Under the pieces are notes generated by a model, which was not told the origin of the DNA, searched no databases, and saw nothing but the letters and a program-made list of their open reading frames with translations. The translations under genes and the position numbers were made by a program. Positions 1-64,000 of a stretch of DNA of 64,000 nucleotides are shown in pieces (positions within the stretch are counted from its first letter, which is position 1; each line of letters starts with the position of its first letter). Origin of the DNA: a virus; IMG/VR virus record IMGVR_UViG_3300023181_000026, positions 32,001-96,000 of that record; one strand, 5' to 3'.

Positions 1-3000
1 TGTTTTGATATATTCTGTCTAGTTCTTCTTGTCCGTATTGGTCTACGATTGATCGTCTAAATTTTATAGGCTCTGTCCCTTCATTCTCTAAGATATTCCA
101 AAGAGAATTATCTCTAAATTCATTCCACTTATTTTTTATTTCAGTTTTTGTAAGCCCTGAGTTCTCTGGTCTTAGTTTATATTGATTATAAGTCATAAAC
201 CCTACACCCTCAACTGCTCTGATATCATCAAAAGTAGCTATGAATACTTTAGATTTAATAATCTGATCCGTAATTAAAAATCCCTCATAACCTAAATTGT
301 TAAAAGCAACTGCAACCCTGCCTAGTCCTGAGTTTTGAAGTCTATTCCTGAAATCTATTACTCCTCCCGCTTCCAAAACTTTATATATTTTAGAGCTCCT
401 GTTTATTTTTCCCGTTTCTTTTAGTAGGTTAGGTGCTTCTTTAAGGTCAAATTCCTTCTCAGCATATAAGTTAGAATCTGCCTGAATGAACTGTCCTAAT
501 CGCGCCTCAATAAAGTTTCTATTTACTGAACCTGTTAAAAAGTTGGTTAGAGTTACAGGAACTGAGAATGCTAAGCTTGAATATTGTACAAAACGGTGAA
601 TTACTAAGGCAAGCCTACTTACGTCAACTTTATATCTATTTAACAGGTTTATTTCTAATTTCTTAGATTGAGTTTTTCCATAGATATTAAAGTCTATAAA
701 AGAATCTGCCATTTGTAAAGCATTTGAAGCATCTCCTGTTTTACCATTAGTGAATTTTTGTTCTTCTACCTGTTGTCTTAAAGCCATCACAGAGGCTAAA
801 CTATTCTTTTTTTCTCTGTAAAGATTTGATTCATAGAGAAGTTCGGCGAAAGTCATTCCTAAACTTAAACTTACATCTCCTCTTTCTTCAAGGTCATAAA
901 TATATTTCATTGGAATTATATTCTGAGAATCATTTTCATCTCTAACCCCATAATCTAAATCATCTACCCTGTTTAAAAATGTATCCTTATAGCTTCTTTT
1001 TATTGTTTCACCGATTCCAACTCTATAAGCATCTGATAACTTTTCAACTTTAGATTTAGATAATTGCGGTAATTTGTTTATATCTGTAATTATTCCGTAG
1101 TTAGCTGATACTTTCCTATTTGCTTCATGCATTAAAGTAAGCAACTGAAAATCTTCTAAATTTTGAGTTGGGTTACCTTGACCGTCGAAATTAAATCGGT
1201 TATAATAATTTTCATTTCTGTACTTACTCTGTTTTGGTTGATACTGACCACCTTCCCAATTTGCATCAAAATTTTCATTTCGTTCATTTTCTGTAGTATT
1301 TTCATTCCAAGTATAATTAGGAGTAATTTCTACATACTGAGTTACGGGATATTCTTCCTGTAAAGCTTGTCTATCGTTAACTAATCTACTAGGATTTATA
1401 TCTCCGTTATTCAAAGCTTTTACAAATTCGGAATAACCTTTTGGCGCAAATCTTTTATAATAAGAATACAATTTTGTTCTTCCATAAGCTATTTCAAGTT
1501 TTGCAGTATTTTTAAATTCGGGAGAGTTTAATCTGTCTACTACTTCATCATAAAATTCATCTTCTGAAAGTTCTTCACTTAAACCAAAATAAGATTGAAA
1601 GAATCTTGCATATTTAGGCTCTATATTATCTGTAGTGCCACTTTGTAAGTCTTCTATCTTGCGAATAAATTTAGTTACATTTACTTGGTCGTCAGAAGAT
1701 ATATTCTTATAAAGAAAGTCGGCTTCTTTTATAGTACCTATCTCAGACTGTTTAATACCTGAATCTAATAAATCATCAAAATAAGATTGATTAACTGTAT
1801 TCTCAGTCTCTACTTGTGCTTCCTGTACTTCTTCAACTCCGTTACGCCTTAATATCTGATTGGCTTGTTGAAAACCTTTCTGTATCTCTGTGTCTAATTC
1901 TTGTACTCTTTGTTTTGCGGCAAGGCTCATTACAGGTACATCTGTCTCTGCTGGATTTCCTAATTTCTGATATTTCCTTAAAATGTCTGAACGCTCATTT
2001 AAAGCATTTTCTAACTGAAAAGCTATTTCATCAACTACATACGAATCCTCTTCTGAAACTTCTGCGTCTCTTAACCTTCTTATAATTTTAGGCTCTTTTT
2101 TAGCGTCTGTATCTTCCGACTTATTACCTAAAGCGTCATAAAACTCCTTAGAAAACCTTATTCCACCATTAGTCTGAACCCATTTTAAAGCCTCCTTATT
2201 TCCACTGGCTTGTTCTATAGCTTGTAAAGTCTGAGTAAACTCCTCTCTCAGCTTAAATATCTTATCTTTATTTCTTTCTGCAAAGTTAGCATCTGCCTGA
2301 ATTAAATCCTGAGCAATCTGCCATGCTATAGTACCGTCTTCTTTTGGATTACCATTCTCATCAGTTAAAGCTTTTGCAAATTTTCTTTCTCTTGCTAGAG
2401 CTTCCAGTTCTATACGATCCGCATCTGACATTATGTCTTGCGGGCTGTATTTCTTAGTTATTCTATATCTTTGAGAAGATAGATTTCTTAGAAAGTTTTT
2501 TGTTTCTGTATTCATCCAAGCAGTATCACTTTCTCTCTGTTCATAGTAAGCTTCTGTAAAAGGTCTTTCTATATTTTCATTTTTCCATGCATTTACTTCT
2601 TGCTCATACTGTTGCCTTTGAGCTTCTGTTAATGTTGGAATTCTTTTTAATAATTCTTTTCCGCCCTCTACATTTAGGATAGATTTTAAAATATTTATCT
2701 GAGTATTTTGCAAATCTTGGAGAAATTGCCCCATATTGATTCCAGAAATAAGGCTACCTGTATGATTTCCATCACTATCAGTTTCTACTATATTTCTAAA
2801 CTTTCCTATATTATATCCATTATCTTCTATAAAATTTAATAAGCCTGTTACATCTGTTTGAGTTTCAATATTGGCTTTCGTTCTATTATCGGAGAATATC
2901 TTACCTAAAAGGTTTAAAAATATATTATTTGAAAGTCTTAATTGACCAAAAGTTCTTCCAAACCACGTTATATCTTTTGTTTCCTGAGTAATTTTTGTTC

Positions 3001-5014
3001 TTACTATGTCAGCATCGGCTTGGGACAATCCAGTTTTTGCAATTACAGCTTCTACTACACTATTAGCCCCTTCAGAATTAAGAAGTCTTTCATTTCCTTC
3101 TAATCTGTTTATATCTTCTATCTTCTGCCTTAAATCGGAAAGTATATCTTGTCTGTTAATCCCTTCAGAGTCTTTAATTACATTATTTTCTATAATAGAA
3201 ATCATATCCTGAATTGACGATTTCACGTCTGAAAAACTTGCTATAGCCGTAATAGTCTCTGCATTCAAGTATAATTTATTCTGATTAGGGTCTCCCTCCT
3301 GAAATCTTTTTAGAGCAGCTTCTACCTTTCTTACAGTTGTGTTTAAAGGCTCTCTTAATCCTGCGTTTAATTGCTGAATAGCTATCCAAGCTTCTGCATT
3401 ATTAAGCTGCTGAGTATTTTCTAGAAGTCCTTTAACACTTGATAAAGGTGCATCAATATTTGTACTTCTTTGCTTTTTTAAATTCGTATTAATCTTCTGT
3501 AAACTATTATAATAAGATTGGAGACGACTTGAAACTTTTTTATCAGCTAAAGAGTAAAATAAAAACTCACTTTTATCTAAAGTGCTTTCACTAAATACAT
3601 CATCAAAATTATTATTTAATACATTATTTGCTACAGCATCTGTAAATGCATCAAGTTCTTGTCGAATAGAGGGTGTAATAAGGGCTCTGAAACGAGAAAT
3701 TAAGTTATTCCATAGTTCTTGTAATAGATTTGTAAATCCTGCTTCTACGGGCGTATTTTGAGTTTCTACAAAATTCTCCTGAAACTTACGACCCAATATC
3801 TTTCCTAATATCTCTTTTCTTACAATTTCATCTAATTGTGCCCCTGAATAATTTTTAGAATAGATTTCTGTGTATCTTTGAGCGTCTTGTCTCCATTCAT
3901 TAGTTAAATGGACATTTGTTAGCATTCTATTCAAAGTTTCTACATCCTGAAAAGCTTCAATAGCAAAATGCGCCACCTCTTCTGATAGATTTTCTACTGT
4001 ATATTGACCATCTGCAAAAGCTACTACTCTATTTGATATGTCGGCTAAAGCTTCTGCTGTTGGCTCTACTCCGTTCTTTTCTGAATATCTTAGAATATAG
4101 TCATCTATAGAAGTTACATTTACTCCTATTTTACTTAGAAAAGATTTTAAACTATTCTTAAGTTGTTCTTCGGTTAAAGTCTGGATAGGTTCTGTAGTTA
4201 CTTTACCATCTCTAAATAAGCTGTTCTTCTCTCTGTAAATATTATAAGCTGATTCCACTACAGCGACTTTACCCATTCGAGATTCAAGGGTTGGCTGTTT
4301 GCCTGATTTTAAATCTTTTATGAATTGTTCCTTGTTTATAGTTCCGCCATCAAACTCTATAGTATTCAGATTGTTAGGATTTATTTTGATTGCACTATTC
4401 GCATATCTCAAAACATTATCGTTTCCAAATTGCTTTATAGCATCCTGATAAACTGCTTCTGAATTAAGTCTCACCAAACCTTCGGAATGACCTGCTCCTT
4501 GTAGTTGATATTGCCCGTCTAATAAAACTTTGCTTTCGTTTAGATTTCCAAGTCTTATTTGTTTATTTATAAACCCTTCAACAGTATCTGGATTGCTATT
4601 TGAGTTTATAGAAAATAAAGTCTGAAAAGCTTCTTCATTATTAAGATTTATAGTATTCTCTACTATAACTAAATCTGATTTAGAGTCTGGATTATATGAT
4701 ACTTCATTTGAAGTAAATACACCTGCTTGTATATCTCCTGTTTGTGTTGCATCTAGTGCTTCTTTATAGGATTGAAATAAATTCGCTGCGGGTGTTTTAT
4801 AGTATAGTGTGGGCTCTGCATTTTCATCTAATAAAGCAGGATGATTACTAAAAGTAAAATTAGGAGTAAAAATATTTTTATAAGAATCTAACGCTTGCTC
4901 TGTATTGATTAAAGCATTAGAAGCAATTGAATTAAATAATATAGAAGGTTGCCCATTTTCTGCCAGAACAGTTTCTATTTGATTTTGTGAATTTCTTACT
5001 ATTGAACAAGCCAT
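1..5014 (-). CDS. Giant virion cargo/ejection-type protein, at least 1671 aa, truncated by the window edge; contains a degenerate zincin-like (EExxH) domain
   Basis: Not in the ORF track because it has no stop inside the window. ATG at 5014 gives MACSIVRNSQNQIETVLAENGQPS; I spot-checked the frame near 4800-5014, 3900-4140 and 1-60 (open, ...GQEELDRIYQN). LSEEVAHFAIEAF lies around 3968-3982, followed by RKEILGK. Confidence 0.85.
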   Translation of the reverse strand, partial: MACSIVRNSQNQIETVLAENGQPSILFNSIASNALINTEQALDSYKNIFTPNFTFSNHPALLDENAEPTLYYKTPAANLFQSYKEALDATQTGDIQAGVFTSNEVSYNPDSKSDLVIVENTINLNNEEAFQTLFSINSNSNPDTVEGFINKQIRLGNLNESKVLLDGQYQLQGAGHSEGLVRLNSEAVYQDAIKQFGNDNVLRYANSAIKINPNNLNTIEFDGGTINKEQFIKDLKSGKQPTLESRMGKVAVVESAYNIYREKNSLFRDGKVTTEPIQTLTEEQLKNSLKSFLSKIGVNVTSIDDYILRYSEKNGVEPTAEALADISNRVVAFADGQYTVENLSEEVAHFAIEAFQDVETLNRMLTNVHLTNEWRQDAQRYTEIYSKNYSGAQLDEIVRKEILGKILGRKFQENFVETQNTPVEAGFTNLLQELWNNLISRFRALITPSIRQELDAFTDAVANNVLNNNFDDVFSESTLDKSEFLFYSLADKKVSSRLQSYYNSLQKINTNLKKQRSTNIDAPLSSVKGLLENTQQLNNAEAWIAIQQLNAGLREPLNTTVRKVEAALKRFQEGDPNQNKLYLNAETITAIASFSDVKSSIQDMISIIENNVIKDSEGINRQDILSDLRQKIEDINRLEGNERLLNSEGANSVVEAVIAKTGLSQADADIVRTKITQETKDITWFGRTFGQLRLSNNIFLNLLGKIFSDNRTKANIETQTDVTGLLNFIEDNGYNIGKFRNIVETDSDGNHTGSLISGINMGQFLQDLQNTQINILKSILNVEGGKELLKRIPTLTEAQRQQYEQEVNAWKNENIERPFTEAYYEQRESDTAWMNTETKNFLRNLSSQRYRITKKYSPQDIMSDADRIELEALARERKFAKALTDENGNPKEDGTIAWQIAQDLIQADANFAERNKDKIFKLREEFTQTLQAIEQASGNKEALKWVQTNGGIRFSKEFYDALGNKSEDTDAKKEPKIIRRLRDAEVSEEDSYVVDEIAFQLENALNERSDILRKYQKLGNPAETDVPVMSLAAKQRVQELDTEIQKGFQQANQILRRNGVEEVQEAQVETENTVNQSYFDDLLDSGIKQSEIGTIKEADFLYKNISSDDQVNVTKFIRKIEDLQSGTTDNIEPKYARFFQSYFGLSEELSEDEFYDEVVDRLNSPEFKNTAKLEIAYGRTKLYSYYKRFAPKGYSEFVKALNNGDINPSRLVNDRQALQEEYPVTQYVEITPNYTWNENTTENERNENFDANWEGGQYQPKQSKYRNENYYNRFNFDGQGNPTQNLEDFQLLTLMHEANRKVSANYGIITDINKLPQLSKSKVEKLSDAYRVGIGETIKRSYKDTFLNRVDDLDYGVRDENDSQNIIPMKYIYDLEERGDVSLSLGMTFAELLYESNLYREKKNSLASVMALRQQVEEQKFTNGKTGDASNALQMADSFIDFNIYGKTQSKKLEINLLNRYKVDVSRLALVIHRFVQYSSLAFSVPVTLTNFLTGSVNRNFIEARLGQFIQADSNLYAEKEFDLKEAPNLLKETGKINRSSKIYKVLEAGGVIDFRNRLQNSGLGRVAVAFNNLGYEGFLITDQIIKSKVFIATFDDIRAVEGVGFMTYNQYKLRPENSGLTKTEIKNKWNEFRDNSLWNILENEGTEPIKFRRSIVDQYGQEELDRIYQN

Positions 5015-5015
5015 A

Positions 5016-5261
5016 TTACTTTGTATATCCTACATCTTGTATACCTGTAGGTCGGGTTAGTATTTTTATTTTGGTTTTCTCTTTTAAAATCTCTTTGTCT
5101 ATTTCTGACAAATCTAGATCGCATCTTTTGATTTTTATTTCATAGGTGGCGTATCCTGTAGTTTTTATTTGTTGCACTACCTTATAAGCAGATCCTGTTT
5201 TTGAAGTGTAGAATATCGTCCCCTCAGAAAAGGCATTACTTATGGTTAAATATCCATACAT
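5016..5261 (-). CDS. Small hypothetical protein
   Basis: ORF-track frame 5016..5306; the likely start is the ATG at 5261 (MYGYL), which avoids overlap with the upstream gene. Confidence 0.55.
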   Translation of the reverse strand: MYGYLTISNAFSEGTIFYTSKTGSAYKVVQQIKTTGYATYEIKIKRCDLDLSEIDKEILKEKTKIKILTRPTGIQDVGYTK

Positions 5262-5299
5262 TGCCTTTATTTCTAAGCCCTTAATAATCTTAGCTTGTA

Positions 5300-7543
5300 C
5301 TAACATTCTTTCTCCGAATTTATTTGTTCCAATTGTTTTTGAGTGTAAAGTCTTTCTATAGAAGATATATTTTCTAAAGTTTGAACTAATCCTTCAAATT
5401 GTTGAGGATTTACTGAAGTATTTATATTAACTTCTATATTATATTGACTAAACAAAGGATTATATATTTGAGGTAGCTTTTGATATATCGTTAAATTTTT
5501 ATAATTTCTTGCCTTTTCCCATACTTCTCCGTTTACATTAATATAATTATCTTCAAGATTCTGGGTTGCTAGATATTCTCCATCTTCTGAAAGTTCTATT
5601 TGTACAGTTTTTTGTGAGAGCTGTTCTGGGTTATTTAAATAGAATTCTCTAACTAATTTTTCTTCTATAGGTTGTTCTTGGGTTTCTGCCGTAGTAAATA
5701 AAGTGTTTAGTTCAAAATCTTTGCTTATAATTGCATAATCTCTCAACGGGTGACTTTCAGGTGTAAAAAGATTAATTTCCTGTTTCGAATAAGGGTCAGA
5801 GTCTTTTAAAACTATACCTCTCTCATTAAACTTAAAATGATTATAAACCTTACTGAAAAGTTCACTATCTTCTATTTTCTGTTGTAAATATTCTCTGGAA
5901 AAGTCTGAAATAAAATCCCCTGTTAAATACTCATAACTTCTATTTACAGAATTGATTTTATTAAGCTCAACTTGTAAATCCTTTTGAACTGTGGAGAAAT
6001 TTATAGCATGTCCAAAAGCTATTTTATATAAGGTTAAGTCTTCACTATATCCTTGTTGTTGGACATATCTTACAATATCTTCTCTTATAGATTCTCTATT
6101 ATTTATATCTACTGCCTTTCTAAATAAAAATTTATTATTAGAATAAGCTGAAGGAAAAAGAGCTTGTTTATCTATTATATTAGGATTAAACTGTACCAAA
6201 TCTGTTACATAATCATATAGCCCTTCCAAATCTTCTTGCCTATTCACTCTCTGATAGACTCCTTCATTATTTACTTTAACTAAAGAATTTTCATCGAATA
6301 ATTGCTGCTCTGATTTTATAGAATCAACTAAAACTAGACTTTTACCTCTATTCGAAGGATTCATTTTTATAGCAGTGTATTCGGGCTGTAAGTTTTGGTT
6401 GAATATAAGATTGTAATTATTAGAAAAATCTTCTATCATAGCTTGTTCTACAGTGCCGTATTGAGCATTATAAGCTAAATTAGCAACTGAGTTAAGATAA
6501 TTTTGAATATCTTCAAAAGAATAGCTTTGATTTGTTATTCCTACAGTATCTATGCCTAATTCAGATGATAAATCCTCTATTCTAAGTAATAAGTCTTCTA
6601 TCTCCACTCCATTATCTTCCCAGACTGTTCTTGGAGTACTTTGTAATAAGTCTATGGCGTTAAGTAAGTCTGTTGCACTTTCTCCTATTATTAAAGACTG
6701 TTCTGTAAATTTTCTTATATTATTTGGGTAACTATACTCAAGACCTCCAAATCCACTGTCTTCTAGAATTTGCATTCTTTCCATAGAAGAGTAAGTTTCA
6801 AATATTTTATTTGCAAACTCATCATTAGTGAAGTACTGATCTACTATAGCTTCATTGGCTCCATCTAATAGGTTTTCAAATTGTTCTCTATTTTTAATAC
6901 CACCAACTCTTTGCCTTAAATCTTTATCTATTAAAAAAGGATTAATTTGAGTAAATTTTCCTAGTCCTATGATGTTAGTAGTATCTTGTACGGAGAGTAA
7001 ATCAGGAGTCTCATATGTTGCCATATTTTGATTAATCTGTCTTAAATCGATTTCATTTAAAGATACTTCGGCAATTATTTTATCTGCTGTTTCTTTTATA
7101 TTTCTATGTAGTGAGCTATCTGCTAATAAAGCTTCTATTTCTGTTTCTGTGTATAATTCACTTTTTGTCAGTGTTGCCCTATTCACAGTAAATATACCTT
7201 GTGGGTATAAAGATGTGACTTTAGTGTACATCTCTTCTATTGAATTAAAAGGTATAGATAAAGTGTTATTTCTTAAATTATCAATGTCCTGTTTAGTTAA
7301 AGATTTATTCTGATTATTATTTCTTGATATAAAAGTCATCACTTCACTAAGAGTAGGATCTGTTGCTGTCACCCCATTAATATCTTGATACTGTTGAGTG
7401 TAGGGTACATAAGCTATTTCTAAAGCTTGTTGTTCATTGCCCACTACTTGTAAAGCTTGACTGTACAACTGTGATATTTCTCCTTGTGGATTCTCAACTC
7501 TCTCAATATTACCTTCACTATCTCTAATTATTCTACAAGCCAT
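5300..7543 (-). CDS. Large virion cargo/ejection-type protein (747 aa)
   Basis: Long ORF in the giant-gene cluster; N-terminus similar to that of the 1..5014 protein; only two Cys. Confidence 0.75.
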   Translation of the reverse strand: MACRIIRDSEGNIERVENPQGEISQLYSQALQVVGNEQQALEIAYVPYTQQYQDINGVTATDPTLSEVMTFISRNNNQNKSLTKQDIDNLRNNTLSIPFNSIEEMYTKVTSLYPQGIFTVNRATLTKSELYTETEIEALLADSSLHRNIKETADKIIAEVSLNEIDLRQINQNMATYETPDLLSVQDTTNIIGLGKFTQINPFLIDKDLRQRVGGIKNREQFENLLDGANEAIVDQYFTNDEFANKIFETYSSMERMQILEDSGFGGLEYSYPNNIRKFTEQSLIIGESATDLLNAIDLLQSTPRTVWEDNGVEIEDLLLRIEDLSSELGIDTVGITNQSYSFEDIQNYLNSVANLAYNAQYGTVEQAMIEDFSNNYNLIFNQNLQPEYTAIKMNPSNRGKSLVLVDSIKSEQQLFDENSLVKVNNEGVYQRVNRQEDLEGLYDYVTDLVQFNPNIIDKQALFPSAYSNNKFLFRKAVDINNRESIREDIVRYVQQQGYSEDLTLYKIAFGHAINFSTVQKDLQVELNKINSVNRSYEYLTGDFISDFSREYLQQKIEDSELFSKVYNHFKFNERGIVLKDSDPYSKQEINLFTPESHPLRDYAIISKDFELNTLFTTAETQEQPIEEKLVREFYLNNPEQLSQKTVQIELSEDGEYLATQNLEDNYINVNGEVWEKARNYKNLTIYQKLPQIYNPLFSQYNIEVNINTSVNPQQFEGLVQTLENISSIERLYTQKQLEQINSEKEC

Positions 7544-7725
7544 TAATTGGGATTTTTTACTATATTATATAAAGTCTCTCTAAAGAAATCTTTCTCTCTT
7601 CTGAATTTTTCTTGTAATAATTCTTGATGCCTGTCCATTAGTTCACGAACCAGCAAAGTATAAGGTTTAGAAATATCCAACCCCCACATATCCATTATAG
7701 CCATTTGTCGATTTATTTCTTCCAT
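7543..7725 (-). CDS. Small hypothetical protein
   Basis: ORF-track frame 7543..7761; likely ATG at 7725 (MEEINRQM); stop overlaps the next start. Confidence 0.55.
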   Translation of the reverse strand: MEEINRQMAIMDMWGLDISKPYTLLVRELMDRHQELLQEKFRREKDFFRETLYNIVKNPN

Positions 7726-7751
7726 ACTCTGCAAAGTTAATAAAATTATTT

Positions 7752-10700
7752 TTATGCGCAAGTATTATCTTGAATTTCTTTTTGAGCCATGTTTGTAGTC
7801 TCTTCCACTATCGTATTAGTTGGATTAGCTGTCTGTCCTATTATAACTCTCTCTTTTAATTTTAAAGCAAGTTTTGGACTATGAAAAGGCTTATCAGTGA
7901 TGTCAATATTTATTGATGCTTGCTGTTGTAATAATTGTTTTGCGGTTTCTATTGTGGACTCATTCACCCAATCTTCAAAATTATTATAAGAGCTTTGGGA
8001 TGATAGTTGATCTCTTATAGAGTCTAAATGGTCAGGGTCATTAAGATTAGTCTGCCCTGAAATATAATAAAATCCATTTTCCAGATTATTACTGTCTATA
8101 TTATTTTCAGAAAGGTATTGATTAAGTCCTTTTACTTTTTCATTTATAGGCAGGTCAGCATTTAATAAATTATCAAATTCTCCAACTTTATCTATTTCAA
8201 TCTCATTCATTGAAACTGGATAGGCTACTTTACTTCCATTATAATTAAAGACTACTATAGGAAATTTTCTACCTCTTGACATTCTCTTGACAAATGTAGT
8301 GTTTACCCCTTTTTCATTGACTTTTAGAGTTAACTTTTCATTTGATATATAACCTACATCAACTATCTTTTCTAAAGCTTTATTCGATATTGGTAGTAAT
8401 TCAGTTGCTAATATCCCTGTTGATTTATCTAAGATAAGATTGAAATTAGGTTTTCCAAAATAAGAACTATTCCTGTCTATTGGGACAGATATTTGAACAT
8501 CTATTAAATCATTCTCTAAATTTGATTCCAAAGCTCTTTGGGTAGCAATCTTTCTTATTTGTGACAACTCTAAATAATTCCCATCTTCAAATATTTCTCT
8601 AGGTACAGATTTTAAAACTCCTCCTACTTCTCCTTCCTCAGACATTACATAAATGGAAATATTATTTTGCAGCTCTTGCATTGAAATAGCTCCTGCTCGG
8701 AACTTCTGAATTAAATCTTTATTAAATTCATTTCTGTTAGAAACAAACAGAGAAGTTTCTGTGTCATCAGGTTTATTGGTAAAATCAGTGAATGTGAGTC
8801 CTGGCTCTAGTTCAAAATTAGAATTATTAATTTCCAAAGGAGTTACAGTAGCATTTCTGTTAAGCTCTATTAAAAGTGGTTGATAGTTAGTGCCTAAGTT
8901 TGTCGAAGGAATAGCTTTAAACCTTGTACTTTCATTTAGTATACTTATTCCCGCCGCATTTATTTCTAAACCTTTTGTTTGCCCAATTGTAACATTAATT
9001 TCTGTACCATCTTCAAACTGAATTATAAATCTGTCTCCAACATTATAATTTTCTCCTGTTAGTAATCCTGAAACTTGTTTTCTATTATTCCTCTTATTAG
9101 GTTTGTTGTTTAAAATGCCTACTAAATTATCTTTAGCTACAATATCAACTAGTCCTTGAAGATTAATACCTGTTATACTGTAAGTACCGTTCTCCAATAC
9201 TCTAAATTCGGATTTTTCCCAATATTGCGTTTTATTGGCAGTATCTCTTCTGCCGCCTGCCAGAGTAAGGGAAGCTTGTATTTCCTCAGTATTAGTGTTA
9301 TTTACAGGTAAAGACTCTGTTTGATTGTTGTTAACCTCGTCTAAGGTGGCAATTTGTTCTAAAATATCTGCCAAAACAACTCCGCCTTCAACTGTACCTA
9401 CCGCTCTGCCATAAGTATTAAGTCTATCTTTTAACTGGTTAAATCTTTGACTATCTTTTTCTCTCAGTCCATTAACACTTCTACGGTTTCTGTCATAAAG
9501 CTTTTTATACTCATCCATCTCCTGCTGAGACGGTCTTTTAAGTGGAGTTGATAGTTCCTCTACGTCCCTTCTGTTTTGTAATATATCATCTACTATAGAC
9601 TGAAGTCTTTCTCTTAAAGTTTGAGGAGTGTTTAAAGTTATGCCGCTATTTTGAAACAATTCTTCATCTCTTTGTTGTTCTAAAGCATTTAATTGCTGTA
9701 TATGCCTTTCTTGAATTTGTGCATATTCTTCAGAATTTTCTAAAAGTCCTTCTGTCTGAGTTAGTTCTATTTGTTGCTGAGATAGTAATTCTTCTCTTCT
9801 TGTGTTATAAGTTTCTTCTATTTCCGCTGTTAATTCTGTAGGAACTTGTTGTTCTATAGGTGGTAAACTGTCCCCCTCTTCAGCTAAGTTTATTTTGGCT
9901 TGTGGAGACTGAATCTCAGTGTTTGCATTATCAACGATAACTTTGAATTCATTATATTGATTTCTTAATTGTTGATAAATTTCTTGTTCCGCTTTTTGAT
10001 AGTCCGAAATATCCGCGCCTTTCTTTTTAAATTTATTAAGAATAGGTGAAAATATAGTTTTTATCTCGGCTTTTCTTAAAGCTGGATTTGATAATTTATT
10101 AAATGTTTCATTAGCGTTGACAAAAGCTTTTTGAGCTTTATCATATTGATCTATCATATAACCAACACCCTCGGCAGACGACTCTTGTCCATTTCTGCGC
10201 CACGCATCTAAAGTCTCAGACAAACTTCTAAGATTATTTGTAGCCTCTACTAATTTTTCAGCATTTACAGATTCGTCATCAAATATATTGGCAAACTCTT
10301 GATTTGCTATCCTTTTTGCCTTCCTTACTTGATTTATATCTTGAGCTATAGCCTCTAGCTCTGAGTTTATTTCATTTCTTCTTTTACTGTCTCTTTCTTC
10401 TGCTAAAAGTAATTCCTGCCTTCTATTTTCAAACGCTTGTAGTCTTGCATCACCTTGTTCTGTTCTCGGTCTGGAAGCTATTCTTATTAGTTCTTCATTT
10501 CGGCTATTTAAATCTCTATCAAGTATTTCTAATTGCCTAGTTAAGCTCTTAACTTCTTTGCTTTTATTAACTTCTTTTGCTTGTAAACTGTTTTCTAAAG
10601 AAAGTGCTGAGGCTGCTCCTTCATTACCTATTATGTCTGAAATACCTTTAGCGTAAGATCTTGCAAGTCTATCTGAATTTCTACCCATGTAAATATTTAA

Positions 10701-12653
10701 AGCTAAGACAGATTGAGCGTCTACATTAGGAATTATAGCTGTTGCTCCGTCAATATTTAGGGTTTGATTTTCAGGCATTAAGGCTTCTGCATACCTTTGA
10801 GCTTCTTTATAGTCTTTCAAAGCTGACGTATGAGCATCTAAAGCTTCCTGTTTTATTTGAGTAGCCTCTTCTACACTTACATTTAACTGTTCCGATAATT
10901 CATTAATATCTAATTCATTTATAGATGATATAAAGTTTTCAGATGAGTTATCTAAAAGCCCCATTTTATCATCTAATTGTAATTTAGAGAATACAGCTAG
11001 ATTCAATTCCTGATTTGCTATTACCCCATCTTGTATACTATTAGCTATTTTTCCTCTAGCTGCTTTTTGTACATTTGCAGTTTTAAACTTTTCTAGTAAG
11101 TTATAATTTGAGTTTGTAGTTTGCCAAGTGGCTATGTCGGACTGAGCATCTACAGCTTTTTGATAATCTCTTATTCCAAAACCGCTTTTAACATTCGATA
11201 GTCCTCCTATAAGTGAGCCAATAAGAACTTCTTCTAGTCCTTCTTTAGTTCCATAAGTTTGTGCTAAAGATTTTTGTAAAGCGTCCATAGTAGAAAAACT
11301 ATCCTGCACAGCATTTGCATCATACTTTGATTCTAAATACCTTTGTCCAAAATTACCTAAAACAGATTGTCCTCCCTCTTCTATTACACCTTCTCTAATT
11401 GGAGATTTTAAGACATTTAAACTTGTTCCTAGTATTCTCTGCACTCTTGTAGGATTTATTGCTCTATAAGTATCTACAACACCCTCTAAAACCCTTTCTG
11501 TACCTATGCCCAAAGTTCTATTAAACCCTCTTTGTAATCCTCTGGTAGACAAAAATGACCCTACTCCAAAGAGATTTCCAAACTGAGCAATATTTGATCC
11601 TCCCACTAAAGCTACATTCGCAGCAAATAAAGTATTTGAACTTACTGTTGCTTCATCTCTGAATCTTGCCATTTCTTCTCCTGAAGGTGTCCCTCCAAAA
11701 GTATTTGAATAATAATCTAAATAATTTTTTTCAGCTTCTTTAAGAAAATGTCTTGCTTCTACTCCTGCTTCATAACCTGCTGAAGTATATAAGAACCTTG
11801 CGTTGTTAAACGCTTTAAGAGCTCTACTTGTAGGAACAGTTCTTTGGTAGGCATTCATCATCGAAGTTATAGAATGAAGAACTTTATTTTCATTTCTTAT
11901 GGCCGAAGCCCCTCCTCTCAAAAGTGCTCTTGATCCTGCTGTAGCTAAAGATGTACCTCCTGTAGCTGCTGCCCATATTCCTTCTGAGATTAAAGTACCT
12001 GTTACAAAAGACATACCCCCTAAGACTTTATCAGCCCAAAAGTTAGTTGTAGCTAAATTTGAAATTAAAGAGTTATTTTTTTCTTGTTCTGAATAGTAGT
12101 TAGGTAAATCTATGTCTAACTTAGTATTTACGTCATCTATCCATTTAGCAAAATCATTATTGTATATTGCATTGAACGTTCCTGTACTTATCCCCTCTAA
12201 TAGTCCGTTAACTGTACCTACAGTAGCATCTAATACATTAACTCCTGTTTTGGTTACAAATTTACCTACGCCGTTCAAAAGTTTCTCTCCTGCTCCTTGT
12301 TGTAATGCTAATCTATTTTCATTATTAACTCCTGACATATAATTCTCAAATCGGGCTTTATAAGTACCGTCATTAAGCTGTACATAGGCTTGGTCAATAT
12401 TTCTATCCCAAACTTCTAAAGCTGGTTTTTTAGTTGTGGTTGTATCCCACATACTTCCAGAGTCTGTAGAGAGAAGAGATTTTGATAAATCAATCTTATT
12501 TGGATTATACTTTCTTTGAATATCTTGCGCCACTCTTAAAGACCCATCGCCTAAAGGTGAGGCAATAGTGGCAGGTTCCACAGGATTTGTATTGAACTGA
12601 GTAGGAAAGTCGAAAGCAGGTATTCCTGCATTTAAGTTTTGGATTTCGTCCAT
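7752..12653 (-). CDS. Giant virion cargo/ejection-type protein (1633 aa)
   Basis: Gly/Ala-rich amphipathic segments in the N-terminal third, long coiled-coil middle, position in the crAss-like cargo cluster. Confidence 0.75.
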   Translation of the reverse strand: MDEIQNLNAGIPAFDFPTQFNTNPVEPATIASPLGDGSLRVAQDIQRKYNPNKIDLSKSLLSTDSGSMWDTTTTKKPALEVWDRNIDQAYVQLNDGTYKARFENYMSGVNNENRLALQQGAGEKLLNGVGKFVTKTGVNVLDATVGTVNGLLEGISTGTFNAIYNNDFAKWIDDVNTKLDIDLPNYYSEQEKNNSLISNLATTNFWADKVLGGMSFVTGTLISEGIWAAATGGTSLATAGSRALLRGGASAIRNENKVLHSITSMMNAYQRTVPTSRALKAFNNARFLYTSAGYEAGVEARHFLKEAEKNYLDYYSNTFGGTPSGEEMARFRDEATVSSNTLFAANVALVGGSNIAQFGNLFGVGSFLSTRGLQRGFNRTLGIGTERVLEGVVDTYRAINPTRVQRILGTSLNVLKSPIREGVIEEGGQSVLGNFGQRYLESKYDANAVQDSFSTMDALQKSLAQTYGTKEGLEEVLIGSLIGGLSNVKSGFGIRDYQKAVDAQSDIATWQTTNSNYNLLEKFKTANVQKAARGKIANSIQDGVIANQELNLAVFSKLQLDDKMGLLDNSSENFISSINELDINELSEQLNVSVEEATQIKQEALDAHTSALKDYKEAQRYAEALMPENQTLNIDGATAIIPNVDAQSVLALNIYMGRNSDRLARSYAKGISDIIGNEGAASALSLENSLQAKEVNKSKEVKSLTRQLEILDRDLNSRNEELIRIASRPRTEQGDARLQAFENRRQELLLAEERDSKRRNEINSELEAIAQDINQVRKAKRIANQEFANIFDDESVNAEKLVEATNNLRSLSETLDAWRRNGQESSAEGVGYMIDQYDKAQKAFVNANETFNKLSNPALRKAEIKTIFSPILNKFKKKGADISDYQKAEQEIYQQLRNQYNEFKVIVDNANTEIQSPQAKINLAEEGDSLPPIEQQVPTELTAEIEETYNTRREELLSQQQIELTQTEGLLENSEEYAQIQERHIQQLNALEQQRDEELFQNSGITLNTPQTLRERLQSIVDDILQNRRDVEELSTPLKRPSQQEMDEYKKLYDRNRRSVNGLREKDSQRFNQLKDRLNTYGRAVGTVEGGVVLADILEQIATLDEVNNNQTESLPVNNTNTEEIQASLTLAGGRRDTANKTQYWEKSEFRVLENGTYSITGINLQGLVDIVAKDNLVGILNNKPNKRNNRKQVSGLLTGENYNVGDRFIIQFEDGTEINVTIGQTKGLEINAAGISILNESTRFKAIPSTNLGTNYQPLLIELNRNATVTPLEINNSNFELEPGLTFTDFTNKPDDTETSLFVSNRNEFNKDLIQKFRAGAISMQELQNNISIYVMSEEGEVGGVLKSVPREIFEDGNYLELSQIRKIATQRALESNLENDLIDVQISVPIDRNSSYFGKPNFNLILDKSTGILATELLPISNKALEKIVDVGYISNEKLTLKVNEKGVNTTFVKRMSRGRKFPIVVFNYNGSKVAYPVSMNEIEIDKVGEFDNLLNADLPINEKVKGLNQYLSENNIDSNNLENGFYYISGQTNLNDPDHLDSIRDQLSSQSSYNNFEDWVNESTIETAKQLLQQQASINIDITDKPFHSPKLALKLKERVIIGQTANPTNTIVEETTNMAQKEIQDNTCA

Positions 12654-12655
12654 AT

Positions 12656-15289
12656 TTATTCTTGTAATGTGCTTAAAACATTATCTATTTGGTTTGGATT
12701 CTGTGACAAATACCTTAACATAGCATCGCTGGCAGTAATCTGAGGGAATTGTTTAACATATAAATTGACTTGTTCGTTGTTTTCTTCTGTTCCCCCATCA
12801 TTTCGGTAAAGTTGTGTTTTACCTACCCCATTAAGATTTACAGCTACTTTCCATCTTCCTTTTTCTACATCTGCTCTCACTTCAATCTTATCTCCATTGG
12901 CTTCCATAAGATCAACTAATTGATTTATCTTTTGCGGAGCCACTCTTCCCTGTAATGCTGTATTGAAAATTTGTTTTGTAGTGGAGGTATTCAAATAATT
13001 AACTGGGTTAACTCCTGAGGTTAGAGGTGTTCCTCCTGTTCTTTGTTGTATATATTGAGCAGAATTTGTTAATATATCTGAGGAAGTTTCATCTATATAC
13101 TCTATACCATTACTCTTAATAGTAGGTGTATCTGCGCTTAATGGACTTCTCCTTGCTGCCGCTAAATCTAATTTTCCTGCTATGTATCTATAAGCGTCTG
13201 AATCTGTTGAGATATCCACATATCTAGGAGCCCCTGCAAATATACCGCCTTCTTTTCTCCCCTCTGTTGCTTGAGTAACTCTTAGGCTTCCATCACTATT
13301 CTTATTAATAGTTATTGGATTTTTAGGGGTAAACACAAAACCTCCTGTATCTTGTGGTATCATACTCACAAAAGCTTCTCTTTCTTTTTCATTAGTTAGA
13401 TTAGCTGAGTATGTTCTATTAAATCCTGCATACCCCCTATTCTTAAGATTTTGTTGTATAGTTGCCTGAGTATCTTCATACGGACTTCTTACAGTAGTTA
13501 TTCCATTTCTGAAATCGAAATTTCTTCTTCTTCCTGTATTTATGTCAAAATTAATTAACCCTCTCTCTTCTTCTGATTCTCCTGCGAAATTAAATAGGTC
13601 GATATTTCTTGTTACAGTTGAATACTTTTGAAGTAAATCTGCGGCTCTTCTTTTAATTGCTATACTTGTGCCTGGACTTGCAAGGCTTTCAGGAGATATT
13701 TTATTGTTAGTAAGGAAAGTTCTAACATCTGGTTCATTTCTTAAAGAGTCTAATCCTCTATAATATTGGGATGCATTAGAGGCGAACGCTCCTGTTATTG
13801 CTTCATCTTTTGATTTCTGAATGTTGACAGCTATATTATCTTTTTCAGTTCTTAGGTTTTCTATTGTTCCTGCCTCTTGTGGGTTAGACTGTTTAAATAT
13901 TTTATTGAATGCGAGATAATTTGCATTGGATTCCGTTTGACCTTGTTGTTTGTATTTAGCTTTTTCTGCATCAAATAATTGTCTTTGATCATCATTAGCT
14001 TGTCTATAAACTGCCGTTACAGTTTGATTAAGTCCTTGGGCTAAAGTATTGTACTCATTTGTTGCATCTGCTACAGGGTCTATTTCCTGAGCTATTGCCC
14101 CTACTGCTGGATTAACTGCTATTCCTAAAGTGGGGTCTGGATTAAGTTCAGATTGCATTTTAGCAATTTCAAGTTGTGTCTTAACCATTCCTAATTCGGA
14201 CTCTCTTTGCTGTCTTGCTTCTCTACTATAGTCTAGCTCTAGATTTTTTTGCGCATAGAAGGCTGTATCTGTTTCATATTCTACACTCTCTCTCGCACCC
14301 GCTATCTGAGAGAAATTATTCATCCATCTATTGGTTTCTATAAATCCTCCTAAAGAAGCAGTATCATTAACATTTATTTGAGTTATCTCCGAATTGAAAG
14401 ATTCTTTTTGATTCAATAAAGCTTGTTTTTGTCTGGAATACATTGCTCTTTGTTTTTTAGAAAGACCCGAAGTGCCTTCTCCTATAGTTGCTGTTTGTAT
14501 TCCTCTGTCTAAGGCATTATTCCTATCTGTAACATAGGTGTCAAATACTGTTTGAGCTGTGGTTAATCCACCTTGTCCTTGATATTGCCCCCACCCATCT
14601 ATTTGAAGTTGTTGTTTTACTTCTGTAGGTACTAAATTAGGTAAATAAGCTTGTATTTCTTCTGAAGTAAGTCCTTTTATACTTCTACGTTGTATTCTTC
14701 TGTTTCCTTGTGCGTCTGTTACAGGCACTTCTATTACTTGGTCTCCTTTAGTTTCCTTAAGATCTTTTACAATAGCTAACATAGCTTTGTTTTTATCAAC
14801 ATATGGTGTGTAAACTCCTCCTTGATATCCAACACCTGCATTTGGATTTGAAAGCCATTGTTGAGCTCCTCTTAAAGCAAATGCCTCATTTAAAGGATTA
14901 TACTTATCAATCTCTTTTGTTCTGAAGTAGTCTATATTTGATTGCAGCTTTCTGAAGTTTTGGGTTGATGCTGCTGCTGTAATAACTTTATCGTCTATAG
15001 CTCTTTTGATATTACCCTGAATAAGCCCTGTAATATTTTGAGAAGAGTAGTCGGCACCTTCTAAAGAATTTATTTGATTAACCATATTAGTTAGATTATT
15101 AGCTAAATGTTCTTTATCAACATCTTTAGCCAAGTCTATCTGTGCGTACTGGTCTATTTGATTTTGTAATTTCTCTACGTTTTGATTTATTGCTCCTTGT
15201 TTAAATTCTAAAGCCTTAGAGACTAACTCAAAATTATAAGTCGGTAAGGGGTTTTGGTAGGTTAATGGAGTACTCAGATAATTTGCCAT
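12656..15289 (-). CDS. Large virion cargo/ejection-type protein (about 877 aa)
   Basis: The track's TTG start at 15322 falls inside the TAnnTTTG promoter box; the ATG at 15289 (MANYLSTP) is the better start. Confidence 0.75.
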   Translation of the reverse strand: MANYLSTPLTYQNPLPTYNFELVSKALEFKQGAINQNVEKLQNQIDQYAQIDLAKDVDKEHLANNLTNMVNQINSLEGADYSSQNITGLIQGNIKRAIDDKVITAAASTQNFRKLQSNIDYFRTKEIDKYNPLNEAFALRGAQQWLSNPNAGVGYQGGVYTPYVDKNKAMLAIVKDLKETKGDQVIEVPVTDAQGNRRIQRRSIKGLTSEEIQAYLPNLVPTEVKQQLQIDGWGQYQGQGGLTTAQTVFDTYVTDRNNALDRGIQTATIGEGTSGLSKKQRAMYSRQKQALLNQKESFNSEITQINVNDTASLGGFIETNRWMNNFSQIAGARESVEYETDTAFYAQKNLELDYSREARQQRESELGMVKTQLEIAKMQSELNPDPTLGIAVNPAVGAIAQEIDPVADATNEYNTLAQGLNQTVTAVYRQANDDQRQLFDAEKAKYKQQGQTESNANYLAFNKIFKQSNPQEAGTIENLRTEKDNIAVNIQKSKDEAITGAFASNASQYYRGLDSLRNEPDVRTFLTNNKISPESLASPGTSIAIKRRAADLLQKYSTVTRNIDLFNFAGESEEERGLINFDINTGRRRNFDFRNGITTVRSPYEDTQATIQQNLKNRGYAGFNRTYSANLTNEKEREAFVSMIPQDTGGFVFTPKNPITINKNSDGSLRVTQATEGRKEGGIFAGAPRYVDISTDSDAYRYIAGKLDLAAARRSPLSADTPTIKSNGIEYIDETSSDILTNSAQYIQQRTGGTPLTSGVNPVNYLNTSTTKQIFNTALQGRVAPQKINQLVDLMEANGDKIEVRADVEKGRWKVAVNLNGVGKTQLYRNDGGTEENNEQVNLYVKQFPQITASDAMLRYLSQNPNQIDNVLSTLQE

Positions 15290-15319
15290 AGTTGTAATAA
15301 AAGATAAAACCTTCTCATA

Positions 15320-15362
15320 CAAAAGTACAAAAAGGTTTTAAGTAATTAAAATAGTTAAGAAT
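15320..15362 (-). promoter_or_regulatory. Bacteroidota sigma-type promoter with upstream ATTCTTAAC element
   Basis: TACTTTTG at 15327-15320, TTTA at 15350-15347 (19-nt spacer), ATTCTTAAC at 15362-15354. Confidence 0.7.
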
Positions 15363-15437
15363 AGGTATTAATTAAGGTAACTATATAAATATTATTTTAA
15401 TATGCCAAATAAAAAGCGTCTAAATTTTAAAATTTAA

Positions 15438-18400
15438 CTATCTTTTAGCATCTGCTTTTCCTCTCGCTTGAGCATAAGACTTGTTATATGTACTTGCTTG
15501 AGTCGGAGCTACAGTGTTTGGTATTATTCCGTTTTGAACAAGTAACTGTGGGGTTACCCCATTAAGTACTACCTGACCATTTGAATCCAAAGTTACATTT
15601 TGAAATAGGCTTGATAGCGTTCTAGCCTGATTGTTTTGTTGAGTATTTAAAGCATTCACTTGATTATTATATTGATACCAATTATTTAAGCTTTGCTCTT
15701 GATTATTCAAGGCTTGAAATGCTCGTTGTTCGTACAAATCTCTTTCTTGATTATCTATAATACCATATTGATTGAACAATTGTGTATTCATATTTGAAGT
15801 CCTTGCTAATTCTTGTTGATTTTGAACATTTGTTTGTCCTATAACTTGCCCTACATTATCCTGAACAGAGGCTGATATTTGAGTTAAAGCTGCTGCTCTT
15901 TGTGCAGGAGAAAGCCCATTTAGTTGATTAACTGCGGCTGTTTCTTGATTGTATAAAGCTTGAACTTGTGACTCATATCCTAATAAAGTTGCTTCATAAT
16001 TTCTATATTGTGCATCGGGCATTCTATTAGGTTGAAGGGGACTTGGAGCAGGAAGTGTCTGATCTATTAAGTCCAAACCTGCAAATTGATTAGTTGGTGT
16101 TCTAGGGATGTTTATTTGTGTATTATTAGCTTCTTCAGTTGTCTGATTTTGTCCTATGGCTGTAGTTGGCACCGCGCCTAAATAAAAATCACCTTTCAAA
16201 TTATTACTTTCTACATATTTTTTATAAAGTTCTGGATTCTGAGCTCTTAATTGACTTGAAGTGTTTATACCTTGCTGTCTTAATCTTTGTAGCTCGTCTT
16301 GAGGGATTATATCCACAGAGAAGTTAGGTCTTGACAAAGTAAAGTTACCAGCTTTAGAGTCATACCCCCTTATAGTATCTCCTTCTACAAACATTTGATT
16401 TCTCACTTGTGAAGATAAATTTTGATATTCAGGAGAAGTTTCTCCATATAATTGAGCGTAGTTACTCAAAATATTTGCATAATTATCATTAACTGCTCTT
16501 TGATAGTCCGCCCAAGTTTTTCCTTCCCGAAGTTGTCCGTTAGAATCAAATATTTGAGCATAAATTTCAGGATGTAAATTTTGTATTTCAGCTACTCTTT
16601 CTCCATAATTAGCTGAACTCACATTTCCGTAGAGTCCTGGAGTAGTTTGAGGCTGGTTACCATACTCAGGAAGTCCGTATTGACTTGGGATTATACCTCC
16701 ATCGGCATATTCTTTTAAGGAAGTTATAATTTCACTGGCTTGTTCCTCTGTAAGATTATGTTTCTTAGCTAAATCTTTTAGTTGATTTCCTGTGTATGTA
16801 CCTCCATTTTCAAATTGAAGCTCTGTAGTATTCCCTTTAAGCTCCTCTTGTTTTTGGAAAAGTTCGTCTGTAAAAGATGCTAATTGTTCATTAAGAGGGT
16901 CTTTAGCTAATTCTGTCTCTTGTATTTGAGTTGCTAAATATTGCTCATTTATAGCATTGGTTTGCTGATCTTCAAGCCCTGTTTTATCTTCTAGTTTTTT
17001 AAATAGCCCTTCTTGTTCTTTGTCTAATTTATTAAGTCCTATTTTATTTTTGTATTTATCTATAGCATCAGCAAAAGTATTATTTGCTTTAACTTCTATA
17101 CCAAACTGTCTTTTTATCTCTCTTGCGTTTTTTCCTCCCAGTTTAAGATTATCTGAAATAACTTTACTTCCCTGTTCTAATGCTAAATCCACTCCTCCTT
17201 GTTTGTGAGAGTCTCCTATAACTTGTTGAACATTACCTTGTGGAGATTGCACGTACTCTCCTCCTTCAACTTCTGCTGTAGGTCTTCCCTGAGATTGATT
17301 TTCTCCGATATAGCTGCCTGTTAAATATTGTTCTTGTGGGATAACTCCCCCATCTTCCATGAATACGTAATCTTCCCCTTCTTTTAAATTATTATAACTA
17401 TCATTCCATACAGCATATCTTCCTGAGTTTTGCCTATTTATTCCTAAAGTGGCAGGATCTTTCAAAAATATCATTTGAACATCTTTATTCCATTCGGGAT
17501 TGTTTCTGCGCTCATCTGTTGAAGTTATATTACCTTGTGCTCTTGCTATATTCTGAAATCTGTCTGTGCCAAATGTTTGAAAATCTGAACTTGGGTATTG
17601 ATTTATTATATTAGATTGAGGTATACCCGAAGATTGTATTAAAGGTTGAGATATTAAATTAGTTGCTGTAACAGGTGGGGTTGTGTCTAAAACAACCCTT
17701 TGATTAGGTTTGGCATATACATTTACAGATTGTCTATCTATTCCAAAATAAGCCCCTATTGGTTTGACTCTTTGATCATTGGAAAAAACTCCAGAAATAT
17801 ATTCCCCTTTTCCTGTGGTGTTTATATACCTCTTAGCGTTTATTACATCTTTGGCTGTACTATTATATGCATTTAAGCTGTCTTGGTAGGCTCTATATCT
17901 TGGGTCGTTTCTGTCCGTCACTGTTATAACTGGGGGATCTATTTCTCCTCCATTTTCGAAAGAACTTAAAGGTACAAAGTCTTGTTGATTTTGACGGTTG
18001 AAATAATTTGTCATAGAATCATTCTGAACATTTTGATAAGCTGCTCCTTGTAAACCTGTTCTTAAAAGAGATGCTAAGGTTGCTCCACCTGCGGCTATTC
18101 CTCTAACAGTATTTGCATTTCTACTTTGTTGACTAGCGTAAGGATTGTTATTATTAAATGCTATAGACTGACCTAACTTAAAAGTTGAGGTTTCTGTACT
18201 CACTGGAGCAAAGGCTCTGCTAAATGCATTTAAGTAGCTCAGAGTATTATTATTGTTTGATTGCTGAGGATTAAACAAACTTGCATCAAAATTAACAACT
18301 TGTCCTGTTTGTGCATCACTATACATACCTGCGTTTTCAGGTATTTGAGACATGCTATTTTGTAAAGGATCCTGTTGTGGAGAATAAGAAAAGTCCTCAG

Positions 18401-18554
18401 AATTATTCCATTGATTTTGTTCAGGTGCTCGCCAAACTTGTTGAGTGAAAGGTTGCATCTGGTTATTAGGTAGAGTCGTATTAGTATTTATATTAAAAGG
18501 CTGATTTTGTTGCTGTTGCCACTGATATAGCATTTGAAGAAATTGTTCATTCAT
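15438..18554 (-). CDS. Modular virion cargo protein (1038 aa)
   Basis: AEVEGGE...GDSHKQGG core resembling crAss-like cargo proteins; Q/N-rich N-terminus; four [FMY]-[EA]-[ND]-G-G motifs. Confidence 0.7.
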   Translation of the reverse strand: MNEQFLQMLYQWQQQQNQPFNINTNTTLPNNQMQPFTQQVWRAPEQNQWNNSEDFSYSPQQDPLQNSMSQIPENAGMYSDAQTGQVVNFDASLFNPQQSNNNNTLSYLNAFSRAFAPVSTETSTFKLGQSIAFNNNNPYASQQSRNANTVRGIAAGGATLASLLRTGLQGAAYQNVQNDSMTNYFNRQNQQDFVPLSSFENGGEIDPPVITVTDRNDPRYRAYQDSLNAYNSTAKDVINAKRYINTTGKGEYISGVFSNDQRVKPIGAYFGIDRQSVNVYAKPNQRVVLDTTPPVTATNLISQPLIQSSGIPQSNIINQYPSSDFQTFGTDRFQNIARAQGNITSTDERRNNPEWNKDVQMIFLKDPATLGINRQNSGRYAVWNDSYNNLKEGEDYVFMEDGGVIPQEQYLTGSYIGENQSQGRPTAEVEGGEYVQSPQGNVQQVIGDSHKQGGVDLALEQGSKVISDNLKLGGKNAREIKRQFGIEVKANNTFADAIDKYKNKIGLNKLDKEQEGLFKKLEDKTGLEDQQTNAINEQYLATQIQETELAKDPLNEQLASFTDELFQKQEELKGNTTELQFENGGTYTGNQLKDLAKKHNLTEEQASEIITSLKEYADGGIIPSQYGLPEYGNQPQTTPGLYGNVSSANYGERVAEIQNLHPEIYAQIFDSNGQLREGKTWADYQRAVNDNYANILSNYAQLYGETSPEYQNLSSQVRNQMFVEGDTIRGYDSKAGNFTLSRPNFSVDIIPQDELQRLRQQGINTSSQLRAQNPELYKKYVESNNLKGDFYLGAVPTTAIGQNQTTEEANNTQINIPRTPTNQFAGLDLIDQTLPAPSPLQPNRMPDAQYRNYEATLLGYESQVQALYNQETAAVNQLNGLSPAQRAAALTQISASVQDNVGQVIGQTNVQNQQELARTSNMNTQLFNQYGIIDNQERDLYEQRAFQALNNQEQSLNNWYQYNNQVNALNTQQNNQARTLSSLFQNVTLDSNGQVVLNGVTPQLLVQNGIIPNTVAPTQASTYNKSYAQARGKADAKR
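17935..17961. repeat. 27-nt exact direct repeat, copy 1 (encodes FENGGEIDP on the minus strand)
   Basis: ggatctatttctcctccattttcgaaa is identical to 19137-19163. Confidence 0.95.
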
Positions 18555-18556
18555 TT

Positions 18557-19309
18557 TTAAGTGTAGTTAATGTTTACTGGTAAACTTGTGTAAACCATTT
18601 TATTTAATATTTGTTCTAGTCCTCTATCATCAAATAATTCTATTAATTCGTCAATTTGAGGCTCTTTTCCATTATACTTCTCTAAATAGTTTTCAATATC
18701 TTCAGGTGTTACTTTCTGATTAGGCTTAAATCCTGCATCTCTTCTTAAAACTTGAAGACGTGAATGTACTTCATCGGGGTTGCTTAAGTAATTATAACTT
18801 TTTTGATAGTTTTCGGGTAAAAATTCTTTCTTTATGATATTATCCCTGACTACTTTGGAGTGTATTTTATTTATGTCTTCATTAAAATTCTGCAACTTGT
18901 GATTTGCTTCATGTAAATATATGTTAGGAGTGTCATTAATCATTAGTATCTCTCCTGTGTTTTTGTTATATCCTCCTCTTGCTCTTGGATTACCCGATAT
19001 ATCTTTCACCATAACAGGATCAGGCAGATTATTGGCAATTTTTACTATATTTTCTCTATCTATGTCATATTTGTCATTAACTTGCCTATTGACATACCAA
19101 TTTCTTAACCATTCTTTTTCCGCTTTATACTTCGGTGGATCTATTTCTCCTCCATTTTCGAAATTAGGTAATAGCTCATTTATAAAATTGTACTTATTGA
19201 TTTTTTCTTTAAGAGATTGAACAATTAAATCATCGCTGTAATCTATTTCTTTGTCTTTTATCTGATTTGCCATAAAAGGCTTTCCATTTTTAAAATCTTT
19301 ATATCTCAC
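18557..19309 (-). CDS. Zincin-like metallopeptidase domain protein
   Basis: IYLHEANH (HExxH, 18899-18913) plus downstream NPDEVHSR glutamate; GTG start. Confidence 0.75.
   Translation of the reverse strand: MRYKDFKNGKPFMANQIKDKEIDYSDDLIVQSLKEKINKYNFINELLPNFENGGEIDPPKYKAEKEWLRNWYVNRQVNDKYDIDRENIVKIANNLPDPVMVKDISGNPRARGGYNKNTGEILMINDTPNIYLHEANHKLQNFNEDINKIHSKVVRDNIIKKEFLPENYQKSYNYLSNPDEVHSRLQVLRRDAGFKPNQKVTPEDIENYLEKYNGKEPQIDELIELFDDRGLEQILNKMVYTSLPVNINYT
19137..19163. repeat. 27-nt exact direct repeat, copy 2
   Basis: Identical to 17935-17961. Confidence 0.95.
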
Positions 19310-19314
19310 GTTTA

Positions 19315-19345
19315 CAAATTTAATGATTTGTTATATAGCCTCAAA
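19315..19345 (-). promoter_or_regulatory. Bacteroidota sigma-type promoter
   Basis: TAAATTTG at 19322-19315, TTTG at 19345-19342, 19-nt spacer, directly upstream of the GTG start at 19309. Confidence 0.75.
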
Positions 19346-19362
19346 AAAGTTAATAGTGTGTG

Positions 19363-22300
19363 TTATGGATATAACCTTTCATTATTTTTAGTAAATTTCA
19401 TTACAGATTTTATTTGAGTATTTCCAGTTTTGTAGAACCTAACTAAAAACCAATTTCCTTTCATTCGTTCTGGTAGAGGTGATTTGTAGGTTATGTTTTC
19501 TATATTGACTTCTTTTTCTACGTCTACGTTATCTTTTAACCAGTTTACTATATTATTATTCTCAGAGTTTACTCTGTTATAAATATAATTTACATTGAAT
19601 ATATCATCATACTTTGTTACTAATATTTCTTGATTGTCGATATTAGTTTTTGGGTACTGTAGTTTCTGGTAAATGTTGTTTTTCTCTTCTTCTACAAGTT
19701 TTAATACTCCTGAGTTATTTGTCGCATTGTAAACAACCATAGAAGTAAATCCTATTTTTGGCAGAGGTGCACTGTCATACTCATTGTGATATCTTTCAGA
19801 ATCTAAAATGAATTGGACATTCTCTAAAGTTTTTTTATCAAGACTAGGTTTTGTAGGTAATTCTATTGTCCAATCAAACGCATCTCCATAGAAAACTCTA
19901 TATGACCTATTGGTTAATAGGTGTGACCAGATACCTTTATTGTCCCCATAATTTAACCCTGATTGAAAATAATCCTGATGTGCCACATAATAGTTAGGCT
20001 TAAAGCTATAGTAGCTTATCCATGATTCTGTCAGAGGTGAATACGCCATAGTCCAAGAAGCTTCCTCGAAATATTCTGTATCTGATAAGTCAACTGGAGT
20101 AAGTATGTCCTGCTGACTAGGCTCTACAGATATCGTACAAGTGCACAGTCCATTTTGAATACCACAATCTCCTATGCAAGGGAAAGGCGTAGTGCTCTCT
20201 ACACAATTACATGTTAATTCTCCATTGTCATTTTCTAAATAACAAGGTTGCTCACATTGTTCACACTTAGGCGCATTCTGAACTGAAAGTATAATATTAT
20301 TTATGTTAGGGTTTGTAAAAGCTACAGGAAAACCATTAACATCTGTCAAAGCTATATAAGGTATTGAATTTCCTGAGTAGCCTGTAAAGTTACCTCCTAT
20401 TAAAATTTCACCTTCTTGGTCAGTATCAAAATCAAATATTGTCCTGTCTACAATTGAACTTCCTCCTGTTATTACTTTATTGTTATTGAAAGAACTGTCT
20501 AAACTTCCGTCTGGGTTAAGCCTTACTATTCCTACGGCTGGTTGACCTTTGTAAGTTTCAAATCTTCCTGCTGCTAGTATCTTATCTCCTTGCATCTGAA
20601 CTCTATACAAGAAGAAATTAAATTCATCTTGTCCTGGGTAACCAAATCCTTCTCCAACATTAAAAGTTGTATCTAATTCTCCATTAGGAAAAAGCCTGAC
20701 TATCTTTTTAGATACTATGCCATTATACTGAACATTTCTATTTCCTATTATGTATCTCCCCTGAGAATCCACTTCTATTGATTCGCATCTTTGAGAGCCA
20801 TTAACCGTAGCTGCAAATCTAGTTCCTCCTCCAAAAGACGGATCGATCTGCCCATTAGGTAATAGCTTAAATAAACCTTTAGTGGGCTGTCCATTATATA
20901 GAGCATTTACAGTAGCTACTAATATTTTTTCATTCTCCACTATCCTTATGTCATAAGCTCCTTGAGATGAAAATCCCACTGTAGAGTCAAATGTAGCATC
21001 ATAATCTCCATTAGACGTTAACCTAACTATACCGTTTGCTGTATTTCCATTATACGAAGTGAATTGTCCTCCTACCATAATCCTACCGTCTTCATAAATA
21101 TCTATAGCATTTACAGACATTGAAGATATTGTATTTGAAAAACCTAATCCTATATCAAAAGTATTATCTATAGTTCCGTTGTAATTTATTCTAAACAGTC
21201 CATTTATAGTGTTTCCAGCTACTGTAGTGAAGTTACCTCCTATTAAGATTCTTCCTAGGCTATCTCTTTTAAAAGTGAGTATGCTGCCATTATTAACTGC
21301 GGGTGTTGCTACTTCTGAGTTAAACAATCTTTGATTTGGTGAAGTAAATACACCTCCTGCAAAATAACCCAAACTAGGTGGGCACGGTGCTATAGGTGTT
21401 GAATTTATTCTTTGGCAAACATTTAAGGCAGCGTTAAAAATATAACCTTCGGGACACACTTGAGTGGTTATTTCTTTCTCACACATTTGAGAAGTAGGGT
21501 TATAAATATAGCCTTCAGGACAAGTTATGATAGGTTCCGCTCCACATAAAGTTTCATTTTTAACATATCCTAACTCTTCATCATATTGTATGCAAGGTGT
21601 GGGAATATAGTCTTTTTTAGTTAAGAATACTCTTTTATACTTAGAATCCCAAACCATTGCCAAGCCAATTCCATTGCTTGCATTGTCTATTTCCGAATTT
21701 GGAATAGATTTTAACATTTTAAATGGAAGTTGTTCTTTAAACCATCTTGTTTTACCTTCTGTTATATCTTTTAATTGTTCTCCATTTTGATCTAGTTGAA
21801 ATACCTGCCCTCTCTTAGCGTCTGCCCAAAAATGACCGAATTCACTGCTTACCATTGATACATGTTGTGTACCTGAATACCCTAATCCTGTTCTTTTAAA
21901 TTCTATAGGTCTCTTAGCAAATATACCTCCCGTTCCTAACTCAACTGTTTCGGGGGTAATTCTTTCCGCTAAAACATCAATTGAATTATATCTTAACATT
22001 CCATTTTCAAACCTACCTATAATTTGAGCTGATTCTATATCTGCTAAATCTACTAAGCGTCCTAATTCTGCTTTGAAATTATAAAAATCTAAAGGTCTGT
22101 ATCCCAGCCAAGGTTCAAATCTATCAATATCTGAATTGTCAGGGAGTGACCAAAATGTATTATTGGGTTGATAGGTTATTTTTCTGAAATAATCTGTATC
22201 ATAATCTACGGGTAGGCTTCTGTTACCTATTTGAGTTGTTTTTTTAGAATATATAAAATTATAGAAAAATGTGTTATCTTGTCTTATGGGTACATTTTTT

Positions 22301-25300
22301 TCTTGTGTCCAGTTTATAAAATCTTCTGTATTAGGGTAGAAGTTATTTTCTTGCCCTTCTCTTGCATATCTATAATTATTATTTATCTCTGACTCTACTA
22401 GAAAATAAGGTATTCCATAATAAGCTGTATAAAACTTAGAAGGGTTTTTTACATATGTTTTATTAGATCCTGTTAAACAATCAAAATTATAATCTGTATT
22501 TATATTTGGAAACAATGCTGCACCTATCCCTCCTCCATCTCTTGTAGCATAAAAATCAGCATAAAATCTGGGTACACCTACATTAGCTTCTATACTATAA
22601 TTAAATGGGGTTCTGTCAGCTAATCCTATAGCTGTTGTTTTAAATATAGGGTGTTTTATCTTTTTGGCAAACCTACTTATGAAAATATCTCCGCCAAATA
22701 TTTGAGGGAATGATTTAGGAGAAGTTAAGTCTCCTGTGTATCCTGTATTTATCCACTTTACATCATTTATTCCGCCATATTGATCTACTATGTAATTCTT
22801 TATAGAAAAATAAGCACTTGCTATCTGTCTCTCTAAAGTTGAGGATACGTTTACATTTTCACAGCCGACTGATTCAGAGGCAATAGTTCTACTATTATCA
22901 AACTGAGAAAAATAAGAAGGATAAATTACAGGATAGTCTTCCCCTGTTGAAATAAACACTGATGATTCTCTATCTCTATTATTTATCTTTACAGTTTCAC
23001 CTGTTGTTTCTTCTGTAAATTGGTAATTAGCTGGTTTTAAATACTTACTTGTTTTTATTGCCCGCATACTTTGACCTACCACTGTATTAGCAATAGCGTA
23101 GTTATACTTTCCAACAGATGTAAGATAAGACGCAAAGTTTTTAGGTTGTCCTAGACCATCTATAATGTCAAGCCATTGCTTTCTATATTGCCCCACAGTT
23201 AGAAATCCATTTAAAGCTGTAGCTGCTCCAAAAGCTACTGCTGCTAGAGTAGATGCACCTGCGGCATTATTTGTTCCTCCTCCTGTTGCTGTTCCTCCTA
23301 TTACTATTACAAACTGATTACCTGCTGCTAAAATAAAATCAGATACTTTCAGAGCTGTTTCTAAAGCGACTTCTGCTAGGGCTAAAGTTGTAGCTAAAGT
23401 GTAAGCATCATCTCCTAACACAACCTCTTTAACATGGTCTTCTACGTTTACAAAATTTCCTTGCATATGCCCAAATTGATAAGCTTCTATTTTAAGCTCT
23501 GTTGGTAAAGTAGGTTTTGTAAAACTTGTCTCTGGAGAATGAAAAGTATAGTTATTATTAGAGGTTCCCTGATTAGGATGTTGAATAAAAGAATTCCTAT
23601 TTATATCCGTATAAAGAAGTATATTCTCATGGTTATCATTATAAGGGAAATTAGGAAATAGCACAGGAGATGGATTAGTGGCTCCTGGTTCTGTATAAGA
23701 GAACATGTCATTAGCCAATCCCTTTGCTATAATAGACTTATTTAAAGTTCTATCACCTGCTTTTATTTTATAGCCTACAACCAAGTCTCTTTGCTGTTGT
23801 GTCATTAATCCGCTATCTACAGCAACATTTAAAAAATACTGTATAAGCTCTTCATCTAAACTTACACCTATAGGGTATATAATAGAATCCGAAAACGGGG
23901 TTAATTGTTCTGTACTCATAAAAGGGGATACAGAAAAATCAGGAAATTTATAATGTCTTATAGGTTGACATACAAAATTTGCACTTAATTGTCCATCACT
24001 TATATAATATTCTCTAAATTCATTTCTGTATTGCACAGGAATTTCACTCTCATTTATTATAAGAGAATTAGAGTTATATAGTTGTGGATTATCAGGATAT
24101 GTTCTACTGGATTCTGTATAACCAAATTTTCCGTATTTATAAGGAAGTGGGTCACAATTGTTATTTATAGGCACTCTATATTCACATGTTGCTATAAAAT
24201 CTTCTCTCTTAGAAAACACTGCATTTGTAATTTCTACTGTTTTTGACGCACAGTTATAGTTTCTAGCTGTAACAGAAAAACAACCACAAGGAGGTGATAT
24301 AATATATCTAGTACCCTCTACGGTCACTTTAGTTTTTAAAGGGCTGTCAATGGCTATATAGGCTGTTCCTGACGGGTAGTCTGCTTTATCTAATTCCACT
24401 ATCATACCCATAGCTAAATTTACTACGCCACTTTGAATATATGCGGTATCCGAACAAGAATTAAAAGTTGTGAATCTAACTCCATCGTTACTTGAAATAT
24501 CATCATTGGCATCACACTCTGATTTCCCAGTTACTTCGAATGCCATTTTATCTTGATCTCCAAAAAGTACTTTATACCACAATGATCTAGTATGTATAAA
24601 TGAAGTAAAGTCGCCTGATGCTAGAGACGTTTTATTTGTTTGAAGTTCTGCTACTGTTAATGCACCATCATACTGAAGAAATATTGAAGGATTTGGTAAG
24701 CCTTCTACGTAAGTTGTAGTAAGAGCATATTGACATAATGTATTAGAAGTAGTATCATTTCTCTTATAAACTTGTTCTCCAACAGGCATGTAAGCTTCTT
24801 CAAAAGCAGTGTCATTTTCATAGCCATCTTCATTTGTACCTGCTTTGTACATGTTACATAGGCTAGGTGGAGGGGTTGGCTCTAAAGAGCTTGTTTCCTC
24901 ATATTCTACTTCTATAAGTTCTGCTTCTACTGAATCTAAATATACCTCCGTAGACCCATCAATAAGAGTAGGTGTTCCACAATTTTCTTCAAATAATGCC
25001 TCTACATCACAATTTTGTCCAGAATATGTATCTGAAAGTATAGTACATAATTCTGAATTGTAAAGTATGCTTTGGCTATTACATATTTCATCTCTATTAT
25101 TTGCTATGTAATTAAAAAAATTGGTATAAGTGAAATCACACGGTAGAGTTAAAGTTAAGTTAGATAAATTTTCAACGGATTCAACTACACAACTTCTTTT
25201 TGTTTCTCTTTCTACAGTATTGTAATTATCTAGTTCTTCTGAGCCCCAAAATCCTAAGTCTTGCGCAGTGTTATAATATTGAAATCTTTTGGTTCTGTCT

Positions 25301-26697
25301 GCATCTGAGCAATTACTGCCGTAAGTATTTATAGATTGCGTATCTGTGTTATTTACTTCTTCTAGTTCAAAGCTGGTAGGCGGCCTATTTATAAGAGGAA
25401 AATCTGCGGATGTACCTCCATTACTGTAAAGAAGTTGTATTGAAAAAGGGTATACTTCGTCTCTTAAATAAGATTTATAAATAGAACTATTAACTCCATC
25501 TTTATATAAATCCTCTTTTGCTTCAACTGTAATCCATCTTAAAAATCCACCTAAAAGATTAGCACATGGTTGGAAATTTATCTCTTCCTGTTCTTTTGTT
25601 CCGTGCCAATAAAGTAAACCATTTGAAGATGTTAAGCCATCTGCTCTATCATATACTTTTTTGTATATTGAAAGTTTCTGTAGGCTTATAGCTCTTAGGT
25701 TATTAAGACTAGTGATTATAATTTCATTATCTGAGGTAGGCCTTACCTCACCTTCATAGTAGTTAACCCCACTAATACCTCCAGAATATATTATAGCTAT
25801 TTTATAATAAGGATAATCCCTATCTAGATTTTCTATATTTAATTTTATACCAAAATTAGTCTCATATTCAAGTTCAGGTTGTGAAATTATAGTATTATTT
25901 TCGTCAAATATAGCTATAGGATTCGTATTATTATAATAAGAACTTAATTCATTTCCATTTATATCTGAATAAGCTATTAGTACTTCATATTCTCCTGCTT
26001 TTAATCTTCCGCCTTGTTGAATAGAAGTTGGTATAACTATAGGTTGATTAAAGTCCTTTGACACTTTTAACTTTTCGCAATCTAAGCAAGTTGGAGTAGT
26101 ATTATCTTCTCCACAAGAATCTAAACCTGTTACTTTGTATTGGTCTAGTTCATCAACTTGTAAATAACGCATTGTATTTCTCCCATCAGTCCACCATAAT
26201 GTGGTTCCACTAAATTCATACTTTACGATTATTTTTCTTATCGGATATTGTGTGGAAAAGTTTAAACAAAGATTGCAGCTATCATTAAGTAGTGTTGTGT
26301 AAGTACAAGTTGGAGTCTGCACTTGCCCTTCTAATGGTTCAGCTAATAAATTCTTAATATTGCAATTACATTCAGATTCTATATCATCGGCATTGATAAC
26401 ATTATTTATATTATCAATATATCCTATCTCAGAAACTTTTGTAAGAGGGTTAGTTAGAAAAAAATAAGTTCTATTGGAATTAACTTCATATTTTTCTCCT
26501 ATAATAACAAATCCCTGCGGAAAATTGTTACAAAGAATATTTGAAGGTTCGTCCTGTAATAAAAACGTATCTCCCACATCAGAAGCTATATTACTGTTGA
26601 GGGAGAAAGTATATTCTGTCTCAGTTAAATCTATTGGAGACTTGTCAGTGTTCATACCTTTTCTTGGTGAAGAGATACTAATATTTTTTTCAGGCAT
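19363..26697 (-). CDS. Tail stabilisation/'muzzle' protein (2444 aa) with inserted delta-60-like propeller repeats and Cys-rich repeats
   Basis: N-terminal KGMNTD...YTFSLN and C-terminal WISYYSFKP motifs resemble crAss-like stabilisation proteins; follows the ring-protein genes; repeats of the type GRILIGGNF...LFRINYNGTIDNTF. Confidence 0.75.
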   Translation of the reverse strand: MPEKNISISSPRKGMNTDKSPIDLTETEYTFSLNSNIASDVGDTFLLQDEPSNILCNNFPQGFVIIGEKYEVNSNRTYFFLTNPLTKVSEIGYIDNINNVINADDIESECNCNIKNLLAEPLEGQVQTPTCTYTTLLNDSCNLCLNFSTQYPIRKIIVKYEFSGTTLWWTDGRNTMRYLQVDELDQYKVTGLDSCGEDNTTPTCLDCEKLKVSKDFNQPIVIPTSIQQGGRLKAGEYEVLIAYSDINGNELSSYYNNTNPIAIFDENNTIISQPELEYETNFGIKLNIENLDRDYPYYKIAIIYSGGISGVNYYEGEVRPTSDNEIIITSLNNLRAISLQKLSIYKKVYDRADGLTSSNGLLYWHGTKEQEEINFQPCANLLGGFLRWITVEAKEDLYKDGVNSSIYKSYLRDEVYPFSIQLLYSNGGTSADFPLINRPPTSFELEEVNNTDTQSINTYGSNCSDADRTKRFQYYNTAQDLGFWGSEELDNYNTVERETKRSCVVESVENLSNLTLTLPCDFTYTNFFNYIANNRDEICNSQSILYNSELCTILSDTYSGQNCDVEALFEENCGTPTLIDGSTEVYLDSVEAELIEVEYEETSSLEPTPPPSLCNMYKAGTNEDGYENDTAFEEAYMPVGEQVYKRNDTTSNTLCQYALTTTYVEGLPNPSIFLQYDGALTVAELQTNKTSLASGDFTSFIHTRSLWYKVLFGDQDKMAFEVTGKSECDANDDISSNDGVRFTTFNSCSDTAYIQSGVVNLAMGMIVELDKADYPSGTAYIAIDSPLKTKVTVEGTRYIISPPCGCFSVTARNYNCASKTVEITNAVFSKREDFIATCEYRVPINNNCDPLPYKYGKFGYTESSRTYPDNPQLYNSNSLIINESEIPVQYRNEFREYYISDGQLSANFVCQPIRHYKFPDFSVSPFMSTEQLTPFSDSIIYPIGVSLDEELIQYFLNVAVDSGLMTQQQRDLVVGYKIKAGDRTLNKSIIAKGLANDMFSYTEPGATNPSPVLFPNFPYNDNHENILLYTDINRNSFIQHPNQGTSNNNYTFHSPETSFTKPTLPTELKIEAYQFGHMQGNFVNVEDHVKEVVLGDDAYTLATTLALAEVALETALKVSDFILAAGNQFVIVIGGTATGGGTNNAAGASTLAAVAFGAATALNGFLTVGQYRKQWLDIIDGLGQPKNFASYLTSVGKYNYAIANTVVGQSMRAIKTSKYLKPANYQFTEETTGETVKINNRDRESSVFISTGEDYPVIYPSYFSQFDNSRTIASESVGCENVNVSSTLERQIASAYFSIKNYIVDQYGGINDVKWINTGYTGDLTSPKSFPQIFGGDIFISRFAKKIKHPIFKTTAIGLADRTPFNYSIEANVGVPRFYADFYATRDGGGIGAALFPNINTDYNFDCLTGSNKTYVKNPSKFYTAYYGIPYFLVESEINNNYRYAREGQENNFYPNTEDFINWTQEKNVPIRQDNTFFYNFIYSKKTTQIGNRSLPVDYDTDYFRKITYQPNNTFWSLPDNSDIDRFEPWLGYRPLDFYNFKAELGRLVDLADIESAQIIGRFENGMLRYNSIDVLAERITPETVELGTGGIFAKRPIEFKRTGLGYSGTQHVSMVSSEFGHFWADAKRGQVFQLDQNGEQLKDITEGKTRWFKEQLPFKMLKSIPNSEIDNASNGIGLAMVWDSKYKRVFLTKKDYIPTPCIQYDEELGYVKNETLCGAEPIITCPEGYIYNPTSQMCEKEITTQVCPEGYIFNAALNVCQRINSTPIAPCPPSLGYFAGGVFTSPNQRLFNSEVATPAVNNGSILTFKRDSLGRILIGGNFTTVAGNTINGLFRINYNGTIDNTFDIGLGFSNTISSMSVNAIDIYEDGRIMVGGQFTSYNGNTANGIVRLTSNGDYDATFDSTVGFSSQGAYDIRIVENEKILVATVNALYNGQPTKGLFKLLPNGQIDPSFGGGTRFAATVNGSQRCESIEVDSQGRYIIGNRNVQYNGIVSKKIVRLFPNGELDTTFNVGEGFGYPGQDEFNFFLYRVQMQGDKILAAGRFETYKGQPAVGIVRLNPDGSLDSSFNNNKVITGGSSIVDRTIFDFDTDQEGEILIGGNFTGYSGNSIPYIALTDVNGFPVAFTNPNINNIILSVQNAPKCEQCEQPCYLENDNGELTCNCVESTTPFPCIGDCGIQNGLCTCTISVEPSQQDILTPVDLSDTEYFEEASWTMAYSPLTESWISYYSFKPNYYVAHQDYFQSGLNYGDNKGIWSHLLTNRSYRVFYGDAFDWTIELPTKPSLDKKTLENVQFILDSERYHNEYDSAPLPKIGFTSMVVYNATNNSGVLKLVEEEKNNIYQKLQYPKTNIDNQEILVTKYDDIFNVNYIYNRVNSENNNIVNWLKDNVDVEKEVNIENITYKSPLPERMKGNWFLVRFYKTGNTQIKSVMKFTKNNERLYP

Positions 26698-27560
26698 TAT
26701 AGCATAGGTATTTCAAAGACTCTTGTTCTTCTCTTGTTAAGTCTCTCTATATTTTTGAATCCTCCTAAAGTAAGAGTAGAGGCTTTTATATCAGTTAAAG
26801 CTAAAGAAAATTCGGCGTTTTCCTGATTTAAAGTATATTGGATTTTGTTTTGTAAATTTTCATCATCACCATTAAGCCACGCGTCTTCTAATATCTTTCT
26901 TTTAACATGATAGGTTAAGTATGTCTCTAATCTTTCTTGTGGGCTTTCTGGTATGTATAGCTTACCTTCTTCATCCGTTTCGAATCCATAATATCTTATG
27001 AATATTTCGCCATCTGGAAAATTTTGAGAGGTATGAAGGATATTACCTTGTATACTTATTTCATAAGGACTTTCAGCATAGATGTTTTTACAATTTCTTG
27101 TATAACTGTCTTTTGAAGTATGTCGTTTTAGTTTTAATATTGTGGGGTTTTTATAATGTAGATTTACAGTTCTGTCACTATAATATATTTTTTCAACTAT
27201 TGTTTTTTCAGAATACTCTTTTTCACAATCTGCGCAAACATTCCAACTATCTATTTTTTCAACTCTTTCTTTCCAAAATAAAGCTTTCTGTAGAACATCG
27301 GTGGACAAATCTGTATGTATATGTGATTTATCTACTTTTATTGCTAAATCTAAGCTGTCAAAATTTCTTGGTAGCCACGCTCTTCCATTCTCTACTGTAA
27401 TAAGTGTTTCTTGTTTGGTAGTTATTAGATTTCCAAATCTTCTCAAAGCTTTATAAACCCAATCTGTTATAGAGGTATCATCTATAAGAGCTGCTGTATC
27501 GTATTGTTTAAAACTACTCTTTATCTCTGCTATAAAGCTGTCTATATGGATTGATTTCAT
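26697..27560 (-). CDS. Tail ring/adaptor protein (crAss-like)
   Basis: Synteny; IFIRYYGFETDEEGKLYIPE resembles crAss-like ring proteins. Confidence 0.6.
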   Translation of the reverse strand: MKSIHIDSFIAEIKSSFKQYDTAALIDDTSITDWVYKALRRFGNLITTKQETLITVENGRAWLPRNFDSLDLAIKVDKSHIHTDLSTDVLQKALFWKERVEKIDSWNVCADCEKEYSEKTIVEKIYYSDRTVNLHYKNPTILKLKRHTSKDSYTRNCKNIYAESPYEISIQGNILHTSQNFPDGEIFIRYYGFETDEEGKLYIPESPQERLETYLTYHVKRKILEDAWLNGDDENLQNKIQYTLNQENAEFSLALTDIKASTLTLGGFKNIERLNKRRTRVFEIPML

Positions 27561-28054
27561 TTGTAAATATTTTTGACTTCTTTATAGTATAGCTTTTTAC
27601 CTCTTCTATTCAATCTAAAATCTTCTGTTATAGGTCTGTAAAAGCTTCTATCCATGTACCAGCCTTTTAATTTATTTTGTGCAAAAATATCAGTAAACAT
27701 AAAAGGATAGAAATTATAATACTCTGTTTCATGGAAGGGTCTTATTATGTTATCGGGAGTTCTTATGATTTCATTAAACCTTCTAAACATTGGCATATAA
27801 AAAGCAAAATAACCTATTCCCTCTAAGACCACTCCTCCATCTCTTTCTATTAATAACTTTCCCGCAACTTCAAATATCTTATTAACTGCTTCCTGAATTT
27901 CAGGTACAGTTTTTATTATATGTAGTTTTGTTTTCCTTTTTATCCAAGCTTTATAAGAATTATTAAAAGCAGTATTATTGAAATTTTTAGGTGTTACTAA
28001 TTTTCTGCAAGTAGGTTTTATATCTTCTACTTTACTTTTTACTTTATAAATCAT
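27557..28054 (-). CDS. IHF/HU-like basic protein
   Basis: Basic protein; GVVLEGIGYF matches the IHF/HU V-x-L-x-G-F-G-x-F motif; crAss-like phages carry IHF homologues at this position. Confidence 0.55.
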   Translation of the reverse strand: MIYKVKSKVEDIKPTCRKLVTPKNFNNTAFNNSYKAWIKRKTKLHIIKTVPEIQEAVNKIFEVAGKLLIERDGGVVLEGIGYFAFYMPMFRRFNEIIRTPDNIIRPFHETEYYNFYPFMFTDIFAQNKLKGWYMDRSFYRPITEDFRLNRRGKKLYYKEVKNIYK

Positions 28055-28752
28055 TGAATAGTAGCAGATTTTTGATTTGAATCTTTATTTGGGTTTTCAT
28101 CTGTAGGTATAGTAATTACCGTTCCTGCTAACTCTTGTATTACCTCTCTCACTGCATATTCGGCAAGTTTATCACTATTTACTAATGGATAATCCCAATA
28201 ACTTTTACAGCACTCTTCTTTTGAACAAGTTGATATGTCTTTTATCTTCTCAACTTCTAAAGTTAGCAAGTCTACATTTATTGCATAAACTTCATGATCA
28301 GGAATATATAACTTATTACCTCTTCTATAGTATTTAAGAGGACTAAGATGAGCATATCTTCTTTTTGAATTTAATATATAATCTCTTGTGGACATTGGAG
28401 TGAAAAGCTGTTGTCCATCTATAGAGGTTACATTTAATATATTATTGAAGAATTTTGAATCAACTGTTGATGGTAATTCTTCTTTTGTCACCATTAAAGT
28501 TTTACAGGTTCTGAATTCAACTATGTCGCATTTCACAGATTCAATCTTTTCTAATTCTAAACATGGAATGTGACTGAACAGCTCATTCTCCCTATAAAGT
28601 GAGTTGCGCTCCCCTAATTTTTGAGATAATAGAAATTTAACTTTATCTTCTAAAATTCCAAGTATAGCTCTTCTACTATAATAAGAGTCTTTATTTAAAA
28701 ACTTTAATTCATTGCTAACTCTTGAAACTTCTCTGGCTCTAGTATTCTCCAT
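28051..28752 (-). CDS. Tail ring/tubular protein (crAss-like)
   Basis: Synteny; SKRRY...YY..GNKLYIP pattern and Cys-containing C-terminal part. Confidence 0.6.
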   Translation of the reverse strand: MENTRAREVSRVSNELKFLNKDSYYSRRAILGILEDKVKFLLSQKLGERNSLYRENELFSHIPCLELEKIESVKCDIVEFRTCKTLMVTKEELPSTVDSKFFNNILNVTSIDGQQLFTPMSTRDYILNSKRRYAHLSPLKYYRRGNKLYIPDHEVYAINVDLLTLEVEKIKDISTCSKEECCKSYWDYPLVNSDKLAEYAVREVIQELAGTVITIPTDENPNKDSNQKSATIQ

Positions 28753-28756
28753 GATA

Positions 28757-28799
28757 CAAAAGTATGTATTATAATATTATTTATCAAAAAGTTAAGAAT
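28757..28799 (-). promoter_or_regulatory. Bacteroidota sigma-type promoter with upstream ATTCTTAAC element
   Basis: TACTTTTG at 28764-28757, TTTG at 28788-28785 (20-nt spacer), ATTCTTAAC at 28799-28791. Confidence 0.8.
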
Positions 28800-28809
28800 G
28801 GATATTATT

Positions 28810-28837
28810 AAAAAAGGCGGAAGATTGCTCAACCGCC
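28810..28837 (-). terminator. Rho-independent terminator
   Basis: Minus strand GGCGG-N12-CCGCC followed by a T-run, downstream of the 28871..30301 gene. Confidence 0.7.
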
Positions 28838-28870
28838 AATTCAAAGAAAAATAAGGGAAACCAAAAACCC

Positions 28871-30301
28871 TTAAGTTGCTGCTGGTATAAATACTAGAGT
28901 ACCCATAGAAGCTGTTATTTCATTGCTGGCTGCACTTGTACCTAAAAGCGATATAGTCATATTATTATTAAAATTCACTCCTGCACTATAAGTAGCTACA
29001 TAGACATTTGATTGAGCTCCTGCATTAAAGGTCATCATAATTTTTGCAAATACTTGATCTGTTCTTATGATTTGACCGCTTATAGCAAAGCTACCATTAT
29101 TTGAAGTACTAAAAGTAAAACTACTACTTCCAAATTGTACTCCTATCTGTTTGGTTACTCCTGGTGATTGTATTGAACCTGCAAATTTAAATTCCATTTT
29201 ATCACCGTTAGTTATAGCTGTTAAAGCTGGTATAACCATCTGATAAAGTGTAGTCTGAGTAGAGCCGCTATTTGAAGCATCTATAAAATTTTCTTGAAGT
29301 GCTCTTGCACCTCCTCCGCTTGCTGCTGCTGTTACTCTTCCTTTACTGTCAACTGTAATATTAGCACTTATATAACTTCCTGCTGTAACCGCTGTATTTG
29401 ATAAGGTAGTGGCGTTTCCTACAGAAGTTATGTCTCCTGTTAGATTAGGAATTGTTGTAACTGTTGCAGAATTTCCTGTAGTGTCTTGATTTAAGGTGGG
29501 AAAATCAGTTAAACTCGCTGCACTTCCTGTCGGGGTAAGATAATCTGTCCCTGCAATAGCTGCTGTTAAATCTCCTGACCCATTGGCTTTTAAGATGCTA
29601 TTTATAACTGAACTCTGCCTTATTATTCCATTTACATCTAAAGGTCTTATAGGTTGATTAACACCTATTCCTATATTTCCTGTCCTGTGTATACTAACTG
29701 TTTTATTACCTCCTGCATCTGTATTTGAGTTTGACAAGAAGAATGGTGTCGTAGAAGGAGAAATATATGTTACATAAGCTGTTCCATTCCAAACCCAAAG
29801 AGAGTTATTAACTACACTGGTATAAACTATATCGTCATCTTGAGGAGTATTTGGAGTAAACACCGTTCCTCCTGTGTTAGGGTTGGCAGTGTTGAAAGTT
29901 ACTATTGTCTGATTAGTCTCTGTAAATATTCTTTGTGCTAGCCAATCTTCGTCAACAGTAAAACCTAAACTTGTAGAAGTGCTGGAGACATTTATAGAAT
30001 CAGTGTCTACTAAGCTCTTAATCTGTTTTTGTCCTATATTATTGTCTCCCGCATAAATAATTTCTCCTGCTCCTACATTTACAAGGCTAGAAGAACTTCC
30101 CCCTGAACCTGACTGATTTTTTAATTCGCATACTACATCGTCAATAGCTTCCAAAGTTTGAGTTAAAGGTGTATTTGAATTTACAGAGATACAATTTAAA
30201 TCTATTCCGTCATAAACTATATTATCAGTGCTTACATCTCTGAAACAGTTAGATTTCTTTTTACAAGAACATTCTATTGGTTGGTTACATTTATTACACA
30301 T
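28871..30301 (-). CDS. Tail fibre-like protein with Cys-rich N-terminus
   Basis: MCNKCNQPIECSC start; Thr/Gly/Ala-rich fibre motifs (VTAGSYISANITVDSKGRVTAA). Confidence 0.65.
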   Translation of the reverse strand: MCNKCNQPIECSCKKKSNCFRDVSTDNIVYDGIDLNCISVNSNTPLTQTLEAIDDVVCELKNQSGSGGSSSSLVNVGAGEIIYAGDNNIGQKQIKSLVDTDSINVSSTSTSLGFTVDEDWLAQRIFTETNQTIVTFNTANPNTGGTVFTPNTPQDDDIVYTSVVNNSLWVWNGTAYVTYISPSTTPFFLSNSNTDAGGNKTVSIHRTGNIGIGVNQPIRPLDVNGIIRQSSVINSILKANGSGDLTAAIAGTDYLTPTGSAASLTDFPTLNQDTTGNSATVTTIPNLTGDITSVGNATTLSNTAVTAGSYISANITVDSKGRVTAAASGGGARALQENFIDASNSGSTQTTLYQMVIPALTAITNGDKMEFKFAGSIQSPGVTKQIGVQFGSSSFTFSTSNNGSFAISGQIIRTDQVFAKIMMTFNAGAQSNVYVATYSAGVNFNNNMTISLLGTSAASNEITASMGTLVFIPAAT

Positions 30302-30303
30302 AA

Positions 30304-30858
30304 TTAAGATGTTTCGTTAAATAAATCCCCTGTTGCTGAATATGTTGTAGTCGTCACTCTTCTTATATTTACTCTCCCCCAAGTTTGAATAGCATCATTA
30401 GTATCTGTATTAACAGTTGGTACTACAAATAAAGGGGCTGTATCATACTCTTGTTCTATTTTAATTGTTTCCGCCATTTCTCCATTTACAAATAAATTAC
30501 ATTCAAAATTAGAAGGTAAGGCAGAGTTTATAGCAATTCTTGGAACATTTACAGCAGAGTTAATTATTATATTCTTTCTATTATCAATGGTTTGTAAATT
30601 ATAAGTCCCATCAATATCTAAAGTCTTATCTGTGAATGCTTGTCCTGCTGCTTCTAAAGCTATTATTCTACTATTTTTATTTATTAAATCTAAAGTAATC
30701 GCTGAGTTAACTTCAGTTTGTGTAGATTCTGCTGACAAAGATAGGTATACTATAGCCGTAGGAGTTGATATGCAGTCTGTAGAAAAGTACATTCCATCAC
30801 AAGGATCAGGAGTGTTATTTACTACTACGTTGGTGTTTTTTGGGCAGTCTATGGGCAT
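30304..30858 (-). CDS. Tail-associated structural protein
   Basis: N-terminal CDGMYFSTDCI module like its neighbours; located in the tail cluster. Confidence 0.55.
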   Translation of the reverse strand: MPIDCPKNTNVVVNNTPDPCDGMYFSTDCISTPTAIVYLSLSAESTQTEVNSAITLDLINKNSRIIALEAAGQAFTDKTLDIDGTYNLQTIDNRKNIIINSAVNVPRIAINSALPSNFECNLFVNGEMAETIKIEQEYDTAPLFVVPTVNTDTNDAIQTWGRVNIRRVTTTTYSATGDLFNETS

Positions 30859-31205
30859 TGATTCTCTTGTAATTGTTGAACTTGTGATTCTAAAATTGAT
30901 ACTCTTTCAGTTAGAGCTTCTATAGTAGTTTGCTGAGTGCAAATAAATGTCTGTATATTTTCCAGAGCTGTATTTACTTTTATTTCGCCCGAAGCGTAAG
31001 TTATACATCCGTCTCTTAAATTTTCTAAATCAGAATCTTCTTTTATTTCTTCTATTAAGGAATAAATATCTTCTGTTATCTCTTGCATATCTAAGCAATC
31101 ATCTTCTGATAGACTTGATATTTCTGGTATTGTTCCTTGGTATTCTACACATGTTGCGTAGTTTTTAGAACAAGTATTTTTTGGTTTAAATTTACCTACG
31201 CACAT
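30849..31205 (-). CDS. Tail-associated structural protein with coiled-coil C-terminus
   Basis: CSKNYATCVEYQG module; heptad-like C-terminus. Confidence 0.55.
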   Translation of the reverse strand: MCVGKFKPKNTCSKNYATCVEYQGTIPEISSLSEDDCLDMQEITEDIYSLIEEIKEDSDLENLRDGCITYASGEIKVNTALENIQTFICTQQTTIEALTERVSILESQVQQLQENQCP

Positions 31206-31231
31206 CTTTTCTTTTTTATTATTTTTAATTT

Positions 31232-31260
31232 AAGGAGGGCATATTTCAACCCTCCTTTTT
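31232..31260. terminator. Intergenic GC-rich hairpin (T-tract on the + side)
   Basis: AAGGAGGG-N10-CCCTCCTT followed by further Ts. Confidence 0.55.
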
Positions 31261-31275
31261 ATAAATATTTGATTA

Positions 31276-31512
31276 TTAAGCTTTTGGCTTCCTGGGTTTT
31301 GGTTTTGGTATACCAACTTCTAAAATAGCCTCCTGAGTAAAAGGTGTCCAATCTACCTCTTCAAAGTCAAGTGGATCAAGTTTGGTTATAGCATCATCTA
31401 AATTAGCAAGCCATTCTCCTGCTGGATTTTTCTTGATATCATAATCAAAATCTTTGTCTTGTAGTAAAGAACACGCTGTGTCTTCTGAAATTTTTGCAAC
31501 TCTTTCTGCCAT
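31276..31512 (-). CDS. Small protein downstream of tail fibre, with basic Pro-rich C-terminus
   Basis: 78 aa, ends EVGIPKPKPRKPKA. Confidence 0.7.
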   Translation of the reverse strand: MAERVAKISEDTACSLLQDKDFDYDIKKNPAGEWLANLDDAITKLDPLDFEEVDWTPFTQEAILEVGIPKPKPRKPKA

Positions 31513-31538
31513 TTTTTATTTATTTGTGATTTAAATTA

Positions 31539-32894
31539 TTAGTATTGTATTTCTTGTCCAACTGTAAATGCTGCACTTCCAGCACCACTAGTAACAGCCC
31601 TTAGTCTAACATACCATCCTGCTTGTACTTCCCCTTGAACATTGTTGGTAGAAGTTTTATTAAGAGCTACTGCAACTGCTACGGCATCTGAAAATCCTGC
31701 TTGACTTATACTTGTCCAAGTTGAGTTATTAGGACTAACTTCTAGGTATACCATTGAACTTCCTGACGATAAAAGTAATGTAAGAGCTATAGTGTGAGTT
31801 ATTGTATAACTAACTCTAGTATTTCTAGTAGTTGATATCTGCACTCCTGCTGCATTAATAGTTTTTACAGCAGTATTGTTAAAACTAGGCGAACTTACTG
31901 TATAATTAGGAATATTTATGTTTCCTGTACTATTGTCATAAGTTGCCGCTCCTGAAGTGCCTGTAGTTGTTAAACTTATAGCTGCTCTAACTCCTGCTTG
32001 ATTTATTCCATCTGTAATACCATATCCTGCTAAAGTTGTAGGTTTTCCTGTAAGTGAACTAAAACTCTGTGGAGGAACTGTTGTTAGAAATCCTGCTCCG
32101 TTAGTTAATTGATTAGTATTTGTTGGGATAGTTGGTGTACCTGTTAAAGTACTGTAAGGAATATTAGACCCTGTTGCTATTGCTCCTACATCAGAAGCAT
32201 TCAAAGTAACTGCGCCTGTTTTTGTATTTACAGACGTAACAGGATAATTTACAGTTGGTATAGTTGGTTTATTTGCCAAATCTACATAGTTACCACTTGT
32301 AGCCACATTTGCTAGCCCTGATATCTTTGATGCATTTAAGGCTGTTATCCATGCAGGATTATTATAACTTTCATCTGTAGAGACATTTCCTACTTGCCAA
32401 CTTATATTGGTCTCTAAAGTTTTTGTAATTCCATTAACCGTTATACTTCTATTAAGTGGAGCTTTTGTAGCTATTTCAGATTCCATATTAGCTATAGCTG
32501 TATTAGCTACAGGTACGCTCATAAACTGAGAATCATCCACACTCAATTCATTTGAACTCATTAATAACCCACTCCCTGCTGTTATCTTATTCTCTAAGTC
32601 ATTGTAATCCCCCGTAAAAGCTACATCAGAAAATGCAGGTTTATTTAAAGTTGTACCCCAATCAGAAGATGTCATACTTTTAAGATATCTACCTGGATCT
32701 GTTTCTAAAAGTTCATTCGGCTTTAAGACGGTTGTGCCATTATCTTCTAACATAGAATTCTCATCAAAATACCAAGTTTCTAATGGTTTAGGGTTTTCGT
32801 AATCTACTGTCACTACGGCTACAGCTTGTCCGTGAGCTAACAGGTAATCTCTCATGTCAGTTAAATCATAAACATTAAGATAATCTCTAATCAA
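31539..32894 (-). CDS. Tail fibre protein
   Basis: Fibre repeats VATSGNYVDLANKPTIP, SFSSLTGKPTTLAGYGITD, VTSVNTKTGAVTL; TTG start. Confidence 0.75.
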   Translation of the reverse strand: MIRDYLNVYDLTDMRDYLLAHGQAVAVVTVDYENPKPLETWYFDENSMLEDNGTTVLKPNELLETDPGRYLKSMTSSDWGTTLNKPAFSDVAFTGDYNDLENKITAGSGLLMSSNELSVDDSQFMSVPVANTAIANMESEIATKAPLNRSITVNGITKTLETNISWQVGNVSTDESYNNPAWITALNASKISGLANVATSGNYVDLANKPTIPTVNYPVTSVNTKTGAVTLNASDVGAIATGSNIPYSTLTGTPTIPTNTNQLTNGAGFLTTVPPQSFSSLTGKPTTLAGYGITDGINQAGVRAAISLTTTGTSGAATYDNSTGNINIPNYTVSSPSFNNTAVKTINAAGVQISTTRNTRVSYTITHTIALTLLLSSGSSMVYLEVSPNNSTWTSISQAGFSDAVAVAVALNKTSTNNVQGEVQAGWYVRLRAVTSGAGSAAFTVGQEIQY

Positions 32895-32916
32895 TTTTAT
32901 ATTTGTTTTTGGGTTA

Positions 32917-35900
32917 CTATTTGAAAACTTTTACTGTAAATGTTGCACTTGTAGGATTAATAGCTGCTACAGAAAAATTAATAAATCTTACTGTAACTGT
33001 GTTAGTTGCTGATACAAAAGCTGTGTATAAAGAAGCAGCTGCTGGAGTAGGAGAACCTAAACTCACTGCATCTCCTATTGATGCACCTGTAACTGCTATT
33101 GTTAAGTCTGACGAAGCATTTGCTGCCGTTGAAGGAAAATCTAAAGTTGCTGATCCTGTTAAAGTATTTCCTGCCAGTATTTGTAAAGCATTCTGAATAC
33201 TTGTAGCTGCTGTAATTGTACCAACAGTAGGTGTCCAACCAACTAATGAAACATTTCCTCTTACAGCAGCTGAAAAGTTTACAGAACTTCCATCACCTCT
33301 TATATATGTGGCAGATGTGCCCGAACCAGTCCATGCTATAGAACTACCTGTAAAGTATGGAAGTCCATTTCCTGAAAGAGTGTCTTGTTTCGTACCTAAT
33401 GCTGTGAAAACTCCGCCACTTGATACAGCATTCGGACTTCCAGATGTTGGCATATCATCAATAGTAACTCCACCTCCAGATATAGCTCCATCAACATATT
33501 CCTTTGTTACTAAAGTCTTAGCTCCATAAATATAAGTTGAACCAGAAGGATAATTAAGTCCTATATTATTATTGTCAGTAAATACTCTTGTGTTATCTAC
33601 TATATTAGTTGAAGTTCCGCTAAATGGAGTTGTTAGACCATTATATATACCTGAATGAAGTATCGTTAAACCTCTATCATAAATATTACTTATCTCTACA
33701 TTCCTCATACCTCCCGAAGAAGGGTTTAAATATATTGCAGGGAAAGTGTTATTCTTCGCTTTAGTAAAATTAGTAATTGTAGATTCTGCTAAAGTTCCTT
33801 GTAAATTAATTCCATATCTGGAATTATACATTTTTATATTATCAATACTGATATTCCTACAAGTACCCATAGGAGTAGCTCCTCCATAATCAGGATTAAA
33901 TGATCCAAATATAGCAAAACCTCCTGTAATTTCACGCGTCAATTCAGAAGCTACAGAGCTATCAGTAATGTTTCTAAGACTTACATTGTATATTTCAGAG
34001 CCCATTGTATTTAAACATCTAAAAATACTGTTATAACAATATACATTAGCGTTTTCAATTATAATGTCATGAATATTATCATACTCAGGCATATATGTTT
34101 GTCCTGTAACAGTTGGAGTGTTTAAATTACCTGGTACATCGTCAGGAGAGGCTAGACCAGCTCCTAATATCCCTGCTGTAAATAAATTATCATCTGTATG
34201 ACCTGTAATATTAATAAATCTACCAAAAGATCCTCCCATTACATTTTTAATACCATCGCAATTAGGAAATCTTTGAGGAATCCCGTTAATGTCGCGATCT
34301 CTAGGACTATCTAAATGAATGCGCATAGCGTCATAATAGGTACATCTTTCAAAGCTTATGGAATAACCATGAGCATTTCTAACAGTTACTCCCTCTATAC
34401 TACAATTATCTGTAAAACAAAAGGCAACCATAATATTACGCCAATCTCCTGTCTGTTTTTCTGATGGGTTGGCTGCATCTGATCCATAGGCATAAACTAC
34501 TCCAGAAGGTGGTGTTGCCGTAGAAGTAAGGCTTAAGGTTTTGTTATTGTCACCAGAAGATCTAGGATTATCAGCTCCTTCTAATATTGCACTGCCAATA
34601 CCTATTATGTGTATATTTTCTTTTGGATTCAGCCAAGGCTCAGAAATACCTATACCTGTATTTACTGTCCTGAATAGATTATCTCTTGAAGTATCTGATA
34701 ACTTTAATTTGCTGTCTACAATGTATATTACTGTATTTGTATCTAGTAAAATAGCGTTATCTATCATCCAAACATTAGAGCCTCTCTGTTCGTTATAGCC
34801 TATCCATACAACTTTACTGTTATTTTGAGAAACATAGTCGGCGGCTTGCTGTATTCTTTCAGTATCTGTTCCTTCAAAGTTTTCTGGATATACAAAATTA
34901 GAGCTATCTAAAAAAGACTGTAAAACTACGTCATTACCATCAAAAATTAAATTGCCTGCCGTAGTAGAATCTTGATTAGGTGTTTTAGAATAGGGCTCTA
35001 GCTCTATATTTGGAGTGATTTGAAAACCTGTGGCTCTAAAAGCTTTGCCTGAATTACCTGCAAATTGTATAATTCCATTTGATGTAAGAGATGTAGTTGG
35101 AGTGAAACTCGCACTAACTCTGTATATATCGTCTGATATTAATTCCACTACAGGATAAAGAGACGCATGAATATTACCTATCTTTAGACTAAAGTCTGCG
35201 TTTGATTGCGCCGATGTAAATCCTACCACAGGTTTAGAATTGTCATCCATTTTTACATAAACAGAAAGGTTATATGTAACTCCTGCTTGTAGCGTAGCAC
35301 CGTACCAATTTTTATTTGTTCCTAAAGTTCCTCCAAACCTAACGGCTGTGGTGAAATCATTAATACCCCAATTAAAACTTTCATATGTTATGTTAGAGGC
35401 TGTACCTTCATTTTCAGTTGGCTCTGAATTTAGAAATAAATTAAACTGCTGCTTTCTTCTGGTTACAAGATTATAATTATTAATATATAATCCTCTGTAT
35501 TCTAAACCACCTAATGCTGCCGATTGATCATTTTCAAAGACAGGTAGCCCTATAGCTGTAGCTTTATTATTTATTTCTAGAATCCCTGTACTACTTATCG
35601 TACCCGAAGTTTGTATATTTTTATCCTGATAATCTCCTGTATTATTAACTAAAAATTCCCCTTTATAAATAGCACTTCTTTCTAAATTTAGATATATTGC
35701 TTCAAGATTAGTATCAGAATTTACAAACATTACATCTTCAAAAGACCCATCGTTTTTAGAAATATAAGTCTCTAATATATCTTGCCAATTAATTAAATCT
35801 TGGGATACCAGCATTCCAGCTCTTGCGCCAGATGTCCCTGTAGGTGATGTCATTCCATGAACTGTCATGTAATACAATCCATTATGTACTTTTATGTCAT

Positions 35901-37068
35901 CGGGTATAATTGCAGATCCCCAATCTATGGTAGCATTTGATATATTATATGAAGGTTTTGATTGATTAAATCCTGATCCCACAGCTACAGGATTTTCATT
36001 TTTAATAAAGCTTATGCCGTCCGTACTAGTTGCTAGCCCTATTGCTCCTGTTTGCCTTCTTGGTGCGTCAATCCCTTCATAGTATAAATAAAACGTTCCT
36101 TCATTATAATAAGTTAAAGGACTTCCCACTGAGTCAGCATCCCAATCTTCTCCACTACCGCTAGTTAAAACAATTCCTTGATTATCCCAATTTATTAAGT
36201 CTAAAGAGGTGTGTAATTGTATAGTTTTTATATTATTACTAGACTCTTCACTGTAGCAATAATAAGTCCCATCTACTTTTATAACATAAGGGTCTTCTGC
36301 GGGGGTATCAAATAGTAGTCCGTTTTTGATGAACGTTTTTCCCTCGTCCGTACTAATAGCCATTCCAACTCTTGAATCTATACCTGCTGTTCCATTTACA
36401 CCTGTATAAAAAATATAGTGTTTTTTATCTTCATCAATAAAATAATTTCCTATCTCTCTAAGTGTAGAATCCCATTCACCCGTAGAGGCTTCTATTAAAG
36501 GGTCGGGGTAAGGAGCATTCGATATGTAGTTGAATGAAAGATTGTTTATTAAACTTTGGTTACTTATTAACTCTTTAACTGTACCTACATCTGGAATACT
36601 TCTCTCGTCTGTTATTTGTTTTGCACTGTAATCTTGGGCGTATCTTAGACCCTTACTTTCTTTTGTATCTAGTATTTCTATTCCTTCAGGACTTCCTGAT
36701 GCTCCGCTTGGGTATTGAATACCTACATAACCTTCTGGGGCATTATTACCTATAGAAAATCCTTCTGGGTATAAAGATAGCATCCCTCCTTCACTTGTCT
36801 CACTACTTATCGATTGTAGTAAAATATTTGTAGGGACACTTCCGTCACTCCCTGTCTCTAAAACTTTTTGAAGGTTTGGACTTACACCCCCCCCTCCGTC
36901 TCCTATAAGATAGGGAATAGCATTAGCGTCTGTAACATACATTTGTATATCTTCACCAGACTTTATAAAATATATTGTGTGTGCTGTTAAATCTTTTTGT
37001 GCGGGAAGCCCTAACAAGAAGTTATGAGCCACGATTGGAATACAATGATTCAAATTATTATTTTTCAT
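32917..37068 (-). CDS. Multi-domain tailspike/depolymerase: five-bladed propeller glycosidase-like domain, carbohydrate-binding-like domain, pectin-lyase-like beta-helix
   Basis: Propeller repeats (VGMAISTDEGKTF, AEDPYVIKVDGTYYCY, IGLATSTDGISF) and the beta-helix opening motif YPENFEGTDTERIQQAAD. Confidence 0.75.
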   Translation of the reverse strand: MKNNNLNHCIPIVAHNFLLGLPAQKDLTAHTIYFIKSGEDIQMYVTDANAIPYLIGDGGGGVSPNLQKVLETGSDGSVPTNILLQSISSETSEGGMLSLYPEGFSIGNNAPEGYVGIQYPSGASGSPEGIEILDTKESKGLRYAQDYSAKQITDERSIPDVGTVKELISNQSLINNLSFNYISNAPYPDPLIEASTGEWDSTLREIGNYFIDEDKKHYIFYTGVNGTAGIDSRVGMAISTDEGKTFIKNGLLFDTPAEDPYVIKVDGTYYCYSEESSNNIKTIQLHTSLDLINWDNQGIVLTSGSGEDWDADSVGSPLTYYNEGTFYLYYEGIDAPRRQTGAIGLATSTDGISFIKNENPVAVGSGFNQSKPSYNISNATIDWGSAIIPDDIKVHNGLYYMTVHGMTSPTGTSGARAGMLVSQDLINWQDILETYISKNDGSFEDVMFVNSDTNLEAIYLNLERSAIYKGEFLVNNTGDYQDKNIQTSGTISSTGILEINNKATAIGLPVFENDQSAALGGLEYRGLYINNYNLVTRRKQQFNLFLNSEPTENEGTASNITYESFNWGINDFTTAVRFGGTLGTNKNWYGATLQAGVTYNLSVYVKMDDNSKPVVGFTSAQSNADFSLKIGNIHASLYPVVELISDDIYRVSASFTPTTSLTSNGIIQFAGNSGKAFRATGFQITPNIELEPYSKTPNQDSTTAGNLIFDGNDVVLQSFLDSSNFVYPENFEGTDTERIQQAADYVSQNNSKVVWIGYNEQRGSNVWMIDNAILLDTNTVIYIVDSKLKLSDTSRDNLFRTVNTGIGISEPWLNPKENIHIIGIGSAILEGADNPRSSGDNNKTLSLTSTATPPSGVVYAYGSDAANPSEKQTGDWRNIMVAFCFTDNCSIEGVTVRNAHGYSISFERCTYYDAMRIHLDSPRDRDINGIPQRFPNCDGIKNVMGGSFGRFINITGHTDDNLFTAGILGAGLASPDDVPGNLNTPTVTGQTYMPEYDNIHDIIIENANVYCYNSIFRCLNTMGSEIYNVSLRNITDSSVASELTREITGGFAIFGSFNPDYGGATPMGTCRNISIDNIKMYNSRYGINLQGTLAESTITNFTKAKNNTFPAIYLNPSSGGMRNVEISNIYDRGLTILHSGIYNGLTTPFSGTSTNIVDNTRVFTDNNNIGLNYPSGSTYIYGAKTLVTKEYVDGAISGGGVTIDDMPTSGSPNAVSSGGVFTALGTKQDTLSGNGLPYFTGSSIAWTGSGTSATYIRGDGSSVNFSAAVRGNVSLVGWTPTVGTITAATSIQNALQILAGNTLTGSATLDFPSTAANASSDLTIAVTGASIGDAVSLGSPTPAAASLYTAFVSATNTVTVRFINFSVAAINPTSATFTVKVFK

Positions 37069-37072
37069 TTTC

Positions 37073-37396
37073 TTACCAGTCTGTTTTACCTAAGTTAGAG
37101 GTTATTTGACAAACGGCATGGGGTTTACATTCTTTAGTGTGATCTTTCTTTTTCGGTTTATTTTTCCTATGGCATTCGTACCCCCTTTCTCTTTTTATCA
37201 TTTCAGAAACTTCGCAACTAGGAATCTTTAAAATATTATAATAAGCTAATAGCCACAAATATTTCTTCTTATCTCCTAAACAGTCTACTTTAAATTTATC
37301 ATTTAAGAACATATTATCCCCTTCAGAAATTAATTGTTCTCTGAAGTCATTGTATAAGTTCTCTTGATTTATTTTTAGTATCTGTTGTTGTGACAT
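37073..37396 (-). CDS. Conserved tail-region protein
   Basis: ORF tightly packed in the structural operon. Confidence 0.6.
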   Translation of the reverse strand: MSQQQILKINQENLYNDFREQLISEGDNMFLNDKFKVDCLGDKKKYLWLLAYYNILKIPSCEVSEMIKRERGYECHRKNKPKKKDHTKECKPHAVCQITSNLGKTDW

Positions 37397-37911
37397 TCTT
37401 TACAGTTTAATATATTTTGAGCTTCTTCAAAAAATCTTTGTGCTTCTTTTATTTCGCCAACAGTTGTGTGTGCTATTGCTTTTTCTAAGTAGAAGTCTGA
37501 TTTTTGTATAAGTTCAAATTTTTGTTTAGTGACATCATTGTAATGAAATCCTATTTCTATAAGTTTTTTGGCGCGATTTAAATTATGAACATCTGTTTTT
37601 AGATAATATTTCTCTTCAAAGAATTCTGATTGAGCAGAGAAGACCCTTATTTTCCAAATTCCATCACTCAAATCCGACAACTCATCATCACAATCAGAAC
37701 ATCCTAAATAAAGTGTCTCACTGTTAAATTCACTTATAGTCTTCTTATTAAATGTGTAAGTTATAGCCTCGTTAGAACCTGGAGGTGTTATTGAAATATA
37801 GCTTGCGTCATCATAATATATTAACCAATTACTATAATCTCCAATAAGTAGAACCTTTGGATCTTTTGAATCAAATACTTGAAATCTTATTTCTACTTTT
37901 CCTGTTGGCAT
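37375..37911 (-). CDS. Conserved tail-region structural protein
   Basis: LSDGIWKIRV...KYYLKTD segment and terminal CKEC resemble crAss-like tail-region proteins. Confidence 0.6.
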   Translation of the reverse strand: MPTGKVEIRFQVFDSKDPKVLLIGDYSNWLIYYDDASYISITPPGSNEAITYTFNKKTISEFNSETLYLGCSDCDDELSDLSDGIWKIRVFSAQSEFFEEKYYLKTDVHNLNRAKKLIEIGFHYNDVTKQKFELIQKSDFYLEKAIAHTTVGEIKEAQRFFEEAQNILNCKECHNNRY

Positions 37912-37916
37912 GATAT

Positions 37917-38030
37917 TTATGCTTCTAATTCTTCAATCCTTGCTTCTAAGGCATCAATTTGAGCTTGCATTTGATTGATTACTAAATTTAATTTTTGTGG
38001 TAATCCGAACCAAGTAAATAATATTTCCAT
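37917..38030 (-). CDS. 37-aa coiled-coil microprotein (not in ORF track)
   Basis: MEILFTWFGLPQKLNLVINQMQAQIDALEARIEELEA*; exactly fills the gap between its neighbours. Confidence 0.65.
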   Translation of the reverse strand: MEILFTWFGLPQKLNLVINQMQAQIDALEARIEELEA

Positions 38031-38032
38031 TT

Positions 38033-38671
38033 TTAAAATTCTATTATTGTTTTTATTCCTACTGTTTTATCTGTTGTCGCTGTTCCTAGTATACTTATTG
38101 TTCTGTATCTATATCCTATCCCTGCTTCATAATTAGTTTTTTGCGTATCCAGATTTCTATTTATTCCTCCCATTATAAGGATACCTGTAGTTTTATTTTT
38201 TACAGTTGTTACTTCTTTTAATGTTTCTTTAACTGTTGTTTTTATTTCTTTGCGCAGATATTTTATTTCATTATTATCAAGCTTTCCATAAACAGTTGTT
38301 TTTACATTTATCTTTACGTTTTCATCTTCAAAATCTGAACTATACTCTCTTTTTCTTGCGGCATCTGCTAAAACTTTATATCTTGAAATAGAATCTTTAG
38401 CTGATTTAAGCTCATCTAAGAGGCTTTCTTGTAGTGGGGAGGGCAAGTATATAGGTTTGCCTATAAAGACTGTGTCAGGCTCTGAAACAGGTATTTCTGA
38501 CTGATTTGAAGGCTCTTTAAATTCTCCTGATACTTCAGGTATTTTTACTTCCTTATCTGTTATTGTAATTTTAGTTTCTTCGGTAGTGTCACAACTTTTA
38601 GTTAAAGATAAAATTATAAGTACTATAACTGCTATGCCTAATACATAATGCTTCCAATCTAGATTTTTCAT
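38033..38671 (-). CDS. Spanin-like membrane/lipoprotein of the lysis cassette
   Basis: N-terminal hydrophobic helix followed by TKSC (lipobox-like Cys); C-terminal alternating beta-strands ending in Phe; directly after the endolysin. Confidence 0.5.
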   Translation of the reverse strand: MKNLDWKHYVLGIAVIVLIILSLTKSCDTTEETKITITDKEVKIPEVSGEFKEPSNQSEIPVSEPDTVFIGKPIYLPSPLQESLLDELKSAKDSISRYKVLADAARKREYSSDFEDENVKINVKTTVYGKLDNNEIKYLRKEIKTTVKETLKEVTTVKNKTTGILIMGGINRNLDTQKTNYEAGIGYRYRTISILGTATTDKTVGIKTIIEF

Positions 38672-39258
38672 GCGCCAAATATTTTTTTATTATCTGTTAC
38701 AGCTTCTAATCTGTGTTTAAATCCATTGGCATCACCGTATTTTGAAGTTTTTCTGCCTATATTTATTAAATCACTTATACTGTCAATGTCATCTTTATCC
38801 GCTAATAAATTACCATTTATTTTAGTCCAGAAGTTTATGGCAGCGATTATAGAATCTGCTTCCGTCAATAGCAAATCAGGATTATTAACATAGTCTATTC
38901 CTGTATCTTTTGTCAACGCTTTGTAATTATCCTTACCTGTAGTCATGATAAAGCCTCTTCCTCTATACTTATAACCTTCCCCCGTAGATTCCAATCCATT
39001 TCCCATTCTACCTCCATAAACCCTATTACCTATAGCTTGAGGCTTTTTTTCGTAGTTTTTAGCTTCTTGTAATGTTTTAAAATACTTAGGAAAGATCTCT
39101 AGTAATCTTTTTGCGGAATAATTTAAATTTTCGGATATAGGTTTTAAGCCAGATTCAGCTTCAAGTTGCCCAAAGAAATGACTTAACCTCAAGGGTGTAT
39201 TTATTTTGGCTTTATTCAGTATAGTTTTGTATTTCTTTGAAAGTTCTAGTGGTGTCAT
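38668..39258 (-). CDS. Endolysin, glycoside hydrolase family 19
   Basis: HFFGQLEAES, ENLNYS and YRGRGFIMTTGKDNY motifs. Confidence 0.9.
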   Translation of the reverse strand: MTPLELSKKYKTILNKAKINTPLRLSHFFGQLEAESGLKPISENLNYSAKRLLEIFPKYFKTLQEAKNYEKKPQAIGNRVYGGRMGNGLESTGEGYKYRGRGFIMTTGKDNYKALTKDTGIDYVNNPDLLLTEADSIIAAINFWTKINGNLLADKDDIDSISDLINIGRKTSKYGDANGFKHRLEAVTDNKKIFGA

Positions 39259-39509
39259 AAATCTTCTTCATTTTTAACTTGTGGCTCTTTTGATTGAAAC
39301 TTCTTATCGAAAATTGTTCCTCCTACCATAGCTGATAAGAATAATAAAAGAGAATCGAAAACTGCTTTTCCTTCTCCATTAGGTGTTTGGTCATAAGCTA
39401 CAAATCCACCCAATAAAAGAGTAAATATAAATGTAATTAATATTATAAAGCTTTTACGGCTGAATTTCCCTGATGGTGTCTGTAGTAGGTCTAATAGAAG
39501 CTTTTTCAT
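39255..39509 (-). CDS. Holin candidate (2 TM)
   Basis: Two hydrophobic helices and a charged C-terminus; adjacent to the endolysin. Confidence 0.65.
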   Translation of the reverse strand: MKKLLLDLLQTPSGKFSRKSFIILITFIFTLLLGGFVAYDQTPNGEGKAVFDSLLLFLSAMVGGTIFDKKFQSKEPQVKNEEDL

Positions 39510-39738
39510 GCGCTAAAGTTATTTTTTGTACTTCTAAGTGGAAGCTGTCTACTTCTTTTTCTATTTTTAAGTTTTTGCTGTATAAGGTAGTGTTTTTTAT
39601 TAGTTGTTCTGTTCTTGCAACATCTACCATATATACTCTCCGCTCACTTAATTCTTCTGTTTTTGGATTTGTGTCGCCAAAATAAATAAAAGCAGAGATG
39701 ACGCAAGATACTCCTGTTAAAATTGTACTCTTAATCAT
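39454..39738 (-). CDS. Small N-terminally anchored lysis-cassette protein
   Basis: Hydrophobic N-terminus; overlaps both neighbours. Confidence 0.45.
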   Translation of the reverse strand: MIKSTILTGVSCVISAFIYFGDTNPKTEELSERRVYMVDVARTEQLIKNTTLYSKNLKIEKEVDSFHLEVQKITLAHEKASIRPTTDTIREIQP

Positions 39739-40073
39739 TTCTTTTTATACTGTTTAATGGTTTCATAATCTTTATAAAGGCGTTCTTGCAATTCGTCATA
39801 CTTCTTACTCCAAAACTCATTAGATTTTTCCAAGTCTGCTTGCCTTTTGTCATTACATTCTTGGATCCGTAAGTTAAGAATAGATATAATACTATCATTT
39901 CTATTAGATCGGCTATCAGAAATATCAGTATCTCTTTCATTGTCAGAATGTAGTCTATAATTTTCGTAAAACATTGCGCCTAAAACTAAAAGTAAAAGAA
40001 ATATCACAGCATTTTTTGGATTTTGTCTTGTTATCCATTGAGATAATTTAATCCATAACGAGATTGCTGTCAT
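39735..40073 (-). CDS. Single-TM coiled-coil protein (holin/antiholin or spanin-like)
   Basis: AVIFLLLLVLGAMFY helix followed by a coiled coil. Confidence 0.5.
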   Translation of the reverse strand: MTAISLWIKLSQWITRQNPKNAVIFLLLLVLGAMFYENYRLHSDNERDTDISDSRSNRNDSIISILNLRIQECNDKRQADLEKSNEFWSKKYDELQERLYKDYETIKQYKKK

Positions 40074-40407
40074 TTTTATCTTTGTTGAATATTGAAATTA
40101 TTATTAATAAAATAAAGTGGTTCAATATTACGCTCTCATATAGTTCATAATATACTTCAATAGGATACCTTAAGTCAATCTCTGTAATAAGATTTAAAAC
40201 TAATACAGTGGAGAGGGTCATTATAGATTCAAATCTCCAACTTTTAAAATAAAAAAGAACTCCTAATAAAGATATTACTAATAAAATCGTATCTATGAAT
40301 GCAAACAATTTATGATTCAAATAGTAGAAATCATTTTCTACGAATATGTAAAGTGTCATGTACAATGTTAGCATCAAAAACGGTGCAAATTGCGTTACAC
40401 TTTTCAT
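40048..40407 (-). CDS. Four-TM membrane protein
   Basis: Four hydrophobic segments in 119 aa. Confidence 0.6.
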   Translation of the reverse strand: MKSVTQFAPFLMLTLYMTLYIFVENDFYYLNHKLFAFIDTILLVISLLGVLFYFKSWRFESIMTLSTVLVLNLITEIDLRYPIEVYYELYESVILNHFILLIIISIFNKDKNDSNLVMD

Positions 40408-40413
40408 GCTATT

Positions 40414-40479
40414 TTATTTTTTAGGTTTCTTGGGCTTATTTTTTGGCTTAGGTATGCCAACTTTATTTTTGTTATTCAT
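40414..40479 (-). CDS. 21-aa basic Pro-rich micropeptide MNNKNKVGIPKPKNKPKKPKK (not in ORF track)
   Basis: ATG at 40479, TAA at 40414-40416; shares VGIPKPK with the 31276..31512 protein, with different synonymous codons. Confidence 0.55.
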   Translation of the reverse strand: MNNKNKVGIPKPKNKPKKPKK

Positions 40480-40500
40480 TGTGTAGTAAGTTTGAAATTA

Positions 40501-40530
40501 AGGGGAAGTTGTTACGCCTCCCCTCTTTTT
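40501..40530. terminator. Intergenic hairpin after the 761-aa structural gene
   Basis: Minus strand AGGGGAGG-cgtaacaa-CTTCCCCT; the T-run lies on the + side. Confidence 0.55.
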
Positions 40531-40550
40531 CTATTTAGTTGTTTGTCTAT

Positions 40551-42836
40551 TTATACGCTAAAAGCCCTGATACCTTCCAAACCAGCCGCACCTGCAATAC
40601 TATTCAGTAAGTTTTCTACTGGTTTGTGTTGTCCGACTTGTGCTAAGATGTGGTATATAAAAGTTTCTCCATGTTTAAGGGCTGGTTGTTGAGCAAATGT
40701 CGATCTACATACTTCTATAGAAAAATCTACATATTGAACCGATTGGTCTAATACTGATTCCTCGTCTGTGAATAGTACCCTTGTTAGTGGACTCATATGC
40801 GCCTCTTCACCTGTGAAATAAACTCTATCCCTAGCCTCTAACCATTGGAAGTTTCCTCCTAAGTGAGTTCTTGGTTTCCAAGTTGATAGGTAAGTAACTG
40901 CCATTGGTTCATCTTTTAATTCGCCAATACCTTCTCTTACTTCATCTAAATGTCCTCCGCTTACTCTAATCATTACAGAACTATCTGTAAATCCTATTTT
41001 GTCTCTAAGATATTCGTTAGATCTAATCTCTAATTTTTTACCTCTGAACCTGATACCCATTAAAGAAGTTGTAGGTTCTGGAGATTCTACTATTTTCCAT
41101 TCATTACCTTCATAAGGTCTTGGCTCTTCTGAAACATAAAAGTCTTGGAAAATTGGTGAACATTCTTCGCAAACCATATTAGTAATAACCTCTGCTTGGT
41201 AACGTGTTTGACAGCCTCCTGTAACGGGTAAGTCTACAACTGCTACTGCACCTACTGTTCCTGCTAAGTTAGTTGTAGCATTAGCTATTGATATTGCTGG
41301 AAAAGCGGTAGTTGCATGAGTGAAAGTAAGTACTGCGCCGTTGGCGGTTACGGTTACCCCTTTATCTGCTAGAAGTGCCGCGCCGTGAGTTGATACAAAA
41401 TTAGTAGCTGTTACTGCAAGAGATGTTGCAAATGTTGCTAGATAAGCTGTACCTGCCACTGTAATATTTGCTGTTCCAGAAGTTCCTGTTAGAGTTACTG
41501 TCTGTGCTGAATTAAGTGAAGGTGCATCTGCAATTACAATATTATTATCAGGATAATGTGCTTGAAGTTCCGCTAGTCTGTTTTCACCGCATTCATTATC
41601 AGCAAGTGTAATTGTGTAAAGTTGAACCGATACTTCACAAGTATCTCCTAATACCCAAGCAACTCCTGCTGGTGCAACTCCTGTACATACATCTGATACT
41701 TCTCCTAAAAGAGTAATTTCTGCTGTGCCTTTTACTGGTGTAGCTGTAAGGAAAGTAGTTTTTTGTGCGTCTGTAAGTTCTGCTGTCAGGATAAGTGTAT
41801 AACTTCCTACTCCGCCATCTTGACCTACTTTTACTACTGTACCTGCTACAAAACCTGCTAAGTCATCTACAGTTGTTGATAAATCTGCACCATCATCTTC
41901 AATCTTTACACTGTAAAGGAATCCTCCTGCTACTTCTGTATAGCCTGCTGGACAGTCTTCACAATCTTTAATTAGAGTTGTTGTGAATGGTGCTACGTAC
42001 GCTGTAAGAAGAGTATTAGTCTCAGTTACGGTTTCATAAATAGAGGTAAGTCCTTGACGTTCTTTTAAAACAATTTTATTTTCTGGGTAACGTGATTGAA
42101 CTGAAGCTACAGAAGCTTGATCCCCCATATCTTGAATAGTAAGAGTCTGATAAAATCTATCTTCTGTCTCAGGTTCTGTACCTCCTGTTGAAAGTTCCAC
42201 TGGAGTAATATCTACAACCTCTTGCATCTCAACTCCACCTCTTAATTGAAATCTTCTTAGTTGTTCAATTGCTTCAAGTACATATGGTCTAGCGTTTATT
42301 GCTTCACAGTTATCACCTGCTTCACATACTTCTGTACCATAGAACTTTTCTGGATCTAAATATACACTTGTAATAACCTTGTTATCAGGATAGCCATACA
42401 TTCCTATAAGTTCTCCCGAAAGTTCCACCGTGATTTTTTTACGATCTGCTCTTATAAGAGTGATTGCTGTTTCAGGGTCAATTCCGTTATAACCTAAAAT
42501 AACGTCATCCACTTCTTGTTCTGTTCTTTCTGGCACAGATACACTGACGCCTTTAACATCGTTAAGAGAGAAAGGTACTGAACTCATAGCTTTATTAGAA
42601 TGAGAACGAGAATTAGAAAGATTTCCTCTACCTACTTTTATAACATAGTTTTCATTTTTATTTCTTCCCGCGAAAGATGAAATAGCTTTTTGACCATTTC
42701 CATTAGCGTCTGCCTCTTTCATAGAAAATACTCCCACTTGACCTTTTGCAAGATTCAAAGAACCTCCTGCTGTCATAGTAGCACCGTTCAATATGGCAAA
42801 GTAACGGTGGATTTGTGAATTGTTTGTTTGTGACAT
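40551..42836 (-). CDS. Virion structural protein (auxiliary capsid/decoration-type, crAss-like head operon)
   Basis: Position after the MCP operon; Ala/Thr-rich inserted domain; CxxC motifs. Confidence 0.55.
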   Translation of the reverse strand: MSQTNNSQIHRYFAILNGATMTAGGSLNLAKGQVGVFSMKEADANGNGQKAISSFAGRNKNENYVIKVGRGNLSNSRSHSNKAMSSVPFSLNDVKGVSVSVPERTEQEVDDVILGYNGIDPETAITLIRADRKKITVELSGELIGMYGYPDNKVITSVYLDPEKFYGTEVCEAGDNCEAINARPYVLEAIEQLRRFQLRGGVEMQEVVDITPVELSTGGTEPETEDRFYQTLTIQDMGDQASVASVQSRYPENKIVLKERQGLTSIYETVTETNTLLTAYVAPFTTTLIKDCEDCPAGYTEVAGGFLYSVKIEDDGADLSTTVDDLAGFVAGTVVKVGQDGGVGSYTLILTAELTDAQKTTFLTATPVKGTAEITLLGEVSDVCTGVAPAGVAWVLGDTCEVSVQLYTITLADNECGENRLAELQAHYPDNNIVIADAPSLNSAQTVTLTGTSGTANITVAGTAYLATFATSLAVTATNFVSTHGAALLADKGVTVTANGAVLTFTHATTAFPAISIANATTNLAGTVGAVAVVDLPVTGGCQTRYQAEVITNMVCEECSPIFQDFYVSEEPRPYEGNEWKIVESPEPTTSLMGIRFRGKKLEIRSNEYLRDKIGFTDSSVMIRVSGGHLDEVREGIGELKDEPMAVTYLSTWKPRTHLGGNFQWLEARDRVYFTGEEAHMSPLTRVLFTDEESVLDQSVQYVDFSIEVCRSTFAQQPALKHGETFIYHILAQVGQHKPVENLLNSIAGAAGLEGIRAFSV

Positions 42837-42866
42837 TGTCGTTTAATTGTAAATTAGTTGTTATTT

Positions 42867-43532
42867 TTAATTTTTACTGTTAATTCTGTCTTTATCAATG
42901 TCTATGGTAGACCTCCCCATCACCGCATTAAAGTCTTTTGCGGCAATTGAAATAATTCTATCCATTATCTTGTCATCAAATTCAGGATCAGAATTAATCG
43001 AAGGTGAGCCATCTGACATTATAAAACCTTCAAAATTTATTTGTTTTGGATATCTGTAATAAGAAAGGTATACTTCACTGATTTCAAAATCATCTTTATA
43101 TACTTTTATATTATTACTGGAAAGATTGTAGAATGTTTCTCTCCATTCAAAAGACGGTTTATTATTATAATCAAACTCAAGTAAATGTTTGTTCTCGTCT
43201 TTTATTTCTATAGGTAGTAGTTTTGCATTTTTACATTTTTCTTTTGAAGCTTTTACTGTCAAATTAGAAAAATCAAAATAATTGGCTGGTAGTTTAAAAT
43301 TTGTGTGATTTAGATGGGATTTTTCTACTTCAAGTCTTAAGTCGTCCACTAAAAGTATTTGTATATCTCTTAGAGTATCATCATTCCTCTTTTCTAAAGC
43401 CCACTCTGTAAATTTATTTTGTGCCTCGTTTATATGGTAAAAAGCTCTTCCTTTGTCTAAAGCTATATTGTCATTTGTAAAATTTTCATTGACTTTACTA
43501 AGGAGTTTTATATAAACGTTGTTTGCATTCAA
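42867..43532 (-). CDS. Head-tail adaptor/ring protein (crAss-like conserved head-operon gene)
   Basis: FKLPANY, NKPSFEWRETF and YYRYPK motifs; synteny; TTG start. Confidence 0.6.
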   Translation of the reverse strand: MNANNVYIKLLSKVNENFTNDNIALDKGRAFYHINEAQNKFTEWALEKRNDDTLRDIQILLVDDLRLEVEKSHLNHTNFKLPANYFDFSNLTVKASKEKCKNAKLLPIEIKDENKHLLEFDYNNKPSFEWRETFYNLSSNNIKVYKDDFEISEVYLSYYRYPKQINFEGFIMSDGSPSINSDPEFDDKIMDRIISIAAKDFNAVMGRSTIDIDKDRINSKN

Positions 43533-43553
43533 AATTTACTTATTTTATAATTT

Positions 43554-43575
43554 TCCCCCGATTTTACTCAGGAGA
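43554..43575 (-). other. Stem-loop with GUAAAA loop
   Basis: TCTCCTGA-GTAAAA-TCGGGGGA (with G-U pairs). Confidence 0.6.
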
Positions 43576-43585
43576 TTTTTTATTC

Positions 43586-44548
43586 TTATTTTGCAAATTC
43601 TTCGCAGATTTGAACTTTTACGTCTAGTAAATCTGGACTTTGCACTAATGATTTTGCCACTGTCTTCAAGTCTTTTCCTAAAGGAATACCATTGTAAACA
43701 TAATCTCCCACTGAATTTTTTGAAATTTTTCCTGCTTCTGACATTTTTTTAATTGTAGAATGTAGGTAAATAACTTCTTCAAACCCTTTATCATTGGAAG
43801 ATTCTACTAGTTCAATAAATATCTCTGGGTTTCTAACATCTCTATCTAACCACATATTAAACATAGTCTTAATTGTATCGCTTTCTACTTTGTCAGAAAT
43901 ATTTGCAACTCCAATATATTTAAGAATGTTTATTAGTTTTTGGGGATTTTCAGAAAGTAGTACGTAGAATTGTCCAATTGCATCTATAGTAGACACTGCT
44001 TTTTTCTGTTTAGTAGTCCTTTCTTTAGCTTTATCAACTACTACATATGCGGCGGCATTATACCTTGGATTACCTTTGTCATTTTCAGGGCAAATTTCTC
44101 CTGCCATCATAGCTAAGTAAAGTTGTAACATATCCTCAGGTTCTCCTGTATTTAGATATCTTCCTGCCCAAATCTCTACTTTATAGTCATTCCAGAAATC
44201 TTCATTATCTTGTGTAAGAATTCCTGATTTACCCATTTTCTTTTCAAATGGTTTAATTACGTGTTCTTGAAGCATTTTAAGTTTTTCCGTAACTATAGCT
44301 TGTGTCTCTCCTCTATAACAAGGGCTGAATTCATAAAGTCCTGTATCCCAAACATTTTCTGTATACGGGCAATAAACTGTATTACCTACGCTTGTTGAAG
44401 GAAGTTTTGTAGCTCCCTCTTTTTGAAATCCAGAAGGGGCTGTGGGGTCAAATCTATTTTCAATTTTATAGACCGCGTTTTTTTTGATTGACAAACCATT
44501 CACGTTGAATAGTTCCTCAGATTTATTAATGGGTTTTTTTGGTGGCAT
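43586..44548 (-). CDS. Conserved head-operon protein immediately downstream of MCP
   Basis: 320 aa; synteny with crAss-like capsid operons. Confidence 0.6.
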   Translation of the reverse strand: MPPKKPINKSEELFNVNGLSIKKNAVYKIENRFDPTAPSGFQKEGATKLPSTSVGNTVYCPYTENVWDTGLYEFSPCYRGETQAIVTEKLKMLQEHVIKPFEKKMGKSGILTQDNEDFWNDYKVEIWAGRYLNTGEPEDMLQLYLAMMAGEICPENDKGNPRYNAAAYVVVDKAKERTTKQKKAVSTIDAIGQFYVLLSENPQKLINILKYIGVANISDKVESDTIKTMFNMWLDRDVRNPEIFIELVESSNDKGFEEVIYLHSTIKKMSEAGKISKNSVGDYVYNGIPLGKDLKTVAKSLVQSPDLLDVKVQICEEFAK

Positions 44549-44576
44549 TCTTATTTTTTCTTTGGTTTTTATTTTA

Positions 44577-44600
44577 GGCTCCCCATTTTACCGAGGAGCC
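44577..44600 (-). other. Stem-loop with GUAAAA loop after MCP
   Basis: GGCTCCTCG-GTAAAA-TGGGGAGCC. Confidence 0.65.
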
Positions 44601-44610
44601 GTATTCTATA

Positions 44611-46320
44611 TTAGTTCAAGCCTATTTTTTTAAGCTCTATAATTATTGTTCTTGAAGGGTCTGTATTAACAAACGCTGACATACCGTGTACCCAGAATGA
44701 TCTTGACATTGTTTTAAGACTTGAAACGATATCTGAGGCTTTGGCTCCTGCATATCTACCGTTCTCATATCCCCAATACATATTGTCTCCTTCTGGCTTA
44801 ACGTAGTAGATACTTCCTTTACGTCCACCTTCTACAAGAGTTGTACCTTGAGGTAGGTTTTGACGAGCATTTGAGTATTCTCCATCTGTTGCATCATAGA
44901 TAACCATTGAATAAGTTGTATCTGCAAATCCATAGTCATTGAAGCCTTTACTAAATCTGTCAGATCCTTCCATAAAGTCTAAAGAAGCATCATGTTCAAT
45001 CTGTACAATACCGATTCCTGGGATTGGTACTTGAGTAAATACTACTGGAGCTAATTTAAGATCTGTCAAACTTTGACCTGAAACTGGGTTCTGAGGAAGG
45101 ATTCTATCTGCTCCTAAGAACGGACTCATTCCTGTAAGTTGTGCTACTACATATTTTTCGAAGATAGCTAACATATTTTGGTAAGCTTGCCATCCACATT
45201 TGAATTTAAGTCTGCGATCGTAATATTGAAGGTCTGGACGTGAAGCGAAAATATAAGAAGCTGCTTCTCTAATGTGGTTTACTGTTATTCCGTCTGGTTT
45301 GCTGTATTTGATTAGGCGACCTCGTCTCCATTGATGCCATAAACCTTCATTTATACGTTTAGTACCATTTTGCTCTGTTAAAACTGTAGCTCTACCAAAT
45401 AAAAGTTGATTAGCTTCAATTTTAATATACTCTGCCAAAGCTAGGAATTCATAAACTGATCCTACTGAAGCACCTGCTCTACGAATATTCGGAGCTGTTG
45501 GATTTGGAGTTCCCTGAGCAACTTGTCCATAAACAAACATATCTCCACCTACTTTTTGTACTTGCTCATCTAAATACATCTGAGCAAAATCCGCAGCTTT
45601 CTTTTCAAGAGCTCCAAAAGATTTTTTGTCAGCATACATAGTCCAAGAAGTTTCAACACCTCTATGGTTACCAAGAATAAACTCATTAGTTATTGTTCCA
45701 ACATTGTTAGGGCTTTCAATTCCAGAATAATGAACTGAATTTTCTCCCATTGAGTGACCTACTTTAAAGTATTGTACTCCTGGTTTAAGTTTATCTGCTG
45801 GGAAGTATTTAGAAGAATCCATTTCAGCAAGAAATACCCAATGTTTAAAGCTGTCTCCTACAGGCTCTACTTCATAATCTTCAGATACTACCACTTGCAT
45901 ACCATATTGCTTGCTGTAAGTAAGTACGTCACCTTTAGTATAAACTTGGTCTAATACGATTGGAAATACTGAGCCATCAATACCTGGAAGATCTGAGAAA
46001 TCCGAAGTATCTTCTGTTGTATAAACTCCTGATTTTTTAGTTACTGGAAGGTCATAAGTAAAACGACCATTTGGGCCATTAACTTCAAGAATTTGTTTAT
46101 TCCTGAATATCTCTGTATAAAGTGGTACTCTAAATTGAAGAGTATTAGAGAAAAGGTCTAGCAGTCCTAAATGGTTATTGTTAGGATCTTCTTGATACCA
46201 TGTATAAAGAGATGGTAAGTCCGCATAACTGGACATTTTAATTTTTTTGGAGTCTGTGAAATGTATTACCCTGTCTCCGTTTACAGATAGGGGTACTCCT
46301 GCGATTAAGTTCTGATTCAT
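44611..46320 (-). CDS. Major capsid protein
   Basis: 569 aa; follows portal and scaffold-like genes; NEGLWHQ, IPGIGIVQIEHDASLD and C-terminal DPSRTIIIE resemble crAss-like MCPs. Confidence 0.8.
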   Translation of the reverse strand: MNQNLIAGVPLSVNGDRVIHFTDSKKIKMSSYADLPSLYTWYQEDPNNNHLGLLDLFSNTLQFRVPLYTEIFRNKQILEVNGPNGRFTYDLPVTKKSGVYTTEDTSDFSDLPGIDGSVFPIVLDQVYTKGDVLTYSKQYGMQVVVSEDYEVEPVGDSFKHWVFLAEMDSSKYFPADKLKPGVQYFKVGHSMGENSVHYSGIESPNNVGTITNEFILGNHRGVETSWTMYADKKSFGALEKKAADFAQMYLDEQVQKVGGDMFVYGQVAQGTPNPTAPNIRRAGASVGSVYEFLALAEYIKIEANQLLFGRATVLTEQNGTKRINEGLWHQWRRGRLIKYSKPDGITVNHIREAASYIFASRPDLQYYDRRLKFKCGWQAYQNMLAIFEKYVVAQLTGMSPFLGADRILPQNPVSGQSLTDLKLAPVVFTQVPIPGIGIVQIEHDASLDFMEGSDRFSKGFNDYGFADTTYSMVIYDATDGEYSNARQNLPQGTTLVEGGRKGSIYYVKPEGDNMYWGYENGRYAGAKASDIVSSLKTMSRSFWVHGMSAFVNTDPSRTIIIELKKIGLN

Positions 46321-46343
46321 TTATATTTGATAATTAGTTGTTT

Positions 46344-47393
46344 TTAGAGTTCGCTAAGATTTAATACTCCTGACTCTTTGTCGTTTTTAGATGTATTATA
46401 ATCTACAGTTCCACTTCCTTTACCTTTATTTGTTAATTTAATTGAATTAAAGGTTTGCTGTTTCTCTGCATTAATTATTTTTGCGGCTTTGTTCTTTACA
46501 TACTCTTCTTCATTTGTAAGGAACATAGCTAATTTTACTGCTTTTTCTGGATTTTTTCTCCACTCATCATAAAGAGCATCCACGGCATAAACTCCTTTTT
46601 CGTCTGGTTTAGATAATTTATCTACTATAGTTTTCCTAAAATTATCATTTAAGTCATACTTTTTAGCTTCGTCGGATAAAGATGTTCTGTAGTTTTTTAA
46701 AGCTTCTTGTTTTTGTATTTTAGCTTCCTGTGCTTGAACTGCTTGACTTTCTAAGTAACTGTTGAATACTGTATCTATGTCTTGTTTTGCTCTTCCTGCT
46801 GCTTTATCTAAAGTTAGATTTTTCTTATGACCATCTATAATGGAGTTTATTTCAAAATCTTCAAGACCTTTATTCTTATGGTAGAATCTAACTAAATTTT
46901 CCTGATCTGCTGGATTTTCCAAGTCTAAGTTTGAAATTGGATTTGAAGGGTTTTCATAAATATTTTTATAAGTTTCAAATACTTGTGAAACATTTCCTCC
47001 GTTTTTATCAATTTCCAAAGCCTTTAACATGATTGGGGAAAGACTGTCAGTTTTAACTGTGTCTACTTTAGCGTCCTCTTCCTTTTTAGCCATTTGGGCT
47101 TGAATAATCTCTTCAAAAACTTCTTCAGTTACATCTACTTCTTCAAATCCTTCAATGGCGTACCATTCTCCAGAATCTATTTTTCTTTGTACTAAAGCCT
47201 TATAATTAGAAGTACTTAATTCTTTTGGAATTTCGGTTGAACGTTCTTCTTTTTCGGGCTCTTCTGATTTAGGTGGGTCAGTAATATCTTCTTCCAGATT
47301 CAGAGGTATGTTTTCTTCTTGCGACTCCTCTTTAAATAGATCTTGTAAATCTAATACTTCGCCTTGGTCAATTGTTTGGTTTTCCGTTGACAT
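46344..47393 (-). CDS. Scaffold-like acidic protein
   Basis: Very acidic, helical protein between portal and MCP. Confidence 0.6.
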   Translation of the reverse strand: MSTENQTIDQGEVLDLQDLFKEESQEENIPLNLEEDITDPPKSEEPEKEERSTEIPKELSTSNYKALVQRKIDSGEWYAIEGFEEVDVTEEVFEEIIQAQMAKKEEDAKVDTVKTDSLSPIMLKALEIDKNGGNVSQVFETYKNIYENPSNPISNLDLENPADQENLVRFYHKNKGLEDFEINSIIDGHKKNLTLDKAAGRAKQDIDTVFNSYLESQAVQAQEAKIQKQEALKNYRTSLSDEAKKYDLNDNFRKTIVDKLSKPDEKGVYAVDALYDEWRKNPEKAVKLAMFLTNEEEYVKNKAAKIINAEKQQTFNSIKLTNKGKGSGTVDYNTSKNDKESGVLNLSEL

Positions 47394-47402
47394 TATTTAT
47401 TG

Positions 47403-47433
47403 CAAATTTATTATTGTTTTGTTTATTTTCAAA
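47403..47433 (-). promoter_or_regulatory. Bacteroidota sigma-type promoter for the scaffold-MCP operon
   Basis: TAAATTTG at 47410-47403, TTTG at 47433-47430, 19-nt spacer. Confidence 0.75.
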
Positions 47434-47482
47434 AGAGTTAAAAATTATCTAATATGTTAAGAAAATTTCTTAGAGATGATAT

Positions 47483-50260
47483 TTAGTTTTTATTAACTAA
47501 TGCTATAGTCCTATCGTTTTGTTGTTTACTCTCTCTTAACTCTACTTCTCGTTCTTTAATAGCTAACATTCTTTCTCTATAATCTGATTCGCTTTCATCT
47601 TTTCCTCGTTTTCTATCTATTTCCTGTTGTTGTAGATTTTGCTGAGCTTCTGTTTGTTGCTGTTTATTTAATACGGTGGTAGCTTGAATAGTATTTTTAT
47701 ATAAATCGTTTTGGAAATTTTCATTTTGAGATTTTCCTAACTTACTTATCTGAGCCACTTCAATATCTACAAGTCTATCTTTATTTTTAGAAGTTTCTTG
47801 TCTGTCCCACTGTCTTTGATTTAATTGATCTGTGCTTTCTGCTTGAGCTTGTATTTGCTCCATAGTTCTAGCATGATCTTCTGATTGTTGTTGTTGTCTT
47901 CTTGATATTGACTGTCTTGCTATATCTAGTACTTCCTGTACTGTGTCTGACGTAATAAACTCAGCTAAAGCTAAAGTGTCATCACCTAAAGTATTTGTAG
48001 AAGTTATATAATTTTTAAAAGTTTCTAATTCTTTTCTTTTTTTAGAGTTAGAACTAGGCAGTACATTTAGTTTTCTAGCATAGAAATTTTCATCTGTAAA
48101 TTCTAATAGAGCCGTTGTATTATCAGAATCTGTGTAGAATGAACGTATGTCTTTATTATTTTTCTTAGAGTATTGAGCAACGTTAAGATGCATTTCTAAA
48201 GCCCCTTTTTTGAATCTACTAAATACGTCTAAATATTTCTCTATCTGAGCGTAACTTGCACTTTGAGAAACTTGCACTCCTTCTGCTGTTTCATACTTAG
48301 TAGGTGCTCCGAGCATTTGAGGAGTGATTCCTATCTGTTCAAAAGCGGCTTGTTTGTATAATAAAGCTCTTTCAAAGCAGTTTTGTATTTGAGGGACTAA
48401 TGTTAGATTTTGAGCTTGAAAAGGCACATTTCCTGTGGCAGAATTTGTGTTTTGGCGATTACTGTCAAATGGCATAAATCCTGTTTTTCTAGCTACATTA
48501 ACTAGATTCTCTAAAACTTCATCTACGCTATCACCTAGATTTCTATATTCTGCTGGAAGCATAGCCATGTCAAACATGAATATAATTCCCATTTCTTTTT
48601 CTGATAGATTCTGCACTTGATTCATTGCAAAATTATATCCTATCTGATAAGGTCTGATTATGTTAGCAAGAGAAACATCTACTATTCCAGCAACAGGTCT
48701 TTTGTTATTGTATACATTACTATTACCCTTTAGCTGCATATCCATAGGAGTACATTTCAAATAAATATCTTCTGAAACATCTCTGTTAAATAATGATATT
48801 TTTACTCCTTCATAAGTTACAGGTACGTAAGTGTATATTATAGTGTTTACTCTGTCTTCTAAATTCTTTTTGGCGTGTTCTTCAAGAGAGATGCTTGTTA
48901 TTTTTTTAATTTCATTATCTCTAAGGAAATCTTCTAGTAAATCTTCTGTAACTATAGCAATTTCAATTCTACCTGTTTCAGGTATTCTATAAGTAAGTTC
49001 GCCGACTCTCTTATATCCTTCCCAATAAGCTTCAGTTACTTGTAGTAAATCTGTTCTTATACTTAGATCATTTCTTAATTGTTGCGCTAGTTTTAGATTT
49101 GGACTATATCCTGAATTTGAATTTCTGTAAGGTAAATATCTTGGAACTTTTACGGAATTTCCTTCTTTATCGATAATTGTTGTTTCACCTGAAGGATTTC
49201 CTGTTAAGTCTTGAATTTCTAAAGCGTAATTATAATCTGCATAACTTTCATGTGGAGCAATAACAGAACCGTGTAAGTTACTTTCAAATAGATTTTTATA
49301 ACTTGTATTTTTCTCAGAGTATCCACTAACTAAAGAAGCATTTCCATTAATAAGCTTTTTTATCTGTTTCTCACTTAATTGACTTCCATATTTGTTTATT
49401 ACTTGAGAAGGAGTGTAGAAATGAACTCTGCCAACATATTCTGAGTCCTGTATATCTTTAGTATCTACATCCTGAGAAAAGAAAGTGTTTCTAGGATCCC
49501 AATTTTCAGGTTCGTAAAAATCCCATCCTATTCTATAATGCCTAAAACATCTGCCTGTTAAAAGTAAATGTTCTAAATTTTCTACATCTTTATGGCTAAG
49601 ATTAAACGCTTCCGTATCTTGATCTATTGTTAAGTTAGCCCATCTTACAAAGTTGTTAGTGTAGTTGGTCATATGCCTATCAATATCGGCAGGAGCCATC
49701 TCATTTCTTCTTTGCTGTATTTGTTGTATATAAGCTTGTCTTTCTTCTTCTGAATTAAACTGTGTACCGTCTAGAGTTAAACCTTCTTCAATAAGCCTTA
49801 TTTCAATCTCTTTCTGTATTTCTTCTCGAACATAATTGTTTATAAGGTCTTGCTTTCTTCTTTTATATTCATTTTTGGCAAAATCATCATCAGATGTTAT
49901 TGTAAATTTATCTGAAGAAGTTTTGTAAACAGCTATAATTGCTTTAACTATAAGAGAAATAAGGTCAAAATGTTTTAACGAGTAAGGTAAATCAACTTCA
50001 TCCATTAAATCTTCCAAACCTTTAAGTGCAGGTGGTAAATCTACCAGATCTGAATATATTAACTGCCCAGCCATCATCTTAAAATAATCGTTGAACTTTA
50101 CGTTCTCTCTAAGTTGCTGCAATCCTATGTTTTCGAGGGCATTCATACAGCCTTCCTCCCACTTTTTATTCTTTAAGTGCATAGGAATAGCTTGTGGTGG
50201 CAAAGTCCCTACTAAAGAGTCAAAACCATTATTACCATAAAAATAGGGAACTTCATTCAT
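47483..50260 (-). CDS. Portal protein
   Basis: 925 aa between terminase/chaperonins and scaffold; IRPYQIGYN, GITPQMLG and Gln-rich tail resemble crAss-like portals. Confidence 0.85.
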   Translation of the reverse strand: MNEVPYFYGNNGFDSLVGTLPPQAIPMHLKNKKWEEGCMNALENIGLQQLRENVKFNDYFKMMAGQLIYSDLVDLPPALKGLEDLMDEVDLPYSLKHFDLISLIVKAIIAVYKTSSDKFTITSDDDFAKNEYKRRKQDLINNYVREEIQKEIEIRLIEEGLTLDGTQFNSEEERQAYIQQIQQRRNEMAPADIDRHMTNYTNNFVRWANLTIDQDTEAFNLSHKDVENLEHLLLTGRCFRHYRIGWDFYEPENWDPRNTFFSQDVDTKDIQDSEYVGRVHFYTPSQVINKYGSQLSEKQIKKLINGNASLVSGYSEKNTSYKNLFESNLHGSVIAPHESYADYNYALEIQDLTGNPSGETTIIDKEGNSVKVPRYLPYRNSNSGYSPNLKLAQQLRNDLSIRTDLLQVTEAYWEGYKRVGELTYRIPETGRIEIAIVTEDLLEDFLRDNEIKKITSISLEEHAKKNLEDRVNTIIYTYVPVTYEGVKISLFNRDVSEDIYLKCTPMDMQLKGNSNVYNNKRPVAGIVDVSLANIIRPYQIGYNFAMNQVQNLSEKEMGIIFMFDMAMLPAEYRNLGDSVDEVLENLVNVARKTGFMPFDSNRQNTNSATGNVPFQAQNLTLVPQIQNCFERALLYKQAAFEQIGITPQMLGAPTKYETAEGVQVSQSASYAQIEKYLDVFSRFKKGALEMHLNVAQYSKKNNKDIRSFYTDSDNTTALLEFTDENFYARKLNVLPSSNSKKRKELETFKNYITSTNTLGDDTLALAEFITSDTVQEVLDIARQSISRRQQQQSEDHARTMEQIQAQAESTDQLNQRQWDRQETSKNKDRLVDIEVAQISKLGKSQNENFQNDLYKNTIQATTVLNKQQQTEAQQNLQQQEIDRKRGKDESESDYRERMLAIKEREVELRESKQQNDRTIALVNKN

Positions 50261-50286
50261 TTGTAAACTTTATTATCAAGATGTTA

Positions 50287-50329
50287 CAAAAATAATATAT
50301 TTCCTTATAGGTAACAAAAGGTTAAGAAT
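50287..50329 (-). promoter_or_regulatory. Bacteroidota sigma-type promoter with upstream ATTCTTAAC element
   Basis: TATTTTTG at 50294-50287, TTTG at 50318-50315 (20-nt spacer), ATTCTTAAC at 50329-50321. Confidence 0.8.
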
Positions 50330-50334
50330 ATCTC

Positions 50335-51921
50335 TTATATACCGTCAGCAAAAACAGGAACTGGTTTTGTAGCATAGTTTGTACAGTCTACTAATACAGC
50401 TTCGGTTGATAAGAATACTATGGCAACACTTAAAGCATTTCTTAAGGCGGATATAGTAACTCCTACAGGATCTAGTATTCCTGATTTATCTAAGTCTACT
50501 ATTTTATCTTTTATTACATCGAATCCTTTTTTACCTTTTACTTTGGTTTTTAATTCTTCTATCTGTTCTTTTGAGTATCCTGCGTTTAATAGGATTTGTT
50601 GGAACGGGTATTGAATTGAATTTTGTATTACTGTCTGACCTTCATTCTTAATTTTCATTCTTTTTGCGGCGTTTAAAAGTGCTGTTCCACCTCCTAATAC
50701 CACTCCGTCTTTATAAGCTACTGTAAGGGCGTTAACAGCGTCTACAATCCTATCTCTCTTCTCTTTCATCTCCATCTCTGAAGTTGCTCCTACATATATT
50801 CTAGCTACTCCTCCTTTCAGTCTTGCAACTCTTTCCTTCAACAGTTTTAAATCCGAAACATCTTCTGTGATATTTTGAAGTTCTAAAAGTGAAGTTACTT
50901 TTTCTTCAATTAAGTTATTTGTTTTACTATTTATAAAAGATGTGTAATCCTCGGTTAAAATTAATTTCTCTATCTCTCCTAAGTCTTCTACAGTAGCTTT
51001 GGAAATATCGTCATCCTTTTCTTGTAAGAACAGTTTAGAACCACAAACCAAAGCTATATCTTCCATAGCTTCCTCTCTAAATTGTCCAAATTCTGGACTT
51101 TGCATTACAGTAACCTTAATCTTATCAGCCATTCTTGTAGATATCAATCTTTGAAGTAGTAAAGGGGCTATTTCATTACATACTATAAGTAGATGGTCAC
51201 CCTGTGTTTTTTCCAGAATAGGGAGTATCTCTTCTTCTCTTTCTATTCTACCTATATATAGTAGTATTTTTGATTTTTTATATTCCGCTGTCTTTTTTAT
51301 TGTGTCCTGAAAAAAATATTGAGATTCAGGAGCCATTTTCATTTTAAGTCCTTTAGAAGTTTCTACATAAGTTTTAGAAGTCCTTGATTCTTCCACTGAT
51401 ATAAAACCATGTTCTCCTACCTCTTGAAATGTTTCTGCTATTAGCGTTCCTATTTCATCGTCATTGTTAGCAGATATAGTAGGTATAGCTTTCATTCTTG
51501 GGAAATCATCTTTTATGCTTATTGCGGATTTTTCTAAGTAGCTTATAACATCCTCTGTTGCATTTTCCATCTCTTTTTTAAGTTGATAAAATGATTTTCC
51601 TTCCTCTAAAACTTTTATACCTTCTTCTACAATGGCTTGAGTAAGTATGCAACTCGAACTCGTTCCGTCTCCTACAGCTTCATTAGTTTTTATTGCAGCA
51701 GAAATAATCATATTAGCCCCCATATTTAAATGAGGGTCTTCAAGTATTATACTATTTGCCACCGTAACTCCGTCCTTTGTGACTAAAGGTATTGAGTATG
51801 GTTGGTCTATAGCTACAGGTAATCCTTTTGCACCTGCTGTCACTTTAACCGCATTAGCTACTATGTCTAGTCCTTCTTTAAGTCCTTTTCTTGCCTCTTT
51901 ACCGTAAATAATTTTCTTCAT
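50335..51921 (-). CDS. groEL: Phage-encoded chaperonin GroEL
   Basis: TKDGVTVA, GDGTSS, ERVARLKGGVA, GGGTAL and GILDP motifs; 528 aa; no GGM tail. Confidence 0.95.
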   Translation of the reverse strand: MKKIIYGKEARKGLKEGLDIVANAVKVTAGAKGLPVAIDQPYSIPLVTKDGVTVANSIILEDPHLNMGANMIISAAIKTNEAVGDGTSSSCILTQAIVEEGIKVLEEGKSFYQLKKEMENATEDVISYLEKSAISIKDDFPRMKAIPTISANNDDEIGTLIAETFQEVGEHGFISVEESRTSKTYVETSKGLKMKMAPESQYFFQDTIKKTAEYKKSKILLYIGRIEREEEILPILEKTQGDHLLIVCNEIAPLLLQRLISTRMADKIKVTVMQSPEFGQFREEAMEDIALVCGSKLFLQEKDDDISKATVEDLGEIEKLILTEDYTSFINSKTNNLIEEKVTSLLELQNITEDVSDLKLLKERVARLKGGVARIYVGATSEMEMKEKRDRIVDAVNALTVAYKDGVVLGGGTALLNAAKRMKIKNEGQTVIQNSIQYPFQQILLNAGYSKEQIEELKTKVKGKKGFDVIKDKIVDLDKSGILDPVGVTISALRNALSVAIVFLSTEAVLVDCTNYATKPVPVFADGI

Positions 51922-52172
51922 TATGCTCCTAAAATATCGTCTTCTCTAATTACTATTATTTCTTTTCCTTCAAGCTCTACGTTTAAACCTGTTTGTTTTT
52001 GTTTTATTATAGTTTGTCCTACAAGATCCCTATCTACTACTGAATCTCCTATAGCTATAACTTTAAACTTATAGTCTTCAAAATCAAATTCCTGATTAGA
52101 ACTTGAAGTAAGTAGATTACTTTTCTTAATTTTTTCTAGAAACACTCTGTCTTTTTTTGGTTTTATCTCCAT
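51921..52172 (-). CDS. groES: Co-chaperonin GroES (Cpn10)-like protein
   Basis: IKPKKDRV start, VIAIG and IVIREDDILG end; adjacent to groEL. Confidence 0.85.
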   Translation of the reverse strand: MEIKPKKDRVFLEKIKKSNLLTSSSNQEFDFEDYKFKVIAIGDSVVDRDLVGQTIIKQKQTGLNVELEGKEIIVIREDDILGA

Positions 52173-55100
52173 CTTGAAAATTTACTTGTATCTGTAAAGA
52201 ATTGTTTTTGTTTATATTGTCTTGATTTTTCCTTTTTCTGTTGCTGCTCTCCACTTTCCACTTTTACACCTACTGCATCTAAATAATCTGCCCAAGCTAA
52301 TGCGTGTGAAAAAGCAATCATTCTATCGAAGTTGCCTCCTGCCTTGTAATTAATAATTTCGTCTAGTAAATATATATCATTAATTCTTGTAATACCAAGA
52401 GCTTTTCTAGGGCTACCATCTTCATCAAATCCTATGATCAACTCCTCATTACAATAATTTAAAAGACTTTTCATCAAATGCGACTGATTCTTAGGTGTAG
52501 GATATAGTCCATAAGGAGTGTTAGCTGAAGCTTTTGGATTAATTCTTTTAGAGAAGTCTACTCCATCTGCTAGTAATAAATCTGCTTTTCCTTTTCTTTC
52601 CAAATATCTTATGAATCCGATATCCGCATTTTCCATAAGACACTGCGCATTAAACCCTTCTATTAACCATTCACAGTTTCTATCGAAATTATCAGGTATT
52701 GGAGGTCTTGAACAATAAGAAGCTAAAATACATCCTGCAAATGGATCGTCTAAAAGCCCTTCTCTTCTCAATATATAAAATGCACCTACAGATTCTGTTC
52801 CAGCTTTTGTCTGTTTATAAGGGTCAAGACCTGAAACATTTAAACCATAAGGAGGCATATCTGTAGGAATTTCATCAAATAATGTAACGGGAGCGTCATG
52901 TACTCCGCCTCCAAAAGGAAATTCAACTGGGCGTTTTGATGATAAAGTGTATTCTAACTTACTGCCTACTAAAGTTAAGTCTACTAGTTTGCCTGTTAAT
53001 CCTTGTTCAACTAAATATTGTCTGTGTCTTTGAGCTTCTTTTATAGGAAATGGATTTCCATTATCTGACCTCAATATATCATCTACATCTAGAGGATAGT
53101 ACATTACATACTTATCATACTCTGTAGGATCTTTTACTAGCTTTTTCCTATTATTAATAAATAAATCTTTTGCAAATCTCCAGTCAGTTTCACCTAGTTT
53201 TATCTTTTCTAAGTCTGGGGATGGAGTTTTTATTCTAAGATAGTCTTTAAGATTTGTTTCTTTTTTAAAATTGCCTTCTTCATATCCAAACTGGCCAGGA
53301 ACAAATATTCCAAAACTTCTTCTCTTCCATGTAATTAAATCCTTCTCTTCTATTCTATTTTCTAATCTATCCCAGTTCATTGGCAATAAATCATAAGTCT
53401 CAGGATTCATCATCATCTTTATAGCGTCTGTTGAAAGTTCCGCGTTTCCAGATGTACCAGTTAGAATCGGTACGCATTTCCAACCATGAGGTGTTTTAAA
53501 TGAAGGTAAGGCAGCAGTGTAAGGTGCAATGCAATCAAATTTTCCGCAATTATGGGTAACTATGTAATCTCCCGCTATAAAAAGTTTATCTTCATTGTCT
53601 ACTTTTATACAATATGCATCATCAATTCTTGACTTTTCTATATTCGTTATATTAACTCTAGTTCTGTAAAAATCTGCCTTACCTCCTTCTCTTTTTTTAA
53701 ATCTGTCTATTTTTCTTTCTAAATTAAATAGGCATTCATCTGCATAAAAATGTATTACATAAGATTTTTTACCTTGTTTATACTCTCCTTTGTATGTAAA
53801 TTTGGGATACTTTATAGAAACTTTAACTCTTATACCTAGACTTCTAAGTATTCTGACTACTGAATCCTTTATTCTTTCTTCCGATGTAGATATAGACTGA
53901 CCTCCTCTTTTATCTATTGTACCATCAGTATCTCCTAAGCCTTTTATAAATTGCTTTCTTTGTTCTATACTACCTCTCTCGTAGATTTCATTTATATTTT
54001 TCAGTTTAAAAGTACCTAAGGTTTTTAGATTTTGTATGTGAGAGTTAGTCTTTCCAGCTTTTTTCTTTACGTGTATTACATCACATACTGGAGATTGCTT
54101 AGGAGTATAACAGGAGTACTCTAGATCTATAGACTTAGCATAGTCTTTTATAGACTCTATTATTTGATTATCCATGCTTACAAAGCTCCCCCTATGGCAA
54201 TTACCATCTCCTGTAAATAAGCCCATTATGTAGGGGTCTATTAATAAATCTCTTTCTTCATATTCTATAGCTTTAGATAAAGGTATACTGTAAATAGATT
54301 TTATTACTTTCTCATGTCCATATCTATGATCTTTTTGAAAATATCTAAATTTTTCTAGAAGTTCCTTTGTTGACTTTACTGAGTGTTCTTTACTATTATT
54401 ATTTCTTACAGACCATAAATGATTTTCGCAGCACTCTATTTCTCTTCCGTCTGAAAAAGATATTTTATATAATTGTCTATTTTCAAATTTATGTTTTTCG
54501 AGCACTCTAGTTAACTTTCCATCTCCTCCATATATCTCATCACCAATTTCTATATCTTTTATTGGTATAGTCTTATCTTTAAGGTAAATCAAAGTATCTT
54601 TTTGTAAAGCTTCATCTAATATAAATACACTTGGTGCAGCACCTGCTGTTTTTTCAGACTTTTTAGTTTGTCCCTTCTCTAAGTTACGTATATAAATGTC
54701 TGAGTGAACAATAGGTGTATTAGCTTTGGTTTTCAATCCTAACTGAATGTGACTAGTCCAGTCGTTAGAATTATTCTCCATGTAGAAAGCATGGTTTATT
54801 TCCCCCATTGAAGTCTGAATAAGACGTGTTATCATCTCTAAGTCTTCTTTACTTCCCCCTGATACTGTAGCTTGAGAATTTGGCTTTATTAGTGCTTTCC
54901 AATGTGTTATTGAAGCTAAATCCGTCGATTTAGAGAACCTACGTGAGCCAAAAACTATCATTCCTTTATTACTTTTTTCAGCGTCATTATAATTTTCTGC
55001 TATAAAAAGTTCATTATCCCTCATTGGGGGTACTATGATCGGCTCCGTCCCATCTTCTTGAGGTATAGGTGTTTTAAAATAATTACAATGAAAATATAAC

Positions 55101-55270
55101 CAAGGGTGTACCCAATATCCATTTATGTTGACACCATAAGTAATTTTCTTCTTTTCTTCTTCGTAGAATTCTAAGACATCTTTACTTTGCTCCCAATAGT
55201 TTTTAGAGTTATCATATATAGGAGGATTTTTCATGTTTATGAAAAACTCTGGACTAGTGCTTATTGACAT
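52163..55270 (-). CDS. terL: Terminase large subunit (intein-containing; about 681 aa after splicing)
   Basis: GSRRFSKS Walker A-like motif, FILDE Walker B, nuclease motifs GLDPY and NFDRMIAF; upstream of portal. Confidence 0.92.
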   Translation of the reverse strand: MSISTSPEFFINMKNPPIYDNSKNYWEQSKDVLEFYEEEKKKITYGVNINGYWVHPWLYFHCNYFKTPIPQEDGTEPIIVPPMRDNELFIAENYNDAEKSNKGMIVFGSRRFSKSTDLASITHWKALIKPNSQATVSGGSKEDLEMITRLIQTSMGEINHAFYMENNSNDWTSHIQLGLKTKANTPIVHSDIYIRNLEKGQTKKSEKTAGAAPSVFILDEALQKDTLIYLKDKTIPIKDIEIGDEIYGGDGKLTRVLEKHKFENRQLYKISFSDGREIECCENHLWSVRNNNSKEHSVKSTKELLEKFRYFQKDHRYGHEKVIKSIYSIPLSKAIEYEERDLLIDPYIMGLFTGDGNCHRGSFVSMDNQIIESIKDYAKSIDLEYSCYTPKQSPVCDVIHVKKKAGKTNSHIQNLKTLGTFKLKNINEIYERGSIEQRKQFIKGLGDTDGTIDKRGGQSISTSEERIKDSVVRILRSLGIRVKVSIKYPKFTYKGEYKQGKKSYVIHFYADECLFNLERKIDRFKKREGGKADFYRTRVNITNIEKSRIDDAYCIKVDNEDKLFIAGDYIVTHNCGKFDCIAPYTAALPSFKTPHGWKCVPILTGTSGNAELSTDAIKMMMNPETYDLLPMNWDRLENRIEEKDLITWKRRSFGIFVPGQFGYEEGNFKKETNLKDYLRIKTPSPDLEKIKLGETDWRFAKDLFINNRKKLVKDPTEYDKYVMYYPLDVDDILRSDNGNPFPIKEAQRHRQYLVEQGLTGKLVDLTLVGSKLEYTLSSKRPVEFPFGGGVHDAPVTLFDEIPTDMPPYGLNVSGLDPYKQTKAGTESVGAFYILRREGLLDDPFAGCILASYCSRPPIPDNFDRNCEWLIEGFNAQCLMENADIGFIRYLERKGKADLLLADGVDFSKRINPKASANTPYGLYPTPKNQSHLMKSLLNYCNEELIIGFDEDGSPRKALGITRINDIYLLDEIINYKAGGNFDRMIAFSHALAWADYLDAVGVKVESGEQQQKKEKSRQYKQKQFFTDTSKFSRWR
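53549..54610 (-). mobile_element. Class-3 intein (354 aa) with LAGLIDADG homing endonuclease
   Basis: Starts ALQKDTL right after the Walker B DE and ends VTHN before +1 Cys; Trp in block B (ENHLW), Cys in block F (AYCIKVD), Thr in block G; MGLFTGDG and KGLGDTDG. Confidence 0.9.
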
Positions 55271-55271
55271 G

Positions 55272-55505
55272 TTACCAACTTATACTTAAGACATTATATT
55301 GTGGCTTTGATTTTACTTCATAATCTAAGCCCTCAAGATAAACTCCTACTTCATTACAAATATGTACCGAATTAAATTTTAATGCTGTAGCATTACTACC
55401 CATTTCGCTTTTCTTTTTTATTTCAGAGATAGCATCTTGTTTTGCCTTTTGTATTAATTTCGGGCTATTTTGTTCAACCAATTCTCTTGCTTCTTTTGCT
55501 GTCAT
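55272..55505 (-). CDS. Hypothetical protein
   Basis: ORF-track ORF, tight packing. Confidence 0.6.
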   Translation of the reverse strand: MTAKEARELVEQNSPKLIQKAKQDAISEIKKKSEMGSNATALKFNSVHICNEVGVYLEGLDYEVKSKPQYNVLSISW

Positions 55506-55508
55506 ATT

Positions 55509-56066
55509 TTAACTAAATTGTTTTGGAAATCTTTTTTCTATAATTTCTTTCATTAAGAATGGGACTTTTTTATCTCCGTGAATTGGTATATTCTTAATTT
55601 CTCCTTTTGTCTCATCTAAATTAATTTTAGACATTACTTTTCTTAGAGTATTTATATTGGATAGCAAATCATCTTGGAATGTTATCTGCTCATCCATGTA
55701 AGTGTCATTATCTTCTATTTCCGCCCATCTATTAAGCTTTCTATAGATATTAGAACGCTCTATATAACCTTCCAGAAGTCCTTTTAATAACTTTATAAAT
55801 TCTATTGCGAATTTTCTATGAAGATTTCCCTCGGCCTCTTTAATAAAATACTCTAACCTTGTGGCTATAGCTTTTACCAGTTTCCATTCTATGTTATGTT
55901 CATTTTTAAGAACTGTAAATAAAGCTTCTTCTGTCTTTCTTCCCCAGTTTCTTGATTCAATGTAAAATTGAGTACCTGTTATGTGCTCTTTATATTGAGT
56001 GATGAATCTTTGAAGAACTTCTGGAGTGGATTGACTGTCTTCTATTTCTTCTTCATCAAATGCCAT
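55509..56066 (-). CDS. Hypothetical protein, possible terminase small subunit
   Basis: Helical 185-aa protein upstream of terL; the function rests on position only. Confidence 0.35.
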   Translation of the reverse strand: MAFDEEEIEDSQSTPEVLQRFITQYKEHITGTQFYIESRNWGRKTEEALFTVLKNEHNIEWKLVKAIATRLEYFIKEAEGNLHRKFAIEFIKLLKGLLEGYIERSNIYRKLNRWAEIEDNDTYMDEQITFQDDLLSNINTLRKVMSKINLDETKGEIKNIPIHGDKKVPFLMKEIIEKRFPKQFS

Positions 56067-56532
56067 TACTTTTTCTTATTTCGGCAAGATAAGAATGAAT
56101 CATATCTTTTCTTTCAGATACCCTTTTCTTTATGATTTCATCAAGTCCCGCTACTTTAGAAGATAAATTACCATTACTGTCAATTACATATGAAGTTTGA
56201 TTTTCCATAGCTAAAGCTTTGATAAACTTTGAATCCTCTTCTGATAACTCTAAATTAAATGACGTTCTTATAGAAGCCTCATTAATATATAAAAGCCTTT
56301 GAGATATTTTTTGAAGATCGCTTTGAATTAGATTTATTTTATAGACTTGGAACATATATTCTTCAACCATAGAATGTTTCTCTTTTGAGTCATTCTGTAT
56401 TGCTATATCTTCTTTATCCTTTTCAATAATCTGCTTTCTTTTCTCTTCCGCGATTTCAGATTCTTTTTTTAAAGCATCTACATATGTATTATATGTATCT
56501 CTGTATTCGGAAAACTCTTTTTTTAAATTCAC
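56056..56532 (-). CDS. Hypothetical coiled-coil protein
   Basis: ORF-track ORF, overlapping stop/start. Confidence 0.6.
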   Translation of the reverse strand: MNLKKEFSEYRDTYNTYVDALKKESEIAEEKRKQIIEKDKEDIAIQNDSKEKHSMVEEYMFQVYKINLIQSDLQKISQRLLYINEASIRTSFNLELSEEDSKFIKALAMENQTSYVIDSNGNLSSKVAGLDEIIKKRVSERKDMIHSYLAEIRKSNGI

Positions 56533-56759
56533 TATATTTCAATTTTATTCTGTTCTTCTTCTCTTAAAGCTTTTTCTACTGCTTGGTAGTACTCTTCGTC
56601 AGATATTTTCATCATCCAACCTGTACTTGACTCTTTAGGTTTAGATATTTTTCTGAACATGCTGTAAAGGACATCACCTAAAGTGTAATCATCTTTAGTT
56701 TCTTCTGTTAATTCCTTAAGTCTATGAAGGAATAGAGATTTGTAATTAGGATTTGACAT
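56532..56759 (-). CDS. Hypothetical protein
   Basis: ORF-track ORF, tight packing. Confidence 0.6.
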   Translation of the reverse strand: MSNPNYKSLFLHRLKELTEETKDDYTLGDVLYSMFRKISKPKESSTGWMMKISDEEYYQAVEKALREEEQNKIEI

Positions 56760-57060
56760 TTCCTTTAATTGTTATTTTATTATTTAATAATTGCCCGTTT
56801 TGAGTGTAATAAACGGTGATTGGTTTGTTGAAACTTCCTAATAGATTAGAATTGTATCTAACTGTCAATAGTATCCCATTTTTCTCTGAATTGGCATTTA
56901 CACTGAAACATCCGCAGTGACTTGCTCTTGCATAAATTACATCTAAATCTTCTAAAAGAAAGTTAACTGTAGTGTCTTCTCCCTTTTTAATATTTCCATA
57001 ATCAAATGTACTTAAACCTGCCTCTTTTAATTTATGAGGTGTTAAATTATTTACTTTCAT
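56746..57060 (-). CDS. DUF1573-like Ig-fold protein
   Basis: YGNIKKGE...SHCGCF...LGSFNKPITVY pattern recalled from DUF1573. Confidence 0.6.
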   Translation of the reverse strand: MKVNNLTPHKLKEAGLSTFDYGNIKKGEDTTVNFLLEDLDVIYARASHCGCFSVNANSEKNGILLTVRYNSNLLGSFNKPITVYYTQNGQLLNNKITIKGNVKS

Positions 57061-57063
57061 TTA

Positions 57064-57249
57064 TTAAGAATTTGTAAATACTTGGGGTAAAAACTCTATT
57101 GAATTTTGAATATTTGACCTAGATAAATCTATAGGTATAACTTTAATATTAAAATCCTTTTCGTATAAATTTATACTTTCCTTAAGTGTTCTATCAGAAG
57201 CCTTATATTCATTAGGTAACTGATTAATGTCTAAAATAATTGTTGTCAT
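57064..57249 (-). CDS. Hypothetical protein
   Basis: ORF-track ORF. Confidence 0.5.
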   Translation of the reverse strand: MTTIILDINQLPNEYKASDRTLKESINLYEKDFNIKVIPIDLSRSNIQNSIEFLPQVFTNS

Positions 57250-57569
57250 TTTTTATTTGGTATATAAATTGATTTCCATTTTTCATTCCCGTAATCGGAA
57301 CATTCCGTCTCTGGTTGTGCTGTCATAAATAGGGTGTCGCAGCCGCATATCGAACAAAATCCCCACTTCTTTGTAAGTTTTCCAAATAATAAGTTATATA
57401 AACTAGATAATATTGTTATGATTTTTACTTTCAAAGTCTTATTTTTAGTATTTGAAGAGTGATGTTCACAATTTAAGCACTTATTTATTCTTTCTATAAC
57501 CCAAGACTCTTCGCTAGGCTTTTTAAATCTGGAACTTAATATGATCCATAGTTTATTCCATTTTTTCAT
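57246..57569 (-). CDS. Cys-rich putative zinc-binding protein
   Basis: CLNCEH, CSICGC and EC...KW. Confidence 0.6.
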   Translation of the reverse strand: MKKWNKLWIILSSRFKKPSEESWVIERINKCLNCEHHSSNTKNKTLKVKIITILSSLYNLLFGKLTKKWGFCSICGCDTLFMTAQPETECSDYGNEKWKSIYIPNKK

Positions 57570-58002
57570 TTAATATCATGTAAACTCTATTCTGTTCGTC
57601 TTGCATTTCTTCTATTTTCTTTCCGTAATTGAAACTTCGCTTAAGAATATTCTCCATCTTGTGGTGATGACTTGAGGAATTTGGTCTTCCTGTTTCTTTT
57701 AAGTAGTTGTCAAGTATGTCTTTTTTATATTGATAGGCTATTTTCCTTTTTTTCGAGGCTTTATCTTCAGGATTTCTCTCTAATTTAGCCTCGCATTCTG
57801 AAATAACTTCTTGTACATATTTATTTTTGATGTACATAGTCCCTAAGAAAGGTAACTTAAATGAGCAACAATCTGTTGCCTCTGTTTGTTTATGAATCCA
57901 ATCTACACAAAACTTATATAAATATTCCATTTCTTTAGGAGTTCTTCCTAATTCTCTTGCCGATCTATTTATTACTTCATTTGTAAATGCTATATCATTC
58001 AT
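57553..58002 (-). CDS. HU/IHF-like DNA-binding protein
   Basis: Two N-terminal helices then SFKLPFLGTMY. Confidence 0.5.
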   Translation of the reverse strand: MNDIAFTNEVINRSARELGRTPKEMEYLYKFCVDWIHKQTEATDCCSFKLPFLGTMYIKNKYVQEVISECEAKLERNPEDKASKKRKIAYQYKKDILDNYLKETGRPNSSSHHHKMENILKRSFNYGKKIEEMQDEQNRVYMILNEKME

Positions 58003-58397
58003 TCTACTATCTTAATTGCAAATAACTTTTCTTTAGTTGTTTTATCTAAAAAGTAATCTTTTATCCTTTGTAATTCTGGAGATAAAAAATCGTTATGATA
58101 ATTCTTATTATCCTTTATCAAATACCCTAATTTTCTAAGTTCTGAATTTATCTGATGTATATTAGCTCTGGAAAAACCTGCATCTTGCATTAAATCTTTA
58201 GTGCTTGAACTTACCCCAAATAAAATATAATAAGATATAACCTCAACTGCTTTTGGTCTAAGATGAAGTTTATTCAAATCACTCTTATTTGCCAAAGCAT
58301 GGTTATTGTTTTTTATAATAGCGAATATAGAAACAATACGATTAATCTTGTCTAAATCGCTTGTGATTTGCATTTTATTCAGATAAACTTTACTCAT
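57999..58397 (-). CDS. Winged-HTH-like protein, possible transcription regulator
   Basis: GFSRANIHQINSELRKLGYLIK. Confidence 0.5.
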   Translation of the reverse strand: MSKVYLNKMQITSDLDKINRIVSIFAIIKNNNHALANKSDLNKLHLRPKAVEVISYYILFGVSSSTKDLMQDAGFSRANIHQINSELRKLGYLIKDNKNYHNDFLSPELQRIKDYFLDKTTKEKLFAIKIVE

Positions 58398-58402
58398 GAT
58401 TG

Positions 58403-58434
58403 CAAATATATCACCTTTATTTTAAATTTCCTAA
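58403..58434 (-). promoter_or_regulatory. Bacteroidota sigma-type promoter
   Basis: TATATTTG at 58410-58403; TTAG at the -33 position, 20-nt spacer. Confidence 0.65.
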
Positions 58435-58490
58435 TTTTTTTAGTTAAATTTTACTTAATTATTTTGTTGTTAATTTTATTTTCACTATGG

Positions 58491-58522
58491 CAAAATTATA
58501 AAAGTTATTCTTATCTTTCAAA
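58491..58522 (-). promoter_or_regulatory. Second leftward Bacteroidota-type promoter
   Basis: TAATTTTG at 58498-58491, TTTG at 58522-58519, 20-nt spacer. Confidence 0.6.
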
Positions 58523-58545
58523 AGTCTGATAATTTTTCTTAGACA

Positions 58546-58577
58546 TTTGCTTTATACTTTCAATTTTTATATCTTTG
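58546..58577 (+). promoter_or_regulatory. Rightward Bacteroidota-type promoter
   Basis: TTTG at 58546-58549, TATCTTTG at 58570-58577, 20-nt spacer. Confidence 0.8.
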
Positions 58578-58593
58578 CACTAAACCAAATATT

Positions 58594-58842
58594 ATGCTTA
58601 ATTACGAAGAATTTTTTGAGGCTATGTGGGATTATGTCTCGACAAAGGTAGTTAATGACCACTATTTTTTTGAAAGAGAAGATATGATGAGGGCTATAAC
58701 TAAAGATATTTATGATATTTATTGCAATGAAGATGCCTCTATAAATCCTAAATTCTATGGTAGAACAGTGGAATCAATATTCTTTCATTTGATTAAGCAT
58801 GAAAATGAGAAAGAAGAAGTTGACTACAATAATTTTAATTAG
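58594..58842 (+). CDS. Hypothetical acidic protein
   Basis: First gene of the + strand module. Confidence 0.65.
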   Translation: MLNYEEFFEAMWDYVSTKVVNDHYFFEREDMMRAITKDIYDIYCNEDASINPKFYGRTVESIFFHLIKHENEKEEVDYNNFN

Positions 58843-58862
58843 TTGTTTTTATTTTAATATCT

Positions 58863-58892
58863 GCCCTCTGATTAAGCTTTCAGGGGGCTTTT
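58863..58892 (+). terminator. Rho-independent terminator-like hairpin
   Basis: GCCCTCTGA-ttaagctt-TCAGGGGGC-TTTT. Confidence 0.6.
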
Positions 58893-58899
58893 GAATTTT

Positions 58900-59436
58900 A
58901 TGGAAAGAAATATTTGTTCAATAGATGGTTTATCAGTTGTTAAACGGTATGGTGATAAAGAGATAAGTAAAACATTTAATTGCTATAAGGATTTATATGA
59001 TTTTATTAAAGGCTGTGACATAGTTTTATTTGGCGGCATAGAAAAATTAATAGAAAGGCTTAGGTCTGAATTTATAACTTATGATTTTAGAGATGTCAAA
59101 GTTATAGACTTATTAAAAGTTGAGGAATATATAAAGCCTAGAAATTTCAGTACTGTCTGTCATTCTTATGGATGTGATAATACTATTTTCAGTCTTTTAG
59201 AGGCACAAACTTTTAAATTAAGTAAATCGATAAGAGAATTAGATTTAATATCGTCAGGAGAATCAAAAAGACTAGATGTTGCAGGATATTTAAAAATTAA
59301 GGATGGTATAGTAGTTTGGGCTAAAGGCGCACACGAAAATAAACCAATCGTTAAAAATATACCTTATACTCAGAAAATACTAAATTCTCTTCCTTATGAA
59401 ACCCAAGAAGAAATAAAAAAAGTATTTAAAAGATAA
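58900..59436 (+). CDS. Degenerate Bacteroidetes-type DnaQ/DEDDh exonuclease homologue
   Basis: FIKGCDIV, KVIDLLKV, LDVAGYL and WAKGAHENKPI align by eye with Bacteroidota DnaQ-like proteins; catalytic motifs not recognisable. Confidence 0.6.
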   Translation: MERNICSIDGLSVVKRYGDKEISKTFNCYKDLYDFIKGCDIVLFGGIEKLIERLRSEFITYDFRDVKVIDLLKVEEYIKPRNFSTVCHSYGCDNTIFSLLEAQTFKLSKSIRELDLISSGESKRLDVAGYLKIKDGIVVWAKGAHENKPIVKNIPYTQKILNSLPYETQEEIKKVFKR

Positions 59437-59452
59437 AATTAACTCTTAGATA

Positions 59453-59484
59453 TTTGGTAGTTAGAATATTAATTCTTATATTTG
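59453..59484 (+). promoter_or_regulatory. Bacteroidota-type promoter
   Basis: TTTG at 59453-59456, TATATTTG at 59477-59484, 20-nt spacer. Confidence 0.8.
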
Positions 59485-59548
59485 CTATTCAATATTCCCA
59501 GTATGCCCCTGAATTAATTTTCAAGCTATTGGGTTAATAACAGAATTT

Positions 59549-59656
59549 ATGAAAGCATTTATATTTAAAGACTCATTAGAAGGTAAAGAGATTGCGCCAA
59601 CATTAGTTATTTCTTTTAAAGAATTAGATTCACTTTTAGGTGGAATCGGAGTATAA
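59549..59656 (+). CDS. 35-aa microprotein (not in ORF track)
   Basis: MKAFIFKDSLEGKEIAPTLVISFKELDSLLGGIGV*; first ATG downstream of the 59453 promoter that opens a plausible ORF. Confidence 0.5.
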   Translation: MKAFIFKDSLEGKEIAPTLVISFKELDSLLGGIGV

Positions 59657-59921
59657 AAATATTTAGTGAGTGTGAAAGGAGCTAGTCTCTGTAGTATATA
59701 CTCCGTGGGTGTTTTAAAGTTCACCTTTTTATCAAAAACTTAAATTACTATCCTTTACCACTATTTCGGGTTAAAAATGTGGAATTTTATCGGAATTATA
59801 TTCTAATGTGGATTGAAGGAGAACCTGAAGCATTGTGAAGTCAAAATATTTAAAATGCACCCCGTCTGATTGAGCCGTTTCTCCTCCTGAGCTCTTTCTT
59901 TCGGGGATTGTTAATTTAAAT

Positions 59922-61127
59922 ATGCACGATTTAATAAAAAAACCAGATGAGTTTACAATTACAACTTTTAAAAATTTATCGAATTGTCGAGTTACAGGCC
60001 AAATAAATTTTTCTGAATGGCTTCTTAAAATTAAAAATGGAGATTTTGCAGAAGAAATAAATCTTGCTCGAAATGATGATTCTCAGAAAGATTTTATAAA
60101 GGTAAATAAAGTACCTTGCGTAACTATAAATTTTAATTATAATAATTATAAGAATAGTAAAAATTGTAGTAGTGCTACTGGACTACTTTATATTGACATT
60201 GATGCGCCTGATTTTGATATATCTATTATAGATAAGTCTTTAGTTAGAGCTTACTACAAATCCTTTGGTAATAAAGGATATGGTATAGTAGTTAAAGTAG
60301 ATGGACTTACTAGCGATAATTTTGAAAGTACTTATTTTAGTATTTGCGATAAATTAGGCATTTCTCAATATGTTGATTTAGGAGCTAAAAAGGCTAGCCA
60401 ATTCAATGTAATGTCTTTTGACACAGATTTATTTGATAACCCTAACTCTAGGATATTTAGTAGTTTCTCTACCCCCCTTCTAGAGAATAATAGAAGAGAG
60501 AGAAGAGCATATAGCACAGAGTGGGGGGTAACTAATGTTAGATTTAGTAATAGACAGGACTATATAAAAGGAGATGATGAGTATTTCGTTGATTTTGGAA
60601 ACATAGAAATTATAGAAGCAAAATTGCTTTACAAAAAAGTTTCAAAGAACAGAAATAATATTCTATTAGCATATTGTACAAACCTTTTATTCTTAAACCC
60701 TCAAATATATTATGACAGATTATATAAAATAATGCGTGCTGTAAATGAAAACAATTTTACAAATCCAGTAGATGATAATCAATTAAATAGAATTTTAAAT
60801 AGTGTTATAGGTTATCATAATTCAGGAGAATTAATACCAATACCTCAAAAAAAGAAAGGCAGTATAATATTTAGTGAAAAAGTTAAAAACAAATATACGA
60901 AAGAAGAAAAATTTGCAATTGTTAGGAAATTGAATTGTGAAAACACAGCTAAAAAAACTAAATTAAAATTAGAAAATATAATAAAGAATTGGGATTATTC
61001 TTTACATGGTAAAATAACACAAGTAAATATCGTAAGAAATCACCCTATATCAAAAAAAACTGTTGAAAAATATTATAAATTTTTTATAGAAATTATAAAA
61101 ATAAGTAACTCAAAATTTGGTAGTTAG
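59922..61127 (+). CDS. BT4734/VirE-N-like primase-superfamily protein with C-terminal HTH
   Basis: PCVTIN, LYIDID and YKSFGNKGYGIVVKV motifs; PriCT-like NPVDDNQLNRILNS; ISKKTVEKYY. Confidence 0.65.
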   Translation: MHDLIKKPDEFTITTFKNLSNCRVTGQINFSEWLLKIKNGDFAEEINLARNDDSQKDFIKVNKVPCVTINFNYNNYKNSKNCSSATGLLYIDIDAPDFDISIIDKSLVRAYYKSFGNKGYGIVVKVDGLTSDNFESTYFSICDKLGISQYVDLGAKKASQFNVMSFDTDLFDNPNSRIFSSFSTPLLENNRRERRAYSTEWGVTNVRFSNRQDYIKGDDEYFVDFGNIEIIEAKLLYKKVSKNRNNILLAYCTNLLFLNPQIYYDRLYKIMRAVNENNFTNPVDDNQLNRILNSVIGYHNSGELIPIPQKKKGSIIFSEKVKNKYTKEEKFAIVRKLNCENTAKKTKLKLENIIKNWDYSLHGKITQVNIVRNHPISKKTVEKYYKFFIEIIKISNSKFGS

Positions 61128-61147
61128 CTTTAAAATTATTAAATTTG
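61116..61147 (+). promoter_or_regulatory. Bacteroidota-type promoter
   Basis: TTTG at 61116-61119, TAAATTTG at 61140-61147, 20-nt spacer. Confidence 0.7.
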
Positions 61148-61156
61148 TTATTCACA

Positions 61157-61384
61157 ATGATAGATATGGAGAAACTTCTAATAATAGAAAATAAAATAAA
61201 TGCGCCAGAAGAAATAATTTATGGTGTAAGATTGGGTAAAGATAAAGGTAATTCTACAATAACAGATTTTTATATTAAATCCTGCTCAATGGAAGAAGAA
61301 GAAATTCAATTTAGAATTTACGGGTCTTTAGAAAGAAAAGCTTTAAGTAAAATATTCTTAGAATTATCAAATAAATTAAAATAA
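61157..61384 (+). CDS. Hypothetical protein
   Basis: ATG at 61157 preferred over the track's TTG, which lies within the promoter. Confidence 0.6.
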   Translation: MIDMEKLLIIENKINAPEEIIYGVRLGKDKGNSTITDFYIKSCSMEEEEIQFRIYGSLERKALSKIFLELSNKLK

Positions 61385-61659
61385 TGAAAGAAAAAATAGA
61401 AACATTAATCGCCGAAAATAAATTATTAAAAGACCAATGTTGGGCGACAATAAACGAATTAAGAGAAAGCAGATTTAATAGGAGCTTAAAAACAGGAACT
61501 AAGATAGCTAAGTTAGAAACTGAATATGAAAATAGAAAAGAATTTATTGAACAGTTAGAAAGCTTAAAAAATTGTAATTATACAGAATTGAGTGCATTCA
61601 CAGAATGGAACAGTAAAGAAGACGCACTAAACTTTGATGAAAAACAAGATAAATTTTAA
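61384..61659 (+). CDS. Hypothetical coiled-coil protein
   Basis: ORF-track ORF. Confidence 0.6.
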   Translation: MKEKIETLIAENKLLKDQCWATINELRESRFNRSLKTGTKIAKLETEYENRKEFIEQLESLKNCNYTELSAFTEWNSKEDALNFDEKQDKF

Positions 61660-61805
61660 TGAAAATTGTAAAACTTTCTACCAAAGAAATAAATAATTTA
61701 ATTTCTGTATTACATGGCCTTAATAATATAGAACATATAAAATATTTTGATTTTTTGACAAAGAATAAAAGAAAAATAAGGTTTATTAATTCAGATAAAT
61801 TTTAA
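61659..61805 (+). CDS. 48-aa hypothetical protein (not in ORF track)
   Basis: MKIVKLSTKEINNLISVLHG...SDKF*; TAATG coupling with the upstream gene. Confidence 0.55.
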   Translation: MKIVKLSTKEINNLISVLHGLNNIEHIKYFDFLTKNKRKIRFINSDKF

Positions 61806-61808
61806 ATT

Positions 61809-62003
61809 ATGCACGCATTTATAAAATTGCAAAATATGGAGTCTTTAATAAAAAAGTTAGAAGAATATATAGAATTTTTAAATAAAGCTAATGAGAGTCC
61901 TATAAACATAGCTTCTGCTCATGGATGGAAATGTAGTCAACAAGATGTCGAAAAAGGACAAAGACTAAGAGATGAAATAGAAAGTATAAAATTTTATCTA
62001 TGA
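61809..62003 (+). CDS. Hypothetical protein
   Basis: ORF-track ORF. Confidence 0.55.
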   Translation: MHAFIKLQNMESLIKKLEEYIEFLNKANESPINIASAHGWKCSQQDVEKGQRLRDEIESIKFYL

Positions 62004-62335
62004 TAGACTTAACTAAATTTGGTTTTATAAAGACTGAGAAGAATACTTGGGTAGTATGGAAAGATTATATATACGATGATTTAAGAAGTGACTACGGATA
62101 TTATTTAAGAGCATCTATTCATGAACCATTTGTTGGTAAAATTACAAGCCCAGATATTGATTGTTATATGTATCAAATTATTGTACATAGATATGAATAT
62201 GATAGAACTCATATAGAACAATGGTTAGAAGAAGGAGAATCTCGTATATCATATCACGGACTTATACCATCAGAAGAGTTTTTTGAAGAACTGTTAGTTA
62301 ACTTAGGTATAAAATATGCCGTCGAAAAAGAATAA
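62000..62335 (+). CDS. Hypothetical protein
   Basis: ORF-track ORF, ATGA overlap. Confidence 0.6.
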   Translation: MIDLTKFGFIKTEKNTWVVWKDYIYDDLRSDYGYYLRASIHEPFVGKITSPDIDCYMYQIIVHRYEYDRTHIEQWLEEGESRISYHGLIPSEEFFEELLVNLGIKYAVEKE

Positions 62336-62513
62336 TCAACAAGACAAAATACAAGTTAGACAATTCAAAGATGGTTCCTTAAACTTTTGGTCGGAATTTC
62401 GTCATTATCATTTAACAGAAGATAAAGAAATTATACTTTGTGCAGGAGGCGGAGAAAGCGAAGAGCATTTAGAAAAACTAAAAGCTTATTTAAAGAGAAA
62501 AAAGTTGATATGA
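62316..62513 (+). CDS. Hypothetical protein
   Basis: ORF-track ORF. Confidence 0.55.
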   Translation: MPSKKNNQQDKIQVRQFKDGSLNFWSEFRHYHLTEDKEIILCAGGGESEEHLEKLKAYLKRKKLI

Positions 62514-62653
62514 ACTATAAGTTACAGCTTTGGAATGATTGTAAATGCGGTCAAAGAAATTACAGAGAGTTAGAAGATCTTAAAAATTATACTTCAAGTA
62601 TACTATGTGTAAGTTGTAAAGAAGAAATAATAATTGGGTATGAGAGAATATAA
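62510..62653 (+). CDS. Small zinc-ribbon-like protein
   Basis: ATG at 62510 overlaps the upstream stop; CKCG and CVSC. Confidence 0.5.
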   Translation: MNYKLQLWNDCKCGQRNYRELEDLKNYTSSILCVSCKEEIIIGYERI

Positions 62654-62888
62654 AATAGAAACTGTACAAGATATGTTTGATGTAGTTACGACTGATAACA
62701 TAGAAAGATTTTTAATGGATTTTTGCATGGCTTTTCATATGATGGCGGAAGCAAAAGAAAATTTACATAAAGATGGAATAGACTTATCTGAAATAAAAAA
62801 TCCTTATTTTATTTGGAAAGATGATGGTAAGACAGATATAAGTTTTAAATTTAATGACAATGAAAGTCTTGAAATAAAAGGTAAATGA
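62640..62888 (+). CDS. Hypothetical protein
   Basis: ATG at 62640 (MREYKIETVQD). Confidence 0.6.
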   Translation: MREYKIETVQDMFDVVTTDNIERFLMDFCMAFHMMAEAKENLHKDGIDLSEIKNPYFIWKDDGKTDISFKFNDNESLEIKGK

Positions 62889-63349
62889 AAAGAAAGCCAT
62901 TAAAATACTATCAAGCTAAAAACAATTTTGACTTTAGTACAGAAGATTATAATTCTCTGTCAATATCGCAGCTTAAAAAACAAGCAGATTATTGGATGAG
63001 ACAACATCTGTTGAGAGAAACAGACAGTAGATATGGAAAGTATTTTTGCCCTCTAAAAAAGGCGTGGCTTCCAGCAAATCAGCTAGAAGTGGCTCATTTT
63101 ATAGATCGAGCAAATATGAGTACAAGATACGATTTAAGAAACTGTCATTTAGTATCAAAACAGTCTAATACTTTCGATGCACAAACCCCTAAAGAAGGGT
63201 ATAAATCACAGCATCATTTTGACTATGAATGTTTTTTATTACAAGAATATGGAGAAAATATACTAAAAGAGTTGGCAGATAAAAAGGAATTAACTATATT
63301 TGCAAGAGAAGATTACATAGAAAAAATTAAATTCTTTAGAAATGTCTGA
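62885..63349 (+). CDS. NinG/Rap-like HNH-fold endonuclease
   Basis: QADYWMRQHLLRE...EVAHFIDR...TRYDLRNCHLVSKQSN pattern. Confidence 0.7.
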   Translation: MKRKPLKYYQAKNNFDFSTEDYNSLSISQLKKQADYWMRQHLLRETDSRYGKYFCPLKKAWLPANQLEVAHFIDRANMSTRYDLRNCHLVSKQSNTFDAQTPKEGYKSQHHFDYECFLLQEYGENILKELADKKELTIFAREDYIEKIKFFRNV

Positions 63350-63752
63350 CATACACCCTTGGTTCAAATTAAATGACTTAATAGAAGACTACTCAGAGAA
63401 TAGAGAAAGCTACAATGCAGAAAAATTACAAGAGCTTAGGGAGTCTATAAGCTTACAATTATTTTTCCTATCTGACTCTTTTTCTGTTGCAATATCTCTA
63501 TACGATCAAAAAGAACATATAAGAAAGTCAAAAATGGCAGAAAGAGAGCAATTCTATAGGCAAGATAAAGGATCTGATGGGAAGTCAATGACTGTTGCTG
63601 AAGCAGCCAATCTCGCTAGAATAGACTGTTCTAAAGAAGTCGATGATTGTAAAGAAGCTCTTAGACAAAAGAAAAGGGCTGAAATAGTATTAATGGCTAC
63701 CCAGCAAATATTAAATTCAATTAGCAGCCGCATTCATATGATAAAAAATTAA
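63342..63752 (+). CDS. Helical protein upstream of recA (possible recombination mediator)
   Basis: Position and helical character; function inferred only. Confidence 0.4.
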   Translation: MSDIHPWFKLNDLIEDYSENRESYNAEKLQELRESISLQLFFLSDSFSVAISLYDQKEHIRKSKMAEREQFYRQDKGSDGKSMTVAEAANLARIDCSKEVDDCKEALRQKKRAEIVLMATQQILNSISSRIHMIKN

Positions 63753-63761
63753 ATATATAAA

Positions 63762-64000
63762 ATGGCAAAAAAGCAGGTTACAGAAGATTCTACATTATCA
63801 GCAATTGATAAACTTTACGCAAAATATAAAAAAACAGATAATATTTTTGAAGCTCCAAAAAGTTTAGAGGATATAGATGTTTCAGTTGAAAGAATGATTA
63901 ACCCGTTCTTATCATTTGATAGATATCTAGGAGGAGCTCCAGCTTACGGAAAAATTACAACATATTCGGCATTTGCAAGCTGCGGTAAAACTTCACTAGC
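63762..64000 (+). CDS. recA: RecA/UvsX-like recombinase (5' part, truncated by window edge)
   Basis: MAKKQ...LSFDRYLGGAPAYGKITTYSAFASCGKTSL (Walker A variant). Confidence 0.8.
   Translation, partial: MAKKQVTEDSTLSAIDKLYAKYKKTDNIFEAPKSLEDIDVSVERMINPFLSFDRYLGGAPAYGKITTYSAFASCGKTSL

Follow-up and report, generated by a model that had tools for sequence, protein, structure and literature searches.

A di-glycine junction tag borders exchangeable modules in putative cargo proteins of a crAss-like phage

Results

A short di-glycine tag recurs in two neighbouring proteins of this crAss-like phage and, across their homologues, marks the borders of modules that are exchanged between proteins. It is genuine and restricted to these proteins, selection acts on its peptide sequence, and it sits at module borders, on either side of modules that are mobile. 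It is also widespread and apparently undescribed; the full-text literature that we searched held no description of it. The two proteins, P0001 (1038 amino acids) and P0002 (250 amino acids), are probably both packed in the particle and injected. Their features are given in Table 1, with positions in the window, that is, the whole analysed stretch of 64,000 nucleotides.

Table 1. Features of the two tagged genes, in window coordinates
Feature	Position	Strand	Remarks
P0001, 1038-aa modular virion (cargo) protein	15438..18554	-	ORF; PHROG 36695; conserved order in 16 loci and phi17:2
Tag 4, YADGG, aa 616-620	16695..16709	-	9-residue low-confidence gap N-terminal to C-terminal domain; GG invariant
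30-residue helical mini-module, aa 586-615	16710..16799	-	between tags 3 and 4; also in phi17:2 gp041
Tag 3, FENGG, aa 581-585	16800..16814	-	11-residue low-confidence gap, C-terminal to core
Conserved core, aa 404-580	16815..17345	-	small beta domain (E-x-E-G-x-E and G-x-S/T-H-x-x-G-G motifs), then helices
Tag 2, MEDGG, aa 399-403	17346..17360	-	precedes conserved core; GG invariant in 14 homologues
Mobile module, aa 204-398	17361..17945	-	BLASTP to P0004, P0023, P0019, P0025
30-nt repeat copy 1, encodes FENGGEIDPP in P0001	17932..17961	-	29/30 identical to copy 2
Tag 1, FENGG, aa 199-203	17946..17960	-	between N-terminal Q/N-rich, Gly-rich-helix domain and inserted module
P0002, 250-aa protein	18557..19309	-	start GTG; conserved leader, tag, zincin-like metallopeptidase module
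Predicted zincin-like metallopeptidase fold, aa 57-242 of P0002	18584..19141	-	HEANH at 18899-18913
30-nt repeat copy 2, encodes FENGGEIDPP in P0002	19134..19163	-	29/30 identical to copy 1
P0002 tag, FENGG, aa 50-54	19148..19162	-	disordered stretch N-terminal to zincin fold

The 131.6-kb genome (113 open reading frames of at least 100 amino acids, 32,038 amino acids in total) contains the motif [FYM][QEA]xGG five times, and every occurrence lies in P0001 or P0002, at the residues where the sequence-only reading had placed it. That reading was also right that the tag of P0002 precedes an HExxH motif (HEANH, residues 133-137) and that two copies continue as EIDPP; a D-P-P extension after the tag is typical for the N-terminal borders of zincins. 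In composition-preserving shuffles the expectation for the two proteins is 0.10 tags and five were reached in 0 of 5000, while the remaining reading frames hold none against 2.0 expected. P0001 is rich in Gln and Asn, and the tags could be due to chance or reflect the composition of proteins with much Gly, Asn and Gln, but this origin is already refuted by the shuffles, and the invariant tag columns of the homologues and a 6.4-fold enrichment in 149 proteins of unrelated length (303 tags in the zincin-bearing representatives versus 47 +/- 6 in shuffles) make its probability practically negligible.

The consensus is hydrophobic-[Q/E/A]-x-G-G; the next two residues are usually T/E/Q/K and V/I/Y, and beta-formers are enriched after the GG (T 3.1x, V 4.1x, I 3.4x). 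Twelve different Gly-codon pairs are used at 43 tag sites; selection therefore acts on the peptide and not on the DNA, and a DNA-level signal is ruled out as the function of the tag. Asn-Gly self-cleavage chemistry is ruled out as well, because the residue preceding the GG is variable. With regard to an N-degron, Leu and Phe are mildly depleted after the GG and Lys is not, which is not decisive.

The tags had been said to fall at domain boundaries, and this is borne out. All four tags of P0001 lie in segments of the AlphaFold model with pLDDT below 50, two of them within gaps of 9 and 11 residues that separate confident domains, and in the model of P0002 the tag occupies a disordered stretch directly before the confident zincin domain. 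In the alignment of 14 homologues G402-G403, G584 and G619-G620 of P0001 are invariant. Tags persist down to 25-30% identity, and the P0001 homologues of 16 related metagenome loci retain three to six each. Tags are found near protein ends too: seven lie at most 20 residues from the N-terminus and two (P0090, P0145) at most 20 from the C-terminus, the GG of P0024 is 11 residues before the protein end, and a glucosaminidase (L007) has a tag near residue 296 of 302 (approximate). In 79 cases the GG comes 12-16 residues past the end of a zincin.

The modules of these cargo proteins are exchangeable and the tags mark their borders, as the sequence-only reading had proposed: in the scanned homologues the tags persist while the modules between them vary. 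Residues 204-398 of P0001 are an insert present in only two of the 14 homologues and absent from 11, and one further homologue has a different insert at the same tag-flanked site. The same module recurs by BLASTP in P0004 (4e-40) and in the lysozyme-zincin proteins P0023 (2e-36), P0019 (3e-21) and P0025, where tags flank it on either side (P0004, P0023) or at least on the upstream side (P0019, P0025); the ESM Atlas was uninformative on it (scores of at most 0.82). The core domain, the residues 426-575 of which are modelled with pLDDT 77-93, was found after a tag in 32 further proteins, and the leader and tag of P0002 recur upstream of another payload.

P0001 matches PHROG 36695, 'virion structural protein' (E 9e-45), and its closest homologues are P0004 and P0015. 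Fold searches with the whole model gave coiled-coil and helical-hairpin matches only, and neither an IMG/VR scan with the P0001 alignment nor a sequence profile search of the PDB with alignment A1 gave any match. A search for shorter forms yielded one probable fragment, and thus no sign that the protein is naturally split at its tags.

The GTG start of P0002 is backed by an N-terminal R-Y-K-D that it shares with P0128, P0021-23 and gp042, and its leader is 49 residues long. The protein matched no Pfam family at E 0.1, models of MPTase-PolyVal and other zincins included, and no PHROG family. A tblastn search of 50,697 phage records gave no matches and a word-index search found the protein itself only; a profile search, unlike tblastn, detected zincin modules in phi17:2. 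The zincin model has a mean pLDDT of 83, and its top rows in VIA-align are nearly all zinc peptidases, PepO and Zmp1 (Z 7.0), lethal factor and PPEP-2 (Z 6.0) and neprilysin, at middling Z scores of 6-7; Foldseek returned nothing below E 0.1. H121, E122 and E168 are invariant and H125 nearly so among 20 sequences, and HExxH is retained in 138 of 142 zincin domains. An HExxH with a downstream Glu ligand, together with the zincin fold of the model, assigns the domain to the gluzincin type, and these residues and the model suggest that it is probably active. No other HExxH was found among the genome's reading frames of at least 100 amino acids. Relatives of P0002 are phage proteins of 200-3000 residues with lysozyme/SLT, one or two zincins, ART-PolyVal, kinase-like and unknown modules, and P0002 is a lysozyme-less remnant or relative of phi17:2 gp042, the lysozyme-zincin protein that precedes the cargo-1-type gene in that phage.

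By gene position, P0001 corresponds to cargo protein 1 (gp45) of the Bacteroides phage crAss001 (Bayfield et al. 2023, PMC10172136; PDB 7QOG, 7QOI, 7QOJ, 7QOL, 8CKB). Its gene follows those of tail and muzzle and precedes those of the cargo-2-like and giant cargo proteins, and this order is the same in the window, the 16 metagenome loci, phi17:2 (gp043-gp039) and crAss001 (gp44-gp47); a virion role is indirectly suggested by the PHROG annotation of P0001 and by the annotation of phi17:2 gp041. P0001 resembles gp45 in the Gly-rich hydrophobic helix near its N-terminus, in the small beta domain at its centre, which bears an S/T-H-E and GG signature, and in a helical C-terminus rich in Q and N; it differs in the order of its core motifs and in carrying an extra mobile module. 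gp45 has tags of its own, 8-9 aromatic-x(0-2)-GG motifs that bracket ordered segments and that, unlike those of P0001, are without the Q/E position. P0001 does not match PF25725 (crAss_CARG1) at E 0.1, nor do five of its distant homologues at E 1; gp45 scores 2e-66 and the zincin-bearing P0041 7e-25. Whole-protein hhalign of P0001 with cargo protein 1 was negligible, and 32 P0001-type cores aligned weakly with four CARG1-type sequences (E 0.0015, probability 17%, 45 columns); the core may be remotely related to the portal-binding domain of crAss_CARG1.

The portal-bound cryo-EM segment of gp45 comprises residues 425-552 (PMC10172136). It starts with A-F-G-G, the GG at 427-428, and the chain is therefore continuous across that tag. 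Other gp45 tags lie four residues before the tail-barrel-bound helix 214-245 and six residues past residue 552. For crAss001 there is no report of an ordered tag peptide on the capsid, which counts against a handle. We also re-searched the gel-band spectra of crAss001 virions (bands 1-10 of figure_3a_MS_spectra.xlsx, source data of PMC6235969). Full-length gp45 was not found between about 100 and 70 kDa in these bands, which come from an incomplete file, and semi-tryptic gp45 peptides starting or ending at GG were chance-level coincidences only; the portal, also present in 12 copies, gave 11 peaks in the same spectra.

Discussion

We think it slightly better than an even chance that the tag is left uncut, when an active handle and a passive linker are taken together. 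The reading that we favour, a docking or threading handle that stays in the chain, falls somewhat short of an even chance by itself. The tagged proteins would be those packed and ejected by crAss-like and related Bacteroidota phages, P0001 being a presumed ejection protein of the cargo-protein-1 type and P0002 what may be left of a lysozyme-zincin protein encoded directly upstream in relatives. Lying in a floppy linker just N-terminal to each independently folding module, the tag would most likely be retained and could be a short handle for recognition, by which the module is helped to stay at the portal or tail barrel, and by means of the tags the protein may thread out module by module. Since one short sequence is common to all joints, modules could be swapped there by recombination or gene conversion without harm to the system. 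An uncut handle is suggested by the continuous gp45 chain across the A-F-G-G tag of the portal-bound segment and by the fact that no protease travels with the tags, and the beta-formers enriched after the GG would fit a strand-turn docked by strand addition. Against the handle, the motif resembles a protease site in shape, with P5-P1 conserved and the GG at P2-P1, and the commonest partner module is a zincin with intact catalytic residues, itself bracketed by tags. An uncut model would moreover place 12 intact chains in the portal tunnel of crAss001, which seems sterically demanding, and full-length gp45 was not found in gel bands where the portal was readily seen.

The tag could instead be a mere hinge, a recombination joint without any specific partner whose similarity from joint to joint is a by-product of module shuffling. 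The modules are clearly mobile, the tags lie in disordered linkers, and the 30-nucleotide repeat shows recent gene conversion between joints 1.2 kb apart, all of which such a linker would explain. The flanking positions are, however, conserved at 25-30% identity while the codons vary, no other multidomain protein of this genome has the motif, and tags are kept near protein ends, where a hinge joins nothing, which argues for a handle. We consider a passive linker improbable.

It is not implausible, although we would put it below an even chance and slightly behind the handle, that the tags are cut after the GG, by the zincin where it is present or else by another phage or host protease. Cleavage in the head or after ejection would release the modules, lysozyme and zincin among them, as individual proteins, and could be likened to that of MARTX toxins and of the phiKZ inner-body proteins. 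The shape of the site is that of the GG type, with the conserved residues mainly on the N-terminal side. The zincin retains HExxH and Glu in a predicted zinc-peptidase fold, is bracketed by tags at a fixed distance and is encoded immediately upstream of the cargo-1-type gene in this phage as well as in the cultured Cellulophaga phage phi17:2, and P0001 holds a nearly nucleotide-identical copy of the junction at the zincin's own N-terminal border. Processing of polyvalent proteins by zincins was predicted by Iyer et al. 2017 (PMC5512222), and the missing full-length gp45 would fit, although this is negative evidence from ten bands of an incomplete file. On the other side, the crAss001 model runs unbroken across the tag at 425-428. 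The sequence-only reading had taken the tag for a processing or sorting site of swappable modules. The swapping has stood, and the processing stays putative. The zincin does not travel with the tags: crAss001 is tagged but has no zincin of the P0002 family, and none of the 16 related loci has one within the fetched DNA (flanks of at most 10 kb on either side). In our reading of alignment A2 about half of the short free-standing zincins also have no clear upstream tag. Of the two roles first offered for the zincin, protease or payload, payload fits better, since it is a module of virion lysozyme-zincin proteins and its co-occurrence with tags fails. The hydrophobic residue of the tag, three positions before the first Gly, is at P5, whereas in adenain and C39 sites it is at P4. 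No cognate cysteine protease of GG sites (of the C39, adenain, Ulp or ASFV pS273R kind) was found among the window proteins scanned against PHROGs, no annotated protease among the six scanned against Pfam, and no known prohead protease was recognised among the structural genes of the window.

A stronger form of the idea, in which the tag both marks the cut and gives the address in an effector string that the phage carries and that processes itself, its tag-flanked modules being packed, injected and then released by the co-packaged zincin, seems to us unlikely. If true, it would mean a MARTX-like delivery system in marine Bacteroidota phages and in the Crassvirales, the most abundant phages of the human gut. 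Crassvirales load and eject several megadaltons of protein, for which a tag at the module borders offers an experimental handle, and the tag would explain how lysozyme, glucosaminidase, zincin, ADP-ribosyltransferase and unknown payloads come to be exchanged among proteins and among phages. Were the tag an address or cutting code, it would add a new rule to virion assembly and could be used for loading foreign proteins into phage particles.

Among known systems, the capsid-targeting sequences of T4 are cut at L/I-x-E by gp21 and the inner-body proteins of phiKZ at S/A/G-x-E by gp175. The likeness lies in a short motif limited to packed proteins, and in the leader-plus-site layout of P0002; the difference is that T4 and phiKZ have an identified prohead protease and measured cleavage, whereas here no known prohead protease was recognised and cleavage is putative. 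Encapsulin cargo-loading peptides are likewise short and placed in a disordered linker or terminus, and the putative address here would also be into an HK97-fold shell, but the tag is unrelated in sequence and no shell-binding of it was seen. Polymorphic toxins have junction motifs as well, VENN in CdiA and PxxxxDPxGL in Rhs, and MARTX toxins are effector strings (see also PMC3482391). As in these, a short conserved peptide separates payload cassettes that can be exchanged from a part that is constant; the tag sequence and the delivery machine differ, and there are many internal joints per protein instead of one.

A further comparison is with the polyvalent proteins of phages and conjugative elements, in which a zincin-like MPTase is a hub domain (Iyer, Burroughs, Anand, de Souza, Aravind 2017, PMC5512222). 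The junction tag seems not to be described there, as the words 'linker' and 'glycine' are absent from the text. P0002 differs from polyvalent proteins in having one recognised enzymatic domain, and P0001 in being modular without a recognised enzyme, while P0019-P0026, P0055 and phi17:2 gp042 carry the at least two distinct effector domains by which such proteins are defined.

Genome and gene layout

The parent phage genome is a single contig of 131,611 bp with a G+C content of about 32%. On the minus strand, the genes for terminase, portal, capsid, tail and a GroEL-like chaperonin come first; next are those for a 2444-aa protein, P0002 (250 aa), P0001 (1038 aa), a protein of 888 aa and giants of 1633, 747 and >1671 aa. 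The same layout is found in crAss001, with the muzzle gp44, cargo protein 1 gp45, cargo 2 gp46 and then the RNA-polymerase-associated giants (PMC10172136), and in Cellulophaga phage phi17:2, from gp043 to gp039. The 2444-aa protein appears to be of the tail or muzzle type and not a polymerase. At the related locus L007 two ORFs of 1484 and 794 aa make up its homologue, separated by an unmatched 363-aa ORF.

Coordinates of the features discussed (window positions, except the last line)
Feature	Position	Strand	Remarks
P0001	15438-18554	minus	tags 1-4 at aa 199-203, 399-403, 581-585 and 616-620
P0002	18557-19309	minus	tag FENGG at aa 50-54
Upstream GTG start of P0002	19274-19309	minus	adds 12 residues, including R-Y-K-D
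2444-aa protein	19363-26697	minus	five DUF5122 beta-propeller repeat matches; weak CBM_14 match
Tag-like I-E-E-G-G	11370-11384	minus	in the 1633-aa protein; V before, Q after
GroEL-like chaperonin gene	50335-51921	minus	adjoins the portal gene
Terminase large subunit	52163-55270	minus	1035 aa, long N-terminal extension
phi17:2 gp041	L018 8008-10695		opens with the I-T-M-x-G-V beta domain

The tag and its placement

All motifs and coordinates reported in the sequence-only reading were correct on re-check. The junction peptide [FYM][QEA]xGG, here called the tag, occurs five times among the 113 genome ORFs of at least 100 aa, always in P0001 and P0002, where 0.10 would be expected and none of 5000 composition-preserving shuffles reached five; in the remaining ORFs such shuffles predict 2.0 and the count is zero. 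The glycines at 402-403, 584 and 619-620 are kept in 14 of 14 homologues of P0001 (27-54% identity). More distant homologues (25-30% identity), namely phi17:2 gp041 and those of 16 metagenome loci, have 3-6 tags each, and no tags were found in their 960-aa downstream neighbours. The tag glycines are encoded by 12 codon pairs over 43 sites, and selection therefore acts on the peptide. We conclude that the tag is a real and general feature, apparently undescribed as far as the literature was searched.

The AlphaFold model of P0001 has a mean pLDDT of 54, with 77-93 at residues 426-575 and mostly 73-93 at about 620-800. All four tags are in segments with pLDDT <50, and tags 3 and 4 occupy gaps of 11 and 9 residues that separate confident domains, while the tag of P0002 is in a disordered stretch directly preceding the fold (model, pLDDT 83). 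The earlier claim that the motifs fall at domain boundaries is borne out, in that they are in low-confidence stretches next to or between modelled domains, and three of the four tags of P0001 have glycines invariant in the 14 homologues.

The hydrophobic-x-E-E-G-G-Q around the tag-like peptide of the 1633-aa protein is kept by the homologous giant protein in eight related loci. This peptide may be a genuine tag in a cargo protein associated with the RNA polymerase, or belong to a fold.

Exchange of modules

Residues 204-398 of P0001 are shared by P0004 alone among the homologues; P0008 has an unrelated insert at this place, and the remaining 11 have a single tag and no insert. The module is homologous to tag-bounded modules in the lysozyme-zincin proteins P0023 (2e-36; tags at both ends), P0019 (3e-21) and P0025 (in these two a tag at least at the upstream end), and the homologues P0009, P0011 and P0012 have additional inserts and additional tags. 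Likewise, the first 58 residues of P0002, tag and EIDPP included, match the N-terminus of P0128 at 55% identity, and P0128 then goes on with a different payload of 550 residues. Comparison of the predicted proteins shows that modules are exchanged at the tags, and the expectation that modules vary while motifs persist agrees with the homologues, in which inserts differ or are missing and tags are kept. The P0008 insert (aa about 205-305) is itself a recurrent tag-bounded module, D-Y-D ... H-x-T-F-S-N-E-S-I-Y-S, also present in P0145 (aa 12-147).

The zincin domain of P0002

A full HMMER search gave 177 relatives of the P0002 zincin domain, which takes any position within proteins whose length ranges from 79 to 3098 aa. 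The domain conserves HExxH and a Glu downstream of it, and the best fold matches of the P0002 model are almost all zinc peptidases, with middling Z scores (PepO and Zmp1 7.0, lethal factor and Pro-Pro endopeptidase 2 6.0). Tags are enriched 6.4-fold in 149 zincin-bearing proteins (303 against 47 +/- 6 in shuffles), and in 79 cases a GG follows 12-16 residues past the zincin end. The closest relatives have the order lysozyme or SLT, linker, tag, zincin, tag, more modules, tag and a small C-terminal beta domain; elsewhere the zincin is N-terminal to a crAss_CARG1 domain (PF25725) in one protein (P0041), or is found with ART-PolyVal and a kinase-like domain (P0055). The cultured phage phi17:2 encodes, immediately upstream of the cargo-1-type gp041, a protein (gp042) with Phage_lysozyme2, a tag with an EVDPP extension, a zincin, a tag and a second zincin. 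Of this protein P0002 retains one zincin, the junction, the helix after the lysozyme and the N-terminal R-Y-K-D, but not the lysozyme domain. The slot of P0002 is occupied by a bare lysozyme in L006 and by a glucosaminidase tagged a few residues short of its C-terminus in L007, and is empty in L003.

The zincin is best read as a further payload module, one belonging to a virion protein of the lysozyme-zincin kind. Lineages that possess it might use it as the tag-cutting protease, but the tags as a whole cannot be explained by it. Of the two roles proposed earlier, payload is the better fit.

The database gene call for P0002 starts at Met13 (238 aa), but the longer form is probably right because related lysozyme-zincin proteins and P0128 conserve R-Y-K-D at their N-terminus. 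The beta domain of about 60 residues (I-T-M-x-G-V ... Y-x-F-x-G ... E-x-P), C-terminal in the lysozyme-zincin proteins P0019-P0026 and N-terminal in gp041, has a tag before or after it and no family match, and is possibly a virion anchor.

Is the tag cut?

We tentatively read the tag as an uncut handle for recognition or threading. That it is a cleavage site is only slightly less likely: the motif is shaped like a protease site, a zincin that appears active is flanked by tags on both sides, and zincins have been predicted to process polyvalent proteins (PMC5512222). Full-length gp45 is also missing from the gel-band spectra of purified crAss001 virions, of which the MALDI peak lists of bands 1-10 of 13 were analysed (PMC6235969). 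Peptide-mass fingerprinting gave clear positive controls, namely the portal gp20 in band 5 (11 peaks, decoy mean 2.3), gp26 (23) and gp22 (18) in band 6, gp22 (22) and gp25 (10) in band 7, gp25 (14) in band 8 and gp23 (11) in band 9; overall, bands 1-9 were assigned to gp44, gp50 + gp47, gp49, gp20, gp26 + gp22, gp22 + gp25, gp25 and gp23. With 25 usable tryptic peptides gp45 (90.7 kDa) was never above decoys in bands 1-10, and therefore the full-length protein was not seen there. Odd migration or weak staining would explain this negative evidence from 10 of the 13 bands equally well, and later LC-MS/MS found gp45 in virions (PMC10172136).

Against cleavage, the cryo-EM model of the gp45 stretch that binds the portal, residues 425-552 (PMC10172136), begins with the tag A-F-G-G, which therefore falls inside an ordered, continuous chain. 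The earlier proposal of a processing or sorting site between swappable modules keeps its swapping part, whereas the unbroken gp45 chain across one tag argues against cutting there. No zincin of the P0002 family was found in crAss001, nor any zincin in the examined flanks (at most 10 kb per side) of 16 related loci, and no known prohead protease was recognised among the structural genes of the window. Tags also persist near the ends of free-standing proteins, where a cut would free only a few residues but a handle would still work. A passive linker is an unlikely third reading; it would sit in the same disordered gaps, and it is the peptide that is under selection.

The D-P-P extension

At zincin N-borders 11 of 86 tags carry a D-P-P extension, against only 3 of 538 tags elsewhere, which makes the P0001 copy a junction of the zincin type. 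The coding stretches of the two FENGGEIDPP copies, 30 nt each and 1202 bp apart, are identical at 29 of 30 positions, and the P0001 copy is most simply explained by gene conversion from its neighbour P0002. The sequence x-I/V-D-P-P-I/V-K after the tag (P0002 aa 55-59, P0001 aa 204-208 and the 11 zincin N-borders) is similar, in appearance alone, to the Pro-Pro cleavage sites of PPEP zincins; PPEP are among the fold matches (Z 5.7-6.0).

Follow-up and report, generated by a model that had tools for sequence, protein, structure and literature searches.

The window, by which we mean the whole 64,000-nt stretch of DNA analysed here, derives from an uncultured crAss-like phage and carries a lysis module on its minus strand, together with the other features listed in Table 1. 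The lysis cassette recognised in the first-pass annotation is real: the GH19 endolysin that anchors it is assigned by both Pfam and PHROG profiles and lies amid small membrane proteins, and the cassette is made of overlapping cistrons. Homologues of the 84-aa protein, which has two transmembrane helices, occur beside the endolysin in distant relatives. The 119-aa protein (which we refer to as the 4-TM protein owing to its four predicted transmembrane helices) could be a holin or an antiholin. Visual inspection of the cassette revealed no canonical lipoprotein o-spanin, and the 112-aa protein and a 212-aa protein could be spanin-like. At the head of the module lies a micro-ORF, separated by a terminator-like hairpin from a 761-aa gene upstream. 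The hairpin has a fold energy of −25 kcal/mol (z = −3.1), its stem is kept with a different loop in three related contigs (L006–L008), and in L008 the 96.5%-identity block common to this contig and the window begins at the hairpin. A search of Rfam gave no relevant match. It had been proposed that the micro-ORF couples tail-fibre expression to lysis, but the upstream gene was mislabelled in that proposal, as it encodes a crAss-like virion structural protein and not a demonstrated tail fibre.

Table 1 Features of the lysis module and of the p78 gene (window coordinates, except for the homologue in contig L139).
Feature	Position	Strand	Details
GH19 endolysin, cassette anchor	38668..39258	minus	Pfam PF00182; PHROG 181 at E = 2e-57
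Three overlapping small membrane-protein genes (112, 94 and 84 aa)	39255..40073	minus	
119-aa protein, four predicted TM helices, orphan	40048..40407	minus	
Micro-ORF	40414..40479	minus	ATG start, 21 codons + TAA, net charge +9; first cistron of the lysis module
Motif V-G-I-P-K-P-K in micro-ORF (residues 7-13)	40441..40461	minus	
Terminator-like hairpin between 761-aa gene and micro-ORF	about 40494..40531	minus	9-bp stem
761-aa virion structural protein, upstream of hairpin	40551..42836	minus	34% identical to Cellulophaga phage phi17:2 gp063
p78, 78 aa, acidic core + polybasic tail	31276..31512	minus	
p78 C-terminal tail (residues 66-78)	31279..31317	minus	hydrophobic-G-I-P, then basic run; net charge +5
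Micro-ORF homologue in L139	978..1055 (L139)		25 codons, ATG, equivalent place before 4-TM gene

The micro-ORF is as first described from the letters alone, with 21 codons from an ATG, a stop 6 nt 5′ of the ATG of the 4-TM gene and a hairpin nearby, and all statements then made on its sequence check out. The micro-ORF is in frame with the 4-TM ORF in the window, the TAA and two codons lying between them. The predicted peptide contains five Pro in 21 residues and, the initiator Met aside, its only hydrophobic residues are Val and Ile; the versions recovered are 21–25 aa long, carry a charge of +9 to +11 and have just three to six residues ahead of the motif. Ranked against the true starts of this genome, the start context of the micro-ORF is poor (8th percentile, and lower still in L008) and that of the 4-TM gene high (87th percentile), and the minimum-energy fold leaves the 4-TM start open in an unstructured region. 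A secreted signal peptide, one of the roles first suggested, is unlikely, as the peptide is without a hydrophobic signal sequence. An arbitrium-like signal was similarly rejected, there being no hydrophobic stretch in the peptide and, next to it, a 4-TM orphan without a family match.

The same VGIPKPK motif is found in the C-terminal tail of p78, a 78-aa protein encoded elsewhere in the window, and it was correctly noted at first pass that the two copies use different codons: 18 of 21 nucleotides are identical and all three differences are synonymous. Beyond these seven identical residues the alignment passes through a two-codon indel into a stretch with four of six residues identical, after which the stops coincide, both matched segments extending to a stop codon; the aligned codons differ by five synonymous and two non-synonymous changes. 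VGIPKPK occurs at these two sites only in all six frames of the 131.6-kb genome. When the micro-ORF peptide was aligned to 224 long ORFs, the best local alignment was with the p78 tail (score 53), whilst composition-preserving shuffles of the peptide scored 35.5 ± 3.5 and 2 of 3000 reached 53. The likeness between the micro-ORF and p78 is not due to chance.

Sequence comparison places p78 in a new, previously unnamed family of hypervariable, strongly acidic proteins of ~75 aa in this soil/compost crAss-like clade, with no match in Pfam, PHROGs or PDB. The family (nine representatives, 71–78 aa) combines an α/β core of about 60 aa, with V-A-K-I, D-A and W blocks and a charge of −7 to −15, with a C-terminal tail consisting of hydrophobic-G-[I/V]-P-x-x-[K/R] and a basic run to the stop (+5 or +6). 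The cores are only 25–48% identical, the tail is kept in all nine, with G67 and P69 invariant, and two of the tails contain I-P-R-P-R; the block that matches the micro-ORF is the most conserved part of the family. The family occupies a hypervariable position within the tail-fibre module, and p78 is encoded at a distance from the lysis genes. The tail consensus derived from the nine members accommodates each of the three micro-ORF versions, but the acidic core is absent from these, and judged by sequence the micro-ORF is a tail-only paralogue of the family rather than a member in the full sense. A relaxed form of the motif, G-[IVLS]-P-x-x-[KR], was found in essentially only the micro-ORFs and the p78-family tails, plus two matches without a basic tail.

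The micro-ORF is known from only two independent lineages. In that of the window it is intact, with two amino-acid changes, in Logan contigs L004–L008 and in soil and silage runs, the contigs with an intact copy coming from leaf litter, compost, fermentation, soil and silage. These close variants differ at two sites in the 66 nt, each time by a non-synonymous change; differences are about as dense in the intergenic spacer (4 in 56 nt) and much sparser in the neighbouring genes (8 in 1239 nt). Similarity to the window breaks off 5 nt upstream of the micro-ORF ATG in both L005 and run X7, which indicates that the micro-ORF travels with the lysis module. The second lineage is represented by L139, in which the 4-TM protein is only 44% identical to that of the window and the neighbouring spacer is no longer alignable, yet an ATG ORF with the motif is still kept. 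Here the motif reads I-G-V-P-K-x-K and the last six codons are as in the window; 7 of 21 motif nucleotides are changed, all of them synonymous or conservative save one Pro-to-Thr at a variable motif position, every indel relative to the window preserves the frame and neither of the other two frames is open. In L139 the 4-TM ORF is read in a different frame from the micro-ORF (83 nt start to start), and in both lineages that carry it the micro-ORF stops 4–6 nt before the 4-TM start. A further lineage (L135–L138) has lost the micro-ORF by an internal deletion of its middle and keeps the 4-TM gene, hence the micro-ORF is dispensable; all four lineages retain the final ~15 nt of the ORF, the part that serves as leader to the 4-TM gene.

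These comparisons bear on two points of the first-pass annotation. Conservation at the peptide level, claimed there from the two copies in the window, holds for the p78 orthologues and for the micro-ORF itself in L139, and wherever the micro-ORF is found, it opens the lysis module with the 4-TM gene immediately behind it. An absence of conservation in relatives had been named as the outcome that would count against a functional peptide, and the copy at the equivalent place in L139 is the opposite of this. As L139 keeps the micro-ORF despite the 44% identity of its 4-TM protein, selection on the peptide can be argued; given this retention in a distant relative, the micro-ORF is probably a real mini-protein gene, and we regard it as likely to be a coding ORF under selection.

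Wider searches returned no further copies. Neither the DNA of the micro-ORF region nor the 4-TM protein had a match among GenBank phages, single-protein scans of IMG/VR gave no relatives of the 761-aa and 119-aa proteins, and no relative of the 112-aa protein emerged from a profile scan of IMG/VR. Exact VGIPKPK had 39 matches in IMG/VR, all in chance contexts, with neither a basic C-terminal tail nor a micro-ORF, and a degenerate micro-ORF pattern had none in IMG/VR and a single, out-of-frame chance match in JGI metagenomes. Similarly, at 80 loci of distant relatives, in which the structural protein is 36–40% identical, no motif-bearing or K/P-rich micro-ORF followed the structural gene. The p78-family alignment was too variable to serve for a locus scan.

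Several features of the micro-ORF would also suit an untranslated remnant: the 3′ end of a p78-like gene, duplicated and now decaying, which has no role left other than as the A-rich 5′ leader of the 4-TM gene. The poor start context, the intergenic-like density of the two non-synonymous changes, and the internal deletion in L135–L138 set against the leader kept in all four lineages are consistent with decay, and the coincident stops fit a copied gene end. However, in L139 the ATG ORF and the motif persist where the adjoining spacer is unalignable, with indels that are all in frame and motif changes that are conservative apart from the single Pro-to-Thr, and the motif part, 40–70 nt ahead of the 4-TM start, is not rich in A; we therefore consider a remnant unlikely. 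A nucleic-acid palindrome (TTGGY-N8-RCCAA), rather than a peptide, as the conserved unit is hardly credible. Both copies in the window can form its 5-bp stem, with a compensatory third-base difference, but the palindrome arises automatically from the Val-Gly...Pro-Lys codons, its two sites genome-wide equal the chance expectation of 1.9, it has no match in Rfam, and it is lost in L139 and in most of the family tails that keep the peptide, so that L139 and the p78-family alignment contradict it.

Among readings in which the ORF is translated, a cis-acting leader peptide or uORF, the stalling of which, or termination-reinitiation after it, would set 4-TM expression and hence the timing of lysis, comes close to the ribosome-acting leader first proposed. 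The stop just ahead of the 4-TM start in both lineages, the overlapping, coupled cistrons of the entire cassette and the richness in Lys and Pro codons all point this way. Regulatory leader and arrest peptides such as SecM and ErmCL are likewise encoded by short ORFs that end a few nucleotides before the following gene, but neither a known arrest motif, nor a Pro-Pro stalling motif, nor an alternative RNA fold was found for the micro-ORF. A purely cis role would, moreover, leave unexplained why the motif is also the conserved tail of a separate protein family, and the 4-TM gene, whose own start lies in a strong and unstructured context, persists without the uORF in L135, so that we consider such a leader rather improbable. 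Action on the ribosome is also known from proline-rich antimicrobial peptides such as oncocin and Bac7, which bind the ribosomal exit tunnel by means of P-R-P units and an aromatic/Leu anchor, with an L-P-R-P-R core. The micro-ORF peptide resembles them loosely in its length of ~20 aa, its cationic charge and its alternation of Pro and basic residues (P-K-P-K), as do the two family tails with I-P-R-P-R, but it is rich in Lys rather than Arg, has no aromatic-Leu anchor and would be produced inside the cell, and the C-terminal position of the motif in p78, after a folded domain, misfits the binding mode of these peptides in the tunnel. Readthrough of the in-frame TAA, by which the micro-ORF would provide an N-terminal extension of the 4-TM protein, recalls the dual-start holin/antiholin S107/S105 of phage lambda, in which both starts lie in one ORF. 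In each case the lysis genes open with a membrane protein that has coding sequence for extra positive charge directly ahead of it, an N-in topology would be served by a cationic N-terminus, and the two ORFs share a frame in the window. Here, however, every variant has a TAA between the ORFs, the two are out of frame with each other in L139, the stop aligns with that of p78, and Aragorn detected no tRNA or tmRNA gene in the genome, hence no suppressor; a readthrough fusion was rejected on these grounds as extremely improbable.

The peptide might alternatively be an envelope-active polycation which is freed when the holin triggers and makes the outer membrane unstable or attaches to anionic polymers of the envelope, in the manner of the disruptin gp28 of phage phiKT, a protein of 56 aa with an amphipathic helix and hydrophobic membrane binding (10.1101/515445). 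Its size and its charge of +9 to +11 fall within the screen for disruptin candidates (<80 aa, charge at least +4; 10.1101/515445), it is encoded in the lysis cassette without a signal sequence, as is gp28, and the failure to recognise a lipoprotein o-spanin would leave room for such a function. Nevertheless, the possible spanin-like character of the 112-aa and 212-aa proteins narrows that room. The Pro-rich, non-helical peptide has no amphipathic helix, and with two hydrophobic residues (three with the initiator Met) its composition rules out the hydrophobic binding to membranes by which gp28 is defined. In addition p78, which bears the matching tail, is encoded far from the lysis genes, and a disruptin-like role appears improbable.

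We favour the reading in which the micro-ORF is a translated, trans-acting free copy of the docking tail of the p78 family, made with the late lysis operon, to which we assign a probability of about 0.5; its translation, its action in trans and the sharing of a partner with p78 we infer from the sequences. Most likely the 3′ end of a p78-like gene was duplicated, stop codon included, and came to be transcribed with the late lysis operon as the first cistron before the 4-TM gene. It would then encode a free-standing tail (hydrophobic-G-[I/V]-P plus a polybasic run) maintained by selection, a disordered cationic peptide that in trans would fill an acidic or polyanionic docking site shared with the p78 tail. 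That the peptide acts in trans through the partner of the p78 tail has, in our estimate, even odds at best. The poor start context of the micro-ORF speaks against translation, and the deletion in L135–L138, the two non-synonymous changes among close variants and the restriction to two lineages also weigh against this reading. Such a product would be a motif-only 'microprotein' that arises along with lysis-gene expression. MicroProteins such as LITTLE ZIPPER and the Id proteins are eukaryotic paralogues, reduced to a motif or domain, that act as competitors of a larger protein, usually by way of a folded dimerisation domain. The micro-ORF product resembles them in being very small and consisting of only the interaction segment of a larger protein from the same genome, but differs in that the segment shared with p78 is a disordered basic tail, that it is found in a phage, and that competition is here a proposal only.

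In a more specific and clearly doubtful version of the favoured reading, the free peptide would be a timed competitor: p78 would be held on its target by the conserved basic tail, and the lysis-operon copy of the tail would displace or mimic it late in infection. Here p78 would be the product of an arms-race-like gene, such as a mimic of nucleic acid or a factor that is injected or associated with the virion; in a variant of this, the peptide would saturate an anionic site on cell debris recognised by the p78 tail and so shield progeny from re-adsorption. If true, the competitor would be a phage 'microprotein' switch tying a host-interaction protein to the lysis programme.

ORFs of ~20 codons are ignored by gene callers, and comparative support for one in an uncultured crAss-like phage is a rare case; it combines a motif common to an independent family, retention over large divergence and a natural deletion variant. 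A further outcome of the comparison is the recognition of a new small acidic protein family whose basic tail is strictly conserved. Should the peptide act in trans on the partner of this tail, it would represent a motif-only 'microprotein' in a phage lysis module, of which, to our knowledge, none has been described earlier, and a synthetic 21-mer would be a simple handle for fishing out the partner.

The structure of p78 was approached by prediction. Two models had pLDDT values of 64.5 and 79.6, the tail is disordered in the predicted model, and V-G-I of the motif may merely cap the last β-strand of the fold, which would tell against the favoured reading. Searches of BFVD and PDB with the models (Foldseek) gave nothing at E ≤ 0.001 and no known fold (best VIA-align Z 3.1), a profile run against PDB sequences had no significant match, and queries of the ESM Atlas with p78 and the 4-TM protein gave noise-level leads only. 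A role for p78 as a tail-fibre chaperone co-varying with the fibre tip was rejected, as tips that are 87–89% identical pair with p78 cores only 37–38% identical. A predicted complex of p78 with its 118-aa neighbour scored 0.02, which speaks neither for nor against a pairing. One family member (P0011) lies on a 129-kb contig of ENA sample ERZ27397449, where a 68-nt gap precedes a 115-aa gene.

We confirmed and extended the first-pass observation that a 21-codon ORF (micro-ORF) at the head of the lysis genes ends like p78, a 78-aa gene in the same window: both sequences are as originally given, and the codons of the shared VGIPKPK motif do differ between the two. The reported hairpin was also found and is a strong one, the micro-ORF stops 6 nt upstream of the start codon of the 4-TM gene, whose 119-aa product has four hydrophobic segments, and the lysis cassette continues with overlapping genes (112, 94 and 84 aa), a GH19 endolysin and a 212-aa protein. 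Every gene of the micro-ORF/p78 region is on the minus strand. We consider the micro-ORF to be probably (ca. 0.7) a real, weakly expressed mini-gene that began as a p78-like gene's 3′ end; a micro-ORF with such comparative evidence behind it is rare.

Features of the micro-ORF/p78 region (window coordinates) and of two relative contigs
Feature	Position	Strand	Remark
p78 gene	31276-31512	minus	78 aa
37-codon ORF	37917-38030	minus	in the place of a 102-aa gene in L006 and L008
212-aa protein	38033-38671	minus	N-terminal hydrophobic segment ending in Cys, then acidic residues
GH19 endolysin	38668-39258	minus	same cassette position holds GH108 + PG_binding_3 in L135/L136
4-TM gene	40048-40407	minus	119 aa
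micro-ORF	40414-40479	minus	21 codons
Hairpin	40494-40531		strong
761-aa structural protein	40551-42836	minus	upstream of hairpin and micro-ORF
GH108 + PG_binding_3 endolysin	L135:10810-11307		
GIY-YIG-like gene	L139:65-985		306 aa; stop overlaps micro-ORF ATG

The IMG/VR record is 131,611 bp long with direct terminal repeats, the window being its bases 32001-96000, and the phage and its near-relative contigs derive from leaf litter, compost, fermentation, soil and silage metagenomes. Its gene order is that of the crAss-related Cellulophaga phages phi17:2 and phi4:1 and phage csAssE-Sib, with terminase, portal, capsid and ring protein followed by the 761-aa structural protein (34% identical to phi17:2 gp063); in a close relative, a CrAss_Ring_2 domain is encoded a few genes away.

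Over all six frames, the genome has VGIPKPK nowhere but in the micro-ORF and p78. Beyond it, after a two-codon indel, P-[K/R]-K-P-K also aligns, the two stop codons fall opposite each other, and five of the seven differing codons are synonymous. The p78 tail is the top local alignment of the peptide among 224 long phage ORFs, with a score of 53 which composition-matched shuffles (35.5 ± 3.5) reached in 2 of 3000 cases. A crude list of 7-mers shared in six-frame space holds 327, mostly in low-complexity non-coding frames and the terminal repeat; unlike these, the VGIPKPK match, as we read it, joins two ORF ends in coding frame.

In the close variants (L005-L008 and the contigs from soil and silage) the ORF is kept and differs by two non-synonymous substitutions, Asn3Ser and Ile9Val. 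Window and L008 are 96.5% identical over the stretch that runs from the hairpin through the lysis genes. With 2 substitutions in 66 nt, the micro-ORF resembles the spacer (4 in 56 nt) more than the genes next to it (8 in 1239 nt); close variants carry little information on selection. In L005 and sequencing run X7, similarity to the window ends 5 nt before the ATG, which means that the ORF travels with the lysis module. The decisive relative is the more distant contig L139, found by way of its homologue (54% identical) of the 112-aa protein; it encodes a 4-TM protein only 44% identical to that of the window, directly preceded by a 25-codon ATG ORF which carries I-G-V-P-K-x-K and is more basic (charge +11). 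Apart from one synonymous difference in a Pro codon, this ORF ends with the same six codons and stop as in the window. Lengths differ only by multiples of three, neither of the two alternative frames is open, and the changes at 7 of 21 motif nucleotides are synonymous or conservative save one Pro-to-Thr at a variable motif position. This pattern is, at sequence level, what selection on the peptide looks like. The inserted GIY-YIG-like gene overlapping the L139 ATG is probably a homing endonuclease. A sister lineage, L135-L138, keeps the 4-TM gene, but the middle of its micro-ORF is deleted and no more than the first and last ~15 nt are recognisable, so the mini-gene is dispensable; it is present in only two independent lineages and lost in one. 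Among 80 distant relatives there was no motif or micro-ORF near the structural gene, those inspected had no comparable multi-TM gene at this position, and a protein-database search left the 119-aa protein an orphan.

p78 is not an orphan gene. A word-based search matched p78 only; L008 encodes a 74-aa orthologue (36% identical) which keeps V-G-I-P-R-P-R and the basic end, and a profile of the two, searched against 1.8 billion representatives, found seven further proteins (71-77 aa, E 6e-17 to 2e-4), which together with these two make up a new small-protein family of nine. All nine have an acidic core (net charge −7 to −15) and a tail of hydrophobic-G-[I/V, once S]-P-x-x-[K/R] plus a basic run (charge +5 or +6), with the tail Gly and Pro invariant, as are a few core positions. 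A nine-sequence AlphaFold model of p78 (pLDDT 79.6) has a small alpha/beta domain and a disordered tail; fold and family searches gave no match. In every contig with visible context the gene is directly upstream of that for a conserved acidic 117-118-aa protein, and the preceding gene is large and fibre-like in most contigs and GIY-YIG-like in two. L131 and L132 have a GIY-YIG gene, other than that of L139, just before their p78-family gene. The core is hypervariable, with 25-48% identity even where both neighbours share 87-94%, and co-variation with the fibre tip was rejected on these figures; with its constant tail, p78 has the look of a rapidly evolving gene for host interaction.

How the micro-ORF product might act is more tentative. 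Our preferred mechanism, to which we give close to an even chance as a whole, is that the peptide would be made along with the lysis operon, act in trans as a motif-only copy of the p78-family docking tail and engage the same acidic or polyanionic partner as that tail. The main rival is an untranslated remnant now serving as leader of the 4-TM gene. The L139 pattern speaks against it and a poor micro-ORF start context (8th percentile in the window and below that in L008, 13th-19th in L139 and L005) speaks for it; we consider it unlikely. A pure cis leader is also unlikely, as it would not account for the same motif on a separate family; moreover, the 4-TM start has a strong context of its own (87th percentile of true starts), and the predicted fold leaves it unpaired. 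A secreted signal was rejected, the peptide having no hydrophobic segment.

Readthrough, or an N-terminal extension of the 4-TM protein, is excluded by the differing frames in L139 and by a genome without suppressor tRNA (Aragorn found no tRNA or tmRNA genes in its 131.6 kb); that the two ORFs share a frame in the window, with TAA plus two codons between them, is, on this comparison, a coincidence. A nucleic-acid palindrome (TTGGY-N8-RCCAA) was also discarded, as its stem follows from the codons, occurs at chance rate and is lost where the peptide is kept. Size, charge and position fit a disruptin, but five prolines among 21 residues rule out the amphipathic helix that defines disruptins.

In the window, L008, L128, L130, L133 and L134, the p78 slot is a hot-spot of diversity between a fibre tip and a 118-aa gene that can be 87-94% identical, pointing to diversifying selection or to replacement of a cassette lying between two blocks with hairpins at their borders. 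The mosaic blocks in common with L008 (96.5% and 90% identity) have their boundaries at the two terminator-like hairpins (window 40535 and 31269), and the DNA that lies between or beyond them shows 65% identity or is not alignable. In the lysis cassette, the endolysin is swapped at one position, GH19 in the window and L008 vs. GH108 + PG_binding_3 in the L135/L136 lineage, and the small membrane-protein genes beside it are kept. The 212-aa protein has an N-terminus like a lipoprotein signal and a beta-strand-like C-terminus ending in Phe, and could be a candidate outer-membrane component of the lysis system. The adjacent 37-codon ORF may be what is left of a truncated gene, or else another small gene.
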